From Acidobacteriota bacterium (GTDB lineage Bacteria > Acidobacteriota > Vicinamibacteria > Vicinamibacterales > UBA2999), in contig VFZN01000009.1 of the NCBI GenBank assembly GCA_016871195.1, forward strand, positions 1,451 through 65,450: 64,000 bases of DNA, given 5' to 3'. Shown here in pieces: positions 1 to 64,000 of the stretch (position 1 is the first letter of the stretch; each line of letters begins with the position of its first letter). The notes under the pieces were generated by a model. The model had not been told where the DNA came from. It saw only the letters and a list, made by a program, of their open reading frames with translations, and searched no databases. The translations under genes and the position numbers were made by a program.

Positions 1-1074
1 GGTCGCGAGCCCGGCCGCAATCCGTATTATCGCCACCTCTACCGCGTCGACATGGACGGACAGAACCTGCGCCTGCTGACGCCGGAGGATGCGGACCACG
101 ACATCTCGCTCGCGCCCGATGGCCGCACGTTCGTGACCGTGGCGGCCACGCCCGACACGCCCCCGGTGGCGAGGCTGCGGAGCGCCACGGGCGAACTGCT
201 GCTGACGCTGGAGACGGCCGATATTACACGGCTCACCGCCGCCGGATGGCAGCCGCCGCAACGTATCACCGTGAAGGCGCGCGACGGTGTGACCGATCTG
301 CATGGGCTCATGTATCGGCCGACGCGCTTCGACCCCTCGCGCAAGTACCCCATCATCAACAACATCTATCCCGGTCCCCAGACCGGCAGTGTCGGTTCGC
401 GGCAGTTTGCCGCCTCACGCAGCGATACGCAGGCCCTCGCCGAACTCGGCTTCATCGTGGTGCAGATCGACGGCATGGGCACGCCCTGGCGGTCGAAGTC
501 GTTCCACGAGAAGTACTACGGCGACATGGGCGACAACACGCTGCCCGACCAGGTGGCCGGCATGAGGGAACTGGCCGCGCGGTACGCATTCATTGACCTC
601 AACCGCACCGGCATCTACGGCCACTCGGGGGGAGGATTTGCGACCGCGGGGGCGATGTTCCGGTATCCCGACTTTTTCAAGGTGGGTGTCTCGCAGGCGG
701 GCAACCACGAGAACCGGAATTACGAGGATGACTGGGCGGAAAAGTGGCAGGGACTGCTTGTGGCCAATCCGGATGGCACGACCAACTATGACAACCAGGC
801 CAACCAACTGGTGGCCCGGCAGCTGAAGGGCAAGCTGCTGCTGGCCCACGGGACGATGGACAGCAACGTGCCGATGTACGGGACGTTGCTGGTTGTCAAT
901 GAACTGATCAAGGCCAACAAGGACTTCGACCTGCTGCTGTTGCCCAACCGCGGCCATGGGTTCGGCAACGAGCCCTACATGATGCGGCGGCGCTGGGATT
1001 ACTTCGTGCAGCACCTGCTCGGTGTCACACCGCCCGTCGAGTTTGCGTTCACCTCGCCGACCGACCCGCGCTGA
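1..1074 (+). CDS. S9 family serine peptidase (dipeptidyl-peptidase IV-like), 5' end outside window
   Basis: Frame 1 is open from base 1 into track ORF 52..1074. Catalytic contexts GHSGGGF (Ser), HGTMDSNVP (Asp) and NRGHGF (His) are typical of the prolyl-oligopeptidase/DPP-IV alpha/beta-hydrolase domain. Confidence 0.85.
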   Translation, partial: GREPGRNPYYRHLYRVDMDGQNLRLLTPEDADHDISLAPDGRTFVTVAATPDTPPVARLRSATGELLLTLETADITRLTAAGWQPPQRITVKARDGVTDLHGLMYRPTRFDPSRKYPIINNIYPGPQTGSVGSRQFAASRSDTQALAELGFIVVQIDGMGTPWRSKSFHEKYYGDMGDNTLPDQVAGMRELAARYAFIDLNRTGIYGHSGGGFATAGAMFRYPDFFKVGVSQAGNHENRNYEDDWAEKWQGLLVANPDGTTNYDNQANQLVARQLKGKLLLAHGTMDSNVPMYGTLLVVNELIKANKDFDLLLLPNRGHGFGNEPYMMRRRWDYFVQHLLGVTPPVEFAFTSPTDPR

Positions 1075-1080
1075 GTTTAG

Positions 1081-1803
1081 GTGATGGACACGGCGCTGGC
1101 GGCCCTGCGGACCGCCCTGACCTACCTGGCCATCGTCAGCTACACGCTGCTGGCCGGGCCTGTGGGGCTGCTGATTGCGGTCCCGTTCCGGGTCAAGGGA
1201 CTGCTGTACGACCTGGGGCACGTGGGCGTGTGGATGACGCTTCGCACCTCAGGGATTCGGGTGACGGTTGAGGGACGCGAGCATCTTCGCCCATCCACGG
1301 CCGTGGTGTTCTGCGCCAACCACCAGAGCAACGTCGATCCCCCGGTGCTGTTCAGCGCGCTGCATCGCCGCCTGCATGTGCTCTACAAGGCCGAGCTCAA
1401 CCGGCTGCCGATCCTCGGCACGGTCTTCCAGGTGGGGGGCTACATTCCCGTGCCGCGGGAACAGAAAGAGGCGGCGCTGCGGGCCATCGAACTGGCGGCC
1501 GCATCGATTCGTCAGGGGAACTCCTTCCTGGTGTTCCCCGAGGGCACACGCAGCTGCTCCGACGAGATGCTGCCCTTCAAGCAGGGGGGCTTCGTGATGG
1601 CCATCCGGGCCCAGGCGCCCGTTGTGCCGGTGGCGATTTCCGGCGGACGCGATGCCATGCGGAAGGGCAGTGCGCTCATCTATCCTGCGCACGTGCGTGT
1701 GCGCATCGGGTCGCCCGTGCCCACCGCGGGTCTGACCCTCGATGACCGCGATGCCCTGATTGCCACGGTGTGCGAACGGATTGCCGCGATGCTGCGTCAG
1801 TAG
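1081..1803 (+). CDS. plsC: 1-acyl-sn-glycerol-3-phosphate acyltransferase
   Basis: NHQSNVDP (HX4D) and FPEGTRS acyltransferase motifs, with a hydrophobic N-terminus. 240 aa. Confidence 0.85.
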   Translation: MMDTALAALRTALTYLAIVSYTLLAGPVGLLIAVPFRVKGLLYDLGHVGVWMTLRTSGIRVTVEGREHLRPSTAVVFCANHQSNVDPPVLFSALHRRLHVLYKAELNRLPILGTVFQVGGYIPVPREQKEAALRAIELAAASIRQGNSFLVFPEGTRSCSDEMLPFKQGGFVMAIRAQAPVVPVAISGGRDAMRKGSALIYPAHVRVRIGSPVPTAGLTLDDRDALIATVCERIAAMLRQ

Positions 1804-1809
1804 AGGTGT

Positions 1810-3864
1810 ATGCGTCGCCGTCTGTCCGCGCTGCTGTGCCTGAGCCTCAGTGGTCTGCCTGTGCCGGCAGCGGCGGCGCCCGGGCCGTCATCGGGGGGCG
1901 CGCACGGCGGCGTGGCGACATCGACCACGACGCCCGCCTCGGCATCAGCATCCCCGGCAGTCGTTGACGCCCCGCAGGCTGCACCCGCATCGCCGACGCT
2001 CGCAGCCGCGGCGCAGTCGTCGCCTGCCCCTGCCACCACAGCACCCACGCGGTTTCCCCGTGTGAGGGAGGGCCGCACGCTGGTGCGGCTCGAGGCCTAT
2101 GTCACCCGGGACGGCGTTCCGGTCAGCGGACTACCCTCATCTGCCTTCACCGCCACGGAAGATGATGCGGACCAGGCGCTGGAAGAGGTGCTGGCCCTCG
2201 GAGCCCGCACCGCCGCCGGTGCCCTTCCCCGTCGGTTTGTGGTGTGGCTCGACCGTTGGCATCTCGCGGCGTCGACCGATCTGACCGCGGTAGCACAACT
2301 CATCGACTCGGTGGTGGGCGCGGCTGACCAGGTGGCGATCGTCACGCCAGATACACGCCCGGCCGAACTCGTCTTCTCTGCGCGCGGGGCGGGACTCGGC
2401 CAGGTGCTGACCGACGCCATGGCCTGGGCACCCGACGAACGCGACCCGGCAGGCCTCGATCTCGAGCGGCGGTGCTTTGCCGACGGACGAGGGGGCGCAG
2501 CCGTCACTGAGGAACTGACGGCACGGCGACGCGAGCAGGAGACGCTGCGTGCTTTCAATGCCACCCTGACCCAGCTTGAGGACGTGCGCGAGGGGCGCAC
2601 CTTCGTGCTGCTGGTGTCTGACGGCTGGGCCATGTTCAAGGCCAACGACCGGGTGGAAGATGCCACGCTCAGTGACGAGTGCCAGCGTGAGCGCACGCGG
2701 CTGGCGTACATCGATCACGAATTCGAAACGCGCATGACCACGCAGCGGGCCAACCGAGCGACGGTCTCGGTGTATCCGGTGCGACCATCGGCCTTGCGCG
2801 TGACCATCGATGCCGGGTCGCCGACGACCAGCGTGGTGGAACGCCGCGTCGAGTCGCTCCGCACAATCGGCCAGCTGACCGATGCGACGGCGCTCGTCTT
2901 GCCCGCCGACCGCGACGCCTGGCTGCAGCGTATACGGAGCGACGCCGGTGCCTCGTATCTGATCAGCTATTACTCGTCCAACACCACGTTCGATGGGCGG
3001 TTCCGTCGCGTTACGGTCGAGGTGGCGGCCGAGGGTGCCGATGTGCGGACGCGCCTTGGCTATCTGGCGCTCACCGATGCCGAGGCGCGTGCCACGGGCG
3101 TGGTGACGACGCCGGTGCTGGGGCCGGGGGGGCGTAAGCTGCCTCCGCCGGCCGTGACGCGCGCCCTCGACCGGCTGGGGCCGGCATCGGGACGAGCGCT
3201 CTCGCCGCTGCGCGTGCAGGTGGTGGGCTTCACGTCGACGCTGCGGGCGGTGGTCGAACTCGAGGCAACGGCGGCCCGCCTGCCCGAGTGGCAGGCCGGC
3301 ATGACCGTGCAGGTACTGATCGAATCAGACAAGGGGGGCAGTCCGGTGGTGCTGCAGGGCGAGATGCGTCCCAGCCAGCGCGTGCTCACCGTCGAGGGAC
3401 CTGATGCGGATGAACCGTTGGCGCCGGGTCGCTACATCGTGCGCGTGGAAGGCCGTCCCCTGCGGACCACTGCAGGCGGCGGTACTGTGCGTGCGTCTGG
3501 CGACGTGGTGCTGGGCGCCGCGGCCACCCGCTTCGGCTCGGGCCTGCAACTGCTGCGGCGCAGCCCGTCGACGGGGCTGGCGTATGTGGCCACGGCTGAT
3601 TCCCGCTATCGGCGCACCGATCGGCTACGTCTGGAAGTGCCGGTACTCGGGGTGGGCGAGGCGGCCGTGACGGCGCGCGTGCTGACCCGCGAAGGCGAAC
3701 CGCTGCCGCTCGTCGTGACCATGAGTGAGCGCACCGATGCCGGGACCGGCGTGCGCTGGGCGGTCGGGGACGTGACGCTCGCCCCGCTGGCGCAGGGCGA
3801 GTATGTCGTCGAGTTCAAACTCGGCAGCGAAGTCACGGCGTACGGTCTCCGCATCGTTCCGTAG
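1810..3864 (+). CDS. Secreted hypothetical protein with vWA-like domain (acidobacterial VWFA-related type)
   Basis: ATG at 1810 lies 1 nt after GAGGTG. Signal-like N-terminus, then an Ala/Pro/Ser low-complexity linker and a vWA-like core (RFVVWLDRWH ... FVLLVSDGW). Function not assignable. Confidence 0.6.
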   Translation: MRRRLSALLCLSLSGLPVPAAAAPGPSSGGAHGGVATSTTTPASASASPAVVDAPQAAPASPTLAAAAQSSPAPATTAPTRFPRVREGRTLVRLEAYVTRDGVPVSGLPSSAFTATEDDADQALEEVLALGARTAAGALPRRFVVWLDRWHLAASTDLTAVAQLIDSVVGAADQVAIVTPDTRPAELVFSARGAGLGQVLTDAMAWAPDERDPAGLDLERRCFADGRGGAAVTEELTARRREQETLRAFNATLTQLEDVREGRTFVLLVSDGWAMFKANDRVEDATLSDECQRERTRLAYIDHEFETRMTTQRANRATVSVYPVRPSALRVTIDAGSPTTSVVERRVESLRTIGQLTDATALVLPADRDAWLQRIRSDAGASYLISYYSSNTTFDGRFRRVTVEVAAEGADVRTRLGYLALTDAEARATGVVTTPVLGPGGRKLPPPAVTRALDRLGPASGRALSPLRVQVVGFTSTLRAVVELEATAARLPEWQAGMTVQVLIESDKGGSPVVLQGEMRPSQRVLTVEGPDADEPLAPGRYIVRVEGRPLRTTAGGGTVRASGDVVLGAAATRFGSGLQLLRRSPSTGLAYVATADSRYRRTDRLRLEVPVLGVGEAAVTARVLTREGEPLPLVVTMSERTDAGTGVRWAVGDVTLAPLAQGEYVVEFKLGSEVTAYGLRIVP

Positions 3865-3939
3865 CGGCACCGGCCGGTCGGGCGGGCTCCGAGCGCGTAC
3901 GCCCGCGCGCAGTCGGACACTACACGCGTGCTCCTCGCG

Positions 3940-5907
3940 TCACTGCAGCGGGCGCTTGGCGTAGCGTGCCAGAATCACGGCCAGCGCGAAGAACAACGCC
4001 GCCCCTGCGACATTGCCGACGAGCCCTTCTTCCCTCAGGAAGGGCAGGGCATTCCCCACCGCCTGCAGCGTGCCCAGCACGTTGATCCCCGACTGCTGCG
4101 CACCCACCAGCACGGCGAACAGGATGCCGGCGAGCGACCCGCCGGCGATGAGGCCCGACGAAAACAGCGTCCCAGCGCTGATGTCCGAGTCGGCCTGCGT
4201 GCCGGTGCTGCGCTCGACCCACCACCTGACGAGACCACCCATGAAGATTGGCGCGGTGGTGGCGATGGGCAGATAGGCGCCGACGGCAAACGACAGCGAG
4301 TGAATTCCGCACAGTTCCAGCGTCACCGAAATGAAAACGCCGACCAGCACGAGGCCCCACGGCAGGTTCTGTGACAGCAGGCCCTTGATGAGTGTGGCCA
4401 TCAGCGTCGCCTGCGGCGCGGCGACGGCAGCCGACCCGATGCCGAACACCTGATGCATGTAGAGCACGGTGGCCCCGATGATGAAAGCCGAGGTGACGAC
4501 ACCAATGGCCAGCCCCATCTGCTGCGCGAGCGGCGTGGCCCCCACCAGATAGCCCGTCTTGAGGTCCTGCGAGGTGTTACCGGCATTGGCCGAGGCGATG
4601 CACACCAGCGCCCCCACCGAGATGGCCACCGGCGCGTAGGCATCACCGGTCCAGCCCAGCGTCACGAAGATCACGCACGTGATGATGAGGGTGGCGATGG
4701 TCATGCCGGAAATCGGATTCGACGAGGACCCGATGAGGCCGGTGATGCGCGAGGACACGGTTGCAAAGAAGAAGCCGAAGAGCACAATCAGCACCGAGAC
4801 GAGGATGTTGCCCTGCGTCGGCAGGCCGGGCATGACGGCGAGAAACACCGCCAGCGCCAGCGATCCGCCCAGCACCACCGTGATGGGGACGTCACGTTCG
4901 GTGCGGCGCTGTGGGCCGTCGTTACCGGTGCCCAGGCCCTTCAGTCCCTCGCGCGCCGACGACACAATCGTCGGCAGCGTGCGGCCAAGGGTGATGAGCC
5001 CGGCCGCAAGCACGGCACCCGCGCCGATGTAGCGGATGTAAGCGCTCCAGATCTGCCCGGGTCCCATTTCGGAGATGAGGTACGGCATGCCGGTTGCCGG
5101 ATTGCTGGCCAGGGCCGGTGCGATCGGAGGAAACGGCGTGGGAATGGCTGCGCCCAGCAGTGACAGCAGCGGCAGCAGCACCAGCCACGACAGTACGCCG
5201 CCGGCGACCATCGTCCCCGCAATGCGTGGCCCGATGACGTAGCCGACGCCCATGTATTCGGGCGAGATGTCGACGGCCACCGTGGCGTTGGGGAACTGGC
5301 TCGTGCGCGGTGTCGAATAGCCGACTTCCGCAAGGAACAGGTTGAAGATGCCCGTGAATGACTTCCAGAGGGCGCCGATGGCCAGTCCGCTGAAGACCAG
5401 CGAGGCCAGTTGACCGCCGCGCTCACCAGCGACCAACACCTCGGCACACGCGGTGCCTTCCGGGTAGGGCAGCACCCCGTGTTCCTTGACAATCAACGCA
5501 CGGCGCAGCGGCACCATCATCAGCACCCCGAGGATGCCGCCCGCAAACGCCAGCATCGTGATCTGGGTATAGGTGAAGTATTTCGGTCCCTCAGGCATAA
5601 GGAAAATCAGCGCCGGAATCGTGAAGACTACGCCGCCGGCCACCGACTCACCCGCCGACCCGATGGTCTGGACGATATTGTTTTCGAGGATGGTGGATCC
5701 CCCCAGGCGCTTCAGGACCGAGATGGCCAGCACCGCGATGGGAATGGAGGCGCTGACGGTCAGGCCCGCGCGGAGGCCGAGGTAGACCGTCGAGGCACCG
5801 AACAGCAGCCCGAACAGCACTCCGAGGATGACGGCCTTCGCGGTGAACTCGGCCATCGACTGTGCATCCCGGACGTAGGGCGTGAATGACTTCTGGGGGT
5901 CGGCCAT
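3940..5907 (-). CDS. OPT family oligopeptide transporter
   Basis: 655-aa polytopic membrane protein. The N-terminus (FTAKAVILGVLFGLLFGASTVYLGLRAGLTVSASIP) and GSAGESVAGGVVFTIPAL match the bacterial OPT family pattern. Confidence 0.85.
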   Translation of the reverse strand: MADPQKSFTPYVRDAQSMAEFTAKAVILGVLFGLLFGASTVYLGLRAGLTVSASIPIAVLAISVLKRLGGSTILENNIVQTIGSAGESVAGGVVFTIPALIFLMPEGPKYFTYTQITMLAFAGGILGVLMMVPLRRALIVKEHGVLPYPEGTACAEVLVAGERGGQLASLVFSGLAIGALWKSFTGIFNLFLAEVGYSTPRTSQFPNATVAVDISPEYMGVGYVIGPRIAGTMVAGGVLSWLVLLPLLSLLGAAIPTPFPPIAPALASNPATGMPYLISEMGPGQIWSAYIRYIGAGAVLAAGLITLGRTLPTIVSSAREGLKGLGTGNDGPQRRTERDVPITVVLGGSLALAVFLAVMPGLPTQGNILVSVLIVLFGFFFATVSSRITGLIGSSSNPISGMTIATLIITCVIFVTLGWTGDAYAPVAISVGALVCIASANAGNTSQDLKTGYLVGATPLAQQMGLAIGVVTSAFIIGATVLYMHQVFGIGSAAVAAPQATLMATLIKGLLSQNLPWGLVLVGVFISVTLELCGIHSLSFAVGAYLPIATTAPIFMGGLVRWWVERSTGTQADSDISAGTLFSSGLIAGGSLAGILFAVLVGAQQSGINVLGTLQAVGNALPFLREEGLVGNVAGAALFFALAVILARYAKRPLQ

Positions 5908-5962
5908 GGGCGGGGATGATAGCAGGGTCCGCGGTCGTCGAGTTTGCTATCCTGAGGCCCTT

Positions 5963-6631
5963 GTGAAAACCGGGAACAAGCGGCGGCCCGTGACCGAGCA
6001 GGTCCCGGAACTGACCACCAATCGGCTGTCGATCTATCTGCGGTGCCTGACCCGGCTTGAGCAGGCGGGCGTCGAGACGGTGTCGTCCAAGGCACTCGCC
6101 GAGCAGTTCCACCTGAATGCGGCACAGATCAGGAAGGATCTCGCCTATTTCGGGGAATTCGGTGTGCGCGGCGTGGGCTATGTCGTCAGGGACCTGCGCC
6201 AGCAGCTGCGAAAGATTCTCGGGCTCGACCATCGCCTTAAGGTTGTGGTTTTGGGTGCCGGCAAGCTGGGGCAGGCGCTGGCCGACTATCCTGGATTTGG
6301 CCGCGAGGGATTCGAAATTGTAGCGATGTTCGACACCGATCCCGCGAAGGTGGGGCAGCACTCGCGCAGTGGCATTCCCATTCTGCACAGCCGGACCCTG
6401 CGAGCATTTGCGACCCGCACCGGCATCGACATCGCCGTCCTGGCCGTGCCCGGAGAGGTGGCCCAGGAGGTGCTCGACCTCATCGTCACCGCAGGCGTGC
6501 GGGCGGTGCTCAACTTTTCGCCGGGCAGCCTGCGGGTGTCGGACGCCGTCAAGCTCAAGCACGTCGACCTGACCGTCTCACTCGAGGGGCTGTCGTTCTT
6601 TCTGGCGCATGGAGGTGAGGATGGCGCGTAA
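5963..6631 (+). CDS. rex: Redox-sensing transcriptional repressor Rex
   Basis: RLSIYLRCL...SSKALAEQFHLNAAQIRKDLAYFGEFGVRGVGY winged-helix region plus Rossmann VVVLGAGKLG. I prefer the in-frame GTG at 5963 because track start 5882 would overlap the divergent OPT gene. Confidence 0.85.
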   Translation: MKTGNKRRPVTEQVPELTTNRLSIYLRCLTRLEQAGVETVSSKALAEQFHLNAAQIRKDLAYFGEFGVRGVGYVVRDLRQQLRKILGLDHRLKVVVLGAGKLGQALADYPGFGREGFEIVAMFDTDPAKVGQHSRSGIPILHSRTLRAFATRTGIDIAVLAVPGEVAQEVLDLIVTAGVRAVLNFSPGSLRVSDAVKLKHVDLTVSLEGLSFFLAHGGEDGA

Positions 6632-7127
6632 GGCGTCCGCAGGGGCCCGTAGGCCCGCGCAACTGACGCATGTGGGCGCCGATGGGGAGCCCCGGATGGT
6701 CGATGTCGGCGATAAGGCCGTGACTGACCGCGAGGCCGTGGCCCGGGCAAGCATCCACATGTCCGCAGAGGCACGGCGTCTCATCCGGAGCGGTGCCGTG
6801 CGGAAGGGCGATCCGCTGCAGGCGGCACGCCTGGCAGGCATCCTGGCGGCCAAGCGCACGAGCGAGCTGATTCCGCTCTGCCATCCGCTGCTGCTGACGC
6901 ACATCGCGGTCGACCTGTCACCGACGCCCACCGGCTACCGCATCGAGGCGCGCGTGCGCACGAGTGGGCAGACCGGCGTCGAGATGGAAGCCCTCACGGC
7001 CGTCACGGTCGCGGCGCTCACCGTGTATGACATGGTGAAGGCGGCCGACAAGGGGATGGTGATTGGTGAGGTACACCTGGTGTCGAAGCGCGGAGGGCGC
7101 GGCGGCACCTATCGGCGGCCGCGCTGA
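6621..7127 (+). CDS. moaC: Cyclic pyranopterin monophosphate synthase MoaC
   Basis: MVDVGDK...LIPLCHPLLLTHI...TGVEMEALTAV are MoaC signatures. ATG 6621 is preceded by GGAGGTGAGG; the track start is 6609. It overlaps the rex stop (TAA 6629-6631). Confidence 0.9.
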   Translation: MARKASAGARRPAQLTHVGADGEPRMVDVGDKAVTDREAVARASIHMSAEARRLIRSGAVRKGDPLQAARLAGILAAKRTSELIPLCHPLLLTHIAVDLSPTPTGYRIEARVRTSGQTGVEMEALTAVTVAALTVYDMVKAADKGMVIGEVHLVSKRGGRGGTYRRPR

Positions 7128-8110
7128 TGCAGGTGCTGATCTCCATTCAGCAGCGAGTGCCGCAGTGGCAGATTCCCGAGGGCATGGCCCGGGCGCTCAT
7201 GGCACGCCGCCCCGATCTGCAGTTCACGTACGCCACGACGGATGAGATGCGCCGCGAGGGCCTGCGCACGGCCGAGGTGGCATTCACCTGGATCCTGAGC
7301 GAGCACGAACTGACCGAGGCCCCGCGCCTCCAGTGGGTGCACACCTCGGCCGTCGCGGTCGAGACGCTGTGCCTGACGGCGCTGACGGCGCGCGGCGTCC
7401 GCGTGAGTAACACGCGGGGCGTCCAGGCCGTGCCGATTGCGGAACACGTGCTGGCGATGCTGCTGGCGTTCAGCAAGCAGGTGCCGTTTCTGCTGGAACG
7501 CCAGCGTGAGGCCCGGTGGGCGCAGGCGGAATGCACCGGGCCGCGGCTGCCGTGGCTGCTGCAGGGACGCACGCTGGCCCTGGTCGGGCTCGGCACCATC
7601 GGCGAAGCTCTGGCGGCACGCGCCGCGGCGCTTGGCATGCGCGTCATCGCGCAGCGGCGCGACCCCGCCGGTCGTGTGGTGGACGGTGTGGCGGAGGTGT
7701 TCGGTCCCGCCGACCTTCACGCCATGCTGTCGCAGGCTGATGCCGTCGTGGTGGCGGCCCCGCTGACGCCGGCAACGGCGGGGATGTTCGACACCGCGGC
7801 GTTTGCGGCTATGAAGCCTGGCAGCGTGTTCATCAATGTCGGGCGCGCGCGCATGGTCGACACCGAGGCGCTGATGGCCGCACTCGAGAGCGGACAGCTG
7901 TCGGGGGCCAGCCTCGATGTGTTTCCTGAAGAGCCCCTGCCAGCGGCACATCCGCTGTGGCGTTGCCCCAACGTGGTCCTGACCCCGCATACTTCGGGTT
8001 TCCGGCAGGGGCACTGGGATGAGGTGGTGGCGGTGTTTGAGGAGAACCTCGACCGGTTTCTCAGTGGCCGGCCACTCCGCTACGAAGTGCAGCCGGCCCG
8101 CGGTTACTGA
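7127..8110 (+). CDS. D-isomer-specific 2-hydroxyacid dehydrogenase family protein
   Basis: NAD-binding LALVGLGTIGEALA motif and a conserved TPHTSG catalytic-His region. The start overlaps the moaC stop (TGATG at 7125-7129). Confidence 0.8.
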   Translation: MQVLISIQQRVPQWQIPEGMARALMARRPDLQFTYATTDEMRREGLRTAEVAFTWILSEHELTEAPRLQWVHTSAVAVETLCLTALTARGVRVSNTRGVQAVPIAEHVLAMLLAFSKQVPFLLERQREARWAQAECTGPRLPWLLQGRTLALVGLGTIGEALAARAAALGMRVIAQRRDPAGRVVDGVAEVFGPADLHAMLSQADAVVVAAPLTPATAGMFDTAAFAAMKPGSVFINVGRARMVDTEALMAALESGQLSGASLDVFPEEPLPAAHPLWRCPNVVLTPHTSGFRQGHWDEVVAVFEENLDRFLSGRPLRYEVQPARGY

Positions 8111-8155
8111 GGCCCGGGTGCCGCCATCGGGGTGCCTGGGTGGTGGCTGCCGGGT

Positions 8156-8965
8156 TCAGAACACGGTGGCGGCAGGAATCGGCCACCACCGCACCTGCAC
8201 GCGGCCGATGATGTATTTCTTCGGAACAAAGCCCCAGTGCCGGCTGTCGGAACTGTTGTTCCGGTGGTCACCCATCACGAAGTAGTAACCCTCGGGCACG
8301 ACCTGCGGGCCCCATTCATCGTGGCTGCGGAACTCGGGAGGAATCTGGTCGTCGGGTAGGGGGACATCGTTGACGAAGACCTGACCATCGACCACCCGCA
8401 CCATGTCACCTTCCTCGGCAATGACGCGCTTGACGTACGACTTGTCGGGGTCGAGCGGGTAGTACAGCATCACGATGTCGCCGCGCTGCGGTTCACCGAG
8501 CCGGTAGGCCAGCTTGTTGACGATGAGGCGGTCGCGGTCTTCAAGCGTGGGGGCCATGCTCTGTCCGTCGACCCGTGCCACCTGAAACAGGAAGGTGACG
8601 ATGAGCGTGGCGTAGACGGCCGCTGACGCGAAGACGCGCACCCAGGCCGTGAACTCGTCCCACCAGCCCTGTAGACGGACCCGGAGATCGACAGGGGCCG
8701 GTGGCGCGGCGGTCTCGAGTGGAGGTGCCACCGGAGCGGTGGCCTCGTGGTCTGGCGGGGCGGCCTCGACCCCGTGTGACTCGACCGCCTCCGCGGCGAT
8801 GGGTTCAGGCGCCTCGGCCCCGGTCGCATCGGCTGCGACTCGAGACTCGTCGGTGGCGGGCAGGGCCTCCGGAGTGGCGGGCGGAACTGTCAGGGGTGAG
8901 GCGGCGGCTGCATCGAGCGAGGTGATGCTGTCCGGGGCTTCCTCGGGAAGCGGAGACAATGACAC
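8156..8965 (-). CDS. lepB: Signal peptidase I with long Ala/Pro-rich N-terminal extension
   Basis: GQSMAPTL (Ser box), YVKRVIA (Lys box) and GDHRNNSSDSRHWGFVP. GTG start at 8965 as in the track; the true start is uncertain. Confidence 0.8.
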   Translation of the reverse strand: MSLSPLPEEAPDSITSLDAAAASPLTVPPATPEALPATDESRVAADATGAEAPEPIAAEAVESHGVEAAPPDHEATAPVAPPLETAAPPAPVDLRVRLQGWWDEFTAWVRVFASAAVYATLIVTFLFQVARVDGQSMAPTLEDRDRLIVNKLAYRLGEPQRGDIVMLYYPLDPDKSYVKRVIAEEGDMVRVVDGQVFVNDVPLPDDQIPPEFRSHDEWGPQVVPEGYYFVMGDHRNNSSDSRHWGFVPKKYIIGRVQVRWWPIPAATVF

Positions 8966-9010
8966 GACGCCTTCATTCTAAACCAGAGGTTCGGGTGGTA
9001 TCATTCCTCC

Positions 9011-9454
9011 ATGCTGAAGCCGCTCCTCGAAGGGTTTGCCCTGACCTTCAAGCACATCTTCCGTCGACCCATTACGGTGAACTATCCCGACGTCAAGGTG
9101 CCGATGTTTCCCAAGTACCGCGGGAAGCAGGTGCTGATGCGCGATGAGAATGGCCTCGAAAAGTGTGTGGCCTGCGGGCTCTGCTCGGTGGCCTGCCCGG
9201 CGGATGCGATTTACCTTGAGGCGGCCGAGAACGATGGCACCGTGATGGCCGGCCCGCGCTACGCGTCGGTCTACCAGATCCACAAGACGCGCTGCATTTT
9301 CTGTGGCTACTGTGAAGAGGCGTGCCCGGTGTCGGCCATCTTCATGGGCAAGGACTACGAACTGGCCGTCTACAGCAAAGACGACTTCATCTGGGACAAG
9401 ACCGAACTGCTCGTGCCGGCGGCGGCCGACCAGAAGGCACCCCTGCAGGCCTGA
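9011..9454 (+). CDS. nuoI: NADH-quinone oxidoreductase subunit I-like 2x[4Fe-4S] ferredoxin
   Basis: Two CxxCxxCxxxCP clusters (CVACGLCSVACP, CIFCGYCEEACP) and the NuoI-type N-terminus (TFKHIFRRPITVNYP). No other nuo genes are adjacent. Confidence 0.8.
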   Translation: MLKPLLEGFALTFKHIFRRPITVNYPDVKVPMFPKYRGKQVLMRDENGLEKCVACGLCSVACPADAIYLEAAENDGTVMAGPRYASVYQIHKTRCIFCGYCEEACPVSAIFMGKDYELAVYSKDDFIWDKTELLVPAAADQKAPLQA

Positions 9455-9460
9455 TCCTGC

Positions 9461-9486
9461 GGGCCGCTGCCTGACGGCAGGGGCCC
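9461..9486 (+). terminator. Possible hairpin after nuoI
   Basis: Imperfect GC-rich stem (core CTGCC/GGCAG, loop tgac, bulged outer GGG/CCC pairs) beginning 7 nt after the TGA at 9452-9454. No U-tract. Confidence 0.3.
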
Positions 9487-9501
9487 CGTCCCCCCTTCAC
9501 C

Positions 9502-11355
9502 ATGCCCGCCTTCCTCGACGCGCTGGTGTCGCGCATTCTGCTCTGTGATGGTGCGATGGGCACCATGCTGTACAGCAAGGGCGTCTTCATCAACCGCTGC
9601 TTCGAATCATTGACGCTGTCCGATGCGGCCCTGGTCCGCGAGGTGCACGCCGAGTATGTGCGGGCGGGTGCGGATGTCATCGAGACCAACACCTTCGGCG
9701 CCAACCGCCTCAAGCTCAGGGCCTTCGGCCTGGGCAATCGGGTCTCCGAGATCAACACCGACGCCGCCCGGCTCGCGCGCGAAGCGGTGGCGATGGCGGG
9801 AGGCGACGACGCCCGAGTGTTCGTGGCCGGTGCCATCGGGCCGCTGGGCGTCCGGGTGGAACCGTGGGGCAAGCTGGGCCTTGACGAAGCCACCGAGTTG
9901 TTCCGCGAGCAGGCGGCGGCGCTGGCCGCCGGCGGTGTCGATGTGTTCATGCTTGAAACCTTCCGCGACCCTGCCGAGGTGCAGGCCGCCATCGCAGCGG
10001 TGCGTTCGGTGTCGGCGCTGCCCATCGTGGCGCAGCTGACGACGGAGGAAGACGGACAGACACCTGACGGCGCCCCAGTGGAAGCCTGTGCGCAGGCGCT
10101 GGTAGCGGCGGGTGCAGACGTGGTCGGATTGAACTGCAGCGTCGGACCAGCGCCGATGCTCGAAACGCTCGAGCGCCTGGCCCAGGCGGTGTCCGTGCCG
10201 CTGTCGGCCCAACCGAATGCGGGCCGCCCGCGCGACATCGAGGGGCGCAATCTCTACCTGTCGTCGCCGGATTACCTGGCCTCGTATGCCCGACGCTTTG
10301 TGGAACTCGGGGTGCGGCTGGTCGGCGGCTGCTGCGGCACGACCCCCGCGCACATCCGGCAGATGCATGCAGCGGTCAAGGCGCTGAATCCCGGGCAGGC
10401 GTCCCGTGTGCCGACTGTCAGGGTGGCGGTCACGGCGTCGGCGCCGGAGGCCCAGCCGCTGGTGGCGATGGCCGAGCGGTCGACGCTCGGGGCCCGGCTG
10501 GCCGAGGGCCGGTTCGTGACCAGCGTCGAGGTGGCACCCCCTGTGGGCATCGATCCCACGCCGGCCATGGCCTCGGCGGCCGCTCTCGCCGCACTGGGCG
10601 TCGATGTGGTGACGGTGACGGATGGCACGCGAAGCGGCGGCCACGTGAGCGCCCTGGCGCTGGCGGTGCTGGCCAGGCAGGCGGGGATCGACACGATGCT
10701 GCAGTATTCGTGTCGCGACCGGAACCTGCTCGGCATCCAGTCAGACCTGCTTGGGGCGCATGCCCTCGGCCTGCGCAATCTGCTCGGGATCACGGGCGAC
10801 CCGCGCTATCTCGGCGAAATTCCGGACGCGACGGCAGTGTTTGATGTCGACTCGATCGGACTGACGAACCTCATCGCGCGCCTGAATCATGCGCTCGACC
10901 TCGGCGGACAGTCACTGGGAGCGCCTGCGCGGTTCCTGTGCGGGGTCATGGCCAACCCGTCACGCGACCTCGACCAGGAACTGCGGCGCCTCGAATACAA
11001 GGTCGAGGCGGGTGCCGACTTCATTGTGACCCGCCCGGTGTTCGATGCCGCGACGTTCGAGCGCTTTGTACGGCGCGTCGACGCCTTCTGCCGACCCGTG
11101 CTTGTCGGGCTCTGGCCGTTCGATTCGGCCCTGCAGGCCGAGTTCATGGCCAACGAGGTACCAGGCGTCACCGTGCCCGAACCGCTCGTGGCACGCATGC
11201 GCGCCCGCGAGACCGCCGAGTCGGCTGCCTACGAAGGCCGCGCTATCGCCGCCGAGGTGCTGCGGGCGGTGAGACCCATGGCCCAGGGGGCACACCTGTT
11301 TGCCCCCGGGGGGCGGATGGCCGATGCGGCGCAGGTGCTGGCTGACCTCTTCTGA
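9502..11355 (+). CDS. Bifunctional homocysteine S-methyltransferase / 5,10-methylenetetrahydrofolate reductase (YitJ-like)
   Basis: N-terminal Hcy-binding domain (LLCDGAMGTMLY, GLNCSVGP, GGCCGTTPAHI). The C-terminal MTHFR-like half carries SVEVAPP...DVVTVTDG...CRDRN...GDP. 617 aa. Confidence 0.8.
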   Translation: MPAFLDALVSRILLCDGAMGTMLYSKGVFINRCFESLTLSDAALVREVHAEYVRAGADVIETNTFGANRLKLRAFGLGNRVSEINTDAARLAREAVAMAGGDDARVFVAGAIGPLGVRVEPWGKLGLDEATELFREQAAALAAGGVDVFMLETFRDPAEVQAAIAAVRSVSALPIVAQLTTEEDGQTPDGAPVEACAQALVAAGADVVGLNCSVGPAPMLETLERLAQAVSVPLSAQPNAGRPRDIEGRNLYLSSPDYLASYARRFVELGVRLVGGCCGTTPAHIRQMHAAVKALNPGQASRVPTVRVAVTASAPEAQPLVAMAERSTLGARLAEGRFVTSVEVAPPVGIDPTPAMASAAALAALGVDVVTVTDGTRSGGHVSALALAVLARQAGIDTMLQYSCRDRNLLGIQSDLLGAHALGLRNLLGITGDPRYLGEIPDATAVFDVDSIGLTNLIARLNHALDLGGQSLGAPARFLCGVMANPSRDLDQELRRLEYKVEAGADFIVTRPVFDAATFERFVRRVDAFCRPVLVGLWPFDSALQAEFMANEVPGVTVPEPLVARMRARETAESAAYEGRAIAAEVLRAVRPMAQGAHLFAPGGRMADAAQVLADLF

Positions 11356-11382
11356 TATAGTCCAGCCCTGTCCGTCCCTGCC

Positions 11383-12084
11383 ATGAAGCGTTCGCCTACG
11401 ACCCGGTCTGCCGCGATGTCCGCGGACGCCTCTCCCCTCGACCGCACCGAGGCGCTGTCGGCGACGGTGGTCGACCACCCGTTTGTCGAACGGGTCTACC
11501 AGAAGATGGCCGGGGTCTATGACTACACGTTCGGCCCCACCCTCCATCCCGGACGCCTCGATGCCATCCGTCGCATGGCCATTCACCCCGGCGACCGCGT
11601 GCTGGAGGTGGGAGTGGGCACCGGCATCAACCTGTCGCTGTATCCACGGATGTGCCAGATTACCGGCATCGACCTGTCGTCGAAGATGCTCGAGAAGGCG
11701 CAGGCGCGCATCGTCTCGAAAGGGCTGAGTCACTGTCGCGTCAGCGAAATGAATGCCGAGCAGCTGGCGTTTCCTGACGGGTGGTTCGACGTGGTGTATG
11801 CGCCCTATGTCATCAGCGTCGTGCCCGACCCGGTCAAGGTGGCCCGCGAGATGTATCGGGTGTGCCGTCCTGGGGGACGCGTGGTGATCCTCAACCACTT
11901 CAAGAGCGCCAACCGCTGGCTGTCGAAGCTCGAAGTGGCCATCTCACCCATGACCGTGCACATCGGGTTCAAGGCCGACCTCGACCTCGACGGATTCCTG
12001 TCGCAGGCCGAGCTCACTCCCATCTCGATTGAAAAGGTCAATGTGCCGCGCATGTGGTCACTGGTGACCTGCGTGAAGCGCTGA
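11383..12084 (+). CDS. Class I SAM-dependent methyltransferase (possibly phospholipid N-methyltransferase-like)
   Basis: SAM motif I VLEVGVGTGINL and post-I ITGIDLS. 233 aa. The substrate is inferred only weakly, from resemblance to the PmtA family. Confidence 0.7.
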   Translation: MKRSPTTRSAAMSADASPLDRTEALSATVVDHPFVERVYQKMAGVYDYTFGPTLHPGRLDAIRRMAIHPGDRVLEVGVGTGINLSLYPRMCQITGIDLSSKMLEKAQARIVSKGLSHCRVSEMNAEQLAFPDGWFDVVYAPYVISVVPDPVKVAREMYRVCRPGGRVVILNHFKSANRWLSKLEVAISPMTVHIGFKADLDLDGFLSQAELTPISIEKVNVPRMWSLVTCVKR

Positions 12085-12143
12085 CGGCCTGGCGGGCCGA
12101 GCGTTGCCGTGGTCTGTCTGGAACGAGCGCTGGCATGCGCTGT

Positions 12144-12162
12144 CAGGGCAACGTCTGCCCTG
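12144..12162. terminator. Hairpin between convergent genes
   Basis: CAGGGCA-acgtc-TGCCCTG, a perfect 7-bp stem, in the 86-nt gap between the methyltransferase (+) and glycosyltransferase (-) stops. No U-tract. Confidence 0.3.
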
Positions 12163-12170
12163 GTGTCGCG

Positions 12171-13274
12171 TCAGGCCTCGAGGCGCTCGGCCAGGATCTC
12201 GGCCACGACGCGCGCGCCGTCGACGCGGTGCGCGCCGCACGGCCCGTCTGCCGTGAGGGCCTCAGTGATGGCCGCCTGCCAGACACCGGCAAACAGGTCG
12301 TCGTGTGTGATGAAGGCCGACCGGATGACGCCGGGCATGGCCTCCACGAGGACGTCGTACTCGGGAAAGTCGCCGCGCGAGGTGTAGACGAGCGCCGTGT
12401 CATTGGCCACGCACTCGGCGATGATGCCGTAGCCGGGCTTTGAGACCACGACGTCGACGGCCCGCACGAGGTCTTCATAGCGCAGACCCTGCGCCGACAT
12501 CACGGCTTCATCTAGCGGCAGCAGCGACCCACCGGCCACCGCGCCAGGCGTGAGGGCGTCGAAGGGGAGGATGATCCGGACACCCGGACCGAGTGACGAC
12601 AGCGTGCGTGCGTCGAAGCCCTTCTGTCCGAAGCCGCCAAACGACACCAGCACCAGCCGTGCCTCACGGGGCCACCCCATCAGTCGTCGCACCTCGTCCG
12701 GGTGGCGCTGCGAGACGCGGGCGACGAAGGGCACATCCACCACCGTCGGTATGGTCTCGAAGCCCGCGTACAGTGGCAACCGGAGCGCGAGTGTCGCGTC
12801 GGCATACACGGCTCCGAGGCGGTCGGCCAGCGAGGCGCCTCCGGGCCAGTGCCGGTAGATCCAGTCCCAGGTGAAGTTCCCGAAGGCCACGGCGGGGACG
12901 CCCGCCGCCGCCGCGGCGGCGATGCCCAACGGGGGAATATCAGCCACGACCAGCGAGGCGTTGACCTCTCGCAGCCATTGGGTCTCGCGTGACAGATGGG
13001 CTGGCCAGTCGGACATGAAGGCGTCGGCCTGGCGGAGCGTGTGGGCGACATCGAGGTGCAGGCTGTCGCGCTGGACGGCGCCGGTGTCGCACGGACCTGG
13101 TGCGAGGGTGATGCCCGGCGCGGCGGTGCGCTCGACCATCCACGGGGCCACGGAAGTCCGCACGAACATGCGGGCGTCAGGGGTGGTCTTCCTGAGGTGG
13201 TTGAGGACGGTGAGGGACCGCGAAATGTGGCCGAAGCCGTGTCCGGATACGTAAGCAACGAGTGTGGCAGGCAT
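12171..13274 (-). CDS. Glycosyltransferase family protein (GT28/MJ1255-like)
   Basis: N-terminal VSGHGFGHISRS loop and a C-terminal VVSKPGYGIIAE nucleotide-sugar-binding-like segment. 367 aa. Confidence 0.6.
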   Translation of the reverse strand: MPATLVAYVSGHGFGHISRSLTVLNHLRKTTPDARMFVRTSVAPWMVERTAAPGITLAPGPCDTGAVQRDSLHLDVAHTLRQADAFMSDWPAHLSRETQWLREVNASLVVADIPPLGIAAAAAAGVPAVAFGNFTWDWIYRHWPGGASLADRLGAVYADATLALRLPLYAGFETIPTVVDVPFVARVSQRHPDEVRRLMGWPREARLVLVSFGGFGQKGFDARTLSSLGPGVRIILPFDALTPGAVAGGSLLPLDEAVMSAQGLRYEDLVRAVDVVVSKPGYGIIAECVANDTALVYTSRGDFPEYDVLVEAMPGVIRSAFITHDDLFAGVWQAAITEALTADGPCGAHRVDGARVVAEILAERLEA

Positions 13275-13299
13275 ACATGCGGGATAACCGCGAGTTCCG

Positions 13300-13305
13300 T
13301 ATAAT
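13300..13305 (+). promoter_or_regulatory. Candidate -10 hexamer (TATAAT) upstream of TonB-dependent receptor
   Basis: Perfect TATAAT in the GC-rich divergent intergenic region. No good -35 seen. Confidence 0.25.
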
Positions 13306-13376
13306 TGGTCGGTGTGGGAAATCGTGCTCTGCAGCGGCTGTTCATGTGGCAGCGCGCTGATTTTATCGGAGGTGCT

Positions 13377-16226
13377 ATGAAGGTTCGAGTGCAGACGATG
13401 CTTCGTGTCTGGATGTTCCTGCTGGGGCTGTCGGCGACGGCCTTTGCCCAGCAGACCGGCTCACTGTCGGGCACGGTGCGCGACGCACAGGGCGGCGTGC
13501 TGCCGGGTGTCACGGTGACGGCCACGGCGTCGACGAGCGCGGTGCGGTCGGCGGTCACGAATGACCAGGGCGTGTACTCGCTGTCGGGCCTGGCGCCGGG
13601 CAGCTACACCGTGGATTACGACCTGACCGGGTTTACGGCCCAGAAGCGTCAGGATGTCATGGTGCAGGTCAACCGCACCACTCGTCTCGACGTGGAACTC
13701 GGCGTCGGTGCGCTGCAGGAATCGGTCACGGTCAGCGGGGCGGCGCCGGTGGTCGACGTCAGCTCGAACACGACGCAGACGAACATCACCAAGGAACTGT
13801 ATGACTCGATTCCGACGGGCCGCAACCCGTGGGTGATGGCGGGCCTGGTGCCCGGCGTGGTCACCGGCCGGCTCGATGTGGGCGGCACTGAGGGCATGCA
13901 GCAGTACAACCTTGAGGCGTTCGGTTCGGCGGACAGCCAGAAGTCGTTCAGCATCGACGGGCTCAAGACCAACTGGGGCGGCGGCTCCGGCGGGGCGACG
14001 ATGCAGTACTACGGCTTCGAAATGTATGACGAATACAACATGCAGACGGCGTCAGGCACGGCCGAGAGCGACGTCAGCGGCGTGTACATGAACATGGTGA
14101 CCAAGTCGGGTGGCAACCGGTTCACCAGCGACCACAACTTCTACTTCATGAACGACGCGCTGCAGGGCAGCAACGTCGACGACGAGCTGCGGCGCCGACT
14201 GGGCCTGACGTCGGGCGGTCAGACGGGTGCGGCGGGCAATCCCATCGATATCTCCTACGACTGGAGTTCGACGCTGGGTGGTCCGGTGAAGAAGGACAAG
14301 CTGTGGTTCTTCGGGGCCAGCCGCCGATGGCTGCTCGACCAGTTCCAGATTAACGCAGTCAACCCCGATGGCAGCCAGGCCATTGACGACAACCTCATCA
14401 CCAACTACATGGGCAAGCTGACGGCGCAGGTGACGGCGAACAACCGCGCGTCGTTCATGTTCAACCGCAACGACAAGTTCCGGTATCACCGCCGCGACTC
14501 GCCGTATCTGTTTGTGCCCGACAAAGCGTCGGTGCTGCAGGATCAGCCGGCACAGAACTTCGTGGCGCAGGTGAATTCGGTCCTGGGCCAGAAAGTCGTG
14601 TTTGATGCACGCGTGGGCCGCATGTGGGGCGTGTTCCCGAGCCGCTACCAGAAGGAAGTGACGCCGCAGGACATTGCGCTGCGCGATGTGGTGCGCTTCA
14701 CCCGCGAGAATGCGGCGGAACTCCAGTCGCTCAATCCGAACTTTCGCACCCAGGCCAACGCCACGATGAGCTATTTCGTGCCGAGCTTTGCCGGTGCCCA
14801 CGACTTCAAGGCGGGTGTGCAGATTTCGCTCGAGGGCATGGAATACGAGCGCATTCGCAACGGCGACATCCTGCTCGAAATGCGCGACGGCGTGCCGTTT
14901 CAGGCGCAGATCGCCAACACCCCGATTCAGTCGGATCACCACCTGTCGACCTGGGGCGCGTTCCTGCAGGACCGCTGGGTCGCCGGCCGGGCCACGTTCA
15001 ACTTGGGCGTGCGCATGGACGGTGTGCGGGCGAGCCTGCCCGCCCAGTCGAGCCCCTCGGGCAGCTATGTGGCCGCCCGCAGCTTCGGTGAGTCTGAAGT
15101 GTTCCGCTTCGACTTCAACATCATGCCGCGTATCGGCCTGTCGTACGACGTGTTCGGCAACGGCAAGACGGCGCTCAAGGCGTACTACGGCCGGTTCTAC
15201 AACCAGTTCGGTTCGGAGATCGCCGAGGCGGTGAACCCCAACGCCCTGGCGACCCAGAACGTGCCGTGGACTGACCTCAACGGCAACCGCCGCCTCGACA
15301 CCGGTGAACTCGGCGCCATTCCCCAGTTCGCCCGGGGTCTGTTCCCGACGTTCGACGCGAATGCGCGTCGCCCGTACAACGACGAGATGAACGTCGGCAT
15401 CGAGCACCAGCTGGCCGGCAACTTCGCCATCGGCGTCAGCTATCACCGCCGTCACCACCGCGACGGGCTCGGCCTGATCGACGTGCTGCGTCCTGCGTCG
15501 GCGTTCACGCCGGAGGCGCGGACCTACACCGACCCGGTGAACGGCCAGGCGCAGTCCATCACGGTCTACAAACTGCAGCCGCGGTTCGGCACGCTGCAGC
15601 AGCGCCAGATCACCAACGTCGAGCAGCTGCGCAGCACCTACAACGGCGTGCAGTTCGACATCCAGAAGCGCATGTCGAACCGCTGGCAGATGCTGGCCGG
15701 TCTGTCGCTGCAGCGGCACCGCGGCTTCGAGCACAGCGGCACCTACACGACCGGTGCGGGCGTGGGGGCGTGCGGCATCCTGAACGACCCCAACTGCCTC
15801 ATCAACCGCGACGGTGGCTCGGTGTTCATCGACATTCCGTGGAATGTCAACCTGTCGGGCAGCTACATCACGCCCCTCTGGGACATCGTGGTGGCGGCCA
15901 AGTACAACGCGCGCGCCGGCGACCCGCTGAACCGGACCCAGGTGTTCTCGTTCACCAGCCCGACGCTGACGCAGCCCAGCGTGACCGTGCGCCTGACGCC
16001 GCGCGGCACGGATCGCACCGAGACGGTCAACCAGTTCCTCGACCTGCGCTTCAGCCGCCGGGTGAAGATCGGCCCGGCCAACCTCGAGCCGACCCTTGAC
16101 CTGTTCAACCTGCTCAACGCCAACCACGTGCTCGGCCAGATCGAAGCCATCGGCACGACGTGGGGCCGCCCCAACCGCATCCTGACGCCGCGGATCATCC
16201 GCTTCGGCCTCACGGCGCGGTTCTAA
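13377..16226 (+). CDS. TonB-dependent receptor with N-terminal carboxypeptidase-regulatory-like domain
   Basis: ATG 13377 follows GGAGG (13368-13372). Signal peptide ...SATAFAQQ, then TGSLSGTVRDAQGGVLPGVTVTA (CarboxypepD_reg). Beta-barrel body with terminal ...RFGLTARF aromatic residue. Confidence 0.85.
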   Translation: MKVRVQTMLRVWMFLLGLSATAFAQQTGSLSGTVRDAQGGVLPGVTVTATASTSAVRSAVTNDQGVYSLSGLAPGSYTVDYDLTGFTAQKRQDVMVQVNRTTRLDVELGVGALQESVTVSGAAPVVDVSSNTTQTNITKELYDSIPTGRNPWVMAGLVPGVVTGRLDVGGTEGMQQYNLEAFGSADSQKSFSIDGLKTNWGGGSGGATMQYYGFEMYDEYNMQTASGTAESDVSGVYMNMVTKSGGNRFTSDHNFYFMNDALQGSNVDDELRRRLGLTSGGQTGAAGNPIDISYDWSSTLGGPVKKDKLWFFGASRRWLLDQFQINAVNPDGSQAIDDNLITNYMGKLTAQVTANNRASFMFNRNDKFRYHRRDSPYLFVPDKASVLQDQPAQNFVAQVNSVLGQKVVFDARVGRMWGVFPSRYQKEVTPQDIALRDVVRFTRENAAELQSLNPNFRTQANATMSYFVPSFAGAHDFKAGVQISLEGMEYERIRNGDILLEMRDGVPFQAQIANTPIQSDHHLSTWGAFLQDRWVAGRATFNLGVRMDGVRASLPAQSSPSGSYVAARSFGESEVFRFDFNIMPRIGLSYDVFGNGKTALKAYYGRFYNQFGSEIAEAVNPNALATQNVPWTDLNGNRRLDTGELGAIPQFARGLFPTFDANARRPYNDEMNVGIEHQLAGNFAIGVSYHRRHHRDGLGLIDVLRPASAFTPEARTYTDPVNGQAQSITVYKLQPRFGTLQQRQITNVEQLRSTYNGVQFDIQKRMSNRWQMLAGLSLQRHRGFEHSGTYTTGAGVGACGILNDPNCLINRDGGSVFIDIPWNVNLSGSYITPLWDIVVAAKYNARAGDPLNRTQVFSFTSPTLTQPSVTVRLTPRGTDRTETVNQFLDLRFSRRVKIGPANLEPTLDLFNLLNANHVLGQIEAIGTTWGRPNRILTPRIIRFGLTARF

Positions 16227-16236
16227 CGCACTCGGT

Positions 16237-16270
16237 GGTCCCGGGCCGGTCGCCTGACCGGTCCGGGGCC
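16237..16270 (+). terminator. Strong GC hairpin after TonB-dependent receptor
   Basis: 15-bp stem including two G-U pairs, tetraloop gcct, starting 11 nt after TAA 16224-16226. The downstream tract is C/T-rich rather than a clean U-run. Confidence 0.5.
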
Positions 16271-16396
16271 GACTGGCCCGCCTCACTTCTCCCCCTTTCA
16301 TCGTCCGTCACCAGCAGTCGGCCACCGTGCCGAGCACGCCCGGGGATCACGATTTCCTTCGGAGGCCCTGGTGCTGGTCACCGATGCCGCCTCCAC

Positions 16397-16424
16397 TGCG
16401 GCGGCACCGATGCGGCGGCACCGA
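16397..16424 (+). repeat. Exact tandem duplication of a 14-mer
   Basis: TGCGGCGGCACCGA occurs at 16397-16410 and again at 16411-16424. Confidence 0.9.
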
Positions 16425-16478
16425 CAGCGGCCCTGACGGACTCGGGCCACCCTGACCGACGATCGTCGCGGACCGTCG

Positions 16479-16991
16479 ATGGGGCTGCCGTGTGGAGATA
16501 TCGGCGCTGCGAACCCCGGCCTCTCGGCGCTGGGGCCGCCGCATGTCGCCCTCACGCGCGTGACCTGCTACCATCCGATCGTGCCTCTCGACGAACGTGC
16601 CTTCTTCACTGAACGACCCGAGCAGCGCCCGGGGCAGTTTGCCTGCCCGCGGTGCCGCCGCAGCCACGAGTATCCGGTGCGCTGGGTGCGACGCATCCGA
16701 AAGCCGCAGCCGCCGCCGCAGGCCGACGGGGCCGACCGCGCCCGGTGGGCCAAACTGCGCGATCACCTGCTGCGGCTCGATGACGAAGTGACCTGCAAGT
16801 CGTGCAGCAAGCGCTTCGAGATTCCTTCGCAGCAGTCGCTGGTGTTTCTCGACCAGCTGGACGGCCTGCCCAACGATGCCGAACTGGATGCCGAGATTGC
16901 GGCCGCAGAGTCTGACGCCGCTGCGCCGCCTGCGCCGAAAGGGCCGCTGCCAGCCCGGTTCTCGCGCCCCTCGCGCGGCTGGCGGGGATGA
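16479..16991 (+). CDS. Hypothetical Zn-ribbon protein
   Basis: CPRC...(57 aa)...CKSC four-Cys arrangement. High third-position G+C. The stop overlaps the next gene's ATG (ATGA 16988-16991). The true start may be GTG 16560 or 16581. Confidence 0.5.
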   Translation: MGLPCGDIGAANPGLSALGPPHVALTRVTCYHPIVPLDERAFFTERPEQRPGQFACPRCRRSHEYPVRWVRRIRKPQPPPQADGADRARWAKLRDHLLRLDDEVTCKSCSKRFEIPSQQSLVFLDQLDGLPNDAELDAEIAAAESDAAAPPAPKGPLPARFSRPSRGWRG

Positions 16992-19540
16992 CACGGAATG
17001 ACAATCGAACGAGGCGATCCCCGGCTATACTTCGGGTCAGCTGTCCTATGACTCGCATGGCACTTCTCACGATGTCAGGCTTGGCCGTCGGCATGACGGT
17101 GCTCGTCGCCGCAGGGCCACAGCAGAACGTCGGGCCGGCGCCGGCATCGGCGGCCGCGCCCCCGGCTGCAGCGGCGCTTGGCCCCACGGTCGCGGCGCTG
17201 CGTCCGGTCTCCAGTCGCCCAGCGCCGCCCGCGGCCTCAACCCAGAACGAGACTATCCGCCAGTACTGCGACGGTTGTCACAGCGACCGCGCCAAAGCCG
17301 GTGGGCTGACGCTGGCCAGCTACGATGCCGCCACGGCGGCTCAGCACGCCGACGTCACCGAAAAGATGATTCGCAAGCTGCGGGCAGGCATGATGCCACC
17401 GGCTGGGGCGCGTCGTCCCGATGCGGCGACCATCACCGCGCTGGCCGAGGCACTCGAGGCCCGGATCGATGCCTCGGTGCCGGGCAATCGTGCCGGCGGA
17501 CGCGTGTTCCAGCGCCTCAACCGCGCCGAGTACGCCAGTGCGGTGCGCGACCTGCTGCAGGTCGATGTCGACGTCACAGCGTTGCTGCCGGCCGACACGA
17601 TCAGCGCCGGCTTCGATAACGTCGCCGATTCCCAGCTGTTCTCGACGACGCTGATGGAGTCATATCTTCGGGCGGCCGGACGGGTGACCACGCTGGCCCT
17701 GGGTGATCCCGCGGCCGAGTCGGCCGAGGCTCTCTATCGGGTGCCGAAGACGCAGTCGCAGATGGAACAGGTGCCAGGCGCCCCGCTGGGGACCCGCGGC
17801 GGCCTCTCGGTCATGCACACATTTCCGGCTGATGGCGAATACACCGTGCGCGTGGAACTGCATGGCAACGCCTGCGGGTTCCTGTTCGGGGGCCCCAATC
17901 TGAACGAGCAGATCGAAGTGTCGATCGACGGTGATCGCGTGGCCCTGCTCGACGTGAATCCCCGGCTGGCCGATGTGACCGGTGGCCTGATCATCAAGAC
18001 CCCGACCATGCACCTCAGTGCCGGGCCGCACCGTGTGACGGCGGCCTTTCTGCAGCGCTTCGAGGGACCGATCAATGATCTGATTGCTCCCATCGATCAC
18101 ACCCTGGCCGACACGCAGATTGGCGTTTCGCATGGCCTGACTACCCTGCCGCACCTCAAGGACATGGCCATCGTCGGACCGTCAAAGGTGACCGGTGTCT
18201 CCGACACGCCGAGCCGACGGAAGGTGTTTACGTGCCGTCCCACGTCTCCCGCGGAAGAGAGCGCGTGCGCCTCGCGCATCGTGCGCAGTCTGGCCACCCA
18301 GGCCTTCCGGCGTCCGGTCACGACGTCCGACTTCGAGCGCCTGATGGCGTTCTATCGTAGCGGACGAGCCGACGGCGATTTCGAATCAGGTGTGGCCACG
18401 GCCCTCGAGGCGATTCTCGCCAGCCCCCAGTTCCTGTTCCGGCTGGAACCGGTGCCTGCCACTGCCGTCAAGGGACAGCCGTGGCGCCTGGACGATCACG
18501 CACTGGCGTCGCGCCTGTCGTTCTTCCTGTGGGGTAGCGGCCCTGACGACACCCTGATGAAGGCCGCATCGACGGGGCAACTGTCGACGCCTGCCGCGAT
18601 CGAGCGGCAGGTGACCCGCATGCTGGCCGACCCGCGGTCAGAGGCGCTGGCGACGCGTTTTGCGGGGCAGTGGCTGCGTCTCGCTGACGTCGAACAGATT
18701 CTGCCCGACGCCATTCTCTATCCCTATTTCGATCGGTCGCTGGGCCGCGCGATGGTGCGCGAGGCCGAGTTGTTCTTCGACAGCCTCGTGCGCGAGGACC
18801 GCACCGTCACCGATCTGCTGACGGCCGACCATACGTTCGTCAACGGTCGCCTCGCTCGTCATTACGGCATTCCCAACATCACCGGGCCGGAGTTCCAGCG
18901 GGTGACCGTCAGCGATGAGCGCCGCGGTCTGCTGGGCAAGGGCGGCATTCTGATGCTGACGTCGGTGGCCGATCGCACCTCGCCGGTCATGCGCGGCAAG
19001 TGGGTGATGGAAGTGATTCTCGGGTCACCACCGCCGGCGCCGCCCCCGAACGTGCCCACGCTCGAGGAGACCGGGGCCGCCGGTGCCACCCGCCTGCTGA
19101 CGACGCGCGAGCGCATGGAAGAGCACCGGAAGAATCCGGCGTGTCGCTCGTGCCACCGGGTCATCGACCCGCTCGGGCTCGCGCTCGAGAACTACGACGT
19201 CACCGGCAAGTGGCGCATCAGGGACAATGGCTCGGTTGTTGATCCGTCGGGGGAGCTGTACGACGGCACCCCGATGGATGGTCCGGCGGGGCTGCGTCGG
19301 GCGCTGCTGAAGCATCAGGATGTGTTTGTGCTGAGTTTCACCGAGAGCCTCATGACCTATGCGCTCGGCCGCCGCATCGAGCCGCAGGACATGCCGATGA
19401 TTCGCCGCATCGTGCGCGACGCCGGTCGCCAGAACTACCGCCTGAGTGCGCTCATCAAGGCAGTGGCGACGAGCCCCGCGTTCAGGCTGGGGGCCGAGGT
19501 GCCGGTGACCACCGAGACCACCATGGCCCCGGCGCGCTGA
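16988..19540 (+). CDS. DUF1592/DUF1595/DUF1587/DUF1588/DUF1585-type protein with single CxxCH heme motif
   Basis: CDGCH at 17267-17281. The C-terminal ...HRKNPACRSCHRVIDPLGLALENYD... is typical of this family. Alternative start ATG 17048 (MTRMALLTMSG, signal/TM). Confidence 0.75.
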   Translation: MTRNDNRTRRSPAILRVSCPMTRMALLTMSGLAVGMTVLVAAGPQQNVGPAPASAAAPPAAAALGPTVAALRPVSSRPAPPAASTQNETIRQYCDGCHSDRAKAGGLTLASYDAATAAQHADVTEKMIRKLRAGMMPPAGARRPDAATITALAEALEARIDASVPGNRAGGRVFQRLNRAEYASAVRDLLQVDVDVTALLPADTISAGFDNVADSQLFSTTLMESYLRAAGRVTTLALGDPAAESAEALYRVPKTQSQMEQVPGAPLGTRGGLSVMHTFPADGEYTVRVELHGNACGFLFGGPNLNEQIEVSIDGDRVALLDVNPRLADVTGGLIIKTPTMHLSAGPHRVTAAFLQRFEGPINDLIAPIDHTLADTQIGVSHGLTTLPHLKDMAIVGPSKVTGVSDTPSRRKVFTCRPTSPAEESACASRIVRSLATQAFRRPVTTSDFERLMAFYRSGRADGDFESGVATALEAILASPQFLFRLEPVPATAVKGQPWRLDDHALASRLSFFLWGSGPDDTLMKAASTGQLSTPAAIERQVTRMLADPRSEALATRFAGQWLRLADVEQILPDAILYPYFDRSLGRAMVREAELFFDSLVREDRTVTDLLTADHTFVNGRLARHYGIPNITGPEFQRVTVSDERRGLLGKGGILMLTSVADRTSPVMRGKWVMEVILGSPPPAPPPNVPTLEETGAAGATRLLTTRERMEEHRKNPACRSCHRVIDPLGLALENYDVTGKWRIRDNGSVVDPSGELYDGTPMDGPAGLRRALLKHQDVFVLSFTESLMTYALGRRIEPQDMPMIRRIVRDAGRQNYRLSALIKAVATSPAFRLGAEVPVTTETTMAPAR

Positions 19541-19580
19541 CACGCACAGAGACGACCGCAGACAGACAGGAGCTCGAACG

Positions 19581-20987
19581 ATGTCATATCTGACCCGACA
19601 GACCTTGAACCGGCGCACCGTGCTCAAAGGGCTGGGCGTGAGCGTGTCGCTGCCGCTGCTCGACGCCATGATGCCGACGCGCATGGCTGACGCACAGCAG
19701 ATGGTCGGCAAGAAGCGGTTTGTGGCGATCGAGATGGTGCACGGCTCGGCGGGGTCTACGGCCTTCGGCGAGAAGAACCACCTGTGGGCGCCGGCAGAGA
19801 CCGGCCGGAACTACACCTTCGGCAAGTCGAGTCTCGCGCCGCTCGAGGCCTACCGCGATCACCTGACCATTGTCAGTCGCACCGATGTGCGCAACGCCGA
19901 GGCGTTCACGCCCCCTGAAATTGGCGGCGACCACTTCCGTTCGGCGGCGGTGTTTCTGACGCAGTCGCATCCGCACCAGACACAGGGGTCTGATGTGCGG
20001 GCCGGTGTATCGATCGACCAGATCTTCGCCAATCAGGTCGGGGGCGAAACACCGATTCCCTCGATGCAGCTGTGCATCGAGAACGTAGACCAGGCCGGCG
20101 GGTGCTTCTACGGGTATTCGTGCGCCTATACCGATTCGATCAGCTGGGCGACCCCCAACGATCCGCTGCCGATGATCCGCGACCCGCGCGCGGTGTTTGA
20201 TCAGCTGTTCGGCGTGGGCGCGACGCCCGAGGCCCGCGCACGGCGCCGCCGGCGCGATCGCAGCATCCTCGACTGGGTGACGCAGTCGGTCAGTGACCTG
20301 CGCAAGACCCTGGGACCCGCCGATCAGGCCCGCCTGTCCGATTATCTGGAAGATGTCCGCGAGATCGAACGCCGGATCCAGAAGGTGGAAGCCAGCAACG
20401 CCAGCGGCGAGCCGCGCGACCTGCCCGGCGCCCCGGCGGGTGTGCCCGACTCGTATACCGAGCACGTCAAGCTGATGTTCGATCTGCAGGCCCTGGCCTT
20501 CACGGCCGACCTGACGCGTGCGTTTGCGTTCAAGCTCAGCCGCGACGTCTCGAACCGCGTCTATCCCGAGACCGGCGTGACCACCGGCTTCCACATTGCG
20601 TCGCACCACGGCGACCGCGACGATCGCATCACCGAGTTCGGCAAGATCAACACCTATCACGTGAGCCTGCTGCCGTACTTCCTCGACAAGCTCACGGCGG
20701 CGAAGGAAGGCGATCGCACGCTGCTTGACCAGTCGGTGGTGCTGTACGGGTCACCGATGGGCAATTCCAACGTGCACAACCACAAGCGGTGCCCGCTGAT
20801 CCTGCTGGGACACGGCGGCGGTGCCATCAAGGGCGGCGTGCATCTGGCCGCGGCCGACGGCACGCCGATGGCCAATCCGATGCTGTCGGTGCTGCACACG
20901 CTCGGTGTGGACGTACCGTCGTTTGGTGACAGCACAGGCACGTTCGACCTCAATGCACCGGCGGTGACGACCGCCGCAGGAGCCTAG
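19581..20987 (+). CDS. DUF1552 domain-containing protein (Tat signal)
   Basis: AGGAG at 19568-19572. Twin-arginine leader LNRRTVLKGLGVSVSLPLL. The family-typical C-terminus is HNHKRCPLILLGHGGG. Confidence 0.8.
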   Translation: MSYLTRQTLNRRTVLKGLGVSVSLPLLDAMMPTRMADAQQMVGKKRFVAIEMVHGSAGSTAFGEKNHLWAPAETGRNYTFGKSSLAPLEAYRDHLTIVSRTDVRNAEAFTPPEIGGDHFRSAAVFLTQSHPHQTQGSDVRAGVSIDQIFANQVGGETPIPSMQLCIENVDQAGGCFYGYSCAYTDSISWATPNDPLPMIRDPRAVFDQLFGVGATPEARARRRRRDRSILDWVTQSVSDLRKTLGPADQARLSDYLEDVREIERRIQKVEASNASGEPRDLPGAPAGVPDSYTEHVKLMFDLQALAFTADLTRAFAFKLSRDVSNRVYPETGVTTGFHIASHHGDRDDRITEFGKINTYHVSLLPYFLDKLTAAKEGDRTLLDQSVVLYGSPMGNSNVHNHKRCPLILLGHGGGAIKGGVHLAAADGTPMANPMLSVLHTLGVDVPSFGDSTGTFDLNAPAVTTAAGA

Positions 20988-20990
20988 CCC

Positions 20991-22715
20991 ATGACACGTG
21001 CACATCGCTTCCTGCAGATGCTGACGGCCACCGGGGTGGCGCTCGTGCTTGCCTCGGGACTCGCCGCCGCGCCGCCCGCCCCCGTGGCCGATGCGGCGCA
21101 GAAGGGTGATCTGGCGGCCGTGCGCCGGTTGCTGAAAGACGGCGCCGATGTGAATGCCGCGGCGGGTGATGGCACCACCGCGCTGCATCACGCCGCCATG
21201 CGTGGCGATGCCGACATGACAACGGTGCTGCTGGCCGCCGGCGCGAACGTGCGCGCCACCACGCGTCTCGGCGGATATACGCCGTTGCACCTGGCCGGAC
21301 AACGCGGTCACAGCGACGTCATTGACGCCCTGATCAAGGGCGGTGGAGACACCAACGCCGCCACGCAGACCGGGGCCACCCCGCTGATGATGGCGGCGGC
21401 CTCGGGCCATGTGCCGGCGGTGAAAGTGCTGCTGGCGAACAAGGCCAGCCTCAACGCCCGCGAGAAGGCCAATGAACAGACGCCTCTCATGTTTGCAGCG
21501 GCGTTCGACCGTGCCGACGTCGTGAAGCTGCTGGTCGAGGTCGGGGCCGATCTCAATGCCACCTCGAAGGTCACCGACGTCGCCCCGCTCATTTCGGCGG
21601 AAGAGGCGTTGCAGGAAGAGATTCGCGTGTCGACGCAGCGCAGCGGTGGGCAGGCGCCCACGCTGAATGCCCCCAAGAAGACCGTCTCGGCCGATGAGAT
21701 TCCCGGCGTGACCCGGAACTTCCGCTACAACGAGCTGATCGGCAAGCAGGGCGGCTTCGGCGCGATTCACTTTGCGGCGCGTCAGGGCAGTCAGGCGTCA
21801 GTGGCGGCGCTGCTGGCGGGCGGTGTCCATGTGAACACCCGCGCAGCCAACGACGGCACCACGCCGCTGCTGATGGCGATCATCAACGGGCACTATGACC
21901 TCGCGATGTATCTGCTGTCGCAGGGCGCTGATCCGAACATGGCCGCCGAGAACGGGGCGGCCTCGCTCTATGCGACGCTCAACATCGAGTGGGCGCCCAG
22001 GTCGTTCTATCCCCAGCCCCGCGCGCAGCTGCAGCAGAAGGCCGACTATCTGCAGCTGATGACCGCGCTGCTCGACAAGGGTGCCGATCCGAATGCGCGC
22101 CTGCGCAAGAAGGTCTGGTATACGCAGTACAACTTTGATCTGCTGCGCACCGACGAGATCGGCGCGACTCCCTTCTGGAAGGCTGCCTACGCTTCGGACA
22201 TCCGTGCCATGAAGCTGCTGGTGGCCCGCGGCGCTGACCCCAACATCACCACCGTTAAGCCGGCCAGCAACAACCGCGGCATGCAGGGCGGCACGCAGGC
22301 GCAGGCCGGCCCGTCCGGGCTGCCCCCCCTTCCAAGCGGAGGCCCCGGCATCGGTGCCCTTCATGCCGCCTCGGGCGTGGGCTATGGCGAAGGCTTCGCC
22401 GGGAACGCCCACCGCCTGGCCCCGACCGGGATGCTCGCGGCCGTCAAGTATCTGATCGAAGAACTGGGCCTCGACGTCAACGCGATCGATGACGATGGCA
22501 ATACGGCTGTGCACCATGCGGCCTCGCGCGGCGACAACGAGATGATTCAGTACCTGGTCTCGAAGGGCGCCGATGTCACCCGCATCAACCGTGCGGGCCT
22601 GACGACGCTCGACATGGCCAACGGACCGGTGCAGCGGACGCAGCCCTATCCGGAAACCATCAAGCTGCTGGAGAGCCTGGGCGCCAGCAATAACAACCGC
22701 TGCGTGTCCTGCTAG
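20991..22715 (+). CDS. Secreted ankyrin-repeat protein
   Basis: Signal-like N-terminus and many G-TALHxAAxxGxxxxVxxLLxxGAD repeats. 3-nt gap to the upstream gene. Confidence 0.85.
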   Translation: MTRAHRFLQMLTATGVALVLASGLAAAPPAPVADAAQKGDLAAVRRLLKDGADVNAAAGDGTTALHHAAMRGDADMTTVLLAAGANVRATTRLGGYTPLHLAGQRGHSDVIDALIKGGGDTNAATQTGATPLMMAAASGHVPAVKVLLANKASLNAREKANEQTPLMFAAAFDRADVVKLLVEVGADLNATSKVTDVAPLISAEEALQEEIRVSTQRSGGQAPTLNAPKKTVSADEIPGVTRNFRYNELIGKQGGFGAIHFAARQGSQASVAALLAGGVHVNTRAANDGTTPLLMAIINGHYDLAMYLLSQGADPNMAAENGAASLYATLNIEWAPRSFYPQPRAQLQQKADYLQLMTALLDKGADPNARLRKKVWYTQYNFDLLRTDEIGATPFWKAAYASDIRAMKLLVARGADPNITTVKPASNNRGMQGGTQAQAGPSGLPPLPSGGPGIGALHAASGVGYGEGFAGNAHRLAPTGMLAAVKYLIEELGLDVNAIDDDGNTAVHHAASRGDNEMIQYLVSKGADVTRINRAGLTTLDMANGPVQRTQPYPETIKLLESLGASNNNRCVSC

Positions 22716-22782
22716 GGACACGCCGCGGTGCAGGCCGGCGTCGCATCCGTCGGCGCCGACGTATACTCGCGACAAACCCATC

Positions 22783-25296
22783 ATGCGTCGTTCCACTGCC
22801 ATTCGTGTCGGGGGACTCTGCTGTCTGCTGCTTGTGCAGGTGGCGTCGGGAACCCTGCGCGCGTCGCAGCAGGCCCAGGCTGCGGCTGTGCGCAACCGCC
22901 CGGCCGCAGAGGCCGCGCTCAAGGCCGGACGCCACGACGACGTCGAACGCCTGACGGCAGATGCCGGTACCGATGAGGCTCTGGTGGTCATCAGGGCCCG
23001 CGCGGCGCGGGCCACCGGCGACTACGACAAGGCACAGTCACTGCTGGGACCCGCGGCCGACCGGCTGCGATCGGGCGATGCGGCACTCGAACTCGGCCTG
23101 CTGCAACTCTACCGGGGCCAGCGCCCCCAGGGGCGTCGCACACTCGAGCAGGTCATGATCGGGGCGCAGGATGCGGTCACCGCCAGCGACCTCGCGCGTG
23201 CGGCCAGAGCTGCCCGTGCCCTCGGACGCTTCGAAGATGCAAACGCCCTGTTTCGCGATGCCATCCGACTGACGCCGGACGACGCGGCGATCAACACAGC
23301 CTGGGGCGAACTCTTCCTCGAGAAGTTCAACAAGGCCGAGGCAACGCAGTCGTTCAAGGCGGCGCTCACCGCCGAACCGTCGTCTGTCGAGGCGCAGATG
23401 GGCATGGCCCGGGCGCTGGCCGACGAGAACCCACCGGAGGCCCGTCGCCTCCTCGATCAGGTGCTGGCCGCCAACCCTCGTCACACCGAGGCGCTGACCG
23501 AACTGGCCGCCGCAGCCATTCAGCAGGATCGGAAAGTCGAGGCTCGCGAGTGGATCGCGAAGGCACTGGCCGTGAATCCGCAGAGCCGCGAGGCGCTCGC
23601 GCTCGAAGGCGGCCTGGCCTATGTGGAAGGGCGCACCGACGAGCTCGCACGCATCGAGGCGCGCGTGCGGACCATTCATCCGGCCGACGCGGAGTTTTAT
23701 CGCACGCTGGGCGAGGTGACCGCCGGCTATTACCGGTTTGAGGAAGCGGCCACGCACGTGCGTCGTGCCCTGCAGCTCGACCGCGAGCACTGGCGGGCGT
23801 ACGCTGATCTCGGCGCACATCTGATGCGGATTGGCGACGAGGCCGGTGCGCGGCGGATGCTGGAAATGGCCTTCCGGCAGGACCCGTACGATGTCGTCAC
23901 GTTCAATCTGCTCGGCGTGCTCGATGCCCTCGAGAAATTCGGCAGCATCACCGATGGCCCGCTCGTCGTCAGGCTGCACGAGGACGAGTCGCCTGTCATG
24001 TCGCATTACGTGCCGGCTTTGGCGCGCGAGGCCTTCGAGACGCTCAGCCGCACATGGGAGTTCACGCCGACCGGGCCGATTCTCGTCGAGATGTTTCCGC
24101 GCCACGATGACTTTGCGGTGCGCAACCTCGGATTGCCCGGATTGCTCGGCGCACTCGGTGCGTGCTTCGGCAAGGTAGTGACGCTCGATTCGCCAAAGGC
24201 ACGCCCCCCGGGCGAATTCAACTGGGGCGCGACCCTGTGGCACGAGATGGCGCACGTCATCACGCTGCAGCTGTCGGGGCAGCGTGTGCCGCGGTGGCTG
24301 ACCGAAGGTGTCTCGACCTTCGAGGAAACCCGCGCCGGTCGTGACTGGGGACGAGAGATGGATGTGACCTTCGCGCGCGCCCTCGAGGCCGGCAAGGTCT
24401 TTCCGCTGAAAGATCTCAACAGCGGCTTCACCAACCCCGAGACGATCTCGCTGGCCTACTTCCAGTCGTCGCTCATCGTCGAGCACATCGTTGAACGATT
24501 CGGGCAGCCGCGCCTGCGCGCGCTGGTGCAGGTGTATGCGACGGGCGTCGATACTGACGCGGCGGTGTCTCAGGCGCTTAGTGTGCCGCTCGACAACCTG
24601 CAGGCGAGCTTCACCCGGTTCCTCGAGACGCGCTACGGGCGGCTGCGGCAGGTGCTGAAGGCCCCGGAGGGACTTGCGCAGGCCATGACCGTCGAGGCCC
24701 TCGAGGCACTGGCCCGGCAGCACGCCGACTCGTTCCCGGTGCAGATGGCACTCGGCGAGGCGCTCCGTGCCTCGCAGCCGGCACGGGCACTGACGGCATT
24801 CGAGAGAGCGGCAGCCCTGGTGCCGAATGCCCCGGGTGATGAGAATCCGCTGCGAGCCGTGGCCGAGGTGGCGCAGTCGCTGAAGCAGCCGGCAAGGGCG
24901 ATCGAGGCGCTGGATGCGCTCGGCACGCTCGACCCGGCAGCCCTGACGGCGGCGCGCACCCTTGCCACGCTCGTCGATCGGAAGGCACAGCCGCAGGTGC
25001 TGGAACGGGCGCTGCGCCGTGCCGTGGCGGTCGATCCGTTCGATGCACCGTCGCACACGACACTCGGGCAGCTGGCGATGGCCGATCGCCGGCACGCTGA
25101 TGCGGTTCGCGCCTTCCGCATCGCGCTGGCAGCGCGGCCGGTCGATCGGGCAGGCGCACACGCGGACCTCGCCGAGGCCCTGCTGGCCAACGGTCAGAAA
25201 GACGAGGCGCGACGGCAGGTGATGGCGGCCCTTGAGATTGCCCCGACCTATCCTCGGGCCCAGGAACTGCTGATCACCCTGAGTGGGGGACGCTAG
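22783..25296 (+). CDS. TPR-repeat protein with embedded MA-clan (gluzincin-like) peptidase domain
   Basis: Signal peptide. TPR-like helical repeats flank ATLWHEMAHVITLQ...WLTEGVSTFEE (HExxH at 24241-24255, plus a downstream Glu). Confidence 0.75.
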   Translation: MRRSTAIRVGGLCCLLLVQVASGTLRASQQAQAAAVRNRPAAEAALKAGRHDDVERLTADAGTDEALVVIRARAARATGDYDKAQSLLGPAADRLRSGDAALELGLLQLYRGQRPQGRRTLEQVMIGAQDAVTASDLARAARAARALGRFEDANALFRDAIRLTPDDAAINTAWGELFLEKFNKAEATQSFKAALTAEPSSVEAQMGMARALADENPPEARRLLDQVLAANPRHTEALTELAAAAIQQDRKVEAREWIAKALAVNPQSREALALEGGLAYVEGRTDELARIEARVRTIHPADAEFYRTLGEVTAGYYRFEEAATHVRRALQLDREHWRAYADLGAHLMRIGDEAGARRMLEMAFRQDPYDVVTFNLLGVLDALEKFGSITDGPLVVRLHEDESPVMSHYVPALAREAFETLSRTWEFTPTGPILVEMFPRHDDFAVRNLGLPGLLGALGACFGKVVTLDSPKARPPGEFNWGATLWHEMAHVITLQLSGQRVPRWLTEGVSTFEETRAGRDWGREMDVTFARALEAGKVFPLKDLNSGFTNPETISLAYFQSSLIVEHIVERFGQPRLRALVQVYATGVDTDAAVSQALSVPLDNLQASFTRFLETRYGRLRQVLKAPEGLAQAMTVEALEALARQHADSFPVQMALGEALRASQPARALTAFERAAALVPNAPGDENPLRAVAEVAQSLKQPARAIEALDALGTLDPAALTAARTLATLVDRKAQPQVLERALRRAVAVDPFDAPSHTTLGQLAMADRRHADAVRAFRIALAARPVDRAGAHADLAEALLANGQKDEARRQVMAALEIAPTYPRAQELLITLSGGR

Positions 25297-26108
25297 TGGC
25301 GGGCCGACGTGCTGAGGGCTGGCTGCGGTTGCCGATCCTCTGCGCGATCGCGCTGGCGGCACTGCTGACGGCGGCAGCCGTTGAGGCCCAGATTCCTGCG
25401 ATGCCCGGCGACCGGCTGGCCGGGCTGCAGTGGACATTTGCCCGCGTCAAGTACACCGCATCGTATGAGCGCCTGGGGGCCGGTCGACCACGCATGAGCT
25501 TCTGGGATGATCCCTGGGCCATCGATGCGCCTGCCGCCGAGCAGAATCTCTCGCGACGCATCCGGTCAGTGACGGCGATTCAGGTGGGTGAGCCGGTGGT
25601 CATCGAACTGACCGACGAGCGCCTGTGGCAGTTCCCGTGGCTGTATCTGGTCGAGCCGAGCAACCTCGATCTGCAGCCCAACGAGATTCCGGTGCTGCGC
25701 GAGTTTCTGCTGCGCGGCGGCACGCTGACCTTCGACGACTTTCACGGCCCCTATGAATGGGAGCTGACCGTGCAGCAGATGTCGAAGGTGTTTCCCGACC
25801 GCGAGATCGTCGAGCTGACGCCGTCGCATCCGATCTTCTCGGCCTTCTACCAGCTGGAGAAGTATCCGCAGATACCCGGATTGGGATCGTTCTTCAGCGG
25901 ACGCACCTGGGAGAAGGGCGGCTTCCAGCCGCACCTGCGCGCGATTCTTGATGATGAGGGACGGCCCATGGTGCTGTTCAACTGGAACACGGACATGGGC
26001 GACGGCGTCGAGTGGTCGAACGCCGAGGAATATCCGGGCTACCTCCGCTGGACGGCGCTGGCGTACCAGATGCTGATCAACGAGGTGGTGTATTCACTGA
26101 CGCACTGA
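25296..26108 (+). CDS. DUF4159-like protein
   Basis: GTG start overlaps the upstream TAG (TAGTG 25294-25298). FPWLYLVEPSN...LREFLLRGGTLTFDDFHGPYEWE...HPIF pattern. Confidence 0.6.
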   Translation: MAGRRAEGWLRLPILCAIALAALLTAAAVEAQIPAMPGDRLAGLQWTFARVKYTASYERLGAGRPRMSFWDDPWAIDAPAAEQNLSRRIRSVTAIQVGEPVVIELTDERLWQFPWLYLVEPSNLDLQPNEIPVLREFLLRGGTLTFDDFHGPYEWELTVQQMSKVFPDREIVELTPSHPIFSAFYQLEKYPQIPGLGSFFSGRTWEKGGFQPHLRAILDDEGRPMVLFNWNTDMGDGVEWSNAEEYPGYLRWTALAYQMLINEVVYSLTH

Positions 26109-26131
26109 CGACGCGAAGGATACCTGACGAC

Positions 26132-27139
26132 ATGAACGAGTCTCTGCACGACATGCCCGAACTGGCCCGACAGGTGGCGCACCAGCGTGAACAGGTGCTG
26201 ACGGAACTGCGGAAGGTGATTGTCGGGCAGGACGAGGTCGTCGATCAGGTGCTGATGTCGCTGTTCTGCGGCGGTCACTGCCTCATCACGGGCGTCCCCG
26301 GCCTAGCGAAGACGCTGCTCGTCAAGACACTCGCCCAGATTCTGCACCTGCGCTTCAAGCGCATTCAGTTCACGCCCGATCTGATGCCGGCCGATATCAC
26401 CGGCACCGAAGTGCTCGACGACGAGGGCGGCCGCCGCGCGCTGCGCTTTGTGCACGGACCGATCTTTGCGCAAATCATCCTGGCCGATGAAATCAACCGC
26501 ACGCCGCCGAAGACGCAGGCGGCCCTGCTCGAGGCGATGCAGGAGTATCACGTCACCGCCGCCGGCCGCACCTACGAGCTTGAGCGCCCCTTTTTCGTGC
26601 TCGCCACGCAGAACCCTATCGAGCTTGAGGGCACCTATCCACTGCCCGAGGCGCAGCTCGATCGCTTTCTCTTCAACGTCGTCATGACCTATCTCTCGGA
26701 AGACGATGAGGTGAAGGTGGTGACGGGCACTACGGGTCGGGCGGGGGCCGAGCCGCAGCGTGTGCTCGACGGCAACGACATCATGCGCATTCAGGAAGCG
26801 GTGCGGTCGGTGCTCGTTGCCGAGGACATTGCGCGTTATGCCGTGCGCCTGGTCGACAGTTCGCGGCCGGGTCGCGGGGCCAGGCTCGATTTCATCGAGC
26901 AGTATGTGAAGTGGGGTGCCGGCCTGCGGGCCTCGCATGCCCTTGTGCTGGGCGCGAAGGCCCGGGCGCTGGTGCATGGCCGACTGCACGTCACGGTCAA
27001 GGATGTGCAGGCGCTGGCGGCGCCGATTCTGAGGCACCGCGTGGTGCCGAACTTTTACGCGGAGGCCGAGGGCATGACGCCCGATCGCCTCATCGAGCGG
27101 CTGGTCGCGGCCGTTCCGGTGCCGACCAGCGGACTCTAG
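26132..27139 (+). CDS. MoxR-family AAA+ ATPase
   Basis: Walker A GVPGLAKT, Walker B ILADEINR, and VLATQNPIELEGTYPLPEAQLDRF. ATG 26132 is chosen over track start 26012, which overlaps the upstream gene. Confidence 0.9.
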   Translation: MNESLHDMPELARQVAHQREQVLTELRKVIVGQDEVVDQVLMSLFCGGHCLITGVPGLAKTLLVKTLAQILHLRFKRIQFTPDLMPADITGTEVLDDEGGRRALRFVHGPIFAQIILADEINRTPPKTQAALLEAMQEYHVTAAGRTYELERPFFVLATQNPIELEGTYPLPEAQLDRFLFNVVMTYLSEDDEVKVVTGTTGRAGAEPQRVLDGNDIMRIQEAVRSVLVAEDIARYAVRLVDSSRPGRGARLDFIEQYVKWGAGLRASHALVLGAKARALVHGRLHVTVKDVQALAAPILRHRVVPNFYAEAEGMTPDRLIERLVAAVPVPTSGL

Positions 27140-27143
27140 CCGC

Positions 27144-28037
27144 ATGACGACGCCGTCGCGGTTCCTTGATCCGTCGGTCGTGGCCCGGCTGGGCACGATC
27201 GACATCAAGGCCCGCACCATTGTCGAAGGGTTCCTGAGCGGACTGCACCGCAGCCCGTTCCGCGGCTACAGCGTCGAGTTCGCCGAGTATCGCCCCTACC
27301 TGCCGGGCGACGACCTCGCCACCCTTGACTGGAAAGTGTTTGCCCGCACTGATCGCCATGTGGTGCGCAAGTTCGAGCACGACACCAATCTCGAGTGCCA
27401 CATCGTCCTCGACATCAGCCGGTCGATGAGTTTTGCATCGGGTACCGTGTCGAAGCTCGAATACGGGTCTTATGTCGCCGCGACGCTGGCCTACCTGATG
27501 CATCGCCAGCACGATGCGGTGGGGCTGGTGACCGTCGACGATCGCATCCGCTTCCGCATGCCTCCCGGCGTGCGGTCGGGTCATCTGCGTGCGCTGCTGG
27601 TGGCCCTCGAGCGAGTCACACCAGGGGAGGCGACGAGGCTTGCCACGCCCTTCGGCGATCTCGTCGAGGCCATCGATTGGCGGGGACTCGTCGTGGTGAT
27701 TTCCGATCTGCTTGACGATTCCGACGCGGTCATCGACGGGCTGTCGCACTTCCGCCATAAGGGCACCGATGTGGTGGTGTTTCAGGTGCTCGACCCGTAC
27801 GAGCGTGAGTTTCCATTCGAGCGTGCCTCGCGCTTTCGCGACATGGAGAGCGGCGAAGAGGTCGCGCTGGTTCCGGGTGAGATGCGCGAGCGATATGTGA
27901 CGCGCATGCGTGAACAGATCGCGCACTATCGTCACGCGCTCGGGCAGCATGGCATCGACTACTGTCTGCTGACGACGACCGACCCGCTCGACACGGCGCT
28001 GCTGGCGTACCTGCAGACACGGCGGAAGAGCCGATAA
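27144..28037 (+). CDS. DUF58 domain-containing protein (vWA-like)
   Basis: GLHRSPFRGYSVEFAEYRPYLPGDD...DWKVFARTD and a MIDAS-like DISRS. 4 nt after the moxR stop. Confidence 0.9.
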   Translation: MTTPSRFLDPSVVARLGTIDIKARTIVEGFLSGLHRSPFRGYSVEFAEYRPYLPGDDLATLDWKVFARTDRHVVRKFEHDTNLECHIVLDISRSMSFASGTVSKLEYGSYVAATLAYLMHRQHDAVGLVTVDDRIRFRMPPGVRSGHLRALLVALERVTPGEATRLATPFGDLVEAIDWRGLVVVISDLLDDSDAVIDGLSHFRHKGTDVVVFQVLDPYEREFPFERASRFRDMESGEEVALVPGEMRERYVTRMREQIAHYRHALGQHGIDYCLLTTTDPLDTALLAYLQTRRKSR

Positions 28038-29867
28038 ATGGGCGCGCTCTCATTTCTGGCTCCGATGTACCTGCTGGGGGCACTGGCGATTGCCGTGCCG
28101 CTCCTGCTGCATCTCTATCGACGACGCACCGAAGAGGTCATCGAGTTTCCATCGGTCGCATGGCTGCAGACAGTGCCGGTCGAAACGCACCAGCGGCGAC
28201 GCCTGCGCGACTGGCTGCTACTGATGCTGCGCGTGGCTGCGCTGCTGCTGCTGGCCGCGGCTTTCGCACGTCCCTACCTCGCGTCGGGCGAGGCCGCCAT
28301 CAGCCGGCCGCTCACGGTGCTGGCCGTTGACGTCTCAGCCAGCATGGCCGCGCCGGGTGTCTGGTCTCGAGCCCAGCAGGCTGCGATGTCGGCGCTTGAT
28401 GCGGTCGCCGACGGCGAGCTGGTCGCGCTGGTACGCTTCGACAACACGGCCGCGGTCGCGGTCGCGCCCACGTCAGACCGCGAGGCGGTGCGCCGCGCGG
28501 TTTCGGCAATGCAACCCGGGGAGGGCGCCACGGCTCTGCACGCCGCGCTGCGGCAGGCCACCGAACTGGTCGGGGCACGGGACGGACGCGTGGTCCTTGT
28601 GTCGGATGTGCAACAGTCAGGGTGGGAACGGTCACTGGCGGGTGTCGTTCCCGAGTCGATACCGGTCGATGTGCGGGTGGTGGAAGGCGCACGCGGCAAC
28701 CTCGCCCTGACCGATGTCTCGCCCGTGCCCGCCTTGCCGGCGTCGACGGGTAGTGCCGGGTCGCCCGCGGTTACGGTGGCGATTCGGAACTTTGGAGTGG
28801 CCCAGCAGCAGACGACGGTGACGGTGCAGCCGGCAGGCGAGGCGCGTGCGGTCACGCAGGATGTGACGGTGGCGCCGCAGAGTGCCGTGTCGGTGCGGGT
28901 GCCGCTGGTGTCGCTTCCCGAGGAGGCCGTGGTGTCCATCACCGATCCCGACGGCATCCCCGTAGACAATCGACTGGCGTGGTCATCAACGCGCACGGAT
29001 GTGGCGCAGGTCACCGTGCTCGTGGCTAATCCCGGTGGCAGCGACGGCTTGTATGTCGAGCGGGCGCTTGAGGCCGTGGCGTCACGTCGTCGTCTGCAGG
29101 TGTCGGTGGTTGACGGGTTGTCGTATTCGTCTTCGGCGTCTCAGGGGGATGATTCATCGCATCTGCTGATGGTGCTGGGTTCGCGAACGCTCACCCGGAA
29201 TGGACGGACCCGCCTGAAGCAGCACATCGAGGCCGGGCACCCGGTGCTGATGACACTGGGGCCGCAGGTCGACCGCGAGACGATGCGCGAGTGGCTGGGA
29301 CGGCCCCTCGTGCTGCATCCGGACGATGGGCAGTGGCCGGCGCTCGGACGTCCTCTAGTGATCGATGACGTGCGGCATCCGGTGTTTCTCGGGGCTCAGC
29401 GCACGGATGCGGTGCTCGGTGACATACCGATCAGGCACAGTGCGCGTGTCACCGCGCTCGACGGATGGCGTGTGCTGGCCCGGGTCAGCGATGGGACGCC
29501 GGTGCTGCTCGAGTCTGACGCGCCCGGCGGTCGTGTGCTGCTGTGGACATCGGATGTCGACCAGCAGTGGAACGGCTTTCCGCTGTCGCCAGCCTTCGTG
29601 CCCTTTCTGGCCGATGCGGTGGCCTACCTGCTGGGGCAGGCCCCAGGAGGGCGTGACTCGCGTGCGGTGATGAATGAGGGCAACCCGTGGCCGCTGTCGG
29701 CGGAGGCGCTGCTGGCCGGTATTCCGCGGGGGCCGAGACCACAGGCGCCGCCCCCCGAGGTGAGTGCCCGGCGCCTCGAGTCGGAGCAGCGATGGTGGCA
29801 GGCCGGGCTGGCGCTGATGCTGACCGCGCTGCTGATTGAAGGATGGATCGGGCGGCGCGCCCGCTGA
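28038..29867 (+). CDS. BatA-type protein: N-terminal double-TM domain + vWA domain
   Basis: FLAPMYLLGALAIAVPLLLHLYRRR N-terminal anchor, MIDAS DVSAS and a C-terminal TM. ATG abuts the upstream TAA (28035-28040). Confidence 0.8.
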   Translation: MGALSFLAPMYLLGALAIAVPLLLHLYRRRTEEVIEFPSVAWLQTVPVETHQRRRLRDWLLLMLRVAALLLLAAAFARPYLASGEAAISRPLTVLAVDVSASMAAPGVWSRAQQAAMSALDAVADGELVALVRFDNTAAVAVAPTSDREAVRRAVSAMQPGEGATALHAALRQATELVGARDGRVVLVSDVQQSGWERSLAGVVPESIPVDVRVVEGARGNLALTDVSPVPALPASTGSAGSPAVTVAIRNFGVAQQQTTVTVQPAGEARAVTQDVTVAPQSAVSVRVPLVSLPEEAVVSITDPDGIPVDNRLAWSSTRTDVAQVTVLVANPGGSDGLYVERALEAVASRRRLQVSVVDGLSYSSSASQGDDSSHLLMVLGSRTLTRNGRTRLKQHIEAGHPVLMTLGPQVDRETMREWLGRPLVLHPDDGQWPALGRPLVIDDVRHPVFLGAQRTDAVLGDIPIRHSARVTALDGWRVLARVSDGTPVLLESDAPGGRVLLWTSDVDQQWNGFPLSPAFVPFLADAVAYLLGQAPGGRDSRAVMNEGNPWPLSAEALLAGIPRGPRPQAPPPEVSARRLESEQRWWQAGLALMLTALLIEGWIGRRAR

Positions 29868-29886
29868 TTCGCGTACGATACGGCCT

Positions 29887-32800
29887 ATGGACGCGCACGA
29901 GCACGCCGTCGGAGCCCTGCTGAGCCAGGTGCGTGAGCGCCTCTGGCGGAACAGCCGGCGCCGTCTCTGGACGGTTGGTCTGGCGGCCGCCAGTGTGGCG
30001 CTGGCTATCGGCGGTCTTGTCACCTGGTGGGTGGCGGGTGAGGGCGTGCCGCTGGTGGTGGCCGTTGTCGCCATGCTGCTGGCTGTGGCTGCGGTGCTGA
30101 GAGCCACCGCGCTGTCGATGCCTGCCGCTCCTACGGAGCGTGCGGTCGCTCGTCTCGTCGAGGAACGTACCGGCGGCCTCGATGACCTGCTGGTCACGCT
30201 GGTCGATCACGATGCACAGCCGTCAGCGTCGGTCGAGGCACTGCGGCAGCAGGCCGAACGCGCCATTCGGGATGTGGCGGTCGACGATGTGGTGCCCACC
30301 CGCGTTGTGGCGCATGCGACACGCGGACTCGTCGCCGCAGGAATAGTGCTGGCCGTGGCTGCCCTCGGCGTGAGTCCTTCCGTGTGGCGCGCCTCACAGG
30401 TGGTCAGCGCCTACCTGTTTCCGGCGCGCATCGACATCGTGGTGGAACCGGGCGACAGCCGTGTGCGGCGCGGTGAGGCCGTGCAGGTCGCTGCCCGGGT
30501 CACTGGTGTCGAGGGCCTGGCTCCGTCGCTCCTGCGCGAGACCGACACCGGTGTCGTGGCCGAACCCATGCCGCGTGCGGCCGACGGTCGTTTTGTGTGG
30601 TCACTGGCCGCGCTCGAGGCGTCGGTGACGTATCGCGTCACGGCAGGGCCGGTGACGACCGGGACGTTCCACATCGAGGCGATCGACGCTGCCGCGTTGA
30701 CGCGCATCGATCTCACCTACAGCTATCCGGCGGCCATGCGTCAGCCGTCCCGCACCGAGGCCGACAGTGGTGACATCTTCGGTCCGCGCGGCACGGTCGT
30801 GACGGTCGACCTCGTGTTCGACAAGCCAGTGGTCAGCGGTGCCCTTCAACTCGGCACAGGCCAGCCGCTCGCGGCCGAACGCACCGCGGAGGGCCTGCGG
30901 GCCCGGCTGACGATCGATCAGGACACGACGTATCGAGTCGCAGCCCGTGACGGCGATGGCCTCGACAGCACAACGGGCGTCGAGTATTTCATCCGCATGC
31001 TCAACGATCGTCCTCCTGATGTGCGCATCGCGCATCCCGGGGGCGATCGGCAGGTGACGCCTCTTGAAGAAGTGACCATTGAGGCCGTGGCCGACGATGA
31101 CTTTGCGGTCGCGTCGCTCGAGATTGTGGTGCAGCGGCAGGGGAAAGCCGAGACCGTCGTCCCGGTGCGCACCAATCAGTCGCCGCAGGTGACGGGGCGT
31201 TATGTCGTGGCCATGGAAGATCTCGGTGTGAAGCCCGGTGAAATGGTCAGCTATCACGCGCGGGCGCGCGACGTCGGCCGCGGTCGTGCCGCGACCGAGG
31301 TGCGCAGCGACATCTACTTCCTCGAAGTGAAGCCGTATGAGGAAACCTTCCGCGCCGCCCAGACGCAGGCGGCCAGCGGGCAGATGGCTGCCCCCGAGGT
31401 GCAGGCGCTGGTGGATGCGCAGAAGGAGATCATCGCCGCGACATGGAAGCTCGATGCACGTGCCCAGCGTGCCGGGGCGTCTGCGGCGCGTCGCGATCTG
31501 AACGAGCTGGCGCAGGCGCAGCGGGCGCTGCGCGACCGTGCCCTCGAAGAAGCGGGCAACGTGGCGCAGGCCCTGGCTGATCCGACCCGCCGGCGTCGGC
31601 AGGCGCCGCCCGGGGCTGGCGGTGCCGCGTCACCGATGCAGGCAGCGGCCGAGGCCATGGGTGAGGCCGCCGAGGAACTCGAGCGGGCGCGACCGCGGCA
31701 GGCCCTGCCGCGCGAAATGGAGGCGCTTGAGCAGCTGCTCAAGGCCGATGCCGACGTGAAGGAACGGCAGATCGCCCGCCAGCAGGGCAACGGGCGCGCA
31801 GGCAATCGGCAGTCGCCCGATATGTCGACGCTGTTTGACCAGCAGCTGAGACAGCAGCAGCAGACCAGTTACGAAACACCGACGACCACCGAGACCCGCG
31901 AAGAGACCCCGCCTGAGGCTGACCCGCTGTCGCGCATCCGCGAACTGGCCCGGCGTCAGGAGTCGCTGCAGCGTCAGCAGGAAGAGCTGGCCCGCAATCG
32001 GGCGCGGCTGGAGGCGGAAGAGGCCCGGCGGCAGCTCGAGCGCCTGACACGCGAGCAGCAGCAGCTGACCGAGCAGGCCTCGTCGCTGGCGCGTGATCTC
32101 AGGAATCAGTCCTCGTTCTCACCACAAGGCACGGAAGAATCGCGCGCGAGGCAGCAGGGCACCGAGGAGTCGCGGGCGATGCAGCAGGCGGCCGAGCAGA
32201 TGCGGTCGGCGGCGGGTGATCTGCAGCGGCAGGACCCGACGCAGGCCAGCGCCCGCAGCGGGCGCGCAGCCGAGGCCCTGCGCAATCTGTCGCGCCAGAT
32301 GGAACGTGCCCAGCCCGAGGCGCGACAGCGGGCACTGGGCGATCTGCAATTCGAGGCGCGGCAACTGGCCGAGGCTGAGCGACGCCTGGCGGCCGAGGCC
32401 GAGCAGCGGGCGCGGACGCCGGATGCCAGTCGCGCACCGTCGCCGGCAGCCGCGACAGACGACGCGCGGCGACTCGCCGCCGAACAGAATCGCCTCGCCG
32501 ATCGGGCGGCGCAACTCCGTGACGCCGCCAGGCAACTGGCGCGTGGCCTTTCGCCCGACCGCGAACCTGACCCCACGACGCGCGAACAGCAGCAGGCGGC
32601 GGTCGACGCCGCGCGTGCGCTCGAGCGCAGCCAGCTCGAGGCGCAGATGCGGGGGTGGGCAGATCGGCTGGGCACGCGCCCCGAAGCCAGTGCCGAGGCC
32701 GCCGCTCAGGCCCGCGAGATGGCGCGCGCGCTGGATCGCGTGGCCGGACAGCTGGGCGAAGCCGCCGGAGTGAGTGACCGCGAAGGCGAGCGCCTGTCCG

Positions 32801-33279
32801 AGGCCCTGCAGCGCACCGGGGAACTGCGGACGCAGATGGCCGAGGCTCAGCGTGCCCTGGAGGCGCTGGCGAAGGAGGCCGACACCCCGGATACCGACCC
32901 GGACCGACAGCGGCGGATCGAACGGCTGCAGCGGGACGCGCAGGGGCGCATGGGCGAGGCACGGGCCCTTGCCGAGGGCTTGCAGCAGTCGAGCCCGGAG
33001 CTGCGTCAGGCCCCCACCACTCCTGAAGACTGGAGCCCCAGCCTCTCGGCCCCGGGCACCGAAGCGTTCAAGCAGGATCTGTCGAGCTGGGAATCGCTCA
33101 AGCGTCAACTGCTCGCCGCCGTGGATCGCACCGAGCGGCGGCTGACTGACGCGCTGCGCGCACGCATGTTGACCGACCGGCTGCCGGCGGGCGGGGCCTC
33201 TCAGGTGGCCGACGAATATCGGCCACTGGTTGACCAGTATTTCCAGACGCTGCCGGCGCCGAGGCGGCCTCAGCAGTGA
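29887..33279 (+). CDS. Large two-TM protein with long Q/R/E/A-rich coiled coil (DUF4175/TIGR02302-like architecture)
   Basis: ATG 29887. Two N-terminal TM helices, a beta-rich middle, then roughly 600 aa of charged helical low-complexity sequence including QGTEESRARQQGTEESRAMQQ. The family name is inferred from architecture only. Confidence 0.6.
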   Translation: MDAHEHAVGALLSQVRERLWRNSRRRLWTVGLAAASVALAIGGLVTWWVAGEGVPLVVAVVAMLLAVAAVLRATALSMPAAPTERAVARLVEERTGGLDDLLVTLVDHDAQPSASVEALRQQAERAIRDVAVDDVVPTRVVAHATRGLVAAGIVLAVAALGVSPSVWRASQVVSAYLFPARIDIVVEPGDSRVRRGEAVQVAARVTGVEGLAPSLLRETDTGVVAEPMPRAADGRFVWSLAALEASVTYRVTAGPVTTGTFHIEAIDAAALTRIDLTYSYPAAMRQPSRTEADSGDIFGPRGTVVTVDLVFDKPVVSGALQLGTGQPLAAERTAEGLRARLTIDQDTTYRVAARDGDGLDSTTGVEYFIRMLNDRPPDVRIAHPGGDRQVTPLEEVTIEAVADDDFAVASLEIVVQRQGKAETVVPVRTNQSPQVTGRYVVAMEDLGVKPGEMVSYHARARDVGRGRAATEVRSDIYFLEVKPYEETFRAAQTQAASGQMAAPEVQALVDAQKEIIAATWKLDARAQRAGASAARRDLNELAQAQRALRDRALEEAGNVAQALADPTRRRRQAPPGAGGAASPMQAAAEAMGEAAEELERARPRQALPREMEALEQLLKADADVKERQIARQQGNGRAGNRQSPDMSTLFDQQLRQQQQTSYETPTTTETREETPPEADPLSRIRELARRQESLQRQQEELARNRARLEAEEARRQLERLTREQQQLTEQASSLARDLRNQSSFSPQGTEESRARQQGTEESRAMQQAAEQMRSAAGDLQRQDPTQASARSGRAAEALRNLSRQMERAQPEARQRALGDLQFEARQLAEAERRLAAEAEQRARTPDASRAPSPAAATDDARRLAAEQNRLADRAAQLRDAARQLARGLSPDREPDPTTREQQQAAVDAARALERSQLEAQMRGWADRLGTRPEASAEAAAQAREMARALDRVAGQLGEAAGVSDREGERLSEALQRTGELRTQMAEAQRALEALAKEADTPDTDPDRQRRIERLQRDAQGRMGEARALAEGLQQSSPELRQAPTTPEDWSPSLSAPGTEAFKQDLSSWESLKRQLLAAVDRTERRLTDALRARMLTDRLPAGGASQVADEYRPLVDQYFQTLPAPRRPQQ

Positions 33280-33298
33280 CGCCCGGGATTCGCTCCGC

Positions 33299-35518
33299 AT
33301 GAGCCTTGCCGTCGTCTGGCCCTGGTGGGCGCTGGTGGCCGCTGCCGTCGGCATTGTGATTGCGGCCCTGGCGGCTTACCGTCGCGCTGTGCCGCCGTTG
33401 ACCGAGGGGCAGCGGGCTGCCCTCGTGGGCCTGCGCGTGCTCGTCCTGAGCGCCCTTGTCGTGGCGCTCTTGCGCCCCGTGCGGCAGTCGCCCAGTGCCG
33501 AGCAGCCCACGCGTCTGCTGCCCGTTGTGGTCGACGTGTCGGGCAGCATGGGCATTCCCGATGCGCCAGAAGGGAAGACGCGCCTCGATGCGGCACGTAC
33601 GCTGGTACGCACCATCGAATCACAGCTGACTGGCGCGCGCCTGCGTGTGGAAGTGTGGCCGATGCACGATGGCACTACGGCAACCGATGTGAACGCGCTG
33701 CGCGCGGAGGGGACTCGCAGCGATCTGGCGGCCGCGATCGACGAAGTCGCCGGGCGCGCCCTCGCTCGGGATGCCGCCGCCGTCGTGCTAGTCTCAGACG
33801 GAGTGACCACCGATCGCGGCGTGGCGCGACCCGAACGGCGCGACGCGCTGCCGCTGTTCACCATGGCCGTCGGCGGCGCGCAGGCAGTGCGCGATCTCGA
33901 TGTCGTGCGCATCGAGGCCGGGACTGCCACCTTGCCCGGTTCGGCCATCGACATACTTGCGGTCGTCGTTGCCCGCGGGATGCGCGGACGTGCCGTGACG
34001 CTGCGGCTCAGCGAGAACGGGCGACCCGTCGACTCAGCCACGGTCACCCCTGATGCCGACGTGGCCACCATTCCCTTCCGGTTTGTGGTCACGCCTCCCC
34101 CTGATCAACCCACGGTGTATGCCACCGAGGTGCAGCAGGCCGATGCCGTGCCCGGTAACGACCGGCGTCAGGTGCTGGTGCCGCCCCAGATGGGTCAGCG
34201 GCGTGTGCTGCTGATGGAAGGGGCCCCCGGGTTCGAGCACACATTCCTCAAGCGTGCCCTGGCCACTGATACCGCGTTGTCAGTCGATGCCCTCGTGCGC
34301 AAGGGGCGCGATGATCAAGGCCGCGATACCTTTGCGGTCCAGGCCACGGAAGACCGCGCGTCGGTGCTGGCCCAGGGATTTCCCTCGAGCCGGGAAACAC
34401 TCTTCCAGTACGACGCCGTGGTGCTCAGCAATGTCGAGGCCGAGTTCTTCACGCGGGCGCAGCTCGAGCTGGTGCGGCAGTTTGTGGCCGAGCGCGGTGG
34501 TGGCCTGCTGGTGATGGGATCACGCAGCTTTGAGCGCGAAGGGATGGCGGCCACGCCCATCGCTGATGTGCTGCCCGTTGATCCGGCCGTGCGTCGGTGG
34601 CAGGACGCGGCAGCCGACGATGCCGCGAGGAACCTGCCGGCCAACGCCCCAGCCGTCACCCGCGATGGTGCCACGCACTCGGCCACGCGCCTGTCGATCG
34701 ACGGCGATGACAGCGCTGCGCTGTGGCGCACCTTCCCTCCGCTGGCCTCGGTATCTTCGATGGGCGCACCGCGTCCAGGGGCGCAGGTGCTGGCGGTGAC
34801 CGCCAATCCCGGAGGCCAGGCGAGCCCGCTCATCGTCATGCAGCGCTTCGGTCAGGGGCGATCGCTCGTCTTCGCCGGGGAAGCGGCATGGCGGTGGCGG
34901 ATGATGCGCCCCTCGTCCGACACGGCCTACGCCACGGTCTGGCGCCAGATGATTCGAGCCTTGGTCGCACCAGCGCCCGGGCCCGTGATCATGAGGGCGG
35001 GTGGCGTGGCGGGAGCCAACGAACAGACGCCGGTGCTGATTGATGTGCGTGACGCACGGTTCCTTCCGGTGACCGACGCCGAGGTGAGGCTCACCGCGCA
35101 GGCCCCCGATGGTCGGACACGATCGCTGCAGCCCGTGCTGAGCGATGCCGCCGCCGGGCGCTACGCCGTCGTGGTGCCGACGTCGGACGCCGGGGTCTGG
35201 ACGCTGACCGCCGAGGCTGTGCATCGCGGCGTGGTGCGCGGCACGACGGTGACCCATCTGCTGATTCCGCCGCCGAATGACGAATTCACGCGACCCGAGG
35301 TGAACCTGCCCGCGCTGCGTCGGCTCGCCGACGCGGCAGGAGGACAGGCCTTCACCGACGACACCTTGCCTGACCTCATCGAGCGCCTGCGCCGCCTGCA
35401 GACGTCGCCGGCCCGATACGAGGACGTCGACTTGTGGCACAACGTCTGGACGCTCGCAGGTATCATCGCGCTGCTGGCGACGGAATGGACCCTGCGTCGC
35501 CATTGGGGAATGCTATGA
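33299..35518 (+). CDS. Membrane-anchored vWA protein fused to class-I glutamine-amidotransferase-like domain
   Basis: N-terminal TM pair, MIDAS DVSGS, a later RRVLLMEGAPGFEH...YDAVVLSNVE...GGGLLVMGS (GATase1/ThuA-like) segment, and a C-terminal TM. Confidence 0.7.
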   Translation: MSLAVVWPWWALVAAAVGIVIAALAAYRRAVPPLTEGQRAALVGLRVLVLSALVVALLRPVRQSPSAEQPTRLLPVVVDVSGSMGIPDAPEGKTRLDAARTLVRTIESQLTGARLRVEVWPMHDGTTATDVNALRAEGTRSDLAAAIDEVAGRALARDAAAVVLVSDGVTTDRGVARPERRDALPLFTMAVGGAQAVRDLDVVRIEAGTATLPGSAIDILAVVVARGMRGRAVTLRLSENGRPVDSATVTPDADVATIPFRFVVTPPPDQPTVYATEVQQADAVPGNDRRQVLVPPQMGQRRVLLMEGAPGFEHTFLKRALATDTALSVDALVRKGRDDQGRDTFAVQATEDRASVLAQGFPSSRETLFQYDAVVLSNVEAEFFTRAQLELVRQFVAERGGGLLVMGSRSFEREGMAATPIADVLPVDPAVRRWQDAAADDAARNLPANAPAVTRDGATHSATRLSIDGDDSAALWRTFPPLASVSSMGAPRPGAQVLAVTANPGGQASPLIVMQRFGQGRSLVFAGEAAWRWRMMRPSSDTAYATVWRQMIRALVAPAPGPVIMRAGGVAGANEQTPVLIDVRDARFLPVTDAEVRLTAQAPDGRTRSLQPVLSDAAAGRYAVVVPTSDAGVWTLTAEAVHRGVVRGTTVTHLLIPPPNDEFTRPEVNLPALRRLADAAGGQAFTDDTLPDLIERLRRLQTSPARYEDVDLWHNVWTLAGIIALLATEWTLRRHWGML

Positions 35519-36483
35519 ACACTCGCCACCGATGTGCTGGGATCCTTGCGCTGTGGGCGCTGCTGCTGTTCGGCGAGGCCGCGGCCGAGACGCGGCGTGC
35601 GCTGATCATCTCGGGGGCGTCCGGCGGCGAGAAGTACGCCACCGACATGGCGCAGTGGCGGACGACGCTGCGCGAGGCGCTGGTGTCGCGCCATCGGTTC
35701 GATCAGGCGCAGGTGCAGATGCTCGTCGATGAGGCCGCCGCCGAGGGGACGCGGGCGACAGCGGCCGCCGTGAAGACGACACTGGCCCGCCTGCGCAGCG
35801 AGGCGGCACCAGACGACTTCCTGCTGGTCGTGCTGTTCGGGCACGGCACCTTTGATGGCGAGGTGGCGAAATTCAATCTGGTGGGCCCTGACCTCACCGC
35901 AGCCGAATGGCAGCAGGCCCTGGCGGGCATTGCCGGACGCGTTGCGATCGTCAACACCACCGAGTCGAGCTTTCCCTTTCTCGACGCCCTGAAGGCCCGG
36001 GGGCGCATCGTCGTGACCGCGACGAACTCGGCGGCGCAGAAGTACGCGACGGTCTTCCCGCAGTATTTCGTCAAGGCGATGAATGAGGCGTCGACGGATC
36101 TCGACAAGAATGGTCGGACGTCGCTGCTCGAAGTGTTCGAGGCGACGAGCCTCGCCGTGACGCAGCACTACGAGCAGCAGGGCCTGCTGACGACCGAACG
36201 GGCTCTCATCGATGATTCCGGAGACGGGCGCGGCAGCGAACAGGGCGCCGAGGGCGGGGACGGCGCACTGGCCCGCACCTGGCAGATCGATGCAGAGCCA
36301 CAGGCCGCCTCGACCGATCCTGAAGTGAAAGCCCTGTTGCAGCGTCAGCGGACGCTCGAGGCCGAGGCCGAGGCGCTGAAGCTGCGCAAAGACTCGATGC
36401 CGGCGAACGAGTGGCAGTCGGCCTACGAAACACTGATGCTTGATCTGGCGCGCGTGTCACTCGAGCTGCGCAAGCGCGGCTAG
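35515..36483 (+). CDS. Secreted peptidase C13 (legumain/GPI8)-like protein lacking the catalytic Cys
   Basis: ATGA overlap with the upstream gene; signal peptide. LLVVLFGHGTFDG (His110) aligns by eye with legumain YFTDHG. VAIVNTTESSFPF aligns with YIEACESGSMM, giving Thr149 in place of the Cys. IVVTATNSAAQKYAT aligns with VYATTAANPRESSYA. C-terminal coiled coil. Confidence 0.55.
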   Translation: MNTRHRCAGILALWALLLFGEAAAETRRALIISGASGGEKYATDMAQWRTTLREALVSRHRFDQAQVQMLVDEAAAEGTRATAAAVKTTLARLRSEAAPDDFLLVVLFGHGTFDGEVAKFNLVGPDLTAAEWQQALAGIAGRVAIVNTTESSFPFLDALKARGRIVVTATNSAAQKYATVFPQYFVKAMNEASTDLDKNGRTSLLEVFEATSLAVTQHYEQQGLLTTERALIDDSGDGRGSEQGAEGGDGALARTWQIDAEPQAASTDPEVKALLQRQRTLEAEAEALKLRKDSMPANEWQSAYETLMLDLARVSLELRKRG

Positions 36484-37139
36484 GCGCCCCACCACTCGAC
36501 CTGCGCGCGCTCGGGTCGCTCGAGTGGCTTCACGAGCAGCACCCCTGCCACAAAGCCCATGACGTGCGCCCAGAAGGCGACGCCGCCCGGGAGATCGGCC
36601 GCGGTCGCCAGCGATCCGAGGCCGCTGAGAAACTGCATCAGGAACCACAGACCGAGGAAGAAGACCGCCGGCACTTCCGTGAGCAGAAACGGAAACGGCA
36701 GCAGCGTGAGCACACGCGAGCGCGGATAGAGCACAAAGTACCCGCCCATCACACCGGCAATGGCGCCGCTTGCGCCCACCATCGGCACGACCGACTCGCG
36801 GTTCAGCAGCACCTCGGCCAGCGCCGCCACCAGGCCCGTCAGCAGATAGAACAGCACGAACCGGGGACGACCGAGGCGGTCTTCCACGTTGTCGCCGAAG
36901 ATCCACAGGTAGAGCATGTTGCCGCCCGCATGACCCACGCCCGCATGGATGAACATCGACGTCAGCAGCGTCAGCGCGGAAGGCGCGGCTGGAATGATGC
37001 CCCACTCGCGGATGAAGCGATCGAGGGCCTCGGGCGGCAGCGTCAGCTCGTAGCCGAAGACCAGCACGTTCAGCCCGAGCAGCACGTACGTGACCCAGGG
37101 CGTGGTGCGCGTCGGGATGATGTCCTTCAGGGGAATCAT
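36480..37139 (-). CDS. Rhomboid family intramembrane serine protease
   Basis: HAGVGHAGGNMLYLW and GASGAIAGVMG (GxSG) motifs, with a downstream His in a TM helix (AFWAHVMGF). 219 aa. Confidence 0.85.
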   Translation of the reverse strand: MIPLKDIIPTRTTPWVTYVLLGLNVLVFGYELTLPPEALDRFIREWGIIPAAPSALTLLTSMFIHAGVGHAGGNMLYLWIFGDNVEDRLGRPRFVLFYLLTGLVAALAEVLLNRESVVPMVGASGAIAGVMGGYFVLYPRSRVLTLLPFPFLLTEVPAVFFLGLWFLMQFLSGLGSLATAADLPGGVAFWAHVMGFVAGVLLVKPLERPERAQVEWWGA

Positions 37140-37161
37140 GGTCTGTGGTTAAGATCGTGGC

Positions 37162-37371
37162 ATGACTTGTCAGACGTGCGGCACCGAGATCGCGGACAAA
37201 GCACTCATCTGCTACCGCTGCGGCACAGCCACGGCGGCTCCTCGGGTGCCTCCTCCGGCCTCGCGTCGCGCTTCGGGAGGATTCCCGTGGCGGATCGCCG
37301 CCCTCGCGTTGCTGCTGCTCGCTGCGGCGGCCCTCTGGTGGTGGCTGCAGCGCGGGGCGCTGGCGTCGTGA
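37162..37371 (+). CDS. Small Zn-ribbon protein with C-terminal TM helix
   Basis: CQTC...CYRC followed by WRIAALALLLLAAAALWWWL. 69 aa. Diverges from the rhomboid gene across 22 nt. Confidence 0.55.
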   Translation: MTCQTCGTEIADKALICYRCGTATAAPRVPPPASRRASGGFPWRIAALALLLLAAAALWWWLQRGALAS

Positions 37372-37420
37372 TTGCGCGCGCCGGGTAACTGCGTCAGCGC
37401 CGTACCGCGGCGATGGTCGA

Positions 37421-38368
37421 TCAGCGCCGCGGACCCACGGCCCGGTTGTGCAAGTCGGGCAGGGAGGCCACCACGACATCGCCCACCACCTGGAGGCTTT
37501 GTGCACTCACCTGATCGAGCGTATCGGCCGCCGTATGCCACGCCGGATAGTCGAGGTCGATGATGTCGAGCGCCGGCACGCCGGCCTCGAGAAACGGCAT
37601 GTGGTCGTCTTCGACGGGGAATGGCTCGTCCAGAAAGTGCGCGCCGTGCCCGAGGCGCCGGGCGGTCGCCCAGACAATGTCGGTCATCCAGCGCGTCGAG
37701 TTGGTGTCGCGTCGCACGTTGAGCGAGCGGTCGCCAATCATGTCGAGCAGCACAAGACCGCGGACGCTGCCGAGGGTACCGGCCTGTCGTGCCGCGGCGA
37801 CATAGTGACGGCTGCCGTAGGTGTGGTTGGGGGCGACCCATTCGCCCCAGGCTTCCTCGCCGTCGAAAAACACGAACTCGGTTGTCAGCGGTAGGGGCGG
37901 CCGCGCGTTCATGACGCGGGCCAGTTCGAGCAGTGCTCCGGTGGACGAGCCGCCGTCGTTGGCACCGACGAAGCGGAAGTCCTGCACCGGTTTGCTGTCG
38001 AAGTGACTCGCCAGCAGGAACCGCTCCGCACGCTGGCCGGGCAGCGTCGCGATGACGTTGGTCATGCGGACGCGGCCGACCGGGGTGGCGGTCTCGAACG
38101 ACTGTTCGACGGGTGCGTAGCCGTATTGCTTCAGCGTGGCGATGATGTGCGCGCGGGCGCGGGCATTGGCGGCAGACCCGGCAGGGCGAGGCCCGAAGGC
38201 GACCTGCTCGCGCACCAGCGCCATCGCACGCGTACTGTCGAACGTGGCGGGGCCCGCGGGAGGGGAGGCCGGGCGCTGAGTGGCGGCGAGCGGGACCAGA
38301 GAGAGGATCCCGCTCGCCAGCAGCAGTGCGACCGATGAGGCGAGTGGCCGGCGCCGTATCGCAGTCAT
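37421..38368 (-). CDS. M28 family peptidase / glutaminyl-cyclase-like
   Basis: Signal peptide. HFDSK...GANDGGSSTGALLELAR...FFDGEE...LDMIGD...H metal-ligand pattern. Confidence 0.8.
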   Translation of the reverse strand: MTAIRRRPLASSVALLLASGILSLVPLAATQRPASPPAGPATFDSTRAMALVREQVAFGPRPAGSAANARARAHIIATLKQYGYAPVEQSFETATPVGRVRMTNVIATLPGQRAERFLLASHFDSKPVQDFRFVGANDGGSSTGALLELARVMNARPPLPLTTEFVFFDGEEAWGEWVAPNHTYGSRHYVAAARQAGTLGSVRGLVLLDMIGDRSLNVRRDTNSTRWMTDIVWATARRLGHGAHFLDEPFPVEDDHMPFLEAGVPALDIIDLDYPAWHTAADTLDQVSAQSLQVVGDVVVASLPDLHNRAVGPRR

Positions 38369-38383
38369 CGGCAGAGTCGTGCG

Positions 38384-39670
<1,287 letters not shown>

Positions 39671-39737
39671 AGCGTAAATCTGCTTCATTGTAGTCCAGCG
39701 CCCGCGTCGTCTGCGCACGGGAACGCCTGCGTGTTTC

Positions 39738-39765
39738 ATGCATTGTATGCATGGATGTCATGCAT
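39738..39765. promoter_or_regulatory. Three ATGCAT palindromes in gltA upstream region
   Basis: ATGCAT at 39738-39743, 39747-39752 and 39760-39765, in an AT-rich island. On the minus strand they overlap a TACAAT -10-like hexamer. Confidence 0.35.
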
Positions 39766-39804
39766 GAATAAGGGCGGGGTCCATCGTGGCCGCAGACGGA
39801 ACGG

Positions 39805-40500
39805 TCAGTCCTCAGAGGCGTCTGCGCGAGGGCCGGCGGGAGGCTGGTGGCGCACATCCCTGGCCGAGACCATGAAGACCACAGCTTCGGCGATGTTGGC
39901 CGCATGGTCGCCGACCCGTTCCAGGTGCCGACCGGTCAGCAGCAGCGCCAGTGCCGGGGCGACCAACTCGGGCTGCCGTGCCATCACCCCCTGCAGGTCG
40001 TCGGAGAGCTGACGGTTGAGGCGGTCCAGGTTCTCATCGGCGGCCAGCACGGCGGCGGCCCGCGTGGCGTCGCGGCGGGCACAGGCATCGAGGGCGTCCC
40101 GCAACATCGTGGCGGCGTGCTGTCCCATCCGTTCGACGAGCGAGGCCTGCGGGAGCGGCGCATGGCGCACCACCTCCTGCCCGCGCTGTGCAATGTTGAT
40201 GGCCAGGTCGCCGACGCGTTCAAGGTCGCTGTTCACCTTGAGGATGCCGACGACCATCCGCAGGTCGACGGCCACCGGCTGGTGCAGGGCGAGGATGGTC
40301 AGGCTGTGCGCATCGATGTCCCGCTGCAGGTCGTTGATGGGGCCGTCCTGCTGCAGCACGGTGTCGAGCACCGCGGACTGGCGTCCGACGACGCCGGCGA
40401 CGGCCTGACGGAGCTGTTCCTCGGCCAGCCCCCCCATGATGAGCAGTCGCCGAGTCAGGGCTTCGCGTTCCTCTTCGAAATGCCGGAGCAGTCGTTCCAT
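39805..40500 (-). CDS. phoU: Phosphate signalling complex protein PhoU
   Basis: Two PhoU repeats with DLERVGDLAINIA and HLERVGDHAANIAE. ATG 40500 gives 231 aa. The longer track ORF (to 40935) overlaps pstB. Confidence 0.85.
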   Translation of the reverse strand: MERLLRHFEEEREALTRRLLIMGGLAEEQLRQAVAGVVGRQSAVLDTVLQQDGPINDLQRDIDAHSLTILALHQPVAVDLRMVVGILKVNSDLERVGDLAINIAQRGQEVVRHAPLPQASLVERMGQHAATMLRDALDACARRDATRAAAVLAADENLDRLNRQLSDDLQGVMARQPELVAPALALLLTGRHLERVGDHAANIAEAVVFMVSARDVRHQPPAGPRADASED

Positions 40501-40517
40501 GGCGGGGTAGTGTCGGC

Positions 40518-41267
40518 TCAGCCGCAGCGGCCCGTGACGTAGTCTTCGGTCAGCCGTTCGGCCGGGGTGGTGAACACCCTGGCCGTCGGGCTGCATTCGA
40601 CGAGGCGACCCAGCCAGAGGAACGCGGTCTGATCCGAGACGCGCGCCGCCTGTCGCACGCTGTTGGTGACCAGCACGATCGTCAGCCGCTGGCGCAGCGT
40701 GTAGATCAGCGACTCGATGCGCTGTGTCGCGACCGGGTCGAGTCCTGCCGCGGGGTCGTCGAGTAGCAGCAGCTCGGGGCCCAGGGCCAGGGCCCTCGCC
40801 ATGGTCAGCCGCCGTCGCTGGCCGGCCGTCAGCCCCTCGGCTGGCCCGTCGAGCTGATCCTTCACCTCGTCCCAGAGGTGCACCTCGCGCAGCGCCTCTT
40901 CGACCCGGGTCAGGCGGGCGCGCTCGGTGCGCCACTGACCGCTGACCCGCAGTCCGTAGGTCATGTTGTCCATGACGGTGCCCGGCAGCAGGGCGGTGTC
41001 GGCACCGACCAGCCCGACACGCCGGCGGAGGTCGGTGACCCGCAGGCCTGACGTGAAGATCGACGCCCCCTGCAGCCGCACGTCGCCCTCAATGCGCACG
41101 GAAGGCAGCAGCGAAATCATCCGGTTGATGGTGCGCAGCAGCGTGGACTTGCCGCACCCGGTCGGACCGATGACGGCGGTCACGGTGCCGGCAGAAATGT
41201 TGAGCGAGACGCCGTCGATGGCCCTCACGCCACCCACGTGCACCGTGAGGCGCTCAGTCTCCAGCAT
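40518..41267 (-). CDS. pstB: Phosphate ABC transporter ATP-binding protein PstB-like
   Basis: GPTGCGKSTLLRTINRM Walker A context, LTAGQRRRLTMARAL signature and LLLLDDP Walker B. The ATG overlaps the permease stop (TGATG). Confidence 0.85.
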   Translation of the reverse strand: MLETERLTVHVGGVRAIDGVSLNISAGTVTAVIGPTGCGKSTLLRTINRMISLLPSVRIEGDVRLQGASIFTSGLRVTDLRRRVGLVGADTALLPGTVMDNMTYGLRVSGQWRTERARLTRVEEALREVHLWDEVKDQLDGPAEGLTAGQRRRLTMARALALGPELLLLDDPAAGLDPVATQRIESLIYTLRQRLTIVLVTNSVRQAARVSDQTAFLWLGRLVECSPTARVFTTPAERLTEDYVTGRCG

Positions 41268-42454
41268 CACGACCGACGCTCCCGAGCCGAGTCTGGCGTG
41301 GGTCTCAGCCAGACGGCCACCAGGGAGAGGCCGGCGAGCAGCCAGATCACGGGGGGAACCACGGGCATGACGAGCGGAGGGGCAGTGGCGAGCCCGTGGA
41401 CCTGCAGGCCGGGCAGGGGCATCCAGCGCACCCCGAGGGTGCGCACCCACGACGGCAAGGCAGAGGGGTGGCTGACGGCCATGCCGATGGCCACGAAGGG
41501 CAGCCACTCGAGCGTTGCCCGAGTGAACGCACCCGTCAGATAACGCACCATGGGACGGGCGGCCGCCGGCAATACTAGCGAGCGGAGCGTCTGTCGTCGA
41601 CTGGCCCCGAGGGCGCGCGAGGCCTCGCGAAGTGATGCCGGCACGGTCGCCAGCGCCGAGCGAACCGCCATCGCCGCGTGCGGTCCCAGCAGCAGGGCAA
41701 ACAGCAGGGCGGCCGACGAGGCATCGGGCGGGGTGCGTCCCGTCGCGGTGACTACCGCAACGAGCAGCACGGCGTAGACGAGGGGCGGCAGCGCCGACAG
41801 CCAGGCGATCACGAGGTCAATGGGCGTCGTCCATGACGAGCCCTCGGCGAAGTCTTCGACATAGATACCGACCAGCGTGCTCACCGCGAGCGTGGCCGTT
41901 CCGGCGATGAAGACCAGCGGGCCAAGCCCGAACGCCTCCCCACCCGGCGACAGCAGCGCCGTGTCAGGCTGCGACCCGGTGGCGGCTTGCAGCAGGCCGA
42001 CGGTCAGCAGGGCGCCGAGCCCCTGGGCGCCAGACGCCAGCGCCGCACCTGCCACGGCCGGCAGCGCCGCGGGCAGCACGAGGGTCAGCGCGATCGACAG
42101 CGACCCAGCTCCCAGTGCCGCTGCCGCATCCCGCAGCGGGGGTGTCACGCCGTGGAAAATCCGGTCGCACTGCATAGTCAGCACCGGCACCACCACGACC
42201 ACCAGCAGCATCGGGTTCGCCCCTACGGATGCCGCGACGCCAGACGCTGACAGGGCCGTGAGCACGGCGGCGGCGATCACCACGGTGGGCACTGTGCCCG
42301 CAAGGCCGAGCACGCGTCGCAGCAGCCCGCCGAGCCCCTGCGGCACCCGCTGCAGCGTGAGTGCCACCCCGACCGCAATGGCGACCGACGCGGCCAGTGC
42401 CAGCACGGCTGCCCCCAACATATCGGGCATCGACGGCGCAGGGAGAGCCGACAT
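41267..42454 (-). CDS. Fused, shortened PstC/PstA-like ABC permease with two EAA loops
   Basis: EAA-type loops at aa ~105-135 (PPLRDAAAALGAGSLSIALTLVLPAALP) and aa ~272-305 (VPASLREASRALGASRRQTLRSLVLPAAARP) in only 395 aa. Confidence 0.6.
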   Translation of the reverse strand: MSALPAPSMPDMLGAAVLALAASVAIAVGVALTLQRVPQGLGGLLRRVLGLAGTVPTVVIAAAVLTALSASGVAASVGANPMLLVVVVVPVLTMQCDRIFHGVTPPLRDAAAALGAGSLSIALTLVLPAALPAVAGAALASGAQGLGALLTVGLLQAATGSQPDTALLSPGGEAFGLGPLVFIAGTATLAVSTLVGIYVEDFAEGSSWTTPIDLVIAWLSALPPLVYAVLLVAVVTATGRTPPDASSAALLFALLLGPHAAMAVRSALATVPASLREASRALGASRRQTLRSLVLPAAARPMVRYLTGAFTRATLEWLPFVAIGMAVSHPSALPSWVRTLGVRWMPLPGLQVHGLATAPPLVMPVVPPVIWLLAGLSLVAVWLRPTPDSARERRS

Positions 42455-42490
42455 TCCTTGAGACTACCCCTGTTCCCGGTGACCGGTTCG

Positions 42491-44110
42491 TTACCGTCGT
42501 GTTAAATCGGCGAGCAGATGGCGCCTGGCCGGAAGGCGTTGGGTCCGGCTGCGGGAGGCAGCGCGCTCGGCCTGCTCCTGCTGAATCTTTGCCAGGACGA
42601 CGGGCTTGCCGAGCGCGTCCTCGAGCACGGGCAACTGGCGGCGAGTCGCCCAGGCCTCGAGTTCCGCATCGCCGCTCACGGTCAGGTGCAGCCGGAGATC
42701 GGGGCCACGGTCGCGCAGGCTGAGCGCGTGCACCACGCCGTGACGTGAACGATCGAGCGTCTCGGCCAGGCGCAGGAACGCAGAGAGCACCCGCACGCGG
42801 CGGCGGTCCGCGGTGTCGAGATCCGCAAATCCCTCATGGTCGCGTTTGGGCGCGGAGCGACGGTGATACCGGGCGATGAGCGCGATGAGATCAATTTCCC
42901 GGGGCTCGAACCCTCGCAGGTCGCCGTGCTTGATGAGGTAGTGCGAGTGCCGATGGTGCCGCTCGAAGCTGATGTGATTGCCAATGTCGTGCAGCAGCGA
43001 GGCATACTCGAGCCACTCGCGTTCGGCATCGCCATACCCATGCAGGCGTCGGGTCTCATCGAACATCATCAAGGCCAGCCGCGACACCTGCCGCGCGTGC
43101 GCATCTTCCCAGTGGCACCGCTCGGCGAGTTCCATCACCGAACGCCGACGGACGTCCGGATACTGATCGACGCGCGCAATGTCGGAGGCATGCTGGCGGA
43201 TGTAGTCGAGAATCACGCCCTCGCGAAGCGCCAGATCGCACAGCGTCAGCTCGCGAGCCCCGAGCCGGCTCAGCAGGGTGTCGAGCAGGATGGCGCCGGC
43301 CACGACCAGGTCGGCGCGCTTGGGATCAAGCCCGGGAATTTGCAGCCGGGCGTCGAGATCGAGTGAGGTGACCAGCTTCCTGACCTGCCGGATGGCCCTG
43401 GCAGACACGCGCAGATTGCGCAATTCGTCAGGGGGCGCCCCGCGTCCAAGGGTGGCCGCCAGCTGCCCGACCGAGAGGACCGTCCCTGACGTGCCGACGA
43501 CCCGGCCACCTCCCGCGCCGGTGATGAGCGTGACGTACTCATCGATTTCCTGCCGGATGAACGCGACCAGGCGGCGCTCGTCTCGGCGAGAGATCGGGTC
43601 TGACAGCACGAAGCGTTCCGTCAGCCGGATCACCCCGAGCTTGAACGAGCGCGCCAGGCGCGCCTCAGGGCCGCTGCCAAGCGTGAGTTCCACGCTGCCG
43701 CCACCGATGTCGACAGCCACCACGGGCGCAGTGGTGTCGACCCCATAGACCACGGCGCGATGAATCAACCGGGCCTCTTCCGTGCCGGAAATCAGGCGGG
43801 GCCTGATGTTGGTATGTGTTTCGATGGCCGACAGGAAGGCGCCGCCGTTCTGGGCTTCGCGCGTCGCGCTGGTGGCGACGGCCAGCAATTGATCGACCTG
43901 ATGCGACCGGGCGAGGCGTTCGAATTTCGAGAGGGCCTGGAGGGCAGCGGTCTGCGGCGCTCGGGCCAGTTCGCCGCCGTCAAGGCCGCCACTGCCGAGG
44001 CGCACCATGTCCTTTTCGCGATCGATGATCTCAAACGACTGGTCGTCGCGCACCTGCACCACGATCATGTGCACCGAGTTGGTTCCGATGTCGATGGCGG
44101 CCAGTCGCAT
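42491..44110 (-). CDS. ppx: Ppx/GppA family exopolyphosphatase with C-terminal HD domain
   Basis: AAIDIGTNSVHMIV and VVAVDIGGGSVE actin-fold phosphate loops. HD region ASLLHDIGNHISFERHHRHS. Confidence 0.85.
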   Translation of the reverse strand: MRLAAIDIGTNSVHMIVVQVRDDQSFEIIDREKDMVRLGSGGLDGGELARAPQTAALQALSKFERLARSHQVDQLLAVATSATREAQNGGAFLSAIETHTNIRPRLISGTEEARLIHRAVVYGVDTTAPVVAVDIGGGSVELTLGSGPEARLARSFKLGVIRLTERFVLSDPISRRDERRLVAFIRQEIDEYVTLITGAGGGRVVGTSGTVLSVGQLAATLGRGAPPDELRNLRVSARAIRQVRKLVTSLDLDARLQIPGLDPKRADLVVAGAILLDTLLSRLGARELTLCDLALREGVILDYIRQHASDIARVDQYPDVRRRSVMELAERCHWEDAHARQVSRLALMMFDETRRLHGYGDAEREWLEYASLLHDIGNHISFERHHRHSHYLIKHGDLRGFEPREIDLIALIARYHRRSAPKRDHEGFADLDTADRRRVRVLSAFLRLAETLDRSRHGVVHALSLRDRGPDLRLHLTVSGDAELEAWATRRQLPVLEDALGKPVVLAKIQQEQAERAASRSRTQRLPARRHLLADLTRR

Positions 44111-44130
44111 GAAGGGTCTGAGGAACTGGC

Positions 44131-44144
44131 GTCAGTATACTGAC
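44131..44144. promoter_or_regulatory. Perfect 14-bp palindrome in ppx / lipid-kinase divergent intergenic region
   Basis: GTCAGTATACTGAC. It contains TATACT readable as a -10-like hexamer on both strands. Confidence 0.4.
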
Positions 44145-44150
44145 CACGCC

Positions 44151-45047
44151 GTGCGCGTGCTCGTCATCATCAATCCATTCTCCGGGGCCAGCCGGCGCCT
44201 GCCCGTACCCGCGCGAATCGCCCTGGCCACGCGGATGTTGCGCGAGGCGGGACACGAGCCTGACGTGCGGGTGACCACCGGACCTGACGATGCCACGAGG
44301 TGGGCGCAGGAGGCGGTCGAGGCCGGGATCGACCGGGTGGTGGCATGGGGAGGGGACGGCACGGTGAATGCGGTGGCCGCGGCGCTCATCGGGGCGCGCA
44401 CCAGTCTCGCGATTATCCGTGCGGGGTCAGGCAACGGCCTGGCGCGCGAACTCGGCATTCCGCGCGAGGCCGAACCGGCGATGCGCACCGCCGCCGGGCC
44501 GGCGACGCGCGTGATTGACGCCGCGCGGCTGAACGGTCGCTGGTTTGTGAATGTGGCCGGTGTGGGTTTCGACGCCGAGGTCGCACACGGCATCGCGCGC
44601 CCGGGGGCGCGTCGCGGACTGCTGGGCTATCTGTGGCTGATGGCGAGGCTCACGCCTGGCTACCGGCCCCGCGCCTACACGGTCAGCGTGGATGGCGAGG
44701 TGCTTGAGACACGGGCCTGGGTGGTGGCTCTGGCCAACGCCCGTCAGTATGGCCATGAGGCCATCGTGGCGCCGCAGGCCCGCCTCGATGATGGTGTGCT
44801 CGATGTCGTGGTGGTGGAACCCCCGCCACTCTGGCAGTTGATACGAGACCTGCCACGGCTGTTTTCAGGGCGCTTGCGGCCGGGCCCCTACCTGCACATG
44901 CGACAGGGGCGTGCCGTGCGAATCACGTGCGCCGAACAACGGCCGATGACTGCGCACGTCGATGGCGAACCGATGTTCGCCAGCGATGGCATCGACGCCG
45001 ACATCACGCCCGGCGCTCTGCGCGTGTGCGTCCCTGCGGGTCGGTAA
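44151..45047 (+). CDS. Diacylglycerol kinase-family lipid kinase (YegS/BmrU-like)
   Basis: VLVIINPFSG and VVAWGGDGTVNAV catalytic motifs. GTG 44151 is preferred over upstream in-frame starts that overlap ppx. Confidence 0.8.
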   Translation: MRVLVIINPFSGASRRLPVPARIALATRMLREAGHEPDVRVTTGPDDATRWAQEAVEAGIDRVVAWGGDGTVNAVAAALIGARTSLAIIRAGSGNGLARELGIPREAEPAMRTAAGPATRVIDAARLNGRWFVNVAGVGFDAEVAHGIARPGARRGLLGYLWLMARLTPGYRPRAYTVSVDGEVLETRAWVVALANARQYGHEAIVAPQARLDDGVLDVVVVEPPPLWQLIRDLPRLFSGRLRPGPYLHMRQGRAVRITCAEQRPMTAHVDGEPMFASDGIDADITPGALRVCVPAGR

Positions 45048-45749
45048 TCAGGCGAGGAACCGGTAGCCGAGGCCCACGACGGTTTCGATTTGCGGCCCGG
45101 CCGGCCCGAGCTTCGCCCGCAGGCGCCCGACGTGCACATCGACCGAGCGGGTTTCGATGACCTGGTCGTAGCCCCACACCCGCTCGAGGAGGCGGTCCCG
45201 CGACAGGACGCGGTTCCGGTTCTCGACGAGATACTTCAGCAGTTCGAATTCGCGACGGGTCAGGCGCACGGGGGCGCCGTCGACGGTAATCGACACGGCG
45301 TCAAAGTCGGCCACGAGGTGCCGTCCCCGATACACCTGCATCGCGGGCGCCTCGGCCGATTTGCCCCGCCGCAGGGCCGCGCGCACGCGGGCCGCCAGTT
45401 CACGCAGGCTGAAGGGTTTGGTGATGTAGTCGTCTGCTCCGGCATCGAGGCCGGTGACCCGATCAGACTCGCTGGCCATCGCCGTCAGCATGATGATGGG
45501 GACCTGTGCGGTGGCAGCGCGGGCCTTGAGCAGCCGGCAGACTTCCAGGCCACCGAGCACCGGCAGGTTGAGGTCGAGAATGATGACGTCGGGAGGCTGT
45601 TCCCCTGCGAGCTTGAGCGCCTGGTCGCCGCTCGTGGCTACCTCGACCGTGGCGATGCCGCCGCGCTCGAGCGCGTGCCGAATCAGCCCGGCGATTTCCT
45701 GTTCGTCTTCGACTACCAGCACCCGGGGACGGGTCGCGGCGGGGGTCAT
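45048..45749 (-). CDS. OmpR/PhoB-family response regulator (no adjacent kinase)
   Basis: Receiver VLVVEDE...DVIILDLNLP...ADDYITKPF plus a winged-helix C-terminus (LTRREFELLKYL...GLGYRF). GAGGGAGG Shine-Dalgarno upstream of the ATG. Confidence 0.85.
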   Translation of the reverse strand: MTPAATRPRVLVVEDEQEIAGLIRHALERGGIATVEVATSGDQALKLAGEQPPDVIILDLNLPVLGGLEVCRLLKARAATAQVPIIMLTAMASESDRVTGLDAGADDYITKPFSLRELAARVRAALRRGKSAEAPAMQVYRGRHLVADFDAVSITVDGAPVRLTRREFELLKYLVENRNRVLSRDRLLERVWGYDQVIETRSVDVHVGRLRAKLGPAGPQIETVVGLGYRFLA

Positions 45750-45795
45750 ACCTCCCTCACGGTATCGGTCGGAGGTTTCTTTCCCGTGACGAACC

Positions 45796-45814
45796 CGTTA
45801 ATTGTGGGTTACGG
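45796..45814 (-). promoter_or_regulatory. TAATTGT-N2-GTTAC-GG element upstream of orphan response regulator
   Basis: Plus-strand CGTTAATTGTGGGTTACGG. The minus strand reads GTAACC-cacaa-TTAACG, a direct repeat with 11-bp phasing. A near-copy lies at 55610-55626. Confidence 0.35.
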
Positions 45815-45822
45815 CCGTGACG

Positions 45823-47097
45823 TCACACGTGTGTCCCCGGAGGAATCACGCCCCCCTTCGGCACCACGATGATGCCGTTGCGGATGTAGTAGCCGTCACC
45901 GTCCGCATGGTCAATGCCGGCGGCATTGACAAGCTGCACATCGTCACCGATGTGTGCGTTCTTGTCGACAATCACGCGGTCGAGCGTGACGCGGCAGCCG
46001 ATGCCGAGGGGCACGGTCTGTCCGGCGTGTGTGCGCTCGGCTTCCGGCTGATAAAAGTCAGCGCCGAGCAGCACGGATCGGCTGATGCGGCTGCCGGCCC
46101 CGATGCGCGAGCGGATACCCACGACCGAATCGGTCACGACGGCATGTTCCAGATAGCAGCCTTCGGCGATCAGTCCGTTGGTCACTTGCGAGCCGACCAG
46201 CTTCGAGGGCGGCAGGAAGCGGGTGTGGGTGTAGATGGGGTAGACCGGATCGTAGAAGCTGAACGGCGCATGCGGACGCGTCAGCATCACATTGGCATCG
46301 TAGAAGCTCTGGATGGTGCCCACGTCGGCCCAGTACCCCCGATGGGGAAAGGCCCGGACGCGGTAGCGCCGGAGGGCGGCTGGAATCAGTTCGCGCCCGA
46401 AGTCGTGGCCCGCCTCGGTCTCGAGCAGTTCGAGCAGCACGTCGCGCGAGAACAGATAAATGCCCATCGACGCGATGTACGGGCGAGCGGGATCGGCCTG
46501 GGCGAAGCCGGTGCCGCGGCCGAGCCGTGAGGTCATCCCGGCGAGCCGCTGGGCCGAGGGTTTTTCCTCGAAGCCTTCGATACGACCCCGTGCATCGAAC
46601 GTGAAGATGCCCATGCCGGTGGCTTCCTCGGCATCGACGGGCAGGGCCGCGATGGTGACATCGGCCTGCTGCTCGAGATGCGCGTCGAGCAACTCGCTGT
46701 AGTTCATCCGGTAGAGGTGATCGCCGGCGAGAATCAGATAGTAGTCGGCCTCGTGCTGGATGAAGTGGCGCTGCGCCTTCCGGACAGCATCGGCTGTGCC
46801 CTGGAACCACGCGGTGGACTCGGGTGTCTGTTCCGCCGCGAGAATCTCGACAAACCCCCGCGAGAAGTGGTCCATCCGGTAGGTGCGGCTCACGTGCCGG
46901 TTGAGCGAGGCCGAGTTGAACTGCGTGAGCACAAAGATGCGGCGCAAATCGGCGTGCAGGCAGTTGCTGATGGGCACGTCAATCAGGCGATACTTGCCGC
47001 CGATCGGGACGGCGGGTTTCGACCGGAGTTCGGTCAGCGGATGCAGGCGGCTGCCTTGACCGCCGCCGAGAATCAGGGCCAGCACCTTGCGCATCAC
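45823..47097 (-). CDS. glgC: Glucose-1-phosphate adenylyltransferase
   Basis: LILGGGQGSRLHPLTELRSKPAVPIGGKYRLIDVPISNC and a left-handed beta-helix C-terminus. GTG 47097 or ATG 47094. Confidence 0.9.
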   Translation of the reverse strand: MMRKVLALILGGGQGSRLHPLTELRSKPAVPIGGKYRLIDVPISNCLHADLRRIFVLTQFNSASLNRHVSRTYRMDHFSRGFVEILAAEQTPESTAWFQGTADAVRKAQRHFIQHEADYYLILAGDHLYRMNYSELLDAHLEQQADVTIAALPVDAEEATGMGIFTFDARGRIEGFEEKPSAQRLAGMTSRLGRGTGFAQADPARPYIASMGIYLFSRDVLLELLETEAGHDFGRELIPAALRRYRVRAFPHRGYWADVGTIQSFYDANVMLTRPHAPFSFYDPVYPIYTHTRFLPPSKLVGSQVTNGLIAEGCYLEHAVVTDSVVGIRSRIGAGSRISRSVLLGADFYQPEAERTHAGQTVPLGIGCRVTLDRVIVDKNAHIGDDVQLVNAAGIDHADGDGYYIRNGIIVVPKGGVIPPGTHV

Positions 47098-47148
47098 GGG
47101 CTCAGGATACCAGCAGACGAGAGACAGTGAGCCGGGGCTGCGGAAGGG

Positions 47149-48576
47149 TTACCAGAGGCCAATCATCTTCCACCAGCCGAAGCCGACGGTAAGCCACAGG
47201 GCCATGTTGGCCAGCGACACGATGAATCCCACGCGCCACCAGTCCCGCAGCGAGACGTAGCCGAGCCCGAACAGGATGGGGGCCGGGGTGGTGCCGTAAT
47301 GCGTGAGCCCGGCCGGCAGGTTGGCCAGGCACAGCAGGCTGTAGACCGCGAGGGGTGGGGGCACACCGAGGCCCACGAGCAGCACGACGAACGGCGGGAA
47401 GAGCGCCAGCATGTGCGCCGTGATGCTGGCGAACGCATAGTGCGTGTAGAAGTAGACGACCAGCACGGCGAGCAGCACGACCAGCCAGGGGATGCCGGCA
47501 AAAAGGGCCCCGACCGAGGTGGCAAACGCGGTGGTGACACCGGTGCCGTTGAGCAGTTCGCCCATCCGCAGCAGGCCGCCGTACCAGACGAATACGTCCC
47601 AGGCCGATTTTTCGCGCATGGCCGTCTCCCAGGCGAGCGTGCCGGTGACCAGCAGCACGCCGAATCCGGCCAGGGCGACGAAGGTCACATCCAGCCGGTG
47701 CCAGGCCGAGGTCATCCACAGCAGGCCCACGCCGGCAAACACGGCCAGGGTGATGCGCTCGGCCGTGGACATCGGCCCCATGCGTGCGAGCTCGGCCGCC
47801 GCAAAGGCCGGGGCCTCGGGCGTGCGGCGCACCTCGGGCCGCATCACGCGCTGTACGACCCAGGGCAGCACGAGCGCTGAGGCCAGCCCGGGCACGACGG
47901 CGGCGACAAACCAGCTCGACCACGACACCTCGACCTGCACCAGTGTGCGCGCGAGGTTGGCGCCGAGGATGTTGCTGGCCTGCCCGGTGAAAAACATGGC
48001 GCACGCCACGCCCGACCCCTGATAGATGCCGGCAATCAGGTAGGCCCCCAGACGGTTGGCCGTGGGGCCCGGCGCCGACTGGAACAGTTCGGCGATGCGG
48101 ACGGCGATGGGCGCGATCATGCCTGCCGTTCGCGCGGTGATCGATGGGACCCCCGAGGCCAGGGTGATATCCGTGGCCAGCAGGGCATACGACACACCGA
48201 GGGAACTGCTGCCGAAGGCGCGGATGAAGAGCAGGGCAATGCGCCGCGCGAGGCCCGTGTCCAGCATGGTGCGGGCAATGAGCATGGCGAGGATCACGAG
48301 CCACACCGACGGCTCGGCATACCCGCCCAGCGCCTGCTTGATCGGTGTGCCGTTCGCCGTCATCGCGGTGAGGCCCAGCAGCACCAGGGCCGAGGCCGGC
48401 AGCGGCTCGACAATCATGCCGACGATGACGCAGAGGAAGATGGCGGCGAGCCGCCAGCCCTCGGGCGTGACGGTATCGGGACGTGGAAGGACCACGACGA
48501 CGAGCGCATACAGCGCGGCCAGAATCAGCCATCCACGCAGGCGCGTGCGCGCGCGCTGTTCCGGGGCGTCAGCCAT
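47149..48576 (-). CDS. DASS/SLC13-family anion (di/tricarboxylate-type) transporter
   Basis: 475-aa polytopic protein. IFLCVIVGMIVEPLP...TGLARRIALLFIRAFG...GVPSITARTAGMIAPI are typical of the DASS/2-oxoglutarate-malate translocator family. Confidence 0.8.
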   Translation of the reverse strand: MADAPEQRARTRLRGWLILAALYALVVVVLPRPDTVTPEGWRLAAIFLCVIVGMIVEPLPASALVLLGLTAMTANGTPIKQALGGYAEPSVWLVILAMLIARTMLDTGLARRIALLFIRAFGSSSLGVSYALLATDITLASGVPSITARTAGMIAPIAVRIAELFQSAPGPTANRLGAYLIAGIYQGSGVACAMFFTGQASNILGANLARTLVQVEVSWSSWFVAAVVPGLASALVLPWVVQRVMRPEVRRTPEAPAFAAAELARMGPMSTAERITLAVFAGVGLLWMTSAWHRLDVTFVALAGFGVLLVTGTLAWETAMREKSAWDVFVWYGGLLRMGELLNGTGVTTAFATSVGALFAGIPWLVVLLAVLVVYFYTHYAFASITAHMLALFPPFVVLLVGLGVPPPLAVYSLLCLANLPAGLTHYGTTPAPILFGLGYVSLRDWWRVGFIVSLANMALWLTVGFGWWKMIGLW

Positions 48577-48610
48577 GCCGGCGGATTATAGTGCGCGGGC
48601 ACGGAACGTC

Positions 48611-48647
48611 GACGGGTCATTTGTTACACAGAAGTAACACGCCCGTC
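48611..48647. promoter_or_regulatory. Nested 37-nt inverted repeat in DASS / TonB-receptor divergent region
   Basis: GACGGG-tcat-tTGTTAC-acagaa-GTAACA-cg-CCCGTC. It also reads as the direct repeat GTTACA-N5-GTAACA (48623-48639). Confidence 0.4.
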
Positions 48648-48704
48648 ATTCACCGATCACATCGGGCTCCTACAGTCAGAGCTGTGATTTTAAAGGAGCG
48701 TTTC

Positions 48705-51700
48705 ATGATTCGTCTGCCGCAGTCGTTCCGCGTCGTGCTAGTGCTGCTATGCCTCTGTGCTCTTGTTCCGTCCGCGCTTGCCCAGCAGGTCGAGTCGCGC
48801 GTGGTCGGCACCGTGCTCGACACCAGTAAGGCCGCTCTGCCCGGGGTGACGGTGACTATCACGTCTGCTGACACCGGGGCCGAACGCTCCACCGTCACCG
48901 AAGGCGACGGCAGCTATGCCGTCACCAATCTGCGGCCCGGCGCCTACGATGTCGTCATCGAGCTCGCCGGCTTCCAGCCCTCTCGTCGGCGCATCGTGCT
49001 CGGCGTCGGCAGCATTGAGACCGTCAGTGTTGAACTCGGCCTGGCCTCCGTCACCGAGCAGGTGACGGTGTCAGCCTCGGCCCCGGTCATCGACCTGTCG
49101 TCGGCGCGCACGGGTGTGAATGTGTCGCCTGTGGAAGTCGAAAACCTCCCGGTCAATGGCCGCAACTTCGCCAACCTGATGACCCTCGCACCGGGTGCCA
49201 CGAGCGACGGCAACGGCGGATGGGCGTCGGTGCGATTCAACGGCAAGTCGAACCAGCAGAACTACCTGAGCTACGACGGCGTGGACGGCACGTATGTGTG
49301 GGATGCCAGCCCCGGCTACCTGAGCGCCACCGGCTCTCAGTTCCGCCTGCAGACGTCGATGGAGTCAGTCGCCGAATTCCGCGTGAATTCGGGCCTTGCT
49401 CCGGCCGAAAGCGGCCTCGGAGCCGGCGGCAACATCACGGTGGTGACCAAGTCGGGCAGCAACATGTTCCGCGGGTCACTCTTCGAATACAAGCGTGACG
49501 ATGCGCTTGATGCGGCGAGCAAATATGACAATCGCAAGCAGGCGCTCAAGCTCGACCAGTTCGGCGGATCGATCGGCGGTCCGCTCAAGCAGAACCGCAC
49601 ATTTTTCTTCATGTCTGTCGAGGCGCTCCGTCAGCGCACGGGCCTGAGCTTCACCGAGGCGGTGCCGAGCGCAGAGGCCCGGCGGCTCATCCTGGCCGGC
49701 CTGCCTGTCGGCAGCGGCGCCGGGCAGGGCGATGCCCGCACGCGTGCGGTGGCGCCGCTGCTGGCCGGATTCCCCGCAGGCCAGACATCCACGTCCAACC
49801 CGCTGGTCGATCTGGCGGCCCTTGAGACCGAGGCCACGCAGCGCGAGAACACCATCTCGCTGCGACTCGACCACCGCTTCAGCAACGCGCACTCGTTCTA
49901 TGCCCGCTATCTGTTCAGTGATGGCGAGGTCGACACGCCCGATCGCACCGTGACGCCCCGGCGCGTGCTCGCAAAGCAGCGTCCGCAGAACATCGTTGGC
50001 AACTTCCAGAGCGTCTTCGGCACCAACATCGTGAACGAAGTGAAAGTCGGTTACAACGCGCCGAAGACGAGCGCGTCCGCATTCGGCCCGACGGGCTACG
50101 ACCCGGTCGGGGTGTCACTGTCGGGCGCGTTCACGTCCTCGTCGATTGACGCCCGCGGCACCACCGGCATTGCCCGCAGCGGCCTGCTGATTCGCGCCAC
50201 CAGCGCCTCGTCAACGACCGGATCGCAGTTCGATCCGATGTCGATTTCGCTGTCAAATGCGACCACACTGACCCGCGGCCGGCATACGGTCAAGGGCGGC
50301 CTCGAATACCGTCACATCCAGTCGGATTTCAAGTTTCTGGGCAGTACGGAAATCACCTACAACAGCATCAACGACTTCATCGACAACCGTCCCAACACCT
50401 ACGCGGTGACGCAAGACTCGCCGATGTTCCGTCCGGTGCAGTTCTATCTCATCGGCTTCCTGCAGGATTCGTGGCGTGCGTCCGACCGGCTCACGCTGGA
50501 ACTGGGCCTGCGCTACGACTACTACTCGGTGGTGCGCGAAGCGAACGGACTGGCCAAGCCCTTCTTCGTGGAAGAGAACGCCTACTCGACCGACGTGAAC
50601 AACTTCTACGACCCGGACAAGAACAATTTCTCTCCGCGCCTGTCAGTGGTGTATCAGCTCAATGACAAGACGGCTCTCAGGGGCGGCTTCGGACTCTTCT
50701 ACGGCCCCGGGCAGTTTGAAGACCGCATCCAGCCCATCGAGAACTACATCGAGCGCCGGCGCGTGCAGGCCTCCGATATTCCAGCCAACGGCCTGGCCTA
50801 CCCGGTCGACCCTGCGCAGCTGCGCAACCTCCTCTCGATCCGCGGCTACACGCACCACTACCCGAACGAGTACAACATCCAGTACGGCGCCAGCCTGTCG
50901 CGCGAACTGCCCTGGGCCATCAACCTGACGCTGGGCTACACGGGCAGCCAGGGACGCGACATGTTCCTGCGCGGCGTGGGCAACGTGCTCGACCCGGTGA
51001 CGCGCGTGCGTCCGGTGCCGACATACGGTCAGATCGACTTCAAGACGGCCGGCTGCGTCGACGGCATGAAGTTCGCCGGCATCTACGCCACGGCCGGCTG
51101 CGGTCGTGCCACCTACGACGCGCTGCAGGTGAGCCTGACACGGCGCTTCCAGGCAGGTTTCACCGGCGGCATGCAGTATCAGTACTCGCGCAACCGCGGC
51201 ACGACCCAGGGGTCCAACGAAGCGGCGACCACCCAGAACACCTTCGATTTCGAGAGTGAATACGGCATCAATCCGCAGGACATCCCGCACACCTTCAATG
51301 GCTCACTGGTGTATCAGTTGCCCGGGCAGGGCTTCTGGACAGGTGGCTGGCGCATTGGCGGTATCGTCAATGCCCGGAGCGGCGTCCCTCTGAACATCAC
51401 GATCAACCGTCCCGACAACGTCACGGTGAACGGCGTGACCGTGACGAACATTCCGGGCGGTAACAGCCGCGGCACCCAGCGCCCCGACCTGGTGCCTGGC
51501 GTGAATCCCTACCTGAAGAACGGCGTGCGCTGGATCAATCCCGCCGCCTTCGCCACGCCGCAGCCCGGCACCTTCGGTAACCTGCCGCGCAACTTCCTGC
51601 GCGGGCCGGCCTTCGCGCAGATCGACCTGATGTTCAGCAAGGACTTCCGCTTCCGCAATCAGGGGCTCCAGTTCCGCGTCGAGCTATTCAACATCGCCAA

Positions 51701-51869
51701 CCGGCTCAACTATGAGAACCCGGCGACGGCGCTTCCGAACGGCACGCCCGGTGCGGCCTTCACCGACGCCCAGGTGGGTACCTTCGGCTACATGCTGGGG
51801 CCGCTGAACCGCACCGTCGGCCTCGGCACCGCACGTCAGACCCAGGTGTCGCTGCGCTATGCCTTCTAG
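48705..51869 (+). CDS. TonB-dependent receptor with carboxypeptidase-regulatory-like domain
   Basis: AAAGGAG at 48692-48698 precedes the ATG at 48705. Signal peptide ...PSALAQQ, then SRVVGTVLDTSKAALPGVTVTI. C-terminal ...VSLRYAF. Confidence 0.85.
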   Translation: MIRLPQSFRVVLVLLCLCALVPSALAQQVESRVVGTVLDTSKAALPGVTVTITSADTGAERSTVTEGDGSYAVTNLRPGAYDVVIELAGFQPSRRRIVLGVGSIETVSVELGLASVTEQVTVSASAPVIDLSSARTGVNVSPVEVENLPVNGRNFANLMTLAPGATSDGNGGWASVRFNGKSNQQNYLSYDGVDGTYVWDASPGYLSATGSQFRLQTSMESVAEFRVNSGLAPAESGLGAGGNITVVTKSGSNMFRGSLFEYKRDDALDAASKYDNRKQALKLDQFGGSIGGPLKQNRTFFFMSVEALRQRTGLSFTEAVPSAEARRLILAGLPVGSGAGQGDARTRAVAPLLAGFPAGQTSTSNPLVDLAALETEATQRENTISLRLDHRFSNAHSFYARYLFSDGEVDTPDRTVTPRRVLAKQRPQNIVGNFQSVFGTNIVNEVKVGYNAPKTSASAFGPTGYDPVGVSLSGAFTSSSIDARGTTGIARSGLLIRATSASSTTGSQFDPMSISLSNATTLTRGRHTVKGGLEYRHIQSDFKFLGSTEITYNSINDFIDNRPNTYAVTQDSPMFRPVQFYLIGFLQDSWRASDRLTLELGLRYDYYSVVREANGLAKPFFVEENAYSTDVNNFYDPDKNNFSPRLSVVYQLNDKTALRGGFGLFYGPGQFEDRIQPIENYIERRRVQASDIPANGLAYPVDPAQLRNLLSIRGYTHHYPNEYNIQYGASLSRELPWAINLTLGYTGSQGRDMFLRGVGNVLDPVTRVRPVPTYGQIDFKTAGCVDGMKFAGIYATAGCGRATYDALQVSLTRRFQAGFTGGMQYQYSRNRGTTQGSNEAATTQNTFDFESEYGINPQDIPHTFNGSLVYQLPGQGFWTGGWRIGGIVNARSGVPLNITINRPDNVTVNGVTVTNIPGGNSRGTQRPDLVPGVNPYLKNGVRWINPAAFATPQPGTFGNLPRNFLRGPAFAQIDLMFSKDFRFRNQGLQFRVELFNIANRLNYENPATALPNGTPGAAFTDAQVGTFGYMLGPLNRTVGLGTARQTQVSLRYAF

Positions 51870-51878
51870 CGCCTGGCC

Positions 51879-51904
51879 GCCCCCGGAGTCTGCACTCAGG
51901 GGGC
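51879..51904 (+). terminator. Hairpin after second TonB-dependent receptor
   Basis: 11-position stem with one mismatch, loop ctgc, starting 10 nt after TAG 51867-51869. No clear U-tract. Confidence 0.4.
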
Positions 51905-51923
51905 ATCGCCATTCCCGCCCTCC

Positions 51924-51941
51924 GTAACATCCCCGAAACAC
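51924..51941 (+). promoter_or_regulatory. Direct repeat GTAACAT-N4-GAAACAC (11-bp phasing) upstream of DUF47-pit
   Basis: GTAACATccccGAAACAC, about 20 nt upstream of the GTG start at 51963. GGGAG at 51948-51952 may be the Shine-Dalgarno. Confidence 0.35.
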
Positions 51942-51962
51942 ATCCGTGGGAGAATCCACTGC

Positions 51963-52580
51963 GTGAAGTTCCGACTCATCCCCAAAGAAGAGAAGTTCTA
52001 CGACGATTTCGCGGCGATGGCCGACCGCATCGTCTCCGGCGCGACGCTGCTCGAGCGGATGGTGTCGACGGATCCGCCGAACTGGGACATGGCGCCGCAG
52101 ATCAAGCAGGTGGAACACGAGTGCGATGCACTCTGCCACGACATCATCCAGCGGCTGAATTCCACCTTTGTCACGCCAATTGATCGTGAAGACATTCACG
52201 CGCTGGCCAAGTCGCTCGACGATGTGATGGATGCCGTTGATGCGGCGGCCGCCGTGCTGCGCCGGTATCGCATGACGTCGCTCCGCTACGGTGTGCGCGA
52301 GCTGGCGTCGCTGATCTGGCAGGCGACGATGCAGGTCAAGGTTGCCGTCGAGGCCCTCGAGAAGCGGAACGGCGTGCACGAGCGTGCGGTCGAAATCAAT
52401 CGTCTCGAGAATTCGGCCGATGAGGTGTGGGACGAAGCCCTGCGCCGTTTGTTTGAAGAGGAACCGGACGCACTGACCGTCATGAAGTGGAAGGAAGTAC
52501 TCGACCTGCTCGAAGAAGCCACGGACCGCTGCGAAGACGTGGCCAACGTCCTCGCAAGCGTCGTCGTCAAGCACGGATAG
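51963..52580 (+). CDS. DUF47 (TIGR00153) PhoU-like putative phosphate transport regulator
   Basis: MKFRLIPKEEKFYDDF N-terminus and HECDALCHDI helical-bundle pattern. GTG start. Immediately precedes the PiT gene. Confidence 0.85.
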   Translation: MKFRLIPKEEKFYDDFAAMADRIVSGATLLERMVSTDPPNWDMAPQIKQVEHECDALCHDIIQRLNSTFVTPIDREDIHALAKSLDDVMDAVDAAAAVLRRYRMTSLRYGVRELASLIWQATMQVKVAVEALEKRNGVHERAVEINRLENSADEVWDEALRRLFEEEPDALTVMKWKEVLDLLEEATDRCEDVANVLASVVVKHG

Positions 52581-52586
52581 CCTCCG

Positions 52587-53588
52587 GTGGATACCAATCT
52601 CGCGCTGGTCGTCCTCGTCGTCGGGGTCGCCCTGGTCTTCGACTACATTAACGGCTTTCACGACGCCGCCAACTCGATCGCCACCGTCGTCTCGACACGG
52701 GTGCTGTCGCCGGGGAAGGCGGTGATCTGGGCCGCGTTCTTCAATTTCGCCGCCGCATTTATTGTCGGCACCGCGGTGGCCAAGACGGTCGGGTCGGGGA
52801 TGATCGATCTGTCCGCCGTTACGACCAGTGTGATTCTGGCGGGCCTGATCGGGGCCATCGTGTGGGACCTCATCACCTGGTATTACGGCTTGCCGACCAG
52901 TTCATCGCATGCGCTGGTGGGTGGCTATGCCGGCGCCGCCATTGCCAAGGCGGGTGTGGGCGCGCTGGTGCCGGCCGGGTGGACCAAGACGCTTATCTTC
53001 ATTCTGCTCGCTCCCGGCATCGGCTTCGTGCTGGGCTTTGCCTTCATGGTGGCCATCCTGTGGATTTGCCGGGGCGCCGCCCCGTCGCGGGTCGATCGCT
53101 GGTTCCGGCGCCTGCAGCTCGTGTCGGCGGCGCTCTACAGCCTCGGGCATGGCGCCAACGACGCGCAGAAGACCATGGGCATCATCGCCGGCGTGCTGGT
53201 GACCGGCGGCTACCTGACCGAGTTTGAGATTCCCCTCTGGGTCGAAATCGCCGCATACACGGCTATCTCGGCCGGTACCCTGTCGGGCGGCTGGCGCATC
53301 ATCCACACCATGGGCTCGAAGATCACGCGCCTGCAGCCGGTGGGGGGATTTGCGGCAGAGACGGCCGGTGCCGTGTCGCTGTTCACCGCCACAGCCCTGG
53401 GCGTGCCTGTCAGTACGACACACACCATCACCGGCGCCATCATCGGCGTCGGGTCGACACGGCGACTGTCAGCGGTCCGCTGGGGGGTGGCGCGCCGCAT
53501 CGTGTGGGCGTGGGTACTGACCATTCCGGCGTCAGCGGTCATTGCCGCGCTGTCGTTCTACCTGCTCGACGCGATCGGCCTGCCGTAA
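52587..53588 (+). CDS. pit: Inorganic phosphate transporter, PiT family
   Basis: FDYINGFHDAANSIATVVST and GHGANDAQKTMGII duplicated PiT signature motifs. GTG start. Confidence 0.9.
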   Translation: MDTNLALVVLVVGVALVFDYINGFHDAANSIATVVSTRVLSPGKAVIWAAFFNFAAAFIVGTAVAKTVGSGMIDLSAVTTSVILAGLIGAIVWDLITWYYGLPTSSSHALVGGYAGAAIAKAGVGALVPAGWTKTLIFILLAPGIGFVLGFAFMVAILWICRGAAPSRVDRWFRRLQLVSAALYSLGHGANDAQKTMGIIAGVLVTGGYLTEFEIPLWVEIAAYTAISAGTLSGGWRIIHTMGSKITRLQPVGGFAAETAGAVSLFTATALGVPVSTTHTITGAIIGVGSTRRLSAVRWGVARRIVWAWVLTIPASAVIAALSFYLLDAIGLP

Positions 53589-53610
53589 CCCCTGCACCTG
53601 CGCTGACGCC

Positions 53611-54885
53611 TTAGACGCCTGACGGCGCCTGCGGCAGCGTCAGCGTGAAGACCGCCCCGCCCTCGGGACGGTTGGCGACCGTAATGCTGCCCCCCAGCAC
53701 CTGTACGAGATGCTTCACAATCGCGAGGCCCAGGCCGGTACCTCCAGGGCGCGCGCGAGACTTGTCGACACGGTAAAACCGCTCGAAGACGCGCGTGAGG
53801 TCACTGGCCGGCACACCGGGCCCGGTGTCTGACACCGTGATGACGGCCGCGCCGCCAGTCCCCGCAGCCTCGATCGTGATGCTGCCGTCTTCCGGGGTGT
53901 AGTTGACGGCATTCTCGACGAGATTCCGCACGATGTCGTGCAGCTTGGCCATGTCGGTGGTGATGCGCGCCACGGCCGGAGCGACCATCAGGTGCACCTG
54001 CTGCCGCTTGGTGGAGGAGACCTGTTCGATATCGCTGACGACGCCAGCCAGCAGCGGCTCGAGATCGCACGGTGACGCATCGGCCTGTTCCTGCCCGGCA
54101 TCGAGCCGTGCCAGTCGCAGCAGGTCCTTGACGAGCCGTTCCATCCGCGACGCCTGCGTATGGATGATCTCGAGAAACCGTTCGCGCATCTCCTCGTCAT
54201 CCGGATCGTCGAGCAGGGCTTCGGCGTAGCCCTTGACGGCGGTAAGCGGTGTGCGCAGTTCGTGAGAGACATTCGCCACGAAATCGCGGCGCATCTGGTC
54301 GGCCTGCCTGAAGTCGGTCACATCCTGCAGCACCAGCACTGCCCCGCGGCCTTCGCTGTCGAACGAGGCCACACGTGCCAGCAGCATGCGCGGCGGATCG
54401 AGCGGCAGTGTCAGCTCGAGCGTCGAGGCCGGGGCCCCCTCGAGGCCGCCGGTCAGCTGCTCGACAATGACCGGGTGGCGGAGCGTCTCGATGTAGGGAT
54501 GCCCCAGAGCGCTGCGGTCCAGCTTGAGCAGCTGGCGGGCCGCGTCGTTGACGAGTTGCAGGCGCCCTTGGCTGTCGACGACCAGCACGCCCTCGGCCAT
54601 CGAGGCCAGCACGGTTTCGGTGCGGGCACGGTCGCGGCTGAGCTGGTCGAGCTGCTGGCCCAGTTCGCGGATGGCCTGATCGAACGCACGGGCTGTGTCA
54701 CCGAGGTCGTCGTCGCCGTAGTCGGGCACATCGCGACTGCGGTCGCCGAGCGCATAGCGCCTGGCGGTCTGCTGCATCCGCTCGGCGCGCTGCTGGAGCG
54801 TGCGCGCACGGCGGCGCATCACCTGCAGCATCAGCAGAAGGCCGAGTCCGAATCCGGTGAATGACGCGATCAGCAGTGGCAGCAT
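53611..54885 (-). CDS. PhoR-like sensor histidine kinase (TM-HAMP-PAS-HisKA-HATPase)
   Basis: H-box FVANVSHELRTPLTAVKGY, N-box NLVENAVNYT, G-boxes DTGPGV and GGTGLGLAIV. ATG 54885 is chosen; the track ORF continues to 55041 over the regulator gene. Confidence 0.85.
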   Translation of the reverse strand: MLPLLIASFTGFGLGLLLMLQVMRRRARTLQQRAERMQQTARRYALGDRSRDVPDYGDDDLGDTARAFDQAIRELGQQLDQLSRDRARTETVLASMAEGVLVVDSQGRLQLVNDAARQLLKLDRSALGHPYIETLRHPVIVEQLTGGLEGAPASTLELTLPLDPPRMLLARVASFDSEGRGAVLVLQDVTDFRQADQMRRDFVANVSHELRTPLTAVKGYAEALLDDPDDEEMRERFLEIIHTQASRMERLVKDLLRLARLDAGQEQADASPCDLEPLLAGVVSDIEQVSSTKRQQVHLMVAPAVARITTDMAKLHDIVRNLVENAVNYTPEDGSITIEAAGTGGAAVITVSDTGPGVPASDLTRVFERFYRVDKSRARPGGTGLGLAIVKHLVQVLGGSITVANRPEGGAVFTLTLPQAPSGV

Positions 54886-54892
54886 CACACCC

Positions 54893-55600
54893 TCATGATG
54901 TCGGCGGCAGATCAAGCAGCTTATAGCCGAACTGCTTGATAGTGACGATGGCGTCGACCAGCACGGGCAGCTTCTCGCGGAGGCGGCGGATATGCACATC
55001 GACCGTGCGCGTGCCGCCAGTGTAGGCGTACCCCCACACATCGGTCAGCAGCAGGTCGCGCGACAGCACGCGTCCGCGGTGTTCCAGCAGGTACTGCAGC
55101 AGCAGGAATTCCTTGGCGGTGATGTGGATGTCCTCGCCGCCATGGCGCACGACGTGCCGCTCGACATCGACACTGAGCGGTCCGTAGGTGAGCGTCGGGG
55201 CCGAGGGCGCGATGCGATGGGTGCGCCGCAGCAGGGCGCGGACACGGGCCACCACCTCCTTCGGACTGAAGGGCTTGGTGATGTAGTCGTCGGCGCCTGT
55301 CTCGAGTCCCGCGATGCGCTCGTCCTCGCCGTCGCGGGCGGTCAGCAGGATGATGGGCACCAGGGCCGTCGCCGTGTCGGTGCGCAGGGCCCGGCACAGC
55401 TCGAGGCCGTCCATGCCGGGCAGCATCACATCCAGCAGCAGCACGTCGGGCGGTTCGCGGCGGGCCTGGGCCAGCACGTCACGGCCCGAGGTGAGGACGG
55501 TGGCGACAAAGCCGGCCTTCTGAAGATAGCGCGCCACCAGCTGGCCGATGTCGGCGTCGTCTTCGACAATGAGCGCGCGCAGCGGAGCAGCGGTGGACAT
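54893..55600 (-). CDS. OmpR/PhoB-family response regulator
   Basis: ALIVEDDADIG...DVLLLDVMLPGMDG...ADDYITKPF receiver plus a winged helix (ITAKEFLLLQYL...FGYKL). ATG 55600. Confidence 0.85.
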   Translation of the reverse strand: MSTAAPLRALIVEDDADIGQLVARYLQKAGFVATVLTSGRDVLAQARREPPDVLLLDVMLPGMDGLELCRALRTDTATALVPIILLTARDGEDERIAGLETGADDYITKPFSPKEVVARVRALLRRTHRIAPSAPTLTYGPLSVDVERHVVRHGGEDIHITAKEFLLLQYLLEHRGRVLSRDLLLTDVWGYAYTGGTRTVDVHIRRLREKLPVLVDAIVTIKQFGYKLLDLPPTS

Positions 55601-55609
55601 GAACCGGCC

Positions 55610-55626
55610 TAATTGTACCGTGACGG
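55610..55626 (-). promoter_or_regulatory. TAATTGT-N3-GTGAC-GG element next to response-regulator start
   Basis: TAATTGTACCGTGACGG, a near-copy of 45799-45814 (TAATTGTGGGTTACGG). It lies in the 68-nt divergent region between the regulator and the DsbD-N-like gene. Confidence 0.3.
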
Positions 55627-55668
55627 CGGCGGTTGATTCGCGGGCGCAGCCCGCATACGCTGTGAGGC

Positions 55669-56196
55669 ATGCGACGCATGCTGCTGGGCACACTGCTGGC
55701 CACATTGCTGGGACTGACGCTGCAGGCGCAGGCACCGGCTCCCAATCCCTTCGGCCCGTCAGCCCGCTCCACCACCAGTCATCTGACGGTCGAGTCGCGC
55801 ATCAGTCCGGAAGAGGCCGCGCCGGGGGCGACCCTCACCGTCGCCCTCGACATCACGCCGCGCCGCAGCATTCATGTCTACGCTCCGGGGAAGCACGACT
55901 ATCAGGTGATTGCCCTCACGCTCGATGCACAGCCGTGGCTGCGGCTCGAGCCGACGAAGTATCCGCCGTTCGAGAAGTATCACTTTGCGCCGCTCAACGA
56001 GACGGTTGAGGTGTACTCGCAGCCGTTCCGCCTGACGCGGACCGTGCGTGTGCTCGACACGCCCGAGGCCCGGCGGGCCCTGGCCTCAGGCACGGCGACG
56101 GTGACCGGTCAGCTCGAGTATCAGGCGTGCGACGACCGTGTGTGCTTTGCACCGTCGAAAGTGGCCGTGCGCCTGCCGGTACGCCTCACGCGCTGA
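55669..56196 (+). CDS. DsbD N-terminal-domain-like (thiol:disulfide interchange alpha-domain) protein
   Basis: Signal peptide, IHVYAPG and a C-terminal LEYQACDDRVCFAP motif. Confidence 0.6.
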   Translation: MRRMLLGTLLATLLGLTLQAQAPAPNPFGPSARSTTSHLTVESRISPEEAAPGATLTVALDITPRRSIHVYAPGKHDYQVIALTLDAQPWLRLEPTKYPPFEKYHFAPLNETVEVYSQPFRLTRTVRVLDTPEARRALASGTATVTGQLEYQACDDRVCFAPSKVAVRLPVRLTR

Positions 56197-56253
56197 TCAG
56201 GGCGCGCGACGGCTCCGTACAGCTCGTTCCCGTGAACGCTGCCGGCCCCCGGT

Positions 56254-57492
56254 TCAGTGCTCGGCTGGACCGTGCGATCGGAACAGCAGCACATAGACGG
56301 CAATGGCCGCCAGCACGAGTCCGTTGATGGCCAGCATGGTGGGGGCTGATCCGACCTGCGTAATCATCCAGCCGCTGGCGAGTCCGCCGAGCGGCGAGCC
56401 TCCGCGGAACGCCACCATGTAGATGCTGACGACGCGTCCGCGCAGTTCGGGAGGGGCCATCAGCTGCACCAGCGAATTGTTGAGCGAGAAGCACATCACG
56501 AGCAGCGCACCGGTGAAAAAGAGAATGGCGGTGCTGACCTCGACGCTGGGCGAGAGCGCAAAGGCGGTCATGGCAAGGCCGAAGGCGCACAGCAGGCCGA
56601 GCATGAGGCGGCCCATGTGGCGGTGCTTGCCGAGCCAGGCCACAAACAGGGCTCCGCACACGGCCCCGACGCCCGAGGTGGTCATCATCTTCGTATAGAG
56701 CACGACATCCTGCTTGAACACATCCTTGGCCATCACGGGCAGGAAGGTCAGCAGGGGAATGCCGAGGAAGGCCGCGAGAAATCCCAGCAGGGTGATGCGC
56801 TGCAGATCGCGCGAGCCGGCCACGTGGCGCAGGCCATCCTTCATCTGCGTGACGAGCGACACAGACGAGGGCGGCGGCACGTGCACGTTGCGCAGCGACA
56901 GAATCGCGGCCATCACGAACAGGAACGAGATGCCGTTGAACCCGAAGCACATCACCATGCCGAACGACGCCAGTGCGGCACCGGCGACGATGGGGCCGAT
57001 GATGCGTGCGAGGTTGAACTGAATCGAATTGAGGGCGACGGCGTTCGGCAGGTGTTCTTTCTGAACCAGTGTGGGCACGAGCGCCTGGTAGGCCGGCCCT
57101 CCGAAGGCCTGGGCGCAGCCGGTCACACACGACAGGGCCAGAATGTGCCAGATGCGGATGGCGTCGGTGACGACCAGCGTGGCCAGGGTGAAGGCGACGG
57201 ACATCTGCACAATCTGTGACAGTAGCATCAGGCGTCGCCGGTCGTGGCGATCGGCGACGACGCCGCCCACGATGGTGAGCAGGAGGATGGGCAGTTCCCC
57301 GAGAAAACTGTCGAGACCGAGATAGAAGGCCGAGCGATCGCCCGTGAGGGTGACGATGAGCCAGGCCTGGGCGACTTTCTGCATCCAGGTGCCGATGCTC
57401 GACGTGAGGGCACCCATCCAGAGCAGACGGAAGTCGCGGTAGGTCAGGGCCGCGGAAATGCGGCGGATGGCATCGAGCAGGTGCGCGTGCAA
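56254..57492 (-). CDS. MFS transporter (MFS_3/EntS-like)
   Basis: YRDFRLLWMGALTSSIGTWMQKVAQAWL N-terminal pattern and about 12 TM segments. The track start is a TTG, so the start is uncertain. Confidence 0.8.
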   Translation of the reverse strand: MHAHLLDAIRRISAALTYRDFRLLWMGALTSSIGTWMQKVAQAWLIVTLTGDRSAFYLGLDSFLGELPILLLTIVGGVVADRHDRRRLMLLSQIVQMSVAFTLATLVVTDAIRIWHILALSCVTGCAQAFGGPAYQALVPTLVQKEHLPNAVALNSIQFNLARIIGPIVAGAALASFGMVMCFGFNGISFLFVMAAILSLRNVHVPPPSSVSLVTQMKDGLRHVAGSRDLQRITLLGFLAAFLGIPLLTFLPVMAKDVFKQDVVLYTKMMTTSGVGAVCGALFVAWLGKHRHMGRLMLGLLCAFGLAMTAFALSPSVEVSTAILFFTGALLVMCFSLNNSLVQLMAPPELRGRVVSIYMVAFRGGSPLGGLASGWMITQVGSAPTMLAINGLVLAAIAVYVLLFRSHGPAEH

Positions 57493-57534
57493 GGCTGCTC
57501 ATGTTAGCGCAGTGCCTGTGGGGAACATCGGCGC

Positions 57535-57562
57535 TTGACATTCGTATTTTGTTCGCTATGAT
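57535..57562 (+). promoter_or_regulatory. Near-consensus sigma70-type promoter of imuA operon
   Basis: TTGACA (57535-57540), a 16-nt spacer, then TATGAT (57557-57562). GGGAG Shine-Dalgarno at 57594-57598 and ATG at 57604. Confidence 0.5.
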
Positions 57563-57588
57563 GGCGCTTAAGGCGAAACAAAAGCGAA
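57541..57588 (+). promoter_or_regulatory. Two inverted TTCG-N7-TTCG(C) elements (candidate LexA/SOS operators)
   Basis: TTCGTATTTTGTTCGC (57541-57556) fills the promoter spacer. GCGAAACAAAAGCGAA (57573-57588) is its imperfect reverse complement (TTCGCTTTTGTTTCGC). Both resemble the direct-repeat GTTC-N7-GTTC SOS box. Confidence 0.45.
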
Positions 57589-57603
57589 TTACCGGGAGTA
57601 TCC

Positions 57604-58653
57604 ATGGCTGTTCCCCAGAGTGTGTCCCAAATCGTGATGCGGTTCGCGAGTGCCGCGGTCCCTGCGGCGTATGCGGTCCCCGGGGCTGCGGCGGCCCCGG
57701 CGATCCCGGTGGCCAATAGCGAACGTGCGACGACAGCCCGGGTGTCAGCGCCGGAAGCCTCGCAGGCCTTGCCCCCGGCATCGGCGCATGCGTCGACCCG
57801 GGTCGCGACCCGGGCATCGGCGGTGCTGTCGCTGCTGCAGCAGCGGCGGCTCGATCGCACGCTGACATCGGTCAAGCCGGCGACAGCGCCGAGTTATGCC
57901 GACTGGCAGATTCCGTGGCTCGATGCCGGTGTGGGCGGGGTGCCGCGCGGGCAGGTGTCCGAGGTGGTGGGGCCGGTGTCGTCTGGGCGTACGGGGCTGG
58001 CGTGGGCGGCCCTGGCTGCGGCGACGGCGCGTGGTGAGCGTGTGGCACTGATTGACACGTTCGACCGGTTCGATCCGGTCCTGGCAGACGAGGCCGGAGT
58101 CGATCTGTCGCGGGTGCTGTGGGTGCGCGGGCAGCCGGTGTCGCGTCTGGCCGGGGCGCTCGATCCCGACTGGGTGCCCGGGCAGCGTGCGGCGCAGGGG
58201 CCGGGCACGCTGTTCGAGCGCAGTCTCGACAGGGCGCTCACGTCGGTGCAGCTGGCGGCGCAGTCGGGGGTGTGCACCCTGGTGGTGCTCGATCTGCTCG
58301 ACGTGCCGGCACTGGCGCTGCGCCGCATTCCCCGGTCGACCTGGCTGCGGCTGCAGCACAGCATCGAGGGCAGTCCGGTGGCGGTGTTGCTGCTGGGCGT
58401 GCAGCCCATGGGGCACAGTGCCGGGGGGCTGTCGATTGCGGTGGGGCCTCCTGTGGGTGCCCATGCGTCCGATGACGGGTCCGATGACAGGGCTGGTGCC
58501 GGCCGGCTGGCGACGTCAGCGGCGTCGGCCAGTGCGCGGGTGCAGTGGCGGGGCACGCACGACCGTGCGCGTCGCCTGCATGGCCTGCAGGTGGCGCTGC
58601 GCGGCCGTACCACACGGAAGACGACGATGGTGTCGTCGGTGCTGTTCGGGTAA
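57604..58653 (+). CDS. imuA: ImuA-like (RecA-fold) SOS mutagenesis cassette protein
   Basis: Position immediately upstream of imuB-dnaE2. RecA/ImuA-like core GVPRGQVSEVVGPVSSGRTGLAWAALA...RVALIDTFDRFDP. About 100-aa Ala/Pro-rich N-terminal extension. Confidence 0.65.
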   Translation: MAVPQSVSQIVMRFASAAVPAAYAVPGAAAAPAIPVANSERATTARVSAPEASQALPPASAHASTRVATRASAVLSLLQQRRLDRTLTSVKPATAPSYADWQIPWLDAGVGGVPRGQVSEVVGPVSSGRTGLAWAALAAATARGERVALIDTFDRFDPVLADEAGVDLSRVLWVRGQPVSRLAGALDPDWVPGQRAAQGPGTLFERSLDRALTSVQLAAQSGVCTLVVLDLLDVPALALRRIPRSTWLRLQHSIEGSPVAVLLLGVQPMGHSAGGLSIAVGPPVGAHASDDGSDDRAGAGRLATSAASASARVQWRGTHDRARRLHGLQVALRGRTTRKTTMVSSVLFG

Positions 58654-58657
58654 GACG

Positions 58658-60130
58658 ATGTTTGCCGCGGTGCAGATCGAGGGGGCGACGACAGTCGAGA
58701 TGGTGTGCGCAGCGGCTGAGGCCTTCTCGCCGCGCATTGAGGTGCGGCCATCGTGTGTGGTGCTCGATGTCTCGGGGATGACACGGCTGTTTGGCGGGGC
58801 GGTCGAGGTTGGCGAGGCGCTGCTGGGGGCGATGCCCGGAGTGCGGGCGGTGGCGGTGGCGCCGACGTGTGCGGGGGCTATGGTGCTGGCGGCCTCGGCA
58901 CCGGGCCTGCATGTGGCTGAGACCTCCGAGGCGATGGCTGTGCAGCTGTCGACGTTGCCAGTCGCCGTGCTCGAGGGCGTGATGCAGGCCTCGTCCGGTC
59001 GTACAGACACAGGGCGTGCGGGTCGCGAGGTCGGGGGCGGAGGGGGTCGTGTGCGGCAGGCGCTGCAGCGGTGGGGCGTCACCACGCTGGGGGCGCTGGT
59101 GGCGCTGCCCGCCGCGCAGGTGCGCACACGGCTGGGCGACGTCGGGGTGGCATGGCAGCGGCTGGCGCGCGGCCTCGACGAGGCGCCGCTGGTGCCACGG
59201 GTGGCGGCGCCGGTCTTCGAGCGCGCCCTCGAGCTCGAGTGGCCCATCGAGGGGCGCGAGCCGCTCTCGTTTGTACTGGCGCGGCTCCTCGACCCGCTCG
59301 CGCTCGAGCTCGAGCGCGCGGATCGGGGCGCGGTCTGTGTGCGGACCGCCCTGCACCTGACGACCCGCGCCGTGCATGTCCGCGCGCTGCCGCTGCCGGC
59401 GCCGCTGCGCGACGCGAAGACCCTGCGCACCCTCGTGCTGCTCGACCTCGAGTCGCATCCGCCCGCGGCCGCCATCGACCGCGTGCATGTGCGACTCGAC
59501 CCCACGCCCGCTCGGGTGCTGCAGCACACGCTTTTCGAGCCGGCGCAGCCGGCCCCCGAACAGATCGCCACGCTCATCGCCCGGCTCACGGCTGTCATGG
59601 GCGAGGGACGCGTCGGTACGCCTGCGCTGGCCGATACCTGGACGCCGGGAGCCTTCCGCATGCAGCCCTGCGAACTCGGGCCGCTCCCGCCCCCGCAGCA
59701 CGCAGCATCCTCTGGGCCCGTCTCGAATGCGGTGCGCCTGGCGAATTTGCCCCCGCCGCACGCGGCCTCCGACGCTGTTCCGCCTTCGGCCTCTTCGGGC
59801 CACACAACCGCAGGCTCGCCTCATACCCCCGATCTGCCCATCGGGTTTCGTCGCTTCCGCTTGCCGGTACCGGTGCGCGTGCGGGTGCACGAGGGACGGC
59901 CTGTGCATCTGCTCTGCGATCGTCCGGGCATTGCCGGCGGCTCCATCGTGCAGGCCTCGGGGCCGTGGCGCACATCCGGTGCCTGGTGGCAGGCCCCTGC
60001 AGCCGTCACCGACGGACAGGTGCCCTGGGACCGCGACGAGTGGGACATTGCCCTGGCCGACGGCACGCTCTATCGGCTGCACGTCGAACGCGCGGTGGGG
60101 CAGTGGGCACTCGATGGCCTGTTCGACTGA
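58658..60130 (+). CDS. imuB: ImuB, Y-family polymerase-like accessory protein
   Basis: MFAAVQIEG...AFSPRIEVRPSCVVLDVSGMTRLFGG N-terminus is typical of ImuB. ATG 58658 lies 4 nt after the imuA TAA. The track ORF start 58052 overlaps imuA. Confidence 0.8.
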   Translation: MFAAVQIEGATTVEMVCAAAEAFSPRIEVRPSCVVLDVSGMTRLFGGAVEVGEALLGAMPGVRAVAVAPTCAGAMVLAASAPGLHVAETSEAMAVQLSTLPVAVLEGVMQASSGRTDTGRAGREVGGGGGRVRQALQRWGVTTLGALVALPAAQVRTRLGDVGVAWQRLARGLDEAPLVPRVAAPVFERALELEWPIEGREPLSFVLARLLDPLALELERADRGAVCVRTALHLTTRAVHVRALPLPAPLRDAKTLRTLVLLDLESHPPAAAIDRVHVRLDPTPARVLQHTLFEPAQPAPEQIATLIARLTAVMGEGRVGTPALADTWTPGAFRMQPCELGPLPPPQHAASSGPVSNAVRLANLPPPHAASDAVPPSASSGHTTAGSPHTPDLPIGFRRFRLPVPVRVRVHEGRPVHLLCDRPGIAGGSIVQASGPWRTSGAWWQAPAAVTDGQVPWDRDEWDIALADGTLYRLHVERAVGQWALDGLFD

Positions 60131-60147
60131 GTCATCCGGATCGCTCG

Positions 60148-63100
60148 ATGTACGTCGAACTGCATACGGCGTCAGCCTTTTCATTTCTGCAGGCGGCCTC
60201 CTCACCAGAGGCGCTCGTCGCCCGGGCGGCCGAGCTGGGATACCCCGCCCTGGCACTGCTCGATCGCGACGGCGTCTACGGGGCCCCGCGCTTTCACAAG
60301 GCGGCCCGTGCCGCAGGCCTGCGCCCCCTCATCGGGGCCGAACTCACCATGCAGGCTGCCGCCGGGCACCACTGGGTGCTGCCCGTGCTGGTCGAGTCGG
60401 TGCAGGGCTGGCGTCACCTGTGCCAGCTCATCTCCCGCATGAAACTGCGGGCGGCCAAGGGACACGGCGCCCTGACGCTGGCCGATCTCGACGGACAGGT
60501 GGGCGGGCTGGTCGCCCTGGTCGGCGATCCGCTGCTGCAGGTCGGGCGCGACGGCGTCGGTGGCCTGCTCGATCGCCTCATCGGCACCTTCGGCCGCACG
60601 CAGCTCTATGTCGAACTGCAGCGGCACCTGCAGCGCGATCAGGAAGATGCCAACGCCATGCTCGTGTCACTGGCCGAGGCGTTCCGTGTGCCGCTGGTCG
60701 CCACCGGCGGGGTGCGTTATGCCACGGCGGCCGAGCGTCCGCTCTGTGATGTGCTCACCTGCATCCGGGCCCACACCACCCTCGAGGCCGCCGGGCGGCG
60801 GCTGGCGCCCAATGCCGAGCGGCTCCTCAAGGCCCCCGCCCAGATGGCGCGGCTGTTTGCCGATCGCCCCGATGCGGTGCAGGCCACGCTGGCCCTGGCC
60901 GATCGCCTGCAGTTTTCCATGCACGATCTGGGCTATCGGTTTCCGCGGTATCCCGTGCCGCACGGCGACACCGAGCACGGGTTTCTCTGCCAGATGGTCG
61001 ACGTCGGTGCCCGGCATCGCTACCAGCCGTATCACGATCGTGCGCGCGCGCAAATCGCCCGCGAACTGCACCTCATCGACACCCTCAATCTCGCCGGCTA
61101 CTTCCTCATCGTCTGGGACATCGTCAATTTTTGCCGACAGAATGACATTCTGGTGCAGGGACGGGGCTCGGCCGCCAACAGTGCCGTCTGCTACAGCCTG
61201 GGCATCACGGCCGTCGATCCGGTCGGCATGGAACTGCTGTTCGAGCGGTTTCTCTCGGAGGAACGGGGCGAGTGGCCCGATATCGACCTCGACCTGCCCA
61301 GCGGGCTGAGGCGCGAGCGGGTGATTCAGTACGTCTACGAGAAATACGGCCCGCACGGGGCGGCCATGACGGCCAATGTCATCACCTATCGGGGGCGCAG
61401 CGCCGCGCGCGAGGTCGGCAAGGTGCTGGGCATGGCGCCTGCCGACATCGATCGCCTGTCGGCGGTGCTCGCTCACGCCGACACCGAGGGCACTGCAGAC
61501 CACCGGGCGCGTCACCTCGCCGCGCAGGGGTATCTCGGTGACGCTGCGCAGCTGCAGCAGTTTGCGGCACTGTGGCCGCAGATGCTCAATGTGCCCCGGC
61601 ATCTGGGCCAGCATTCAGGGGGCATGGTCATCAGCCAGGGGGCCCTGTCGTCGGTCGTGCCGCTCGAGCCGGCCAGCATGCCCGGCCGTGTCGTGGTGCA
61701 GTGGGACAAGGAAGACTGCGCCGACATGGGCATCATCAAGGTCGATCTGCTGGGGCTCGGCATGATGGCGGCACTCCAGGAAGCCATCCGGCTCATCAAT
61801 GGCCCGGGGCGTCAGCCTCCGCGCATCGATCTGGCGCATCTGCCGCCCAATGACCCGGCGGTGTACGCCATGCTGCAGGCGGCCGATACCGTCGGCATTT
61901 TCCAGGTGGAATCACGGGCGCAGATGGCCACGTTGCCACGATTGAAGCCCGCCACGTTTTACGATCTGGTGGTCGAAATTGCCCTCATTCGACCCGGGCC
62001 GATTGTGGGCCAGATGGTGCATCCCTATCTCAACCGCAGGGCCGGGCGAGAGCCCGTGACCTACGACCATCCGCTGCTCGAGCCGATCCTCAGGCGCACG
62101 CTCGGCGTGCCGTTATTCCAGGAGCAGCTGCTGCGCATGGCCATGGCGGTGGCCGGGTTTACCGGGGGGCAGGCCGAGGAACTGCGCCGGGCCATGGGCT
62201 TCAAGCGATCAGAGCAGCGCATGCAGCAGATGGAACGGCTGCTGCGCGACGGCATGGCCCGTCACGGCATCACCGGCGAGGTAGCCGATCGCATTGTGCT
62301 GTCGATCACCTCGTTTGCGCTCTACGGCTTTCCCGAGTCGCATGCCGCCAGTTTCGCGCTGCTGGTCTACGCCAGTGCCTATCTCAAGGCGCACTATCCG
62401 GCGGCATTCTACACGGCCCTGCTCAATAACCAGCCGATGGGGTTCTACCATCCGTCCACACTGGTCAAAGACGCACAGCGGCGCGGTGTGCGGTTCGCGC
62501 CGATTGATGTGCAGGTCTCGCAGTGGCCCTGCCAGGTCGAACCGGATGGCACGATTCGTCTCGGCCTGTCCTATGTGCAGGGGTTGCGCGCCGAGGCGGG
62601 CCAGGCCATCACGCGTGTCTCCGCACACACCAGGTCACCGGCGACGCCAGGCGGTTCACCCGCATCACACACGGCCTGTCCCAAGTGCGGCTGTGACGAT
62701 GCGTCGATGCTGGAGGGCGGATTCTGCAACGTGTGCTCGCATCAGTGGTCGGTGTCGGTACCGGTGCCGCAGCGGTTCCGATCGATCGATGAACTGGTGC
62801 GGATGGCGGGGCTGCGCCATGACGAAGTCGAGGCACTGGCGGCCATTGGCGCCCTCAACAGCCTCGGTGGCGATCGGCGGTCGGCCCTGTGGCAGGCGGC
62901 ACAGGCCGTGCGGCCCAGTGGTGAACTGTTCACCGACACCGAAGAAGGCATCGTCGAACACGAGCCCGCTCCGCTGGCACCGATGACCGACCTCGATCGC
63001 CTGGTGGCCGACTACGACGGCACCAGCCTCACGCTGGGGGCGCATCCTATGCGCTGGCACCGCGAGGCGCTGGCGATGCGCGGTGTCATGCGGGCCACCG

Positions 63101-63405
63101 ACCTGCAGCAGGCGCGCCCGGGACGCCGTGTGCGCACGGCCGGCATGGTCATCACCCGCCAGCGGCCTGTCACGGCGAAGGGGTTTGTCTTTCTGACACT
63201 GGAAGATGAAACCGGGCTGGCCAACGTCATCATCAGGCCGGCGCTCTACGACACCTCGCAGCAGGTGGCGATGACGGCATCGTGTCTGCTGGTGGAAGGT
63301 GTGCTGCAGCAACAGGAAGGTGTCACGTCTGTGCGGGCCGAGCGTCTCGTGGCCCTCGATCATCAGGCAGTGCCAGTCGACATCACCGCGCGGAACTTCC
63401 ACTGA
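60148..63405 (+). CDS. dnaE2: Error-prone DNA polymerase DnaE2 (ImuC)
   Basis: MYVELHTASAFSFLQAASSPE PHP-domain start and polymerase core GSAANSAVCYSLGIT...DIDLDL...KVDLLGLGMM. C-terminal OB region. 1085 aa from ATG 60148. Confidence 0.9.
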   Translation: MYVELHTASAFSFLQAASSPEALVARAAELGYPALALLDRDGVYGAPRFHKAARAAGLRPLIGAELTMQAAAGHHWVLPVLVESVQGWRHLCQLISRMKLRAAKGHGALTLADLDGQVGGLVALVGDPLLQVGRDGVGGLLDRLIGTFGRTQLYVELQRHLQRDQEDANAMLVSLAEAFRVPLVATGGVRYATAAERPLCDVLTCIRAHTTLEAAGRRLAPNAERLLKAPAQMARLFADRPDAVQATLALADRLQFSMHDLGYRFPRYPVPHGDTEHGFLCQMVDVGARHRYQPYHDRARAQIARELHLIDTLNLAGYFLIVWDIVNFCRQNDILVQGRGSAANSAVCYSLGITAVDPVGMELLFERFLSEERGEWPDIDLDLPSGLRRERVIQYVYEKYGPHGAAMTANVITYRGRSAAREVGKVLGMAPADIDRLSAVLAHADTEGTADHRARHLAAQGYLGDAAQLQQFAALWPQMLNVPRHLGQHSGGMVISQGALSSVVPLEPASMPGRVVVQWDKEDCADMGIIKVDLLGLGMMAALQEAIRLINGPGRQPPRIDLAHLPPNDPAVYAMLQAADTVGIFQVESRAQMATLPRLKPATFYDLVVEIALIRPGPIVGQMVHPYLNRRAGREPVTYDHPLLEPILRRTLGVPLFQEQLLRMAMAVAGFTGGQAEELRRAMGFKRSEQRMQQMERLLRDGMARHGITGEVADRIVLSITSFALYGFPESHAASFALLVYASAYLKAHYPAAFYTALLNNQPMGFYHPSTLVKDAQRRGVRFAPIDVQVSQWPCQVEPDGTIRLGLSYVQGLRAEAGQAITRVSAHTRSPATPGGSPASHTACPKCGCDDASMLEGGFCNVCSHQWSVSVPVPQRFRSIDELVRMAGLRHDEVEALAAIGALNSLGGDRRSALWQAAQAVRPSGELFTDTEEGIVEHEPAPLAPMTDLDRLVADYDGTSLTLGAHPMRWHREALAMRGVMRATDLQQARPGRRVRTAGMVITRQRPVTAKGFVFLTLEDETGLANVIIRPALYDTSQQVAMTASCLLVEGVLQQQEGVTSVRAERLVALDHQAVPVDITARNFH

Positions 63406-63542
63406 CAGCCCGAACGTCCACTGCAGACCTGTGCAGGGGCTCAGCCCGCGGCTTCAGTTGGTCAGTCGACAATGATCGGCGGTACGGGGCCGCCCTGAGG
63501 CACAGGCGCGACCACCGGATGGTGTCAGCCGTACGCACGAAA

Positions 63543-63575
63543 GCCCGGAGCCAGCCTCAATGGCGGCCCCGGGCC
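63543..63575. terminator. Imperfect GC hairpin between dnaE2 and ridA-like gene
   Basis: 12 bp paired (6+3+3, with a mismatch and a bulge), loop tcaat. It lies between convergent genes. Flanks are weakly T-rich on both strands. Confidence 0.3.
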
Positions 63576-63615
63576 TTCAGTCCGTGTTGTGTGCGGCCAT
63601 CAGCGCCGCATGTGC

Positions 63616-64000
63616 TTACTTCACGGCCACAAACATGATTTCGAGCAGGCCGTCCGGCACCACCAGCCCCGTGCCCACCGTGGCACGCGCCGGAAAATCC
63701 TTCGCGAAGAATGTCCGATAGGCCTCGTTCATCTGCGCGAATCGCGAGACGTCGGTCACATACACGGTGCCGTCGACAACATCACTCCACGAGAACCCGG
63801 CAGCCTTGAGCGTCCGATCAATGCGTGTCAGTGTTTCCCGCGTCTGTGCGCCCATGTCTCCCTGATTCTGGGGCGTGTTGCCGAGCAGACCTGACAGATA
63901 CAGGCGGTTGCCCACCTTGATGGCGCTGCTCAGCGTGGGACTGGGCTTGCCGGGCGTGCCGTCCGCAGCCGGCGTCGTGATGGCCTGGCGCTCGCCGCGC
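63616..64000 (-). CDS. RidA/YjgF family protein, 5' end outside window
   Basis: VGNRLYLSGLLG...TRETLTRIDRTLKAAG...DVVDGTVYVTD...PARATVG. The frame stays open to the window edge upstream of the track ORF. Confidence 0.8.
   Translation of the reverse strand, partial: RGERQAITTPAADGTPGKPSPTLSSAIKVGNRLYLSGLLGNTPQNQGDMGAQTRETLTRIDRTLKAAGFSWSDVVDGTVYVTDVSRFAQMNEAYRTFFAKDFPARATVGTGLVVPDGLLEIMFVAVK

Follow-up and report, generated by a model that had tools for sequence, protein, structure and literature searches.

The window, a stretch of 64,000 nucleotides of acidobacterial DNA, contains a tightly packed operon of eight genes (G1 to G8, 22783-36483, all on the + strand) that is conserved in soil Acidobacteriota and Gemmatimonadota and is composed of two modules, G2 to G7 and the separable pair G1 and G8. 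The operon is predicted to link a MoxR ATPase module in the cytoplasm with metal-binding scaffold proteins in the periplasm and with a pair formed by a zinc protease and an inactive caspase-like protein. It supplies new parts for a class of bacterial envelope systems that is still poorly understood, with the function itself being a prediction. Inspection of the open reading frames reproduced exactly the eight genes and the junctions of -4 to +23 nt described in an earlier, sequence-only reading. G1 and G2 overlap in TAG/GTG (25294-25298), a 23-nt gap is found on the 5' side of the moxR gene G3 (ATG at 26132), and G3 and G4 are separated by 4 nt (27140-27143). A TAA-ATG abutment joins G4 and G5 (28035-28040), 19-nt gaps lie 5' of G6 (29887) and of G7 (33299), and G7 and G8 share an ATGA overlap (35515-35518). 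This spacing suggests that G1 to G8 are expressed as a single transcript.

All domain calls of the earlier reading were recovered. Pfam and NCBIfam assigned families to G1 to G5 and G7 and gave a marginal match for G6 and none above the cut-off for G8. The secreted DUF4159 protein G2 (25296..26108, 270 aa, 134 bits) has a signal-like N-terminus, and its invariant columns include T269 and H270, the Thr-His end of the protein. G3 (26132..27139, 335 aa) is a MoxR-type AAA+ ATPase (AAA_3 and AAA_lid_2; AAA_3/MoxR at 210.8 bits) with the Walker A motif GVPGLAKT at nt 26291-26314, and G4 (27144..28037, 297 aa) is a DUF58 protein with a VWA-like domain (162.5 bits). Neither TM segments nor signal peptides were found in G3 and G4. 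The BatA-type protein G5 (28038..29867, 609 aa; Pfam BatA and VWA_2, TIGR02226) is predicted to carry a TM hairpin at its N-terminus and a hydrophobic anchor at its C-terminus, with a periplasmic VWA domain and a GATase1-like region between them. A second TM-hairpin protein, G7 (33299..35518, 739 aa; Pfam VWA_2 and GATase1_like), is a paralogue of G5 (hhalign probability 99.2%, E = 2e-19) and also carries Ig-like domains and, at its C-terminus, a hydrophobic anchor. The three MIDAS motifs noted before are present as DISRS in G4 (nt 27411-27425), DVSAS in G5 (nt 28329-28343) and DVSGS in G7 (nt 33533-33547), with DxSxS being unchanged in 25/25 sequences (the window protein and 24 homologues) for G5 and likewise for G7. 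For BB0173, a BatA-type homologue, an inner-membrane location with a periplasmic VWA domain was determined experimentally (PMC5700661). G6 (29887..33279, 1130 aa) was assigned to the DUF4175 family from its Pfam score of 26.8 bits, against a cut-off of 27.3, and from its orthologues (30.7-33.5), three of four of which lie above the cut-off. Two TM segments had been counted in G6, but three are predicted and conserved in the orthologues, which places the bulk of the protein in the periplasm; it further contains a conserved loop of ~70 aa predicted to be cytoplasmic, Ig-like periplasmic domains and a helical region of ~500 aa rich in A/E/R/Q. Predicted topology, with signal peptides in G1, G2 and G8 and with TM hairpins and C-terminal anchors in G5 and G7, supports the earlier view of a system located in the envelope and not a metabolic one.

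G1 (22783..25296, 837 aa) is a secreted protein with a hydrophobic, signal-like segment at its N-terminus and a gluzincin domain placed between TPRs (Pfam TPR and Peptidase_MA_2, 55.7 bits at a cut-off of 32.4). In the AF2 model (pLDDT 90.7), ~10 TPRs at the N-terminus precede an alpha/beta domain (aa 387-625), which is followed by further TPRs to a total of ~15 repeats. The HEMAH motif occupies aa 487-491 (nt 24241-24255), and the Glu of WLTEG is encoded at nt 24304-24306; HExxH...WLxEG is unchanged in 45/45 homologues, which argues for an enzymatic and not a purely structural use of the protein. A PDB relative of the peptidase domain was searched for and not found, which counts against the reading preferred below. 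BepA of E. coli is a periplasmic M48 metalloprotease with a TPR domain that acts in envelope protein quality control. As a periplasmic zinc metalloprotease with TPR repeats it may be regarded as a functional analogue of G1, although the G1 peptidase belongs to Peptidase_MA_2 and BepA lacks the MoxR/VWA and caspase-fold partners that are both present at the G1 locus.

The last gene encodes G8 (35515..36483, 322 aa), a secreted clan-CD (legumain/metacaspase-like) protein without the catalytic Cys. The AF2 model is confident (pLDDT 93) and adopts a clan-CD fold, for which Foldseek returned legumain, metacaspase, MALT1 and GPI8; a profile comparison matched metacaspase-4 (E = 3e-7), while Pfam yielded nothing above cut-off, with C13 at E = 0.096. 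Thus, of the earlier proposal of a secreted C13-like protein lacking its Cys, the Cys-less clan-CD fold stands, but not C13 specifically, since legumain and metacaspase score alike. G8 has in common with legumain (C13) and the metacaspases (C14) the caspase-hemoglobinase fold, a catalytic His within a GHG motif that follows the third strand and an S-G after the nucleophile position, and in the model its two long C-terminal helices resemble the prodomain of the top-match legumain zymogen. The catalytic His (His110, nt 35842-35844) is invariant in the family. Unlike these enzymes, G8 has other residues in place of the nucleophile Cys and carries an inserted EF-hand-like loop; it is secreted into the periplasm of bacteria and always paired with a gluzincin. 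E150-S151-S152 (nt 35962-35970) occupies the place of C-x-S, with E150/S151 in the window protein where the family mostly has S-A. The Cys was not lost across the whole family, as one acidobacterial sister clade with the same gene set retains a His/Cys pair. The EF-hand-like loop (DLDKNGRTSLLE, nt 36097-36132) is found in 90/99 family representatives; the strict PROSITE pattern is matched by 7/99 sequences, with the window protein failing at position 8, so that this putative EF-hand is a motif-level assignment and is counted against the preferred reading.

What is observed is the gene content with its conservation, the predicted topology and folds, the conserved motifs and the linkage of G1 to G8. 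From these a tentative mechanism, held with clearly less than even confidence, may be drawn by analogy: the MoxR/DUF58 motor would act through the inner-membrane VWA/MIDAS paralogues on the periplasmic protease pair G1 and G8. In the first module, which would include the soluble DUF4159 protein G2, a cytoplasmic MoxR AAA+ hexamer would pair with the DUF58 (VWA-like) adaptor and target the short loops that three inner-membrane proteins, G5, G7 and the DUF4175 protein G6, expose to the cytoplasm. G5 and G7 would present MIDAS-bearing VWA and GATase1-like domains on the periplasmic side, and G6 would extend a long helical arm. In the second module, G1 would be a TPR-scaffolded periplasmic zinc endopeptidase and G8 its calcium-binding caspase-fold partner that has lost the nucleophile, probably a peptide-binding or regulatory subunit. 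The TM hairpins could relay ATP-driven remodelling by MoxR/DUF58 to the VWA domains in the periplasm, which might capture, metal-load or position the G1-G8 pair, as MxaRS and MxaACKL load Ca2+, and the activated pair might then process or quality-control envelope proteins. All physical contacts, the loading of metal, the direction in which the system acts and its substrates are what we infer here. The Mxa system of methylotrophs may, by analogy, be taken as the working model with the best experimental support for a module of this kind: MxaR (MoxR), MxaS (DUF58/VWA) and MxaA/C/K/L are jointly needed to insert Ca2+ into periplasmic methanol dehydrogenase, MDH (PMC12276312). Both systems combine a cytoplasmic MoxR and DUF58/VWA with VWA partners (MxaC and MxaL in methylotrophs), and the operon, like Mxa, would serve a periplasmic metalloprotein. 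However, no MDH or PQQ gene is present at the locus, the presumed client is a Zn-peptidase/caspase-fold pair, and the likeness of G5/G7 to MxaC/MxaL rests on the VWA domain.

It is also conceivable, though unlikely, that the proteins form a structural envelope tether, in which the membrane proteins, the G6 helical arm and the G1 TPR arrays span the periplasm, powered or assembled by MoxR, and serve envelope integrity, with G1 and G8 as structural or accessory parts instead of clients. The helical stretch of G6 beyond its three TM segments, the anchors at both ends of G5 and G7 and the TPR content of G1 would fit such a scaffold, as would published work on the 'broadly conserved operon' RL3499-RL3502 of Rhizobium leguminosarum, which reports mutants impaired on complex medium (poor growth on TY for RL3499/RL3500/RL3501) and envelope defects. 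That operon also encodes a MoxR-like ATPase, DUF58 and membrane proteins, and RL3501/RL3502 can be set beside G5/G6 by literature description only; it comprises four genes, and neither a TPR-peptidase nor a caspase-fold gene is reported for it. The invariance of the G1 catalytic motif argues against the tether, and no outer-membrane or peptidoglycan-binding domain was found by Pfam in any of the eight proteins.

Conservation of the gene set is counted in favour of a motor acting on the G1-G8 pair. In a gene-neighbourhood check set beforehand as a refutation test, the TPR-gluzincin, DUF4159 and caspase-like genes proved to be true conserved neighbours, and the Bat-type core (MoxR, DUF58, BatA-VWA) was confirmed to lie within a larger set that recurs across four layouts and two phyla. 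All eight families occur together colinearly in Vicinamibacteria, in two other orders in other Acidobacteriota and in Gemmatirosa kalamazoonensis (Gemmatimonadota), a cultured carrier of the set. Colinearity from G1 to G7 or G8 was observed in 18 G2-anchored metagenome loci (all eight genes in L110 and L126), and G7-G8 with G2-G6 upstream in 66/80 GTDB species loci. The order G7 G8 G1 G2 G3 G4 G5 G6 is found in L082 and on plasmid 1 of G. kalamazoonensis, G6 G7 G8 G1 G2 G3 in L086, and G2 G7 G8 G1 G3 G4 G5 G6 in L087, with L140 and L141 sharing this last order as far as G5. With these genes recurring in dozens of independent loci, the arrangement is far beyond chance. G1 and G8 adjoin in every non-colinear layout, and one clade (P0131 and P0137) has them as a fusion that lacks a signal peptide and whose two parts are joined by a linker rich in A/T/S/G/P. 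The six genes G2-G7 were precisely lost from between G1 and G8 at least twice independently, in two separate clades, with the pair remaining at an unchanged chromosomal site (KAS, FAD_binding_3 and PEMT upstream, rhomboid downstream). The single assembly or activation machine envisaged earlier thus does not behave as an indivisible unit, since the pair outlasts the loss of G2-G7 from the locus. The 13 loci with G1 and G8 but not G2-G7, seen at the locus only, count against the preferred reading; if the module is missing from the whole of those genomes, the pair can do without it. These losses, and the occurrence of DUF4159 genes alone in unrelated contexts, are what would be expected if a stand-alone protease pair and a generic MoxR/Bat-like module were independent neighbours linked by synteny and not by function. 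This is rather improbable: neutral synteny would not outlast repeated rearrangement, G8 and G1 are embedded among the genes of the module in a second phylum as well as in three further gene orders, and G7 or G1 is found immediately 5' of G8 in 78/78 G8-anchored loci with sufficient upstream sequence.

The MoxR, DUF58 and BatA-VWA families are also the core of the Bat system, first proposed for aerotolerance in Bacteroides, and an oxidative-stress role, as reported for Riemerella, where deletion of moxR changes thermal and oxidative stress survival (PMC11834572), was considered but appears quite improbable. Like the locus, the Bat operon and its spirochaete homologues (Leptospira bat, Borrelia BB0170-BB0176) encode MoxR (AAA_3), DUF58, TPR proteins and two paralogous inner-membrane proteins with the BatA double-TM at the N-terminus and a VWA/MIDAS domain in the periplasm. 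Unlike them, the locus has a TPR protein bearing a gluzincin domain, membrane VWA proteins extended by GATase1-like and Ig-like domains, and extra DUF4159, DUF4175 and caspase-fold proteins. Neither BatD nor an SH3 component (as in the SH3-TPR protein BatE) was found by Pfam in the eight proteins, all of which also lack a redox domain, and relatives of the hosts are typically aerobic soil bacteria. Deletion of the Leptospira bat operon gave no phenotype, including under oxidative stress (PMC3557215), which counts against the preferred motor-client reading as well. The earlier reading drew a parallel to MoxR-vWA couples wired to caspase-like peptidases, which does not hold. A role in anti-phage defence or conflict like that of MoxR-vWA-caspase systems would fit the combination of MoxR, VWA and a caspase fold and a weak bpMoxR Pfam match (E = 2.8e-10). 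It is highly improbable, as the defining third component (VMAP, iSTAND, FtsH or beta-propeller) was not found, PADLOC families gave 0 matches for the eight proteins, G8 is secreted and nucleophile-less, and synteny at the locus is stable throughout a bacterial class, unlike in a variable island. The locus is a variant of the Bat/MoxR-DUF58-VWA kind and not a defence system.

The eight + strand genes between window positions 22783 and 36483, designated G1 to G8, recur as a set across loci, gene orders and two phyla, so that the test of neighbourhood conservation set by the sequence-only reading came out in favour of that reading. A scan anchored on G8, with one genome per GTDB species, matched at least 596 species, and the best 80 of these loci were inspected. 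Nearly all of these 80 were labelled Vicinamibacteria or Acidobacteriota, and G7 was located directly upstream of G8 in 66, together with G2-G6 as far as the 10-kb flank allowed. Metagenome scanning with G2 as anchor returned 18 loci in which G1-G2-G3 and the following genes are colinear with the window, and all eight genes were found in two of them (L110 and L126). The colinear operon was also present in Luteitalea-labelled MAGs. Loci of more distant relatives carry these families in permuted orders: G7 G8 G1 G2 G3 G4 G5 G6 in L082, G6 G7 G8 G1 G2 G3 in L086, and G2 G7 G8 G1 G3 G4 G5 G6 in L087, with which L140 and L141 agree through G5. On the megaplasmid of the cultured Gemmatimonadota member Gemmatirosa kalamazoonensis KBS708, the complete set is arranged as G7 G8 G1 G2 G3 G4 G5 G6. 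Vicinamibacteria commonly have the system, which also occurs in other Acidobacteriota and in one cultured member of the Gemmatimonadota. The public records name its genes 'hypothetical protein', 'tetratricopeptide repeat protein' and similar, and neither a description of this gene set nor a mention of DUF4159, DUF4175 or DUF1355 was found in the searchable literature. Five of the best 80 loci carry other labels. Four contigs titled 'uncultured Bifidobacteriaceae bacterium' (L006, L015, L037 and L083) contain a Vicinamibacteria-type operon with 50-66% identity and one (L079) is titled 'Betaproteobacteria'; these records look like mislabelled or misbinned MAG contigs.

The eight reading frames and their tight junctions, as previously read from the DNA, were reproduced exactly. 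G1 and G2 share a TAG/GTG overlap (25294-25298), a 23-nt gap precedes the ATG of G3 at 26132, and G4 follows G3 after a 4-nt gap (27140-27143). G4 and G5 abut as TAA-ATG (28035-28040), 19-nt gaps lie ahead of G6 at 29887 and of G7 at 33299, and G7 overlaps G8 in an ATGA (35515-35518). The window has a G+C content of approximately 67%. Consensus scans picked up nothing promoter-like in the region that they covered, and the four terminator-like matches there were not in excess of those in shuffled sequence. No tRNA, Rfam family or above-chance promoter or terminator signal was found that delimits the transcription unit, and a single G1-G8 transcript is plausible from the gene spacing.

Pfam and NCBIfam returned every domain call that had been made without database searches. 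G3 is a MoxR-proper AAA+ ATPase (Pfam AAA_3, 210.8 bits; Walker A GVPGLAKT), followed by the DUF58 protein G4 (Pfam, 162.5 bits), which contains a VWA-like domain with a DISRS motif. G5 matched BatA (67.2 bits), TIGR02226 (78.7 bits) and VWA_2 (55.1 bits) and combines a BatA double-TM N-terminus with a VWA domain whose MIDAS sequence DVSAS is invariant (25/25). G7 contains VWA and GATase1_like domains, and the DxSxS motif is invariant in 25 of 25 sequences for G5 and likewise for G7. The paralogy of G5 and G7 emerged in profile comparison (hhalign over approximately 450 columns: probability 99.2%, E = 2e-19), after pairwise BLAST had shown almost no similarity between them. G6 scored 26.8 bits against DUF4175 (PF13779), marginally below the cut-off of 27.3, and its orthologues reached 30.7, 32.6 and 33.5 bits, with the match spanning just profile positions ~180-330 of 825. 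The earlier description of G6 as a two-TM protein had to be revised, as three hydrophobic segments are conserved, and so is a loop of about 70 aa that connects TM2 to TM3; some 500 residues of the protein consist to 60% of A/E/R/Q. G2 has a signal-like N-terminus and was assigned to DUF4159, Pfam being the sole basis of the fold assignment. The C-terminal ...(L/M)-T-H is invariant in DUF4159 homologues, including stand-alone copies in unrelated loci, and the Thr-His end of G2, encoded by its last two codons (26100-26105, + strand), may act in recognition or in metal binding. Neither G5 nor G7 gave a significant hhalign match between its GATase1-like region and G2 (E = 0.02-0.06), even though the LREFLLRGG and HPIF motifs were aligned.

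G1 has the architecture TPR - Peptidase_MA_2 - TPR (Pfam, 55.7 bits against a cut-off of 32.4). It contains the sequence HEMAH...WLTEG, and HExxH...WLxEG is invariant in 45 of 45 homologues. With its HEXXH motif, downstream Glu ligand and Pfam score, G1 qualifies as a predicted gluzincin of clan MA. An AF2 model (pLDDT 90.7) consists of an alpha/beta domain flanked on both sides by long TPR arrays. Foldseek searches with this full model returned only eukaryotic TPR scaffolds because the peptidase domain was swamped, and phmmer of the isolated peptidase domain against the PDB yielded no match.

The secreted protein G8 belongs to a family of 2303 clusters at 50% identity. No Pfam family exceeded its cut-off for the window protein (C13, E = 0.096); its PF01650 score was 12.6 bits against a gathering cut-off of 22.8, which the homologue P0217 surpasses with 27.9. 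The AlphaFold model (pLDDT 93, pTM 0.89; 90-sequence alignment) was matched by Foldseek to the legumain zymogen 6ysa (E = 3e-9), metacaspases, MALT1 and GPI8, and the modelled fold is the clan-CD caspase-hemoglobinase fold. Alignment of the family profile with metacaspase-4 (E = 3e-7) places the catalytic His at H110 and the Cys of DSCHSG at position 150. H110 lies in a GHG motif and did not vary among the family members (99/99 and 120/120); position 150 is occupied by S/A/P/E/G and position 151 by A/S/G (E150/S151 in the window protein). The sole Cys of G8 in the window is located in its signal peptide, in agreement with the earlier description of a Cys-less protein. As G8 has the catalytic His in a clan-CD fold but is without the catalytic Cys, it was not filed as a C13 peptidase. 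One acidobacterial clade, represented by P0217, has the sequence T-P-C-S-G with Cys at position 151 (96/120) and is the only clade with a Cys there; some of its members are named 'C13 family peptidase' or 'caspase family protein' at NCBI. The locus of this clade contains the same eight families, which indicates that most lineages, though not every one, have lost the nucleophile. G8 also contains a helix-loop-helix with DLDKNGRTSLLE, in which the EF-hand coordinating positions are satisfied in 90 of 99 family members, as well as a DDxGDG-like loop. The strict PROSITE EF-hand pattern was found in 7 of 99 members, so the calcium claim for G8 stays at motif level.

In 13 loci, here termed B-type, G8 immediately follows G1 without an intervening gene. 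Two of these (P0131 and P0137) encode both proteins in one ORF, in which an A/T/S/G/P-rich linker of approximately 30 aa takes the place of the G8 signal peptide. The B-type loci share the flanks of their relatives' full operons, with KAS, FAD_binding_3 and PEMT genes upstream and a rhomboid gene downstream, and a tree of G8 resolves them into two distinct clades surrounded by lineages with the full operon. The most economical explanation is at least two excisions of the six genes G2-G7 from this locus, with G1 and G8 retained side by side. G8 and G1 are also adjacent in all permuted layouts. These two observations make G1 and G8 a putative functional pair and G2-G7 a candidate separable module. 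DUF4159 genes occur solo too, in unrelated contexts. A further candidate fusion in the opposite order, G8::G1 in P0213, was rejected as a frameshift artefact. On a long-read-style ENA contig (L005, 8881-12367), a G1::G8 fusion was called as overlapping pieces of 385 aa and 788 aa, and this split is probably an assembly indel error and not biology.

Topology predictions constrain how the two parts could meet. G3 and G4 have neither TM segment nor signal peptide, and signal peptides are predicted for G1, G2 and G8. In G5 as in G7, the N-terminal hairpin encloses an Arg-rich loop and a C-terminal hydrophobic anchor leads into a tail rich in Arg, a pattern that places the VWA and GATase1-like domains in the periplasm. 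Experiments on the BatA-type protein BB0173 mapped a matching topology (PMC5700661). The bulk of G6 is likewise predicted to be periplasmic, and only short loops of G5, G6 and G7 would face the cytoplasm and be open to MoxR and DUF58. The best-supported precedent is the methanol dehydrogenase system, in which MxaR/MxaS and MxaA/C/K/L are jointly needed for Ca2+ loading of the periplasmic enzyme (PMC12276312); for this reason a platform model is favoured. A MoxR-driven VWA platform would capture, metal-load or position the G1-G8 protease pair, which in turn would act on envelope proteins. We infer all contacts and their direction by analogy, and the model is put forward tentatively, at somewhat less than an even chance. 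Like MxaRSACKL, the operon combines MoxR and DUF58 with two VWA-domain partners. Candidate features of a metal-loaded client are the Zn motif of G1 and the EF-hand-like loop of G8, both at motif level.

A role of the operon products as an envelope tether is rather unlikely. That the pair and the module are two independent neighbours is unlikely, as the full set recurs in several gene orders. The B-type loci argue in the opposite direction, for separability of G1 and G8 from the module, which also bears against a metal client dependent on it. A more far-reaching form of the platform model is equally doubtful. In this form, energy would be coupled across the membrane, with cytoplasmic MoxR/DUF58 acting via the TM-hairpin VWA proteins to drive assembly or activation of a new composite periplasmic protease, its gluzincin governed by a caspase-fold subunit that would have given up Cys peptidase activity for non-catalytic, Ca2+-dependent regulation. 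Such a change would have been caught in transition, as one clade retains the His/Cys pair. A Bat-like stress function is quite improbable. G3-G5 have the features that define Bat-type modules, an AAA_3 MoxR beside DUF58 and a BatA double-TM and VWA/MIDAS protein, but BatD lacks a counterpart, as do BatC and BatE, which are TPR/SH3 proteins; no BatD or SH3 match was obtained by Pfam in any of the eight proteins, and the sole TPR protein among them, G1, bears a peptidase domain. The MoxR-vWA ternary conflict systems, to whose caspase-like members the sequence-only reading had drawn a link, are characterised by variable effectors together with a third core component, which is VMAP, iSTAND, FtsH or a beta-propeller (Kaur et al. 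2020). The operon is not one of them, and a defence system was rejected as extremely unlikely since Pfam detected none of these third components in the eight proteins, none of them matched a PADLOC defence family and synteny is stable.

Few bacterial gene clusters that lack a mechanism are as widespread as the MoxR-DUF58-VWA ('Bat-like') operons, and a candidate client or effector for the module, a zinc protease with a degenerate caspase-fold protein, can now be named. Acidobacteriota and Gemmatimonadota are widespread and abundant soil phyla with culturable hosts among them. Together with such relatives, the natural variants (fusions, circularly permuted orders, repeated loss of the middle six genes and a Cys-keeping clade) make an old question about these operons directly testable. 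If the energy-coupling reading is true, the long-enigmatic Bat/MoxR-proper operons would gain a concrete client and mechanism. Should the client reading of the operon be wrong, eight genes with poor names will still have gained a sound annotation.

Directly upstream of the operon, three closely packed + strand genes (16988-22715) encode a multi-domain cytochrome-c protein of the PSCyt/PSD kind (DUF1592/1588/1585/1595/1587), the DUF1552 (HXXSHH) protein that usually accompanies it and, 3 nt beyond the latter gene, an ankyrin-repeat protein of 574 aa, whose gene is separated from G1 by a 67-nt gap. This ankyrin gene was absent upstream of G1 in the locus of every relative; the KAS, FAD_binding_3 and PEMT genes found in its place indicate that the window lineage was rearranged here. 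Downstream, a - strand rhomboid intramembrane protease gene (36480-37139) converges on G8 with overlapping stop codons. This neighbour is kept in most Vicinamibacteria loci, with or without G2-G7, and is missing from the distant layouts and from Gemmatirosa. In L001-L003, Zn-ribbon, FHA-GAF-SpoIIE phosphatase and HMGL-like genes lie between the rhomboid and an M28 peptidase gene. In the window the M28 gene (37421-38368, - strand) follows almost directly (37140-37420), so this block is missing. A PhoU-domain protein is encoded further downstream (39805-40935, - strand); it comprises 376 aa in the listed ORF, with a putative GTG start and a weak DUF7782 match at its N-terminus, versus 226-230 aa for the PhoU proteins encoded at the same position in relatives.

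Follow-up and report, generated by a model that had tools for sequence, protein, structure and literature searches.

A secreted legumain-fold protein family lacking the catalytic cysteine, encoded in a Bat-like MoxR/vWA operon of Acidobacteriota

Results

C13L is encoded in a Bat-like operon

The window, the whole 64,000-nucleotide stretch of Acidobacteriota DNA that was analyzed, carries a forward-strand operon that opens with a gene for a TPR protein with a gluzincin core, TPR_MA2 (Table 1). MoxR AAA_3, DUF58, and a BatA protein with its N-terminal double-TM segment and vWA domain occur together in this one cluster (PF07726, 8e-63; PF01882, 1e-47; PF07584, 1.8e-18; TIGR02226, 3e-22), the combination by which we define a Bat-like operon. 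The open reading frame on which this study centers is a real gene, and we refer to its product as C13L. Its ATG overlaps the TGA of the gene upstream, in agreement with the coupling proposed in an earlier sequence-only reading of this DNA. The upstream gene encodes a membrane protein in which two N-terminal TM helices precede a vWA domain (MIDAS DVSGS) and a GATase1-like domain, and a further TM helix lies at the C terminus.

Signal peptides are found on the C13L, TPR_MA2, and DUF4159 proteins. The BatA and vWA/GATase1-like proteins share a 2+1 TM topology that is predicted to leave most of each chain in the periplasm, and a BatA-type vWA domain that faces the periplasm has experimental precedent in BB0173 (PMC5700661). 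The N terminus of C13L consists of a hydrophobic stretch followed by AAA/E, and hydropathy and alignment show that this Sec-type signal, also recognized in the sequence-only reading, is kept in orthologs. The sole cysteine of the protein, C7, lies inside the signal peptide, and the mature protein is Cys-free by count.

C13L is found within the same MoxR/DUF58/BatA gene set at 16 loci, and at all 16 it lies directly downstream of the vWA/GATase1-like gene despite a permuted operon order. Among 151 sampled genomes, 33 bear C13L, and every one of these also has the vWA/GATase1-like gene. Two long open frames around C13L (1107 and 1186 aa, in G073 and G110) were considered as fusions with the vWA/GATase1-like protein and rejected as artifacts of stop-poor frames, the genes being in different frames.

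Table 1. Genes of the operon and features of C13L, in positions of the window
Feature	Position	Strand	Description	Evidence
TPR_MA2	22783..25296	+	Opens the operon; secreted TPR protein with Peptidase_MA_2 core	HEMAH at residue 487
DUF4159	25296-26108	+		Pfam/NCBIfam
MoxR AAA_3	26012-27139	+		Pfam/NCBIfam
DUF58	27144-28037	+		Pfam/NCBIfam
BatA/two_anch+vWA	28038-29867	+		Pfam/NCBIfam
DUF4175-like	29836-33279	+	1147-aa protein	Pfam/NCBIfam
vWA/GATase1-like	33230..35518	+	Membrane protein; probable true start 33299	Pfam, topology
ATGA overlap	35515..35518	+	Start of C13L with stop of vWA/GATase1-like gene	Sequence reading
C13L gene	35515..36483	+	322-aa secreted Cys-less legumain/caspase-fold protein	Translation
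Signal peptide	35515..35586	+	Predicted Sec type, residues 1-24, AAA/E	Hydropathy; A-x-A motif before strand 1 kept in orthologs
Caspase-hemoglobinase domain	35590..36219	+	Clan CD, C13-like, residues about 26-235	AlphaFold, Foldseek, hhalign
His110	35842..35844	+	Catalytic-His equivalent, G-H-G motif	Alignment; 263/263 sequences
Thr149	35959..35961	+	Most likely position Cys-1	Three alignment methods; family T62/A60/S19
Glu150	35962..35964	+	Opposite catalytic Cys	Three alignment methods; family S99/A21/G8/E7/P5
Ser152	35968..35970	+	Near-invariant; Ser of ancestral C-x-S-G	141/144 representatives
EF-hand-like loop	36097..36132	+	D195-L-D-K-N-G-R-T-S-L-L-E206; predicted Ca2+ site	Sequence pattern
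Asp/Gly loop	36211..36228	+	D233-D-S-G-D-G238	D234 and G236 at least 90% conserved; also in paralog L034
C-terminal helical hairpin	36319..36477	+	Specific to C13L family	Predicted helices 269-290 and 297-321

C13L has a legumain-like fold

The AlphaFold model of C13L, built with 84 sequences, has a pLDDT of 93.2 and a pTM of 0.88; an earlier run with 26 close orthologs gave a pLDDT of 69.5. Foldseek returned 108 PDB matches to this model at E≤1e-3, and all of the best 50 of these are clan CD proteases, led by the legumain beta zymogen (6ysa, E 1.8e-8) and metacaspase 9 (E 3.3e-8), with metacaspases 4 and 1, MALT1, and PIGK following at E up to about 6e-6 (PIGK, 7wld_K, 6.4e-6). The legumain-like fold that had been recognized by eye is thus borne out, as is the helical tail: residues 271-320 have a mean pLDDT of 90-98 per 10-residue block, and L274, L288, Y/W300, E305, and A312 of the hairpin are conserved.

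A C13 profile match had been suggested as a check on this assignment, and its outcome differs between the family and the single protein. The C13L family profile matches 29 bona fide bacterial C13 peptidases with a probability of 99.66% (hhalign, E 2.6e-25, 219 columns) and metacaspase-4 at E 1.5e-7, and 41 of 84 family members match PF01650 at E≤0.01 (best 5.7e-9). C13L itself scores 12.6 bits against PF01650 (E 0.096), under the 22.8-bit cut-off, and its single-sequence searches of the PDB and Pfam are borderline only. At the level of sequence, it is the family that carries the significance of the homology. By these profiles, the C13L family is homologous to the C13 peptidases and forms a divergent sister group of them. 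Its nearest solved structures are legumains (C13) and metacaspases (C14), and the sequence profiles favor C13.

The catalytic histidine is retained and the cysteine is absent

His110 aligns with the catalytic histidine of metacaspases and with the invariant H264 of C13 peptidases. It is present in every cluster representative compared, 120 of them close and 143 distant, which upholds its earlier identification as the counterpart of the catalytic histidine, and G109 is likewise invariant in the family. To set the register of the cysteine, we compared a profile HMM with the sequence, aligned with MAFFT L-INS-i, and aligned profile against profile with hhalign. All three place the catalytic Cys opposite C13L column 150, with which the invariant Cys308 of true C13 peptidases aligns, so that Glu150 probably occupies the nucleophile position. 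The sequence-only reading had equated Thr149 with the nucleophile and was probably one residue off; the spacing of 39 residues that it gave between His110 and the nucleophile becomes 40.

Its claim that C13L is without the catalytic cysteine survives this correction, with no cysteine at or near the site. It had also left to orthologs the question of whether Thr149 is invariant or alternates with Cys. The family has Thr, Ala, or Ser at position 149, and no Cys occurs at positions 149-150 among 145 family representatives. Within the close subfamily (orthologs of at least 60% identity), column 150 is Glu in 105, Ala in eight, and Ser in seven sequences, and one ortholog with Ala150 (P0072) is present on 46 contigs. 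Eight to 10 representatives of the family have neither a hydroxyl nor a thiol at 149 or 150. The counterpart of Ser152 in true C13 peptidases is the invariant S310, and the SG of C-x-S-G corresponds to Ser152-Phe153 in C13L, with Gly at 153 in most family members.

The S1 arginine is lost and an EF-hand-like loop is conserved

The invariant S1-pocket Arg185 of the bacterial C13 alignment, located after strand 1, corresponds to C13L column 44. This column is Asp44 in C13L and Gln in its close subfamily; 34 of 118 representatives (about 29%) have Arg. We looked for an association between Arg44 and Ser150, as a sign of an active subgroup, and found none: Arg is kept in 31% of the sequences with Ser150 (27/87) vs 26% of the others.

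The segment D195 to E206 was counted as a match to the 12-residue EF-hand pattern D-x-[DNS]-x-[DNS]-G-x-[ILV]-[DSTN]-x-x-E. D195, S203, and E206 are invariant in the C13L family, one member of which matches Pfam EF-hand_5 (E 0.003), and alignment places the same loop in Cys-bearing C13/C14 paralogs. Many polar residues are invariant across C13L sequences that are about 30% identical, which argues for purifying selection on the family.

The family is large and found in Acidobacteriota where sampled

C13L has more than 2229 homologs, and its family comprises 3021 representative clusters at E≤1e-3. Members are labeled "hypothetical protein" in the public annotations examined, and their source, where sampled, is Acidobacteriota. 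A search based on the close-ortholog alignment returned only close Vicinamibacterales/Acidobacteriota MAG loci. A few records titled Bifidobacteriaceae, Cyanobacteriota, or Acidimicrobiia are probably mislabeled bins. Searches of the window's own genome with PF01650 and PF00656, which also missed C13L, found no active C13/C14 paralog, and the C13L family profile has exactly one match there; the same profile did detect Cys-bearing paralogs in other genomes. This makes it unlikely that C13L regulates an active sibling in the manner of cFLIP. In our literature searches, neither the C13L family nor any clan CD protein encoded in a Bat/MoxR operon was described.

Discussion

A proposed pseudo-peptidase subunit

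We are moderately confident that C13L is a Ca2+-binding pseudo-peptidase that serves as a periplasmic binding subunit within a conserved envelope operon of soil Acidobacteria. Clan CD and C13 homology, an invariant His, an unconserved Cys position, loss of the S1 Arg, and linkage to the vWA/GATase1-like gene make a pseudo-protease with a binding or scaffold role, which the sequence-only reading had offered as one of its options, the best-supported interpretation. C13L would descend from bacterial clan CD peptidases of the C13 (legumain) type and appears to have kept their framework, namely the G-H-G turn, the S-G past the nucleophile site, the EF-hand-like loop, and an E-H/R...DDxGDG loop. With the nucleophile Cys and the S1-pocket Arg lost, their places taken in C13L by, probably, Glu150 and by Asp44, it most likely no longer cleaves peptide bonds. 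The former substrate groove, which is probably conserved, and the C-terminal hairpin probably bind partner proteins instead. In our model, C13L would take part, as a stoichiometric subunit, in an envelope machine of the Bat type that joins a cytoplasmic MoxR AAA+ ATPase with DUF58 to periplasm-facing vWA/GATase1-like membrane proteins; it would directly contact the product of the vWA/GATase1-like gene just upstream, in its periplasmic part (residues about 86-735), with a functional link to the TPR-gluzincin of the operon.

Part of the conservation is enzyme-like and counts against a pseudo-peptidase: His110 is kept without exception, together with polar residues at N121, D126, S152, T170, and E228, and 99 of 145 representatives (68%) have serine exactly where the Cys would be. 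A His-Ser dyad may exist in part of the family. An active C13L could then be a periplasmic hydrolase or transpeptidase that uses a non-thiol mechanism on the legumain fold, pairing His110 with a hydroxyl (that of Ser150, which most family members have, or of the near-invariant Ser152) or with water activated by Glu150 or Glu228. The invariance of G109 beside His110 and of the polar T170, E/Q175, T179, and E228, which line the expected substrate pocket, would suit such an enzyme. However, about 23% of representatives have Ala, Gly, or Pro at position 150, close orthologs that retain all else vary there among Glu, Ala, and Ser, and the few representatives without OH or SH at 149 or 150 speak against it as well. 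Even among Ser150 members, the S1 Arg is degenerate. The Cys-bearing C13/C14 enzymes show the same invariance of Ser152, as part of C-x-S-G, so its conservation requires no new catalytic role. We know of no serine-dependent clan CD enzyme. We regard a non-thiol enzyme as unlikely, and consider it slightly less probable still that the family is a thiol-free enzyme that processes or cross-links periplasmic proteins of the MoxR/vWA machine; if true, clan CD would gain its first catalytic type other than cysteine. A threonine nucleophile at Thr149 in place of Cys is highly improbable. By eye, legumain E-A-C-E-S can be aligned with C13L N-T-T-E-S, position 149 is Thr or Ser throughout the close Vicinamibacterales subfamily (T116/S4), and the conserved polar Asn147 would then match the Cys-2 pocket residue, which is Glu, Gln, or Asp in known enzymes. 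Against this stand the three alignments that set the Cys at 150, which make 149 the probable Cys-1 position, the alanine at 149 in 60 of 144 representatives (about 41%), and the eight to 10 representatives with no hydroxyl or thiol at either residue.

A different partner is also conceivable, in that C13L could be chiefly an accessory of the TPR-gluzincin, as a substrate-recruiting, inhibitory, or chaperoning domain, with the MoxR/vWA link secondary. TPR, Peptidase_MA_2, and C13L are fused in single chains in independent assemblies (P0134 and P0137), and one such fusion stands outside any MoxR operon but still has the same rhomboid downstream. In 11 of the 16 loci, C13L directly precedes TPR_MA2, two more (L015 and L017) carry the two genes at opposite ends of one operon, paralogous operons without C13L are also without TPR_MA2, and the HEMAH motif of TPR_MA2 is intact. 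The vWA/GATase1-like gene, however, adjoins C13L in every locus and also co-occurs with it more tightly, and three loci (L013, L014, and L016) pair it with C13L where TPR_MA2 is absent within 20 kb. We therefore consider the accessory role unlikely and favor the pseudo-peptidase subunit of the MoxR/vWA machine.

Bat/MoxR-DUF58-vWA operons are widespread, and the cited literature ties them to aerotolerance and envelope integrity. Cys-less legumain-fold proteins emerge from the present work as a large, unannotated family, with about 3000 clusters at 50% identity. C13L, its obligate vWA/GATase1-like neighbor, and the TPR-gluzincin offer a concrete and testable periplasmic module for Bat/MoxR systems as they occur in Acidobacteriota. 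The family would also be a second, independent bacterial example of a clan CD pseudo-peptidase, one in which the catalytic-position His is absolutely kept, and is useful for learning what role this residue plays beyond catalysis.

Comparison with known systems

Classical Bat and RL3499-RL3502-type operons share MoxR AAA_3, DUF58, a BatA double-TM and vWA protein, and a TPR protein with the operon described here. The cited papers, however, do not report in them a clan CD protein, DUF4159, a TPR protein with a gluzincin core, or a vWA protein with a GATase1-like domain. Bacterial C13 peptidases and legumain (PF01650, MEROPS C13, clan CD) have fold and profile homology in common with C13L, including the G-H-G turn, the S-G past the nucleophile, the EF-hand-like loop, and an E-H-P/A...DNGDG loop. 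Unlike them, C13L has no catalytic Cys (Glu150, and Ser, Ala, Gly, or Pro in relatives), its family has no conserved S1 Arg (Asp44 in C13L), and it possesses its own C-terminal helical hairpin and a dedicated linkage to MoxR/vWA operons.

The pseudo-orthocaspases of cyanobacteria and other bacteria are C14 homologs in which His-Cys is replaced by Tyr-Ser (PMC6426788). Like C13L, they are bacterial members of clan CD in which the catalytic Cys is gone, often replaced by Ser, and they are presumed to be non-proteolytic. They also lose the His, to Tyr, whereas that of C13L is invariant, and they are C14 rather than C13-like and occur in different genomic contexts. PIGK/GPI8 of the GPI transamidase keeps a catalytic Cys-His dyad, unlike C13L, and has unrelated partner proteins. 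It is nonetheless a C13-fold protein that works as one subunit among several in a membrane complex, on the side away from the cytoplasm, the arrangement that we propose for C13L.

Sequence and predicted fold of C13L

Long spurious open reading frames occur in all six frames of the window; that of C13L is real, with more than 2229 homologs in a 90%-clustered database and 3021 representative clusters (50% identity, E ≤ 1e-3), 791 of which reach E ≤ 1e-30. The C13L start codon overlaps the stop codon of the upstream vWA/GATase1-like gene in an ATGA (35515-35518), which bears out the coupling proposed in an earlier, sequence-only reading. As that reading had also supposed, the N terminus (MNTRHRCAGILALWALLLFGEAAA followed by Glu) is read as a probable Sec signal peptide, with a basic stretch, a hydrophobic core, and an A-x-A motif; by hydropathy, close orthologs retain the hydrophobic segment, most with a small-residue motif before strand 1. 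The sole cysteine, Cys7, falls within this predicted signal peptide. At its 3′ end, C13L shares a terminal CTAG palindrome (36480-36483) with a convergent rhomboid gene, and the two stop codons overlap there, leaving no room for a terminator between them.

Searched alone, C13L gives only borderline matches to Pfam Peptidase_C13 (E 0.096, 12.6 bits against a cut-off of 22.8 bits) and to metacaspase-9 (E 0.07). Profiles reach significance. One built from 26 orthologs (A1) finds Arabidopsis metacaspase-4 (E 5.5e-7) and aligns GHGT to the catalytic SGHGT; one built from 84 representatives of 50% clusters (A2) finds it at E 1.5e-7. Scanned one by one, 41 of the 84 A2 members match PF01650 (best 5.7e-9) and only two match C14. 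For comparison, a set of bacterial "C13 family peptidase" sequences (A3) was seeded with a Cys-bearing paralog from a related genome, every member having PF01650 and the Cys. Judging from the hhalign match of A2 to this set (probability 99.66%, E 2.6e-25, 219 columns), C13L is a divergent homolog of the C13 peptidases of clan CD.

The AlphaFold model, built on A2 (pLDDT 93.2, pTM 0.88), has parallel strands at residues 27-33, 67-71, 102-108, 142-147, and 164-168 with helices on either side. Foldseek returns 108 PDB matches at E ≤ 1e-3, and the best 50 of the 108 are all clan CD proteases. The matches include Arabidopsis thaliana legumain beta zymogen (6ysa, 1.8e-8), metacaspase 9 (3.3e-8), yeast and Candida metacaspases, MALT1, plant asparaginyl ligases, and the GPI-transamidase subunit PIGK; the legumain likeness noted by eye extends to the predicted structure. 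Two long C-terminal helices (269-290 and 297-321) are predicted, with block-mean pLDDT of 90-98 across residues 271-320 and conserved positions L274, L288, W/Y300, E305, and A312. These helices are confined to the C13L family, the C13 alignment having none beyond column ~412. A conserved amphipathic helical hairpin describes them better than the coiled coil suggested earlier.

Loss of the catalytic nucleophile

The catalytic histidine is retained as His110, which hhalign matches to the His invariant in C13 peptidases and the A1 and A2 profiles match to the metacaspase His; it is present in 120 of 120 close and 143 of 143 distant cluster representatives. Three independent procedures agree in pairing the catalytic Cys with residue 150: HMM-to-sequence alignment with metacaspase-4 (AtMC4, as the C139A crystal construct) and five same-phylum Cys-bearing paralogs, MAFFT L-INS-i, and hhalign. 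A sixth such paralog (L030) aligns ambiguously here owing to an insertion. Since V-N-T-T-E-S-S-F of C13L is set against V-M-E-Q-C-F-S-G, the Cys position is probably occupied by Glu150 and not, as first proposed, by Thr149; Ser152 corresponds to the Ser of the ancestral C-x-S-G motif.

Across the family, column 149 is T62/A60/S19 and column 150 is S99/A21/G8/E7/P5. Neither is ever Cys, so the nucleophile loss holds in either register; the Thr is not invariant, nor does it alternate with Cys. Eight to ten representatives lack a hydroxyl or thiol at both positions. Among close Vicinamibacterales orthologs (a subfamily with identity of 60% or more), column 150 is E105/A8/S7 with all else conserved, and one Ala150 ortholog was found on 46 contigs. 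Opposite Asp44 of C13L lies an Arg that is invariant in true C13 peptidases (R185 in A3) and that, by analogy with Arg44 of legumain, we take to belong to the S1 pocket; column 44 is Arg in only ~29% of family representatives, and Ser150 members are not enriched for it. In three representatives (P0196, P0198, and P0232), column 151 is Cys (x-C-S-G), directly following the column aligned with the nucleophile; these could be intermediates or chance occurrences, and P0196 is also the member whose Pfam C13 score (27.9 bits) exceeds the cut-off.

Many conserved residues also occur in the Cys-bearing enzymes: G109-H110-G111, Ser152, T227-E228-[HR], D233-D234-x-G-D-G, and the loop D195-x-D-K-[DN]-G-R-[VIL]-S-x-x-E206, an exact match to the EF-hand consensus. 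For this reason, we read much of what the family conserves as a framework inherited from its ancestors and not as new catalytic machinery.

Genomic context

C13L is the last gene of an eight-gene cluster (Table). The MIDAS DxSxS motif is intact in both vWA proteins and in DUF58. By hydropathy, both vWA membrane proteins have two N-terminal transmembrane helices separated by a short Arg-containing loop and a single C-terminal helix followed by basic residues, a topology that would place most of each protein in the periplasm; experiments have shown this location for BB0173, a BatA-type protein (PMC5700661). Hydropathy also predicts signal peptides for C13L, the TPR-gluzincin, and DUF4159. Given its signal peptide and the periplasmic bulk of the vWA proteins, C13L would lie in the same compartment as its neighbors' large domains.

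Coordinates of the C13L operon and flanking genes in the window (5′ flank, 16988-22715, all plus strand)
Product	Coordinates	Strand
DUF1592-type PSD/PSCyt multi-domain protein (5′ flank)	16988-19540	+
DUF1552/HXXSHH protein (5′ flank)	19581-20987	+
Ankyrin-repeat protein, 574 aa (5′ flank)	20991-22715	+
Secreted TPR protein, Peptidase_MA_2 core, HEMAH at residue 487 (TPR_MA2, TPR-gluzincin)	22783-25296	+
DUF4159	25296-26108	+
MoxR AAA_3	26012-27139	+
DUF58	27144-28037	+
BatA/two_anch + vWA	28038-29867	+
DUF4175-like, 1147 aa	29836-33279	+
vWA + GATase1-like, 762 aa	33230-35518	+
C13L, 322 aa	35515-36483	+
Rhomboid (3′ flank)	36480-37139	-
Peptidase_M28 (3′ flank)	37421-38368	-
Citrate synthase (3′ flank)	38384-39739	-

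Strong A2 matches occur in 33 of 151 genomes sampled across the phylum, all among the 35 that encode the vWA/GATase1-like protein. Throughout 16 loci from 12 genomes, C13L lies directly 3′ of that gene (16/16), with the other genes permuted. The commonest order (11/16) is vWA/GATase1-like, C13L, TPR_MA2, DUF4159, MoxR; DUF58 and BatA were recorded only where the fetched stretch extended to them. Three of the 16 loci have no TPR_MA2 within 20 kb of C13L. The window operon has a single DUF4159 gene; two, one 5′ of vWA/GATase1-like and one before MoxR, are found in L013, L014, L016, L018, L019, L027, and L028.

Two representatives, P0134 (1156 aa) and P0137 (788 aa), are single-chain fusions of TPR, Peptidase_MA_2, and C13L, and a P0134 cluster mate of 1160 aa comes from a different assembly. 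The P0134 gene (L117 10001-13471, plus strand) is followed by rhomboid and Zn-ribbon genes in convergent orientation, matching those of the window, with no MoxR operon on its 5′ side; apparently, the six genes in the middle of the operon either have been deleted or were never present. The genes 5′ of the fusion are unrelated to the operon (PEMT/ICMT, ketoacyl synthase), and the fusion gene and 13468-14127 (minus strand) show the same convergent four-base overlap as in the window.

On a different contig of the genome that contains the window lies a paralog of the operon (C6:152067-159900; L118 12059-19901; 31-54% identity) with vWA/GATase1-like, MoxR, DUF58, BatA, and DUF4175-like genes; C13L, TPR_MA2, and DUF4159 are all absent from it. 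Genome G098 has neither C13L nor TPR_MA2. We rejected the idea that C13L acts as a decoy for, or regulates, an active sibling in its own genome (3.08 Mb, 98% complete) because no C13/C14 paralog is found there.

Proposed role

We favor, with reasonable though far from full confidence, the view that C13L is a pseudo-peptidase whose role is binding and not proteolysis, and that it is one of the subunits of a Bat-like MoxR/vWA envelope assembly. The ancestral framework and His are under strong purifying selection while the nucleophile and S1 Arg vary freely; C13L is predicted to be secreted, is obligately adjacent and translationally coupled to the periplasm-facing vWA/GATase1-like protein, and is in places fused with the operon's gluzincin. 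Of the roles suggested earlier, a binding or scaffold subunit fits best, and the Thr-nucleophile alternative fares poorly. As an assembly subunit, C13L would bind partners through surfaces that we can only propose.

The main rival, a non-thiol enzyme employing His110, seems unlikely: the absolute conservation of the His and the Ser that 68% of clusters have in place of the Cys speak for it, but otherwise conserved orthologs have Ala, Gly, Pro, or Glu at that position. That C13L chiefly serves the gluzincin, a narrower variant compatible with the fusions, is slightly less improbable. Catalysis by Thr149 is very improbable given the alignments to residue 150, although by motif logic Asn147 would be plausible as the Cys-2 pocket residue in that register.

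Members of the family appear as "hypothetical protein" in the public annotations that we encountered and have no NCBIfam model; in the literature, we found no description of the family or of a C13-like protein in Bat/MoxR operons. A pseudo-peptidase reading of C13L has a parallel in the pseudo-orthocaspases, already known as bacterial clan CD pseudo-variants, in which His-Cys is replaced by Tyr-Ser (PMC6426788). Bat/MoxR operons were likewise known previously, and what is added here is their C13-like member.
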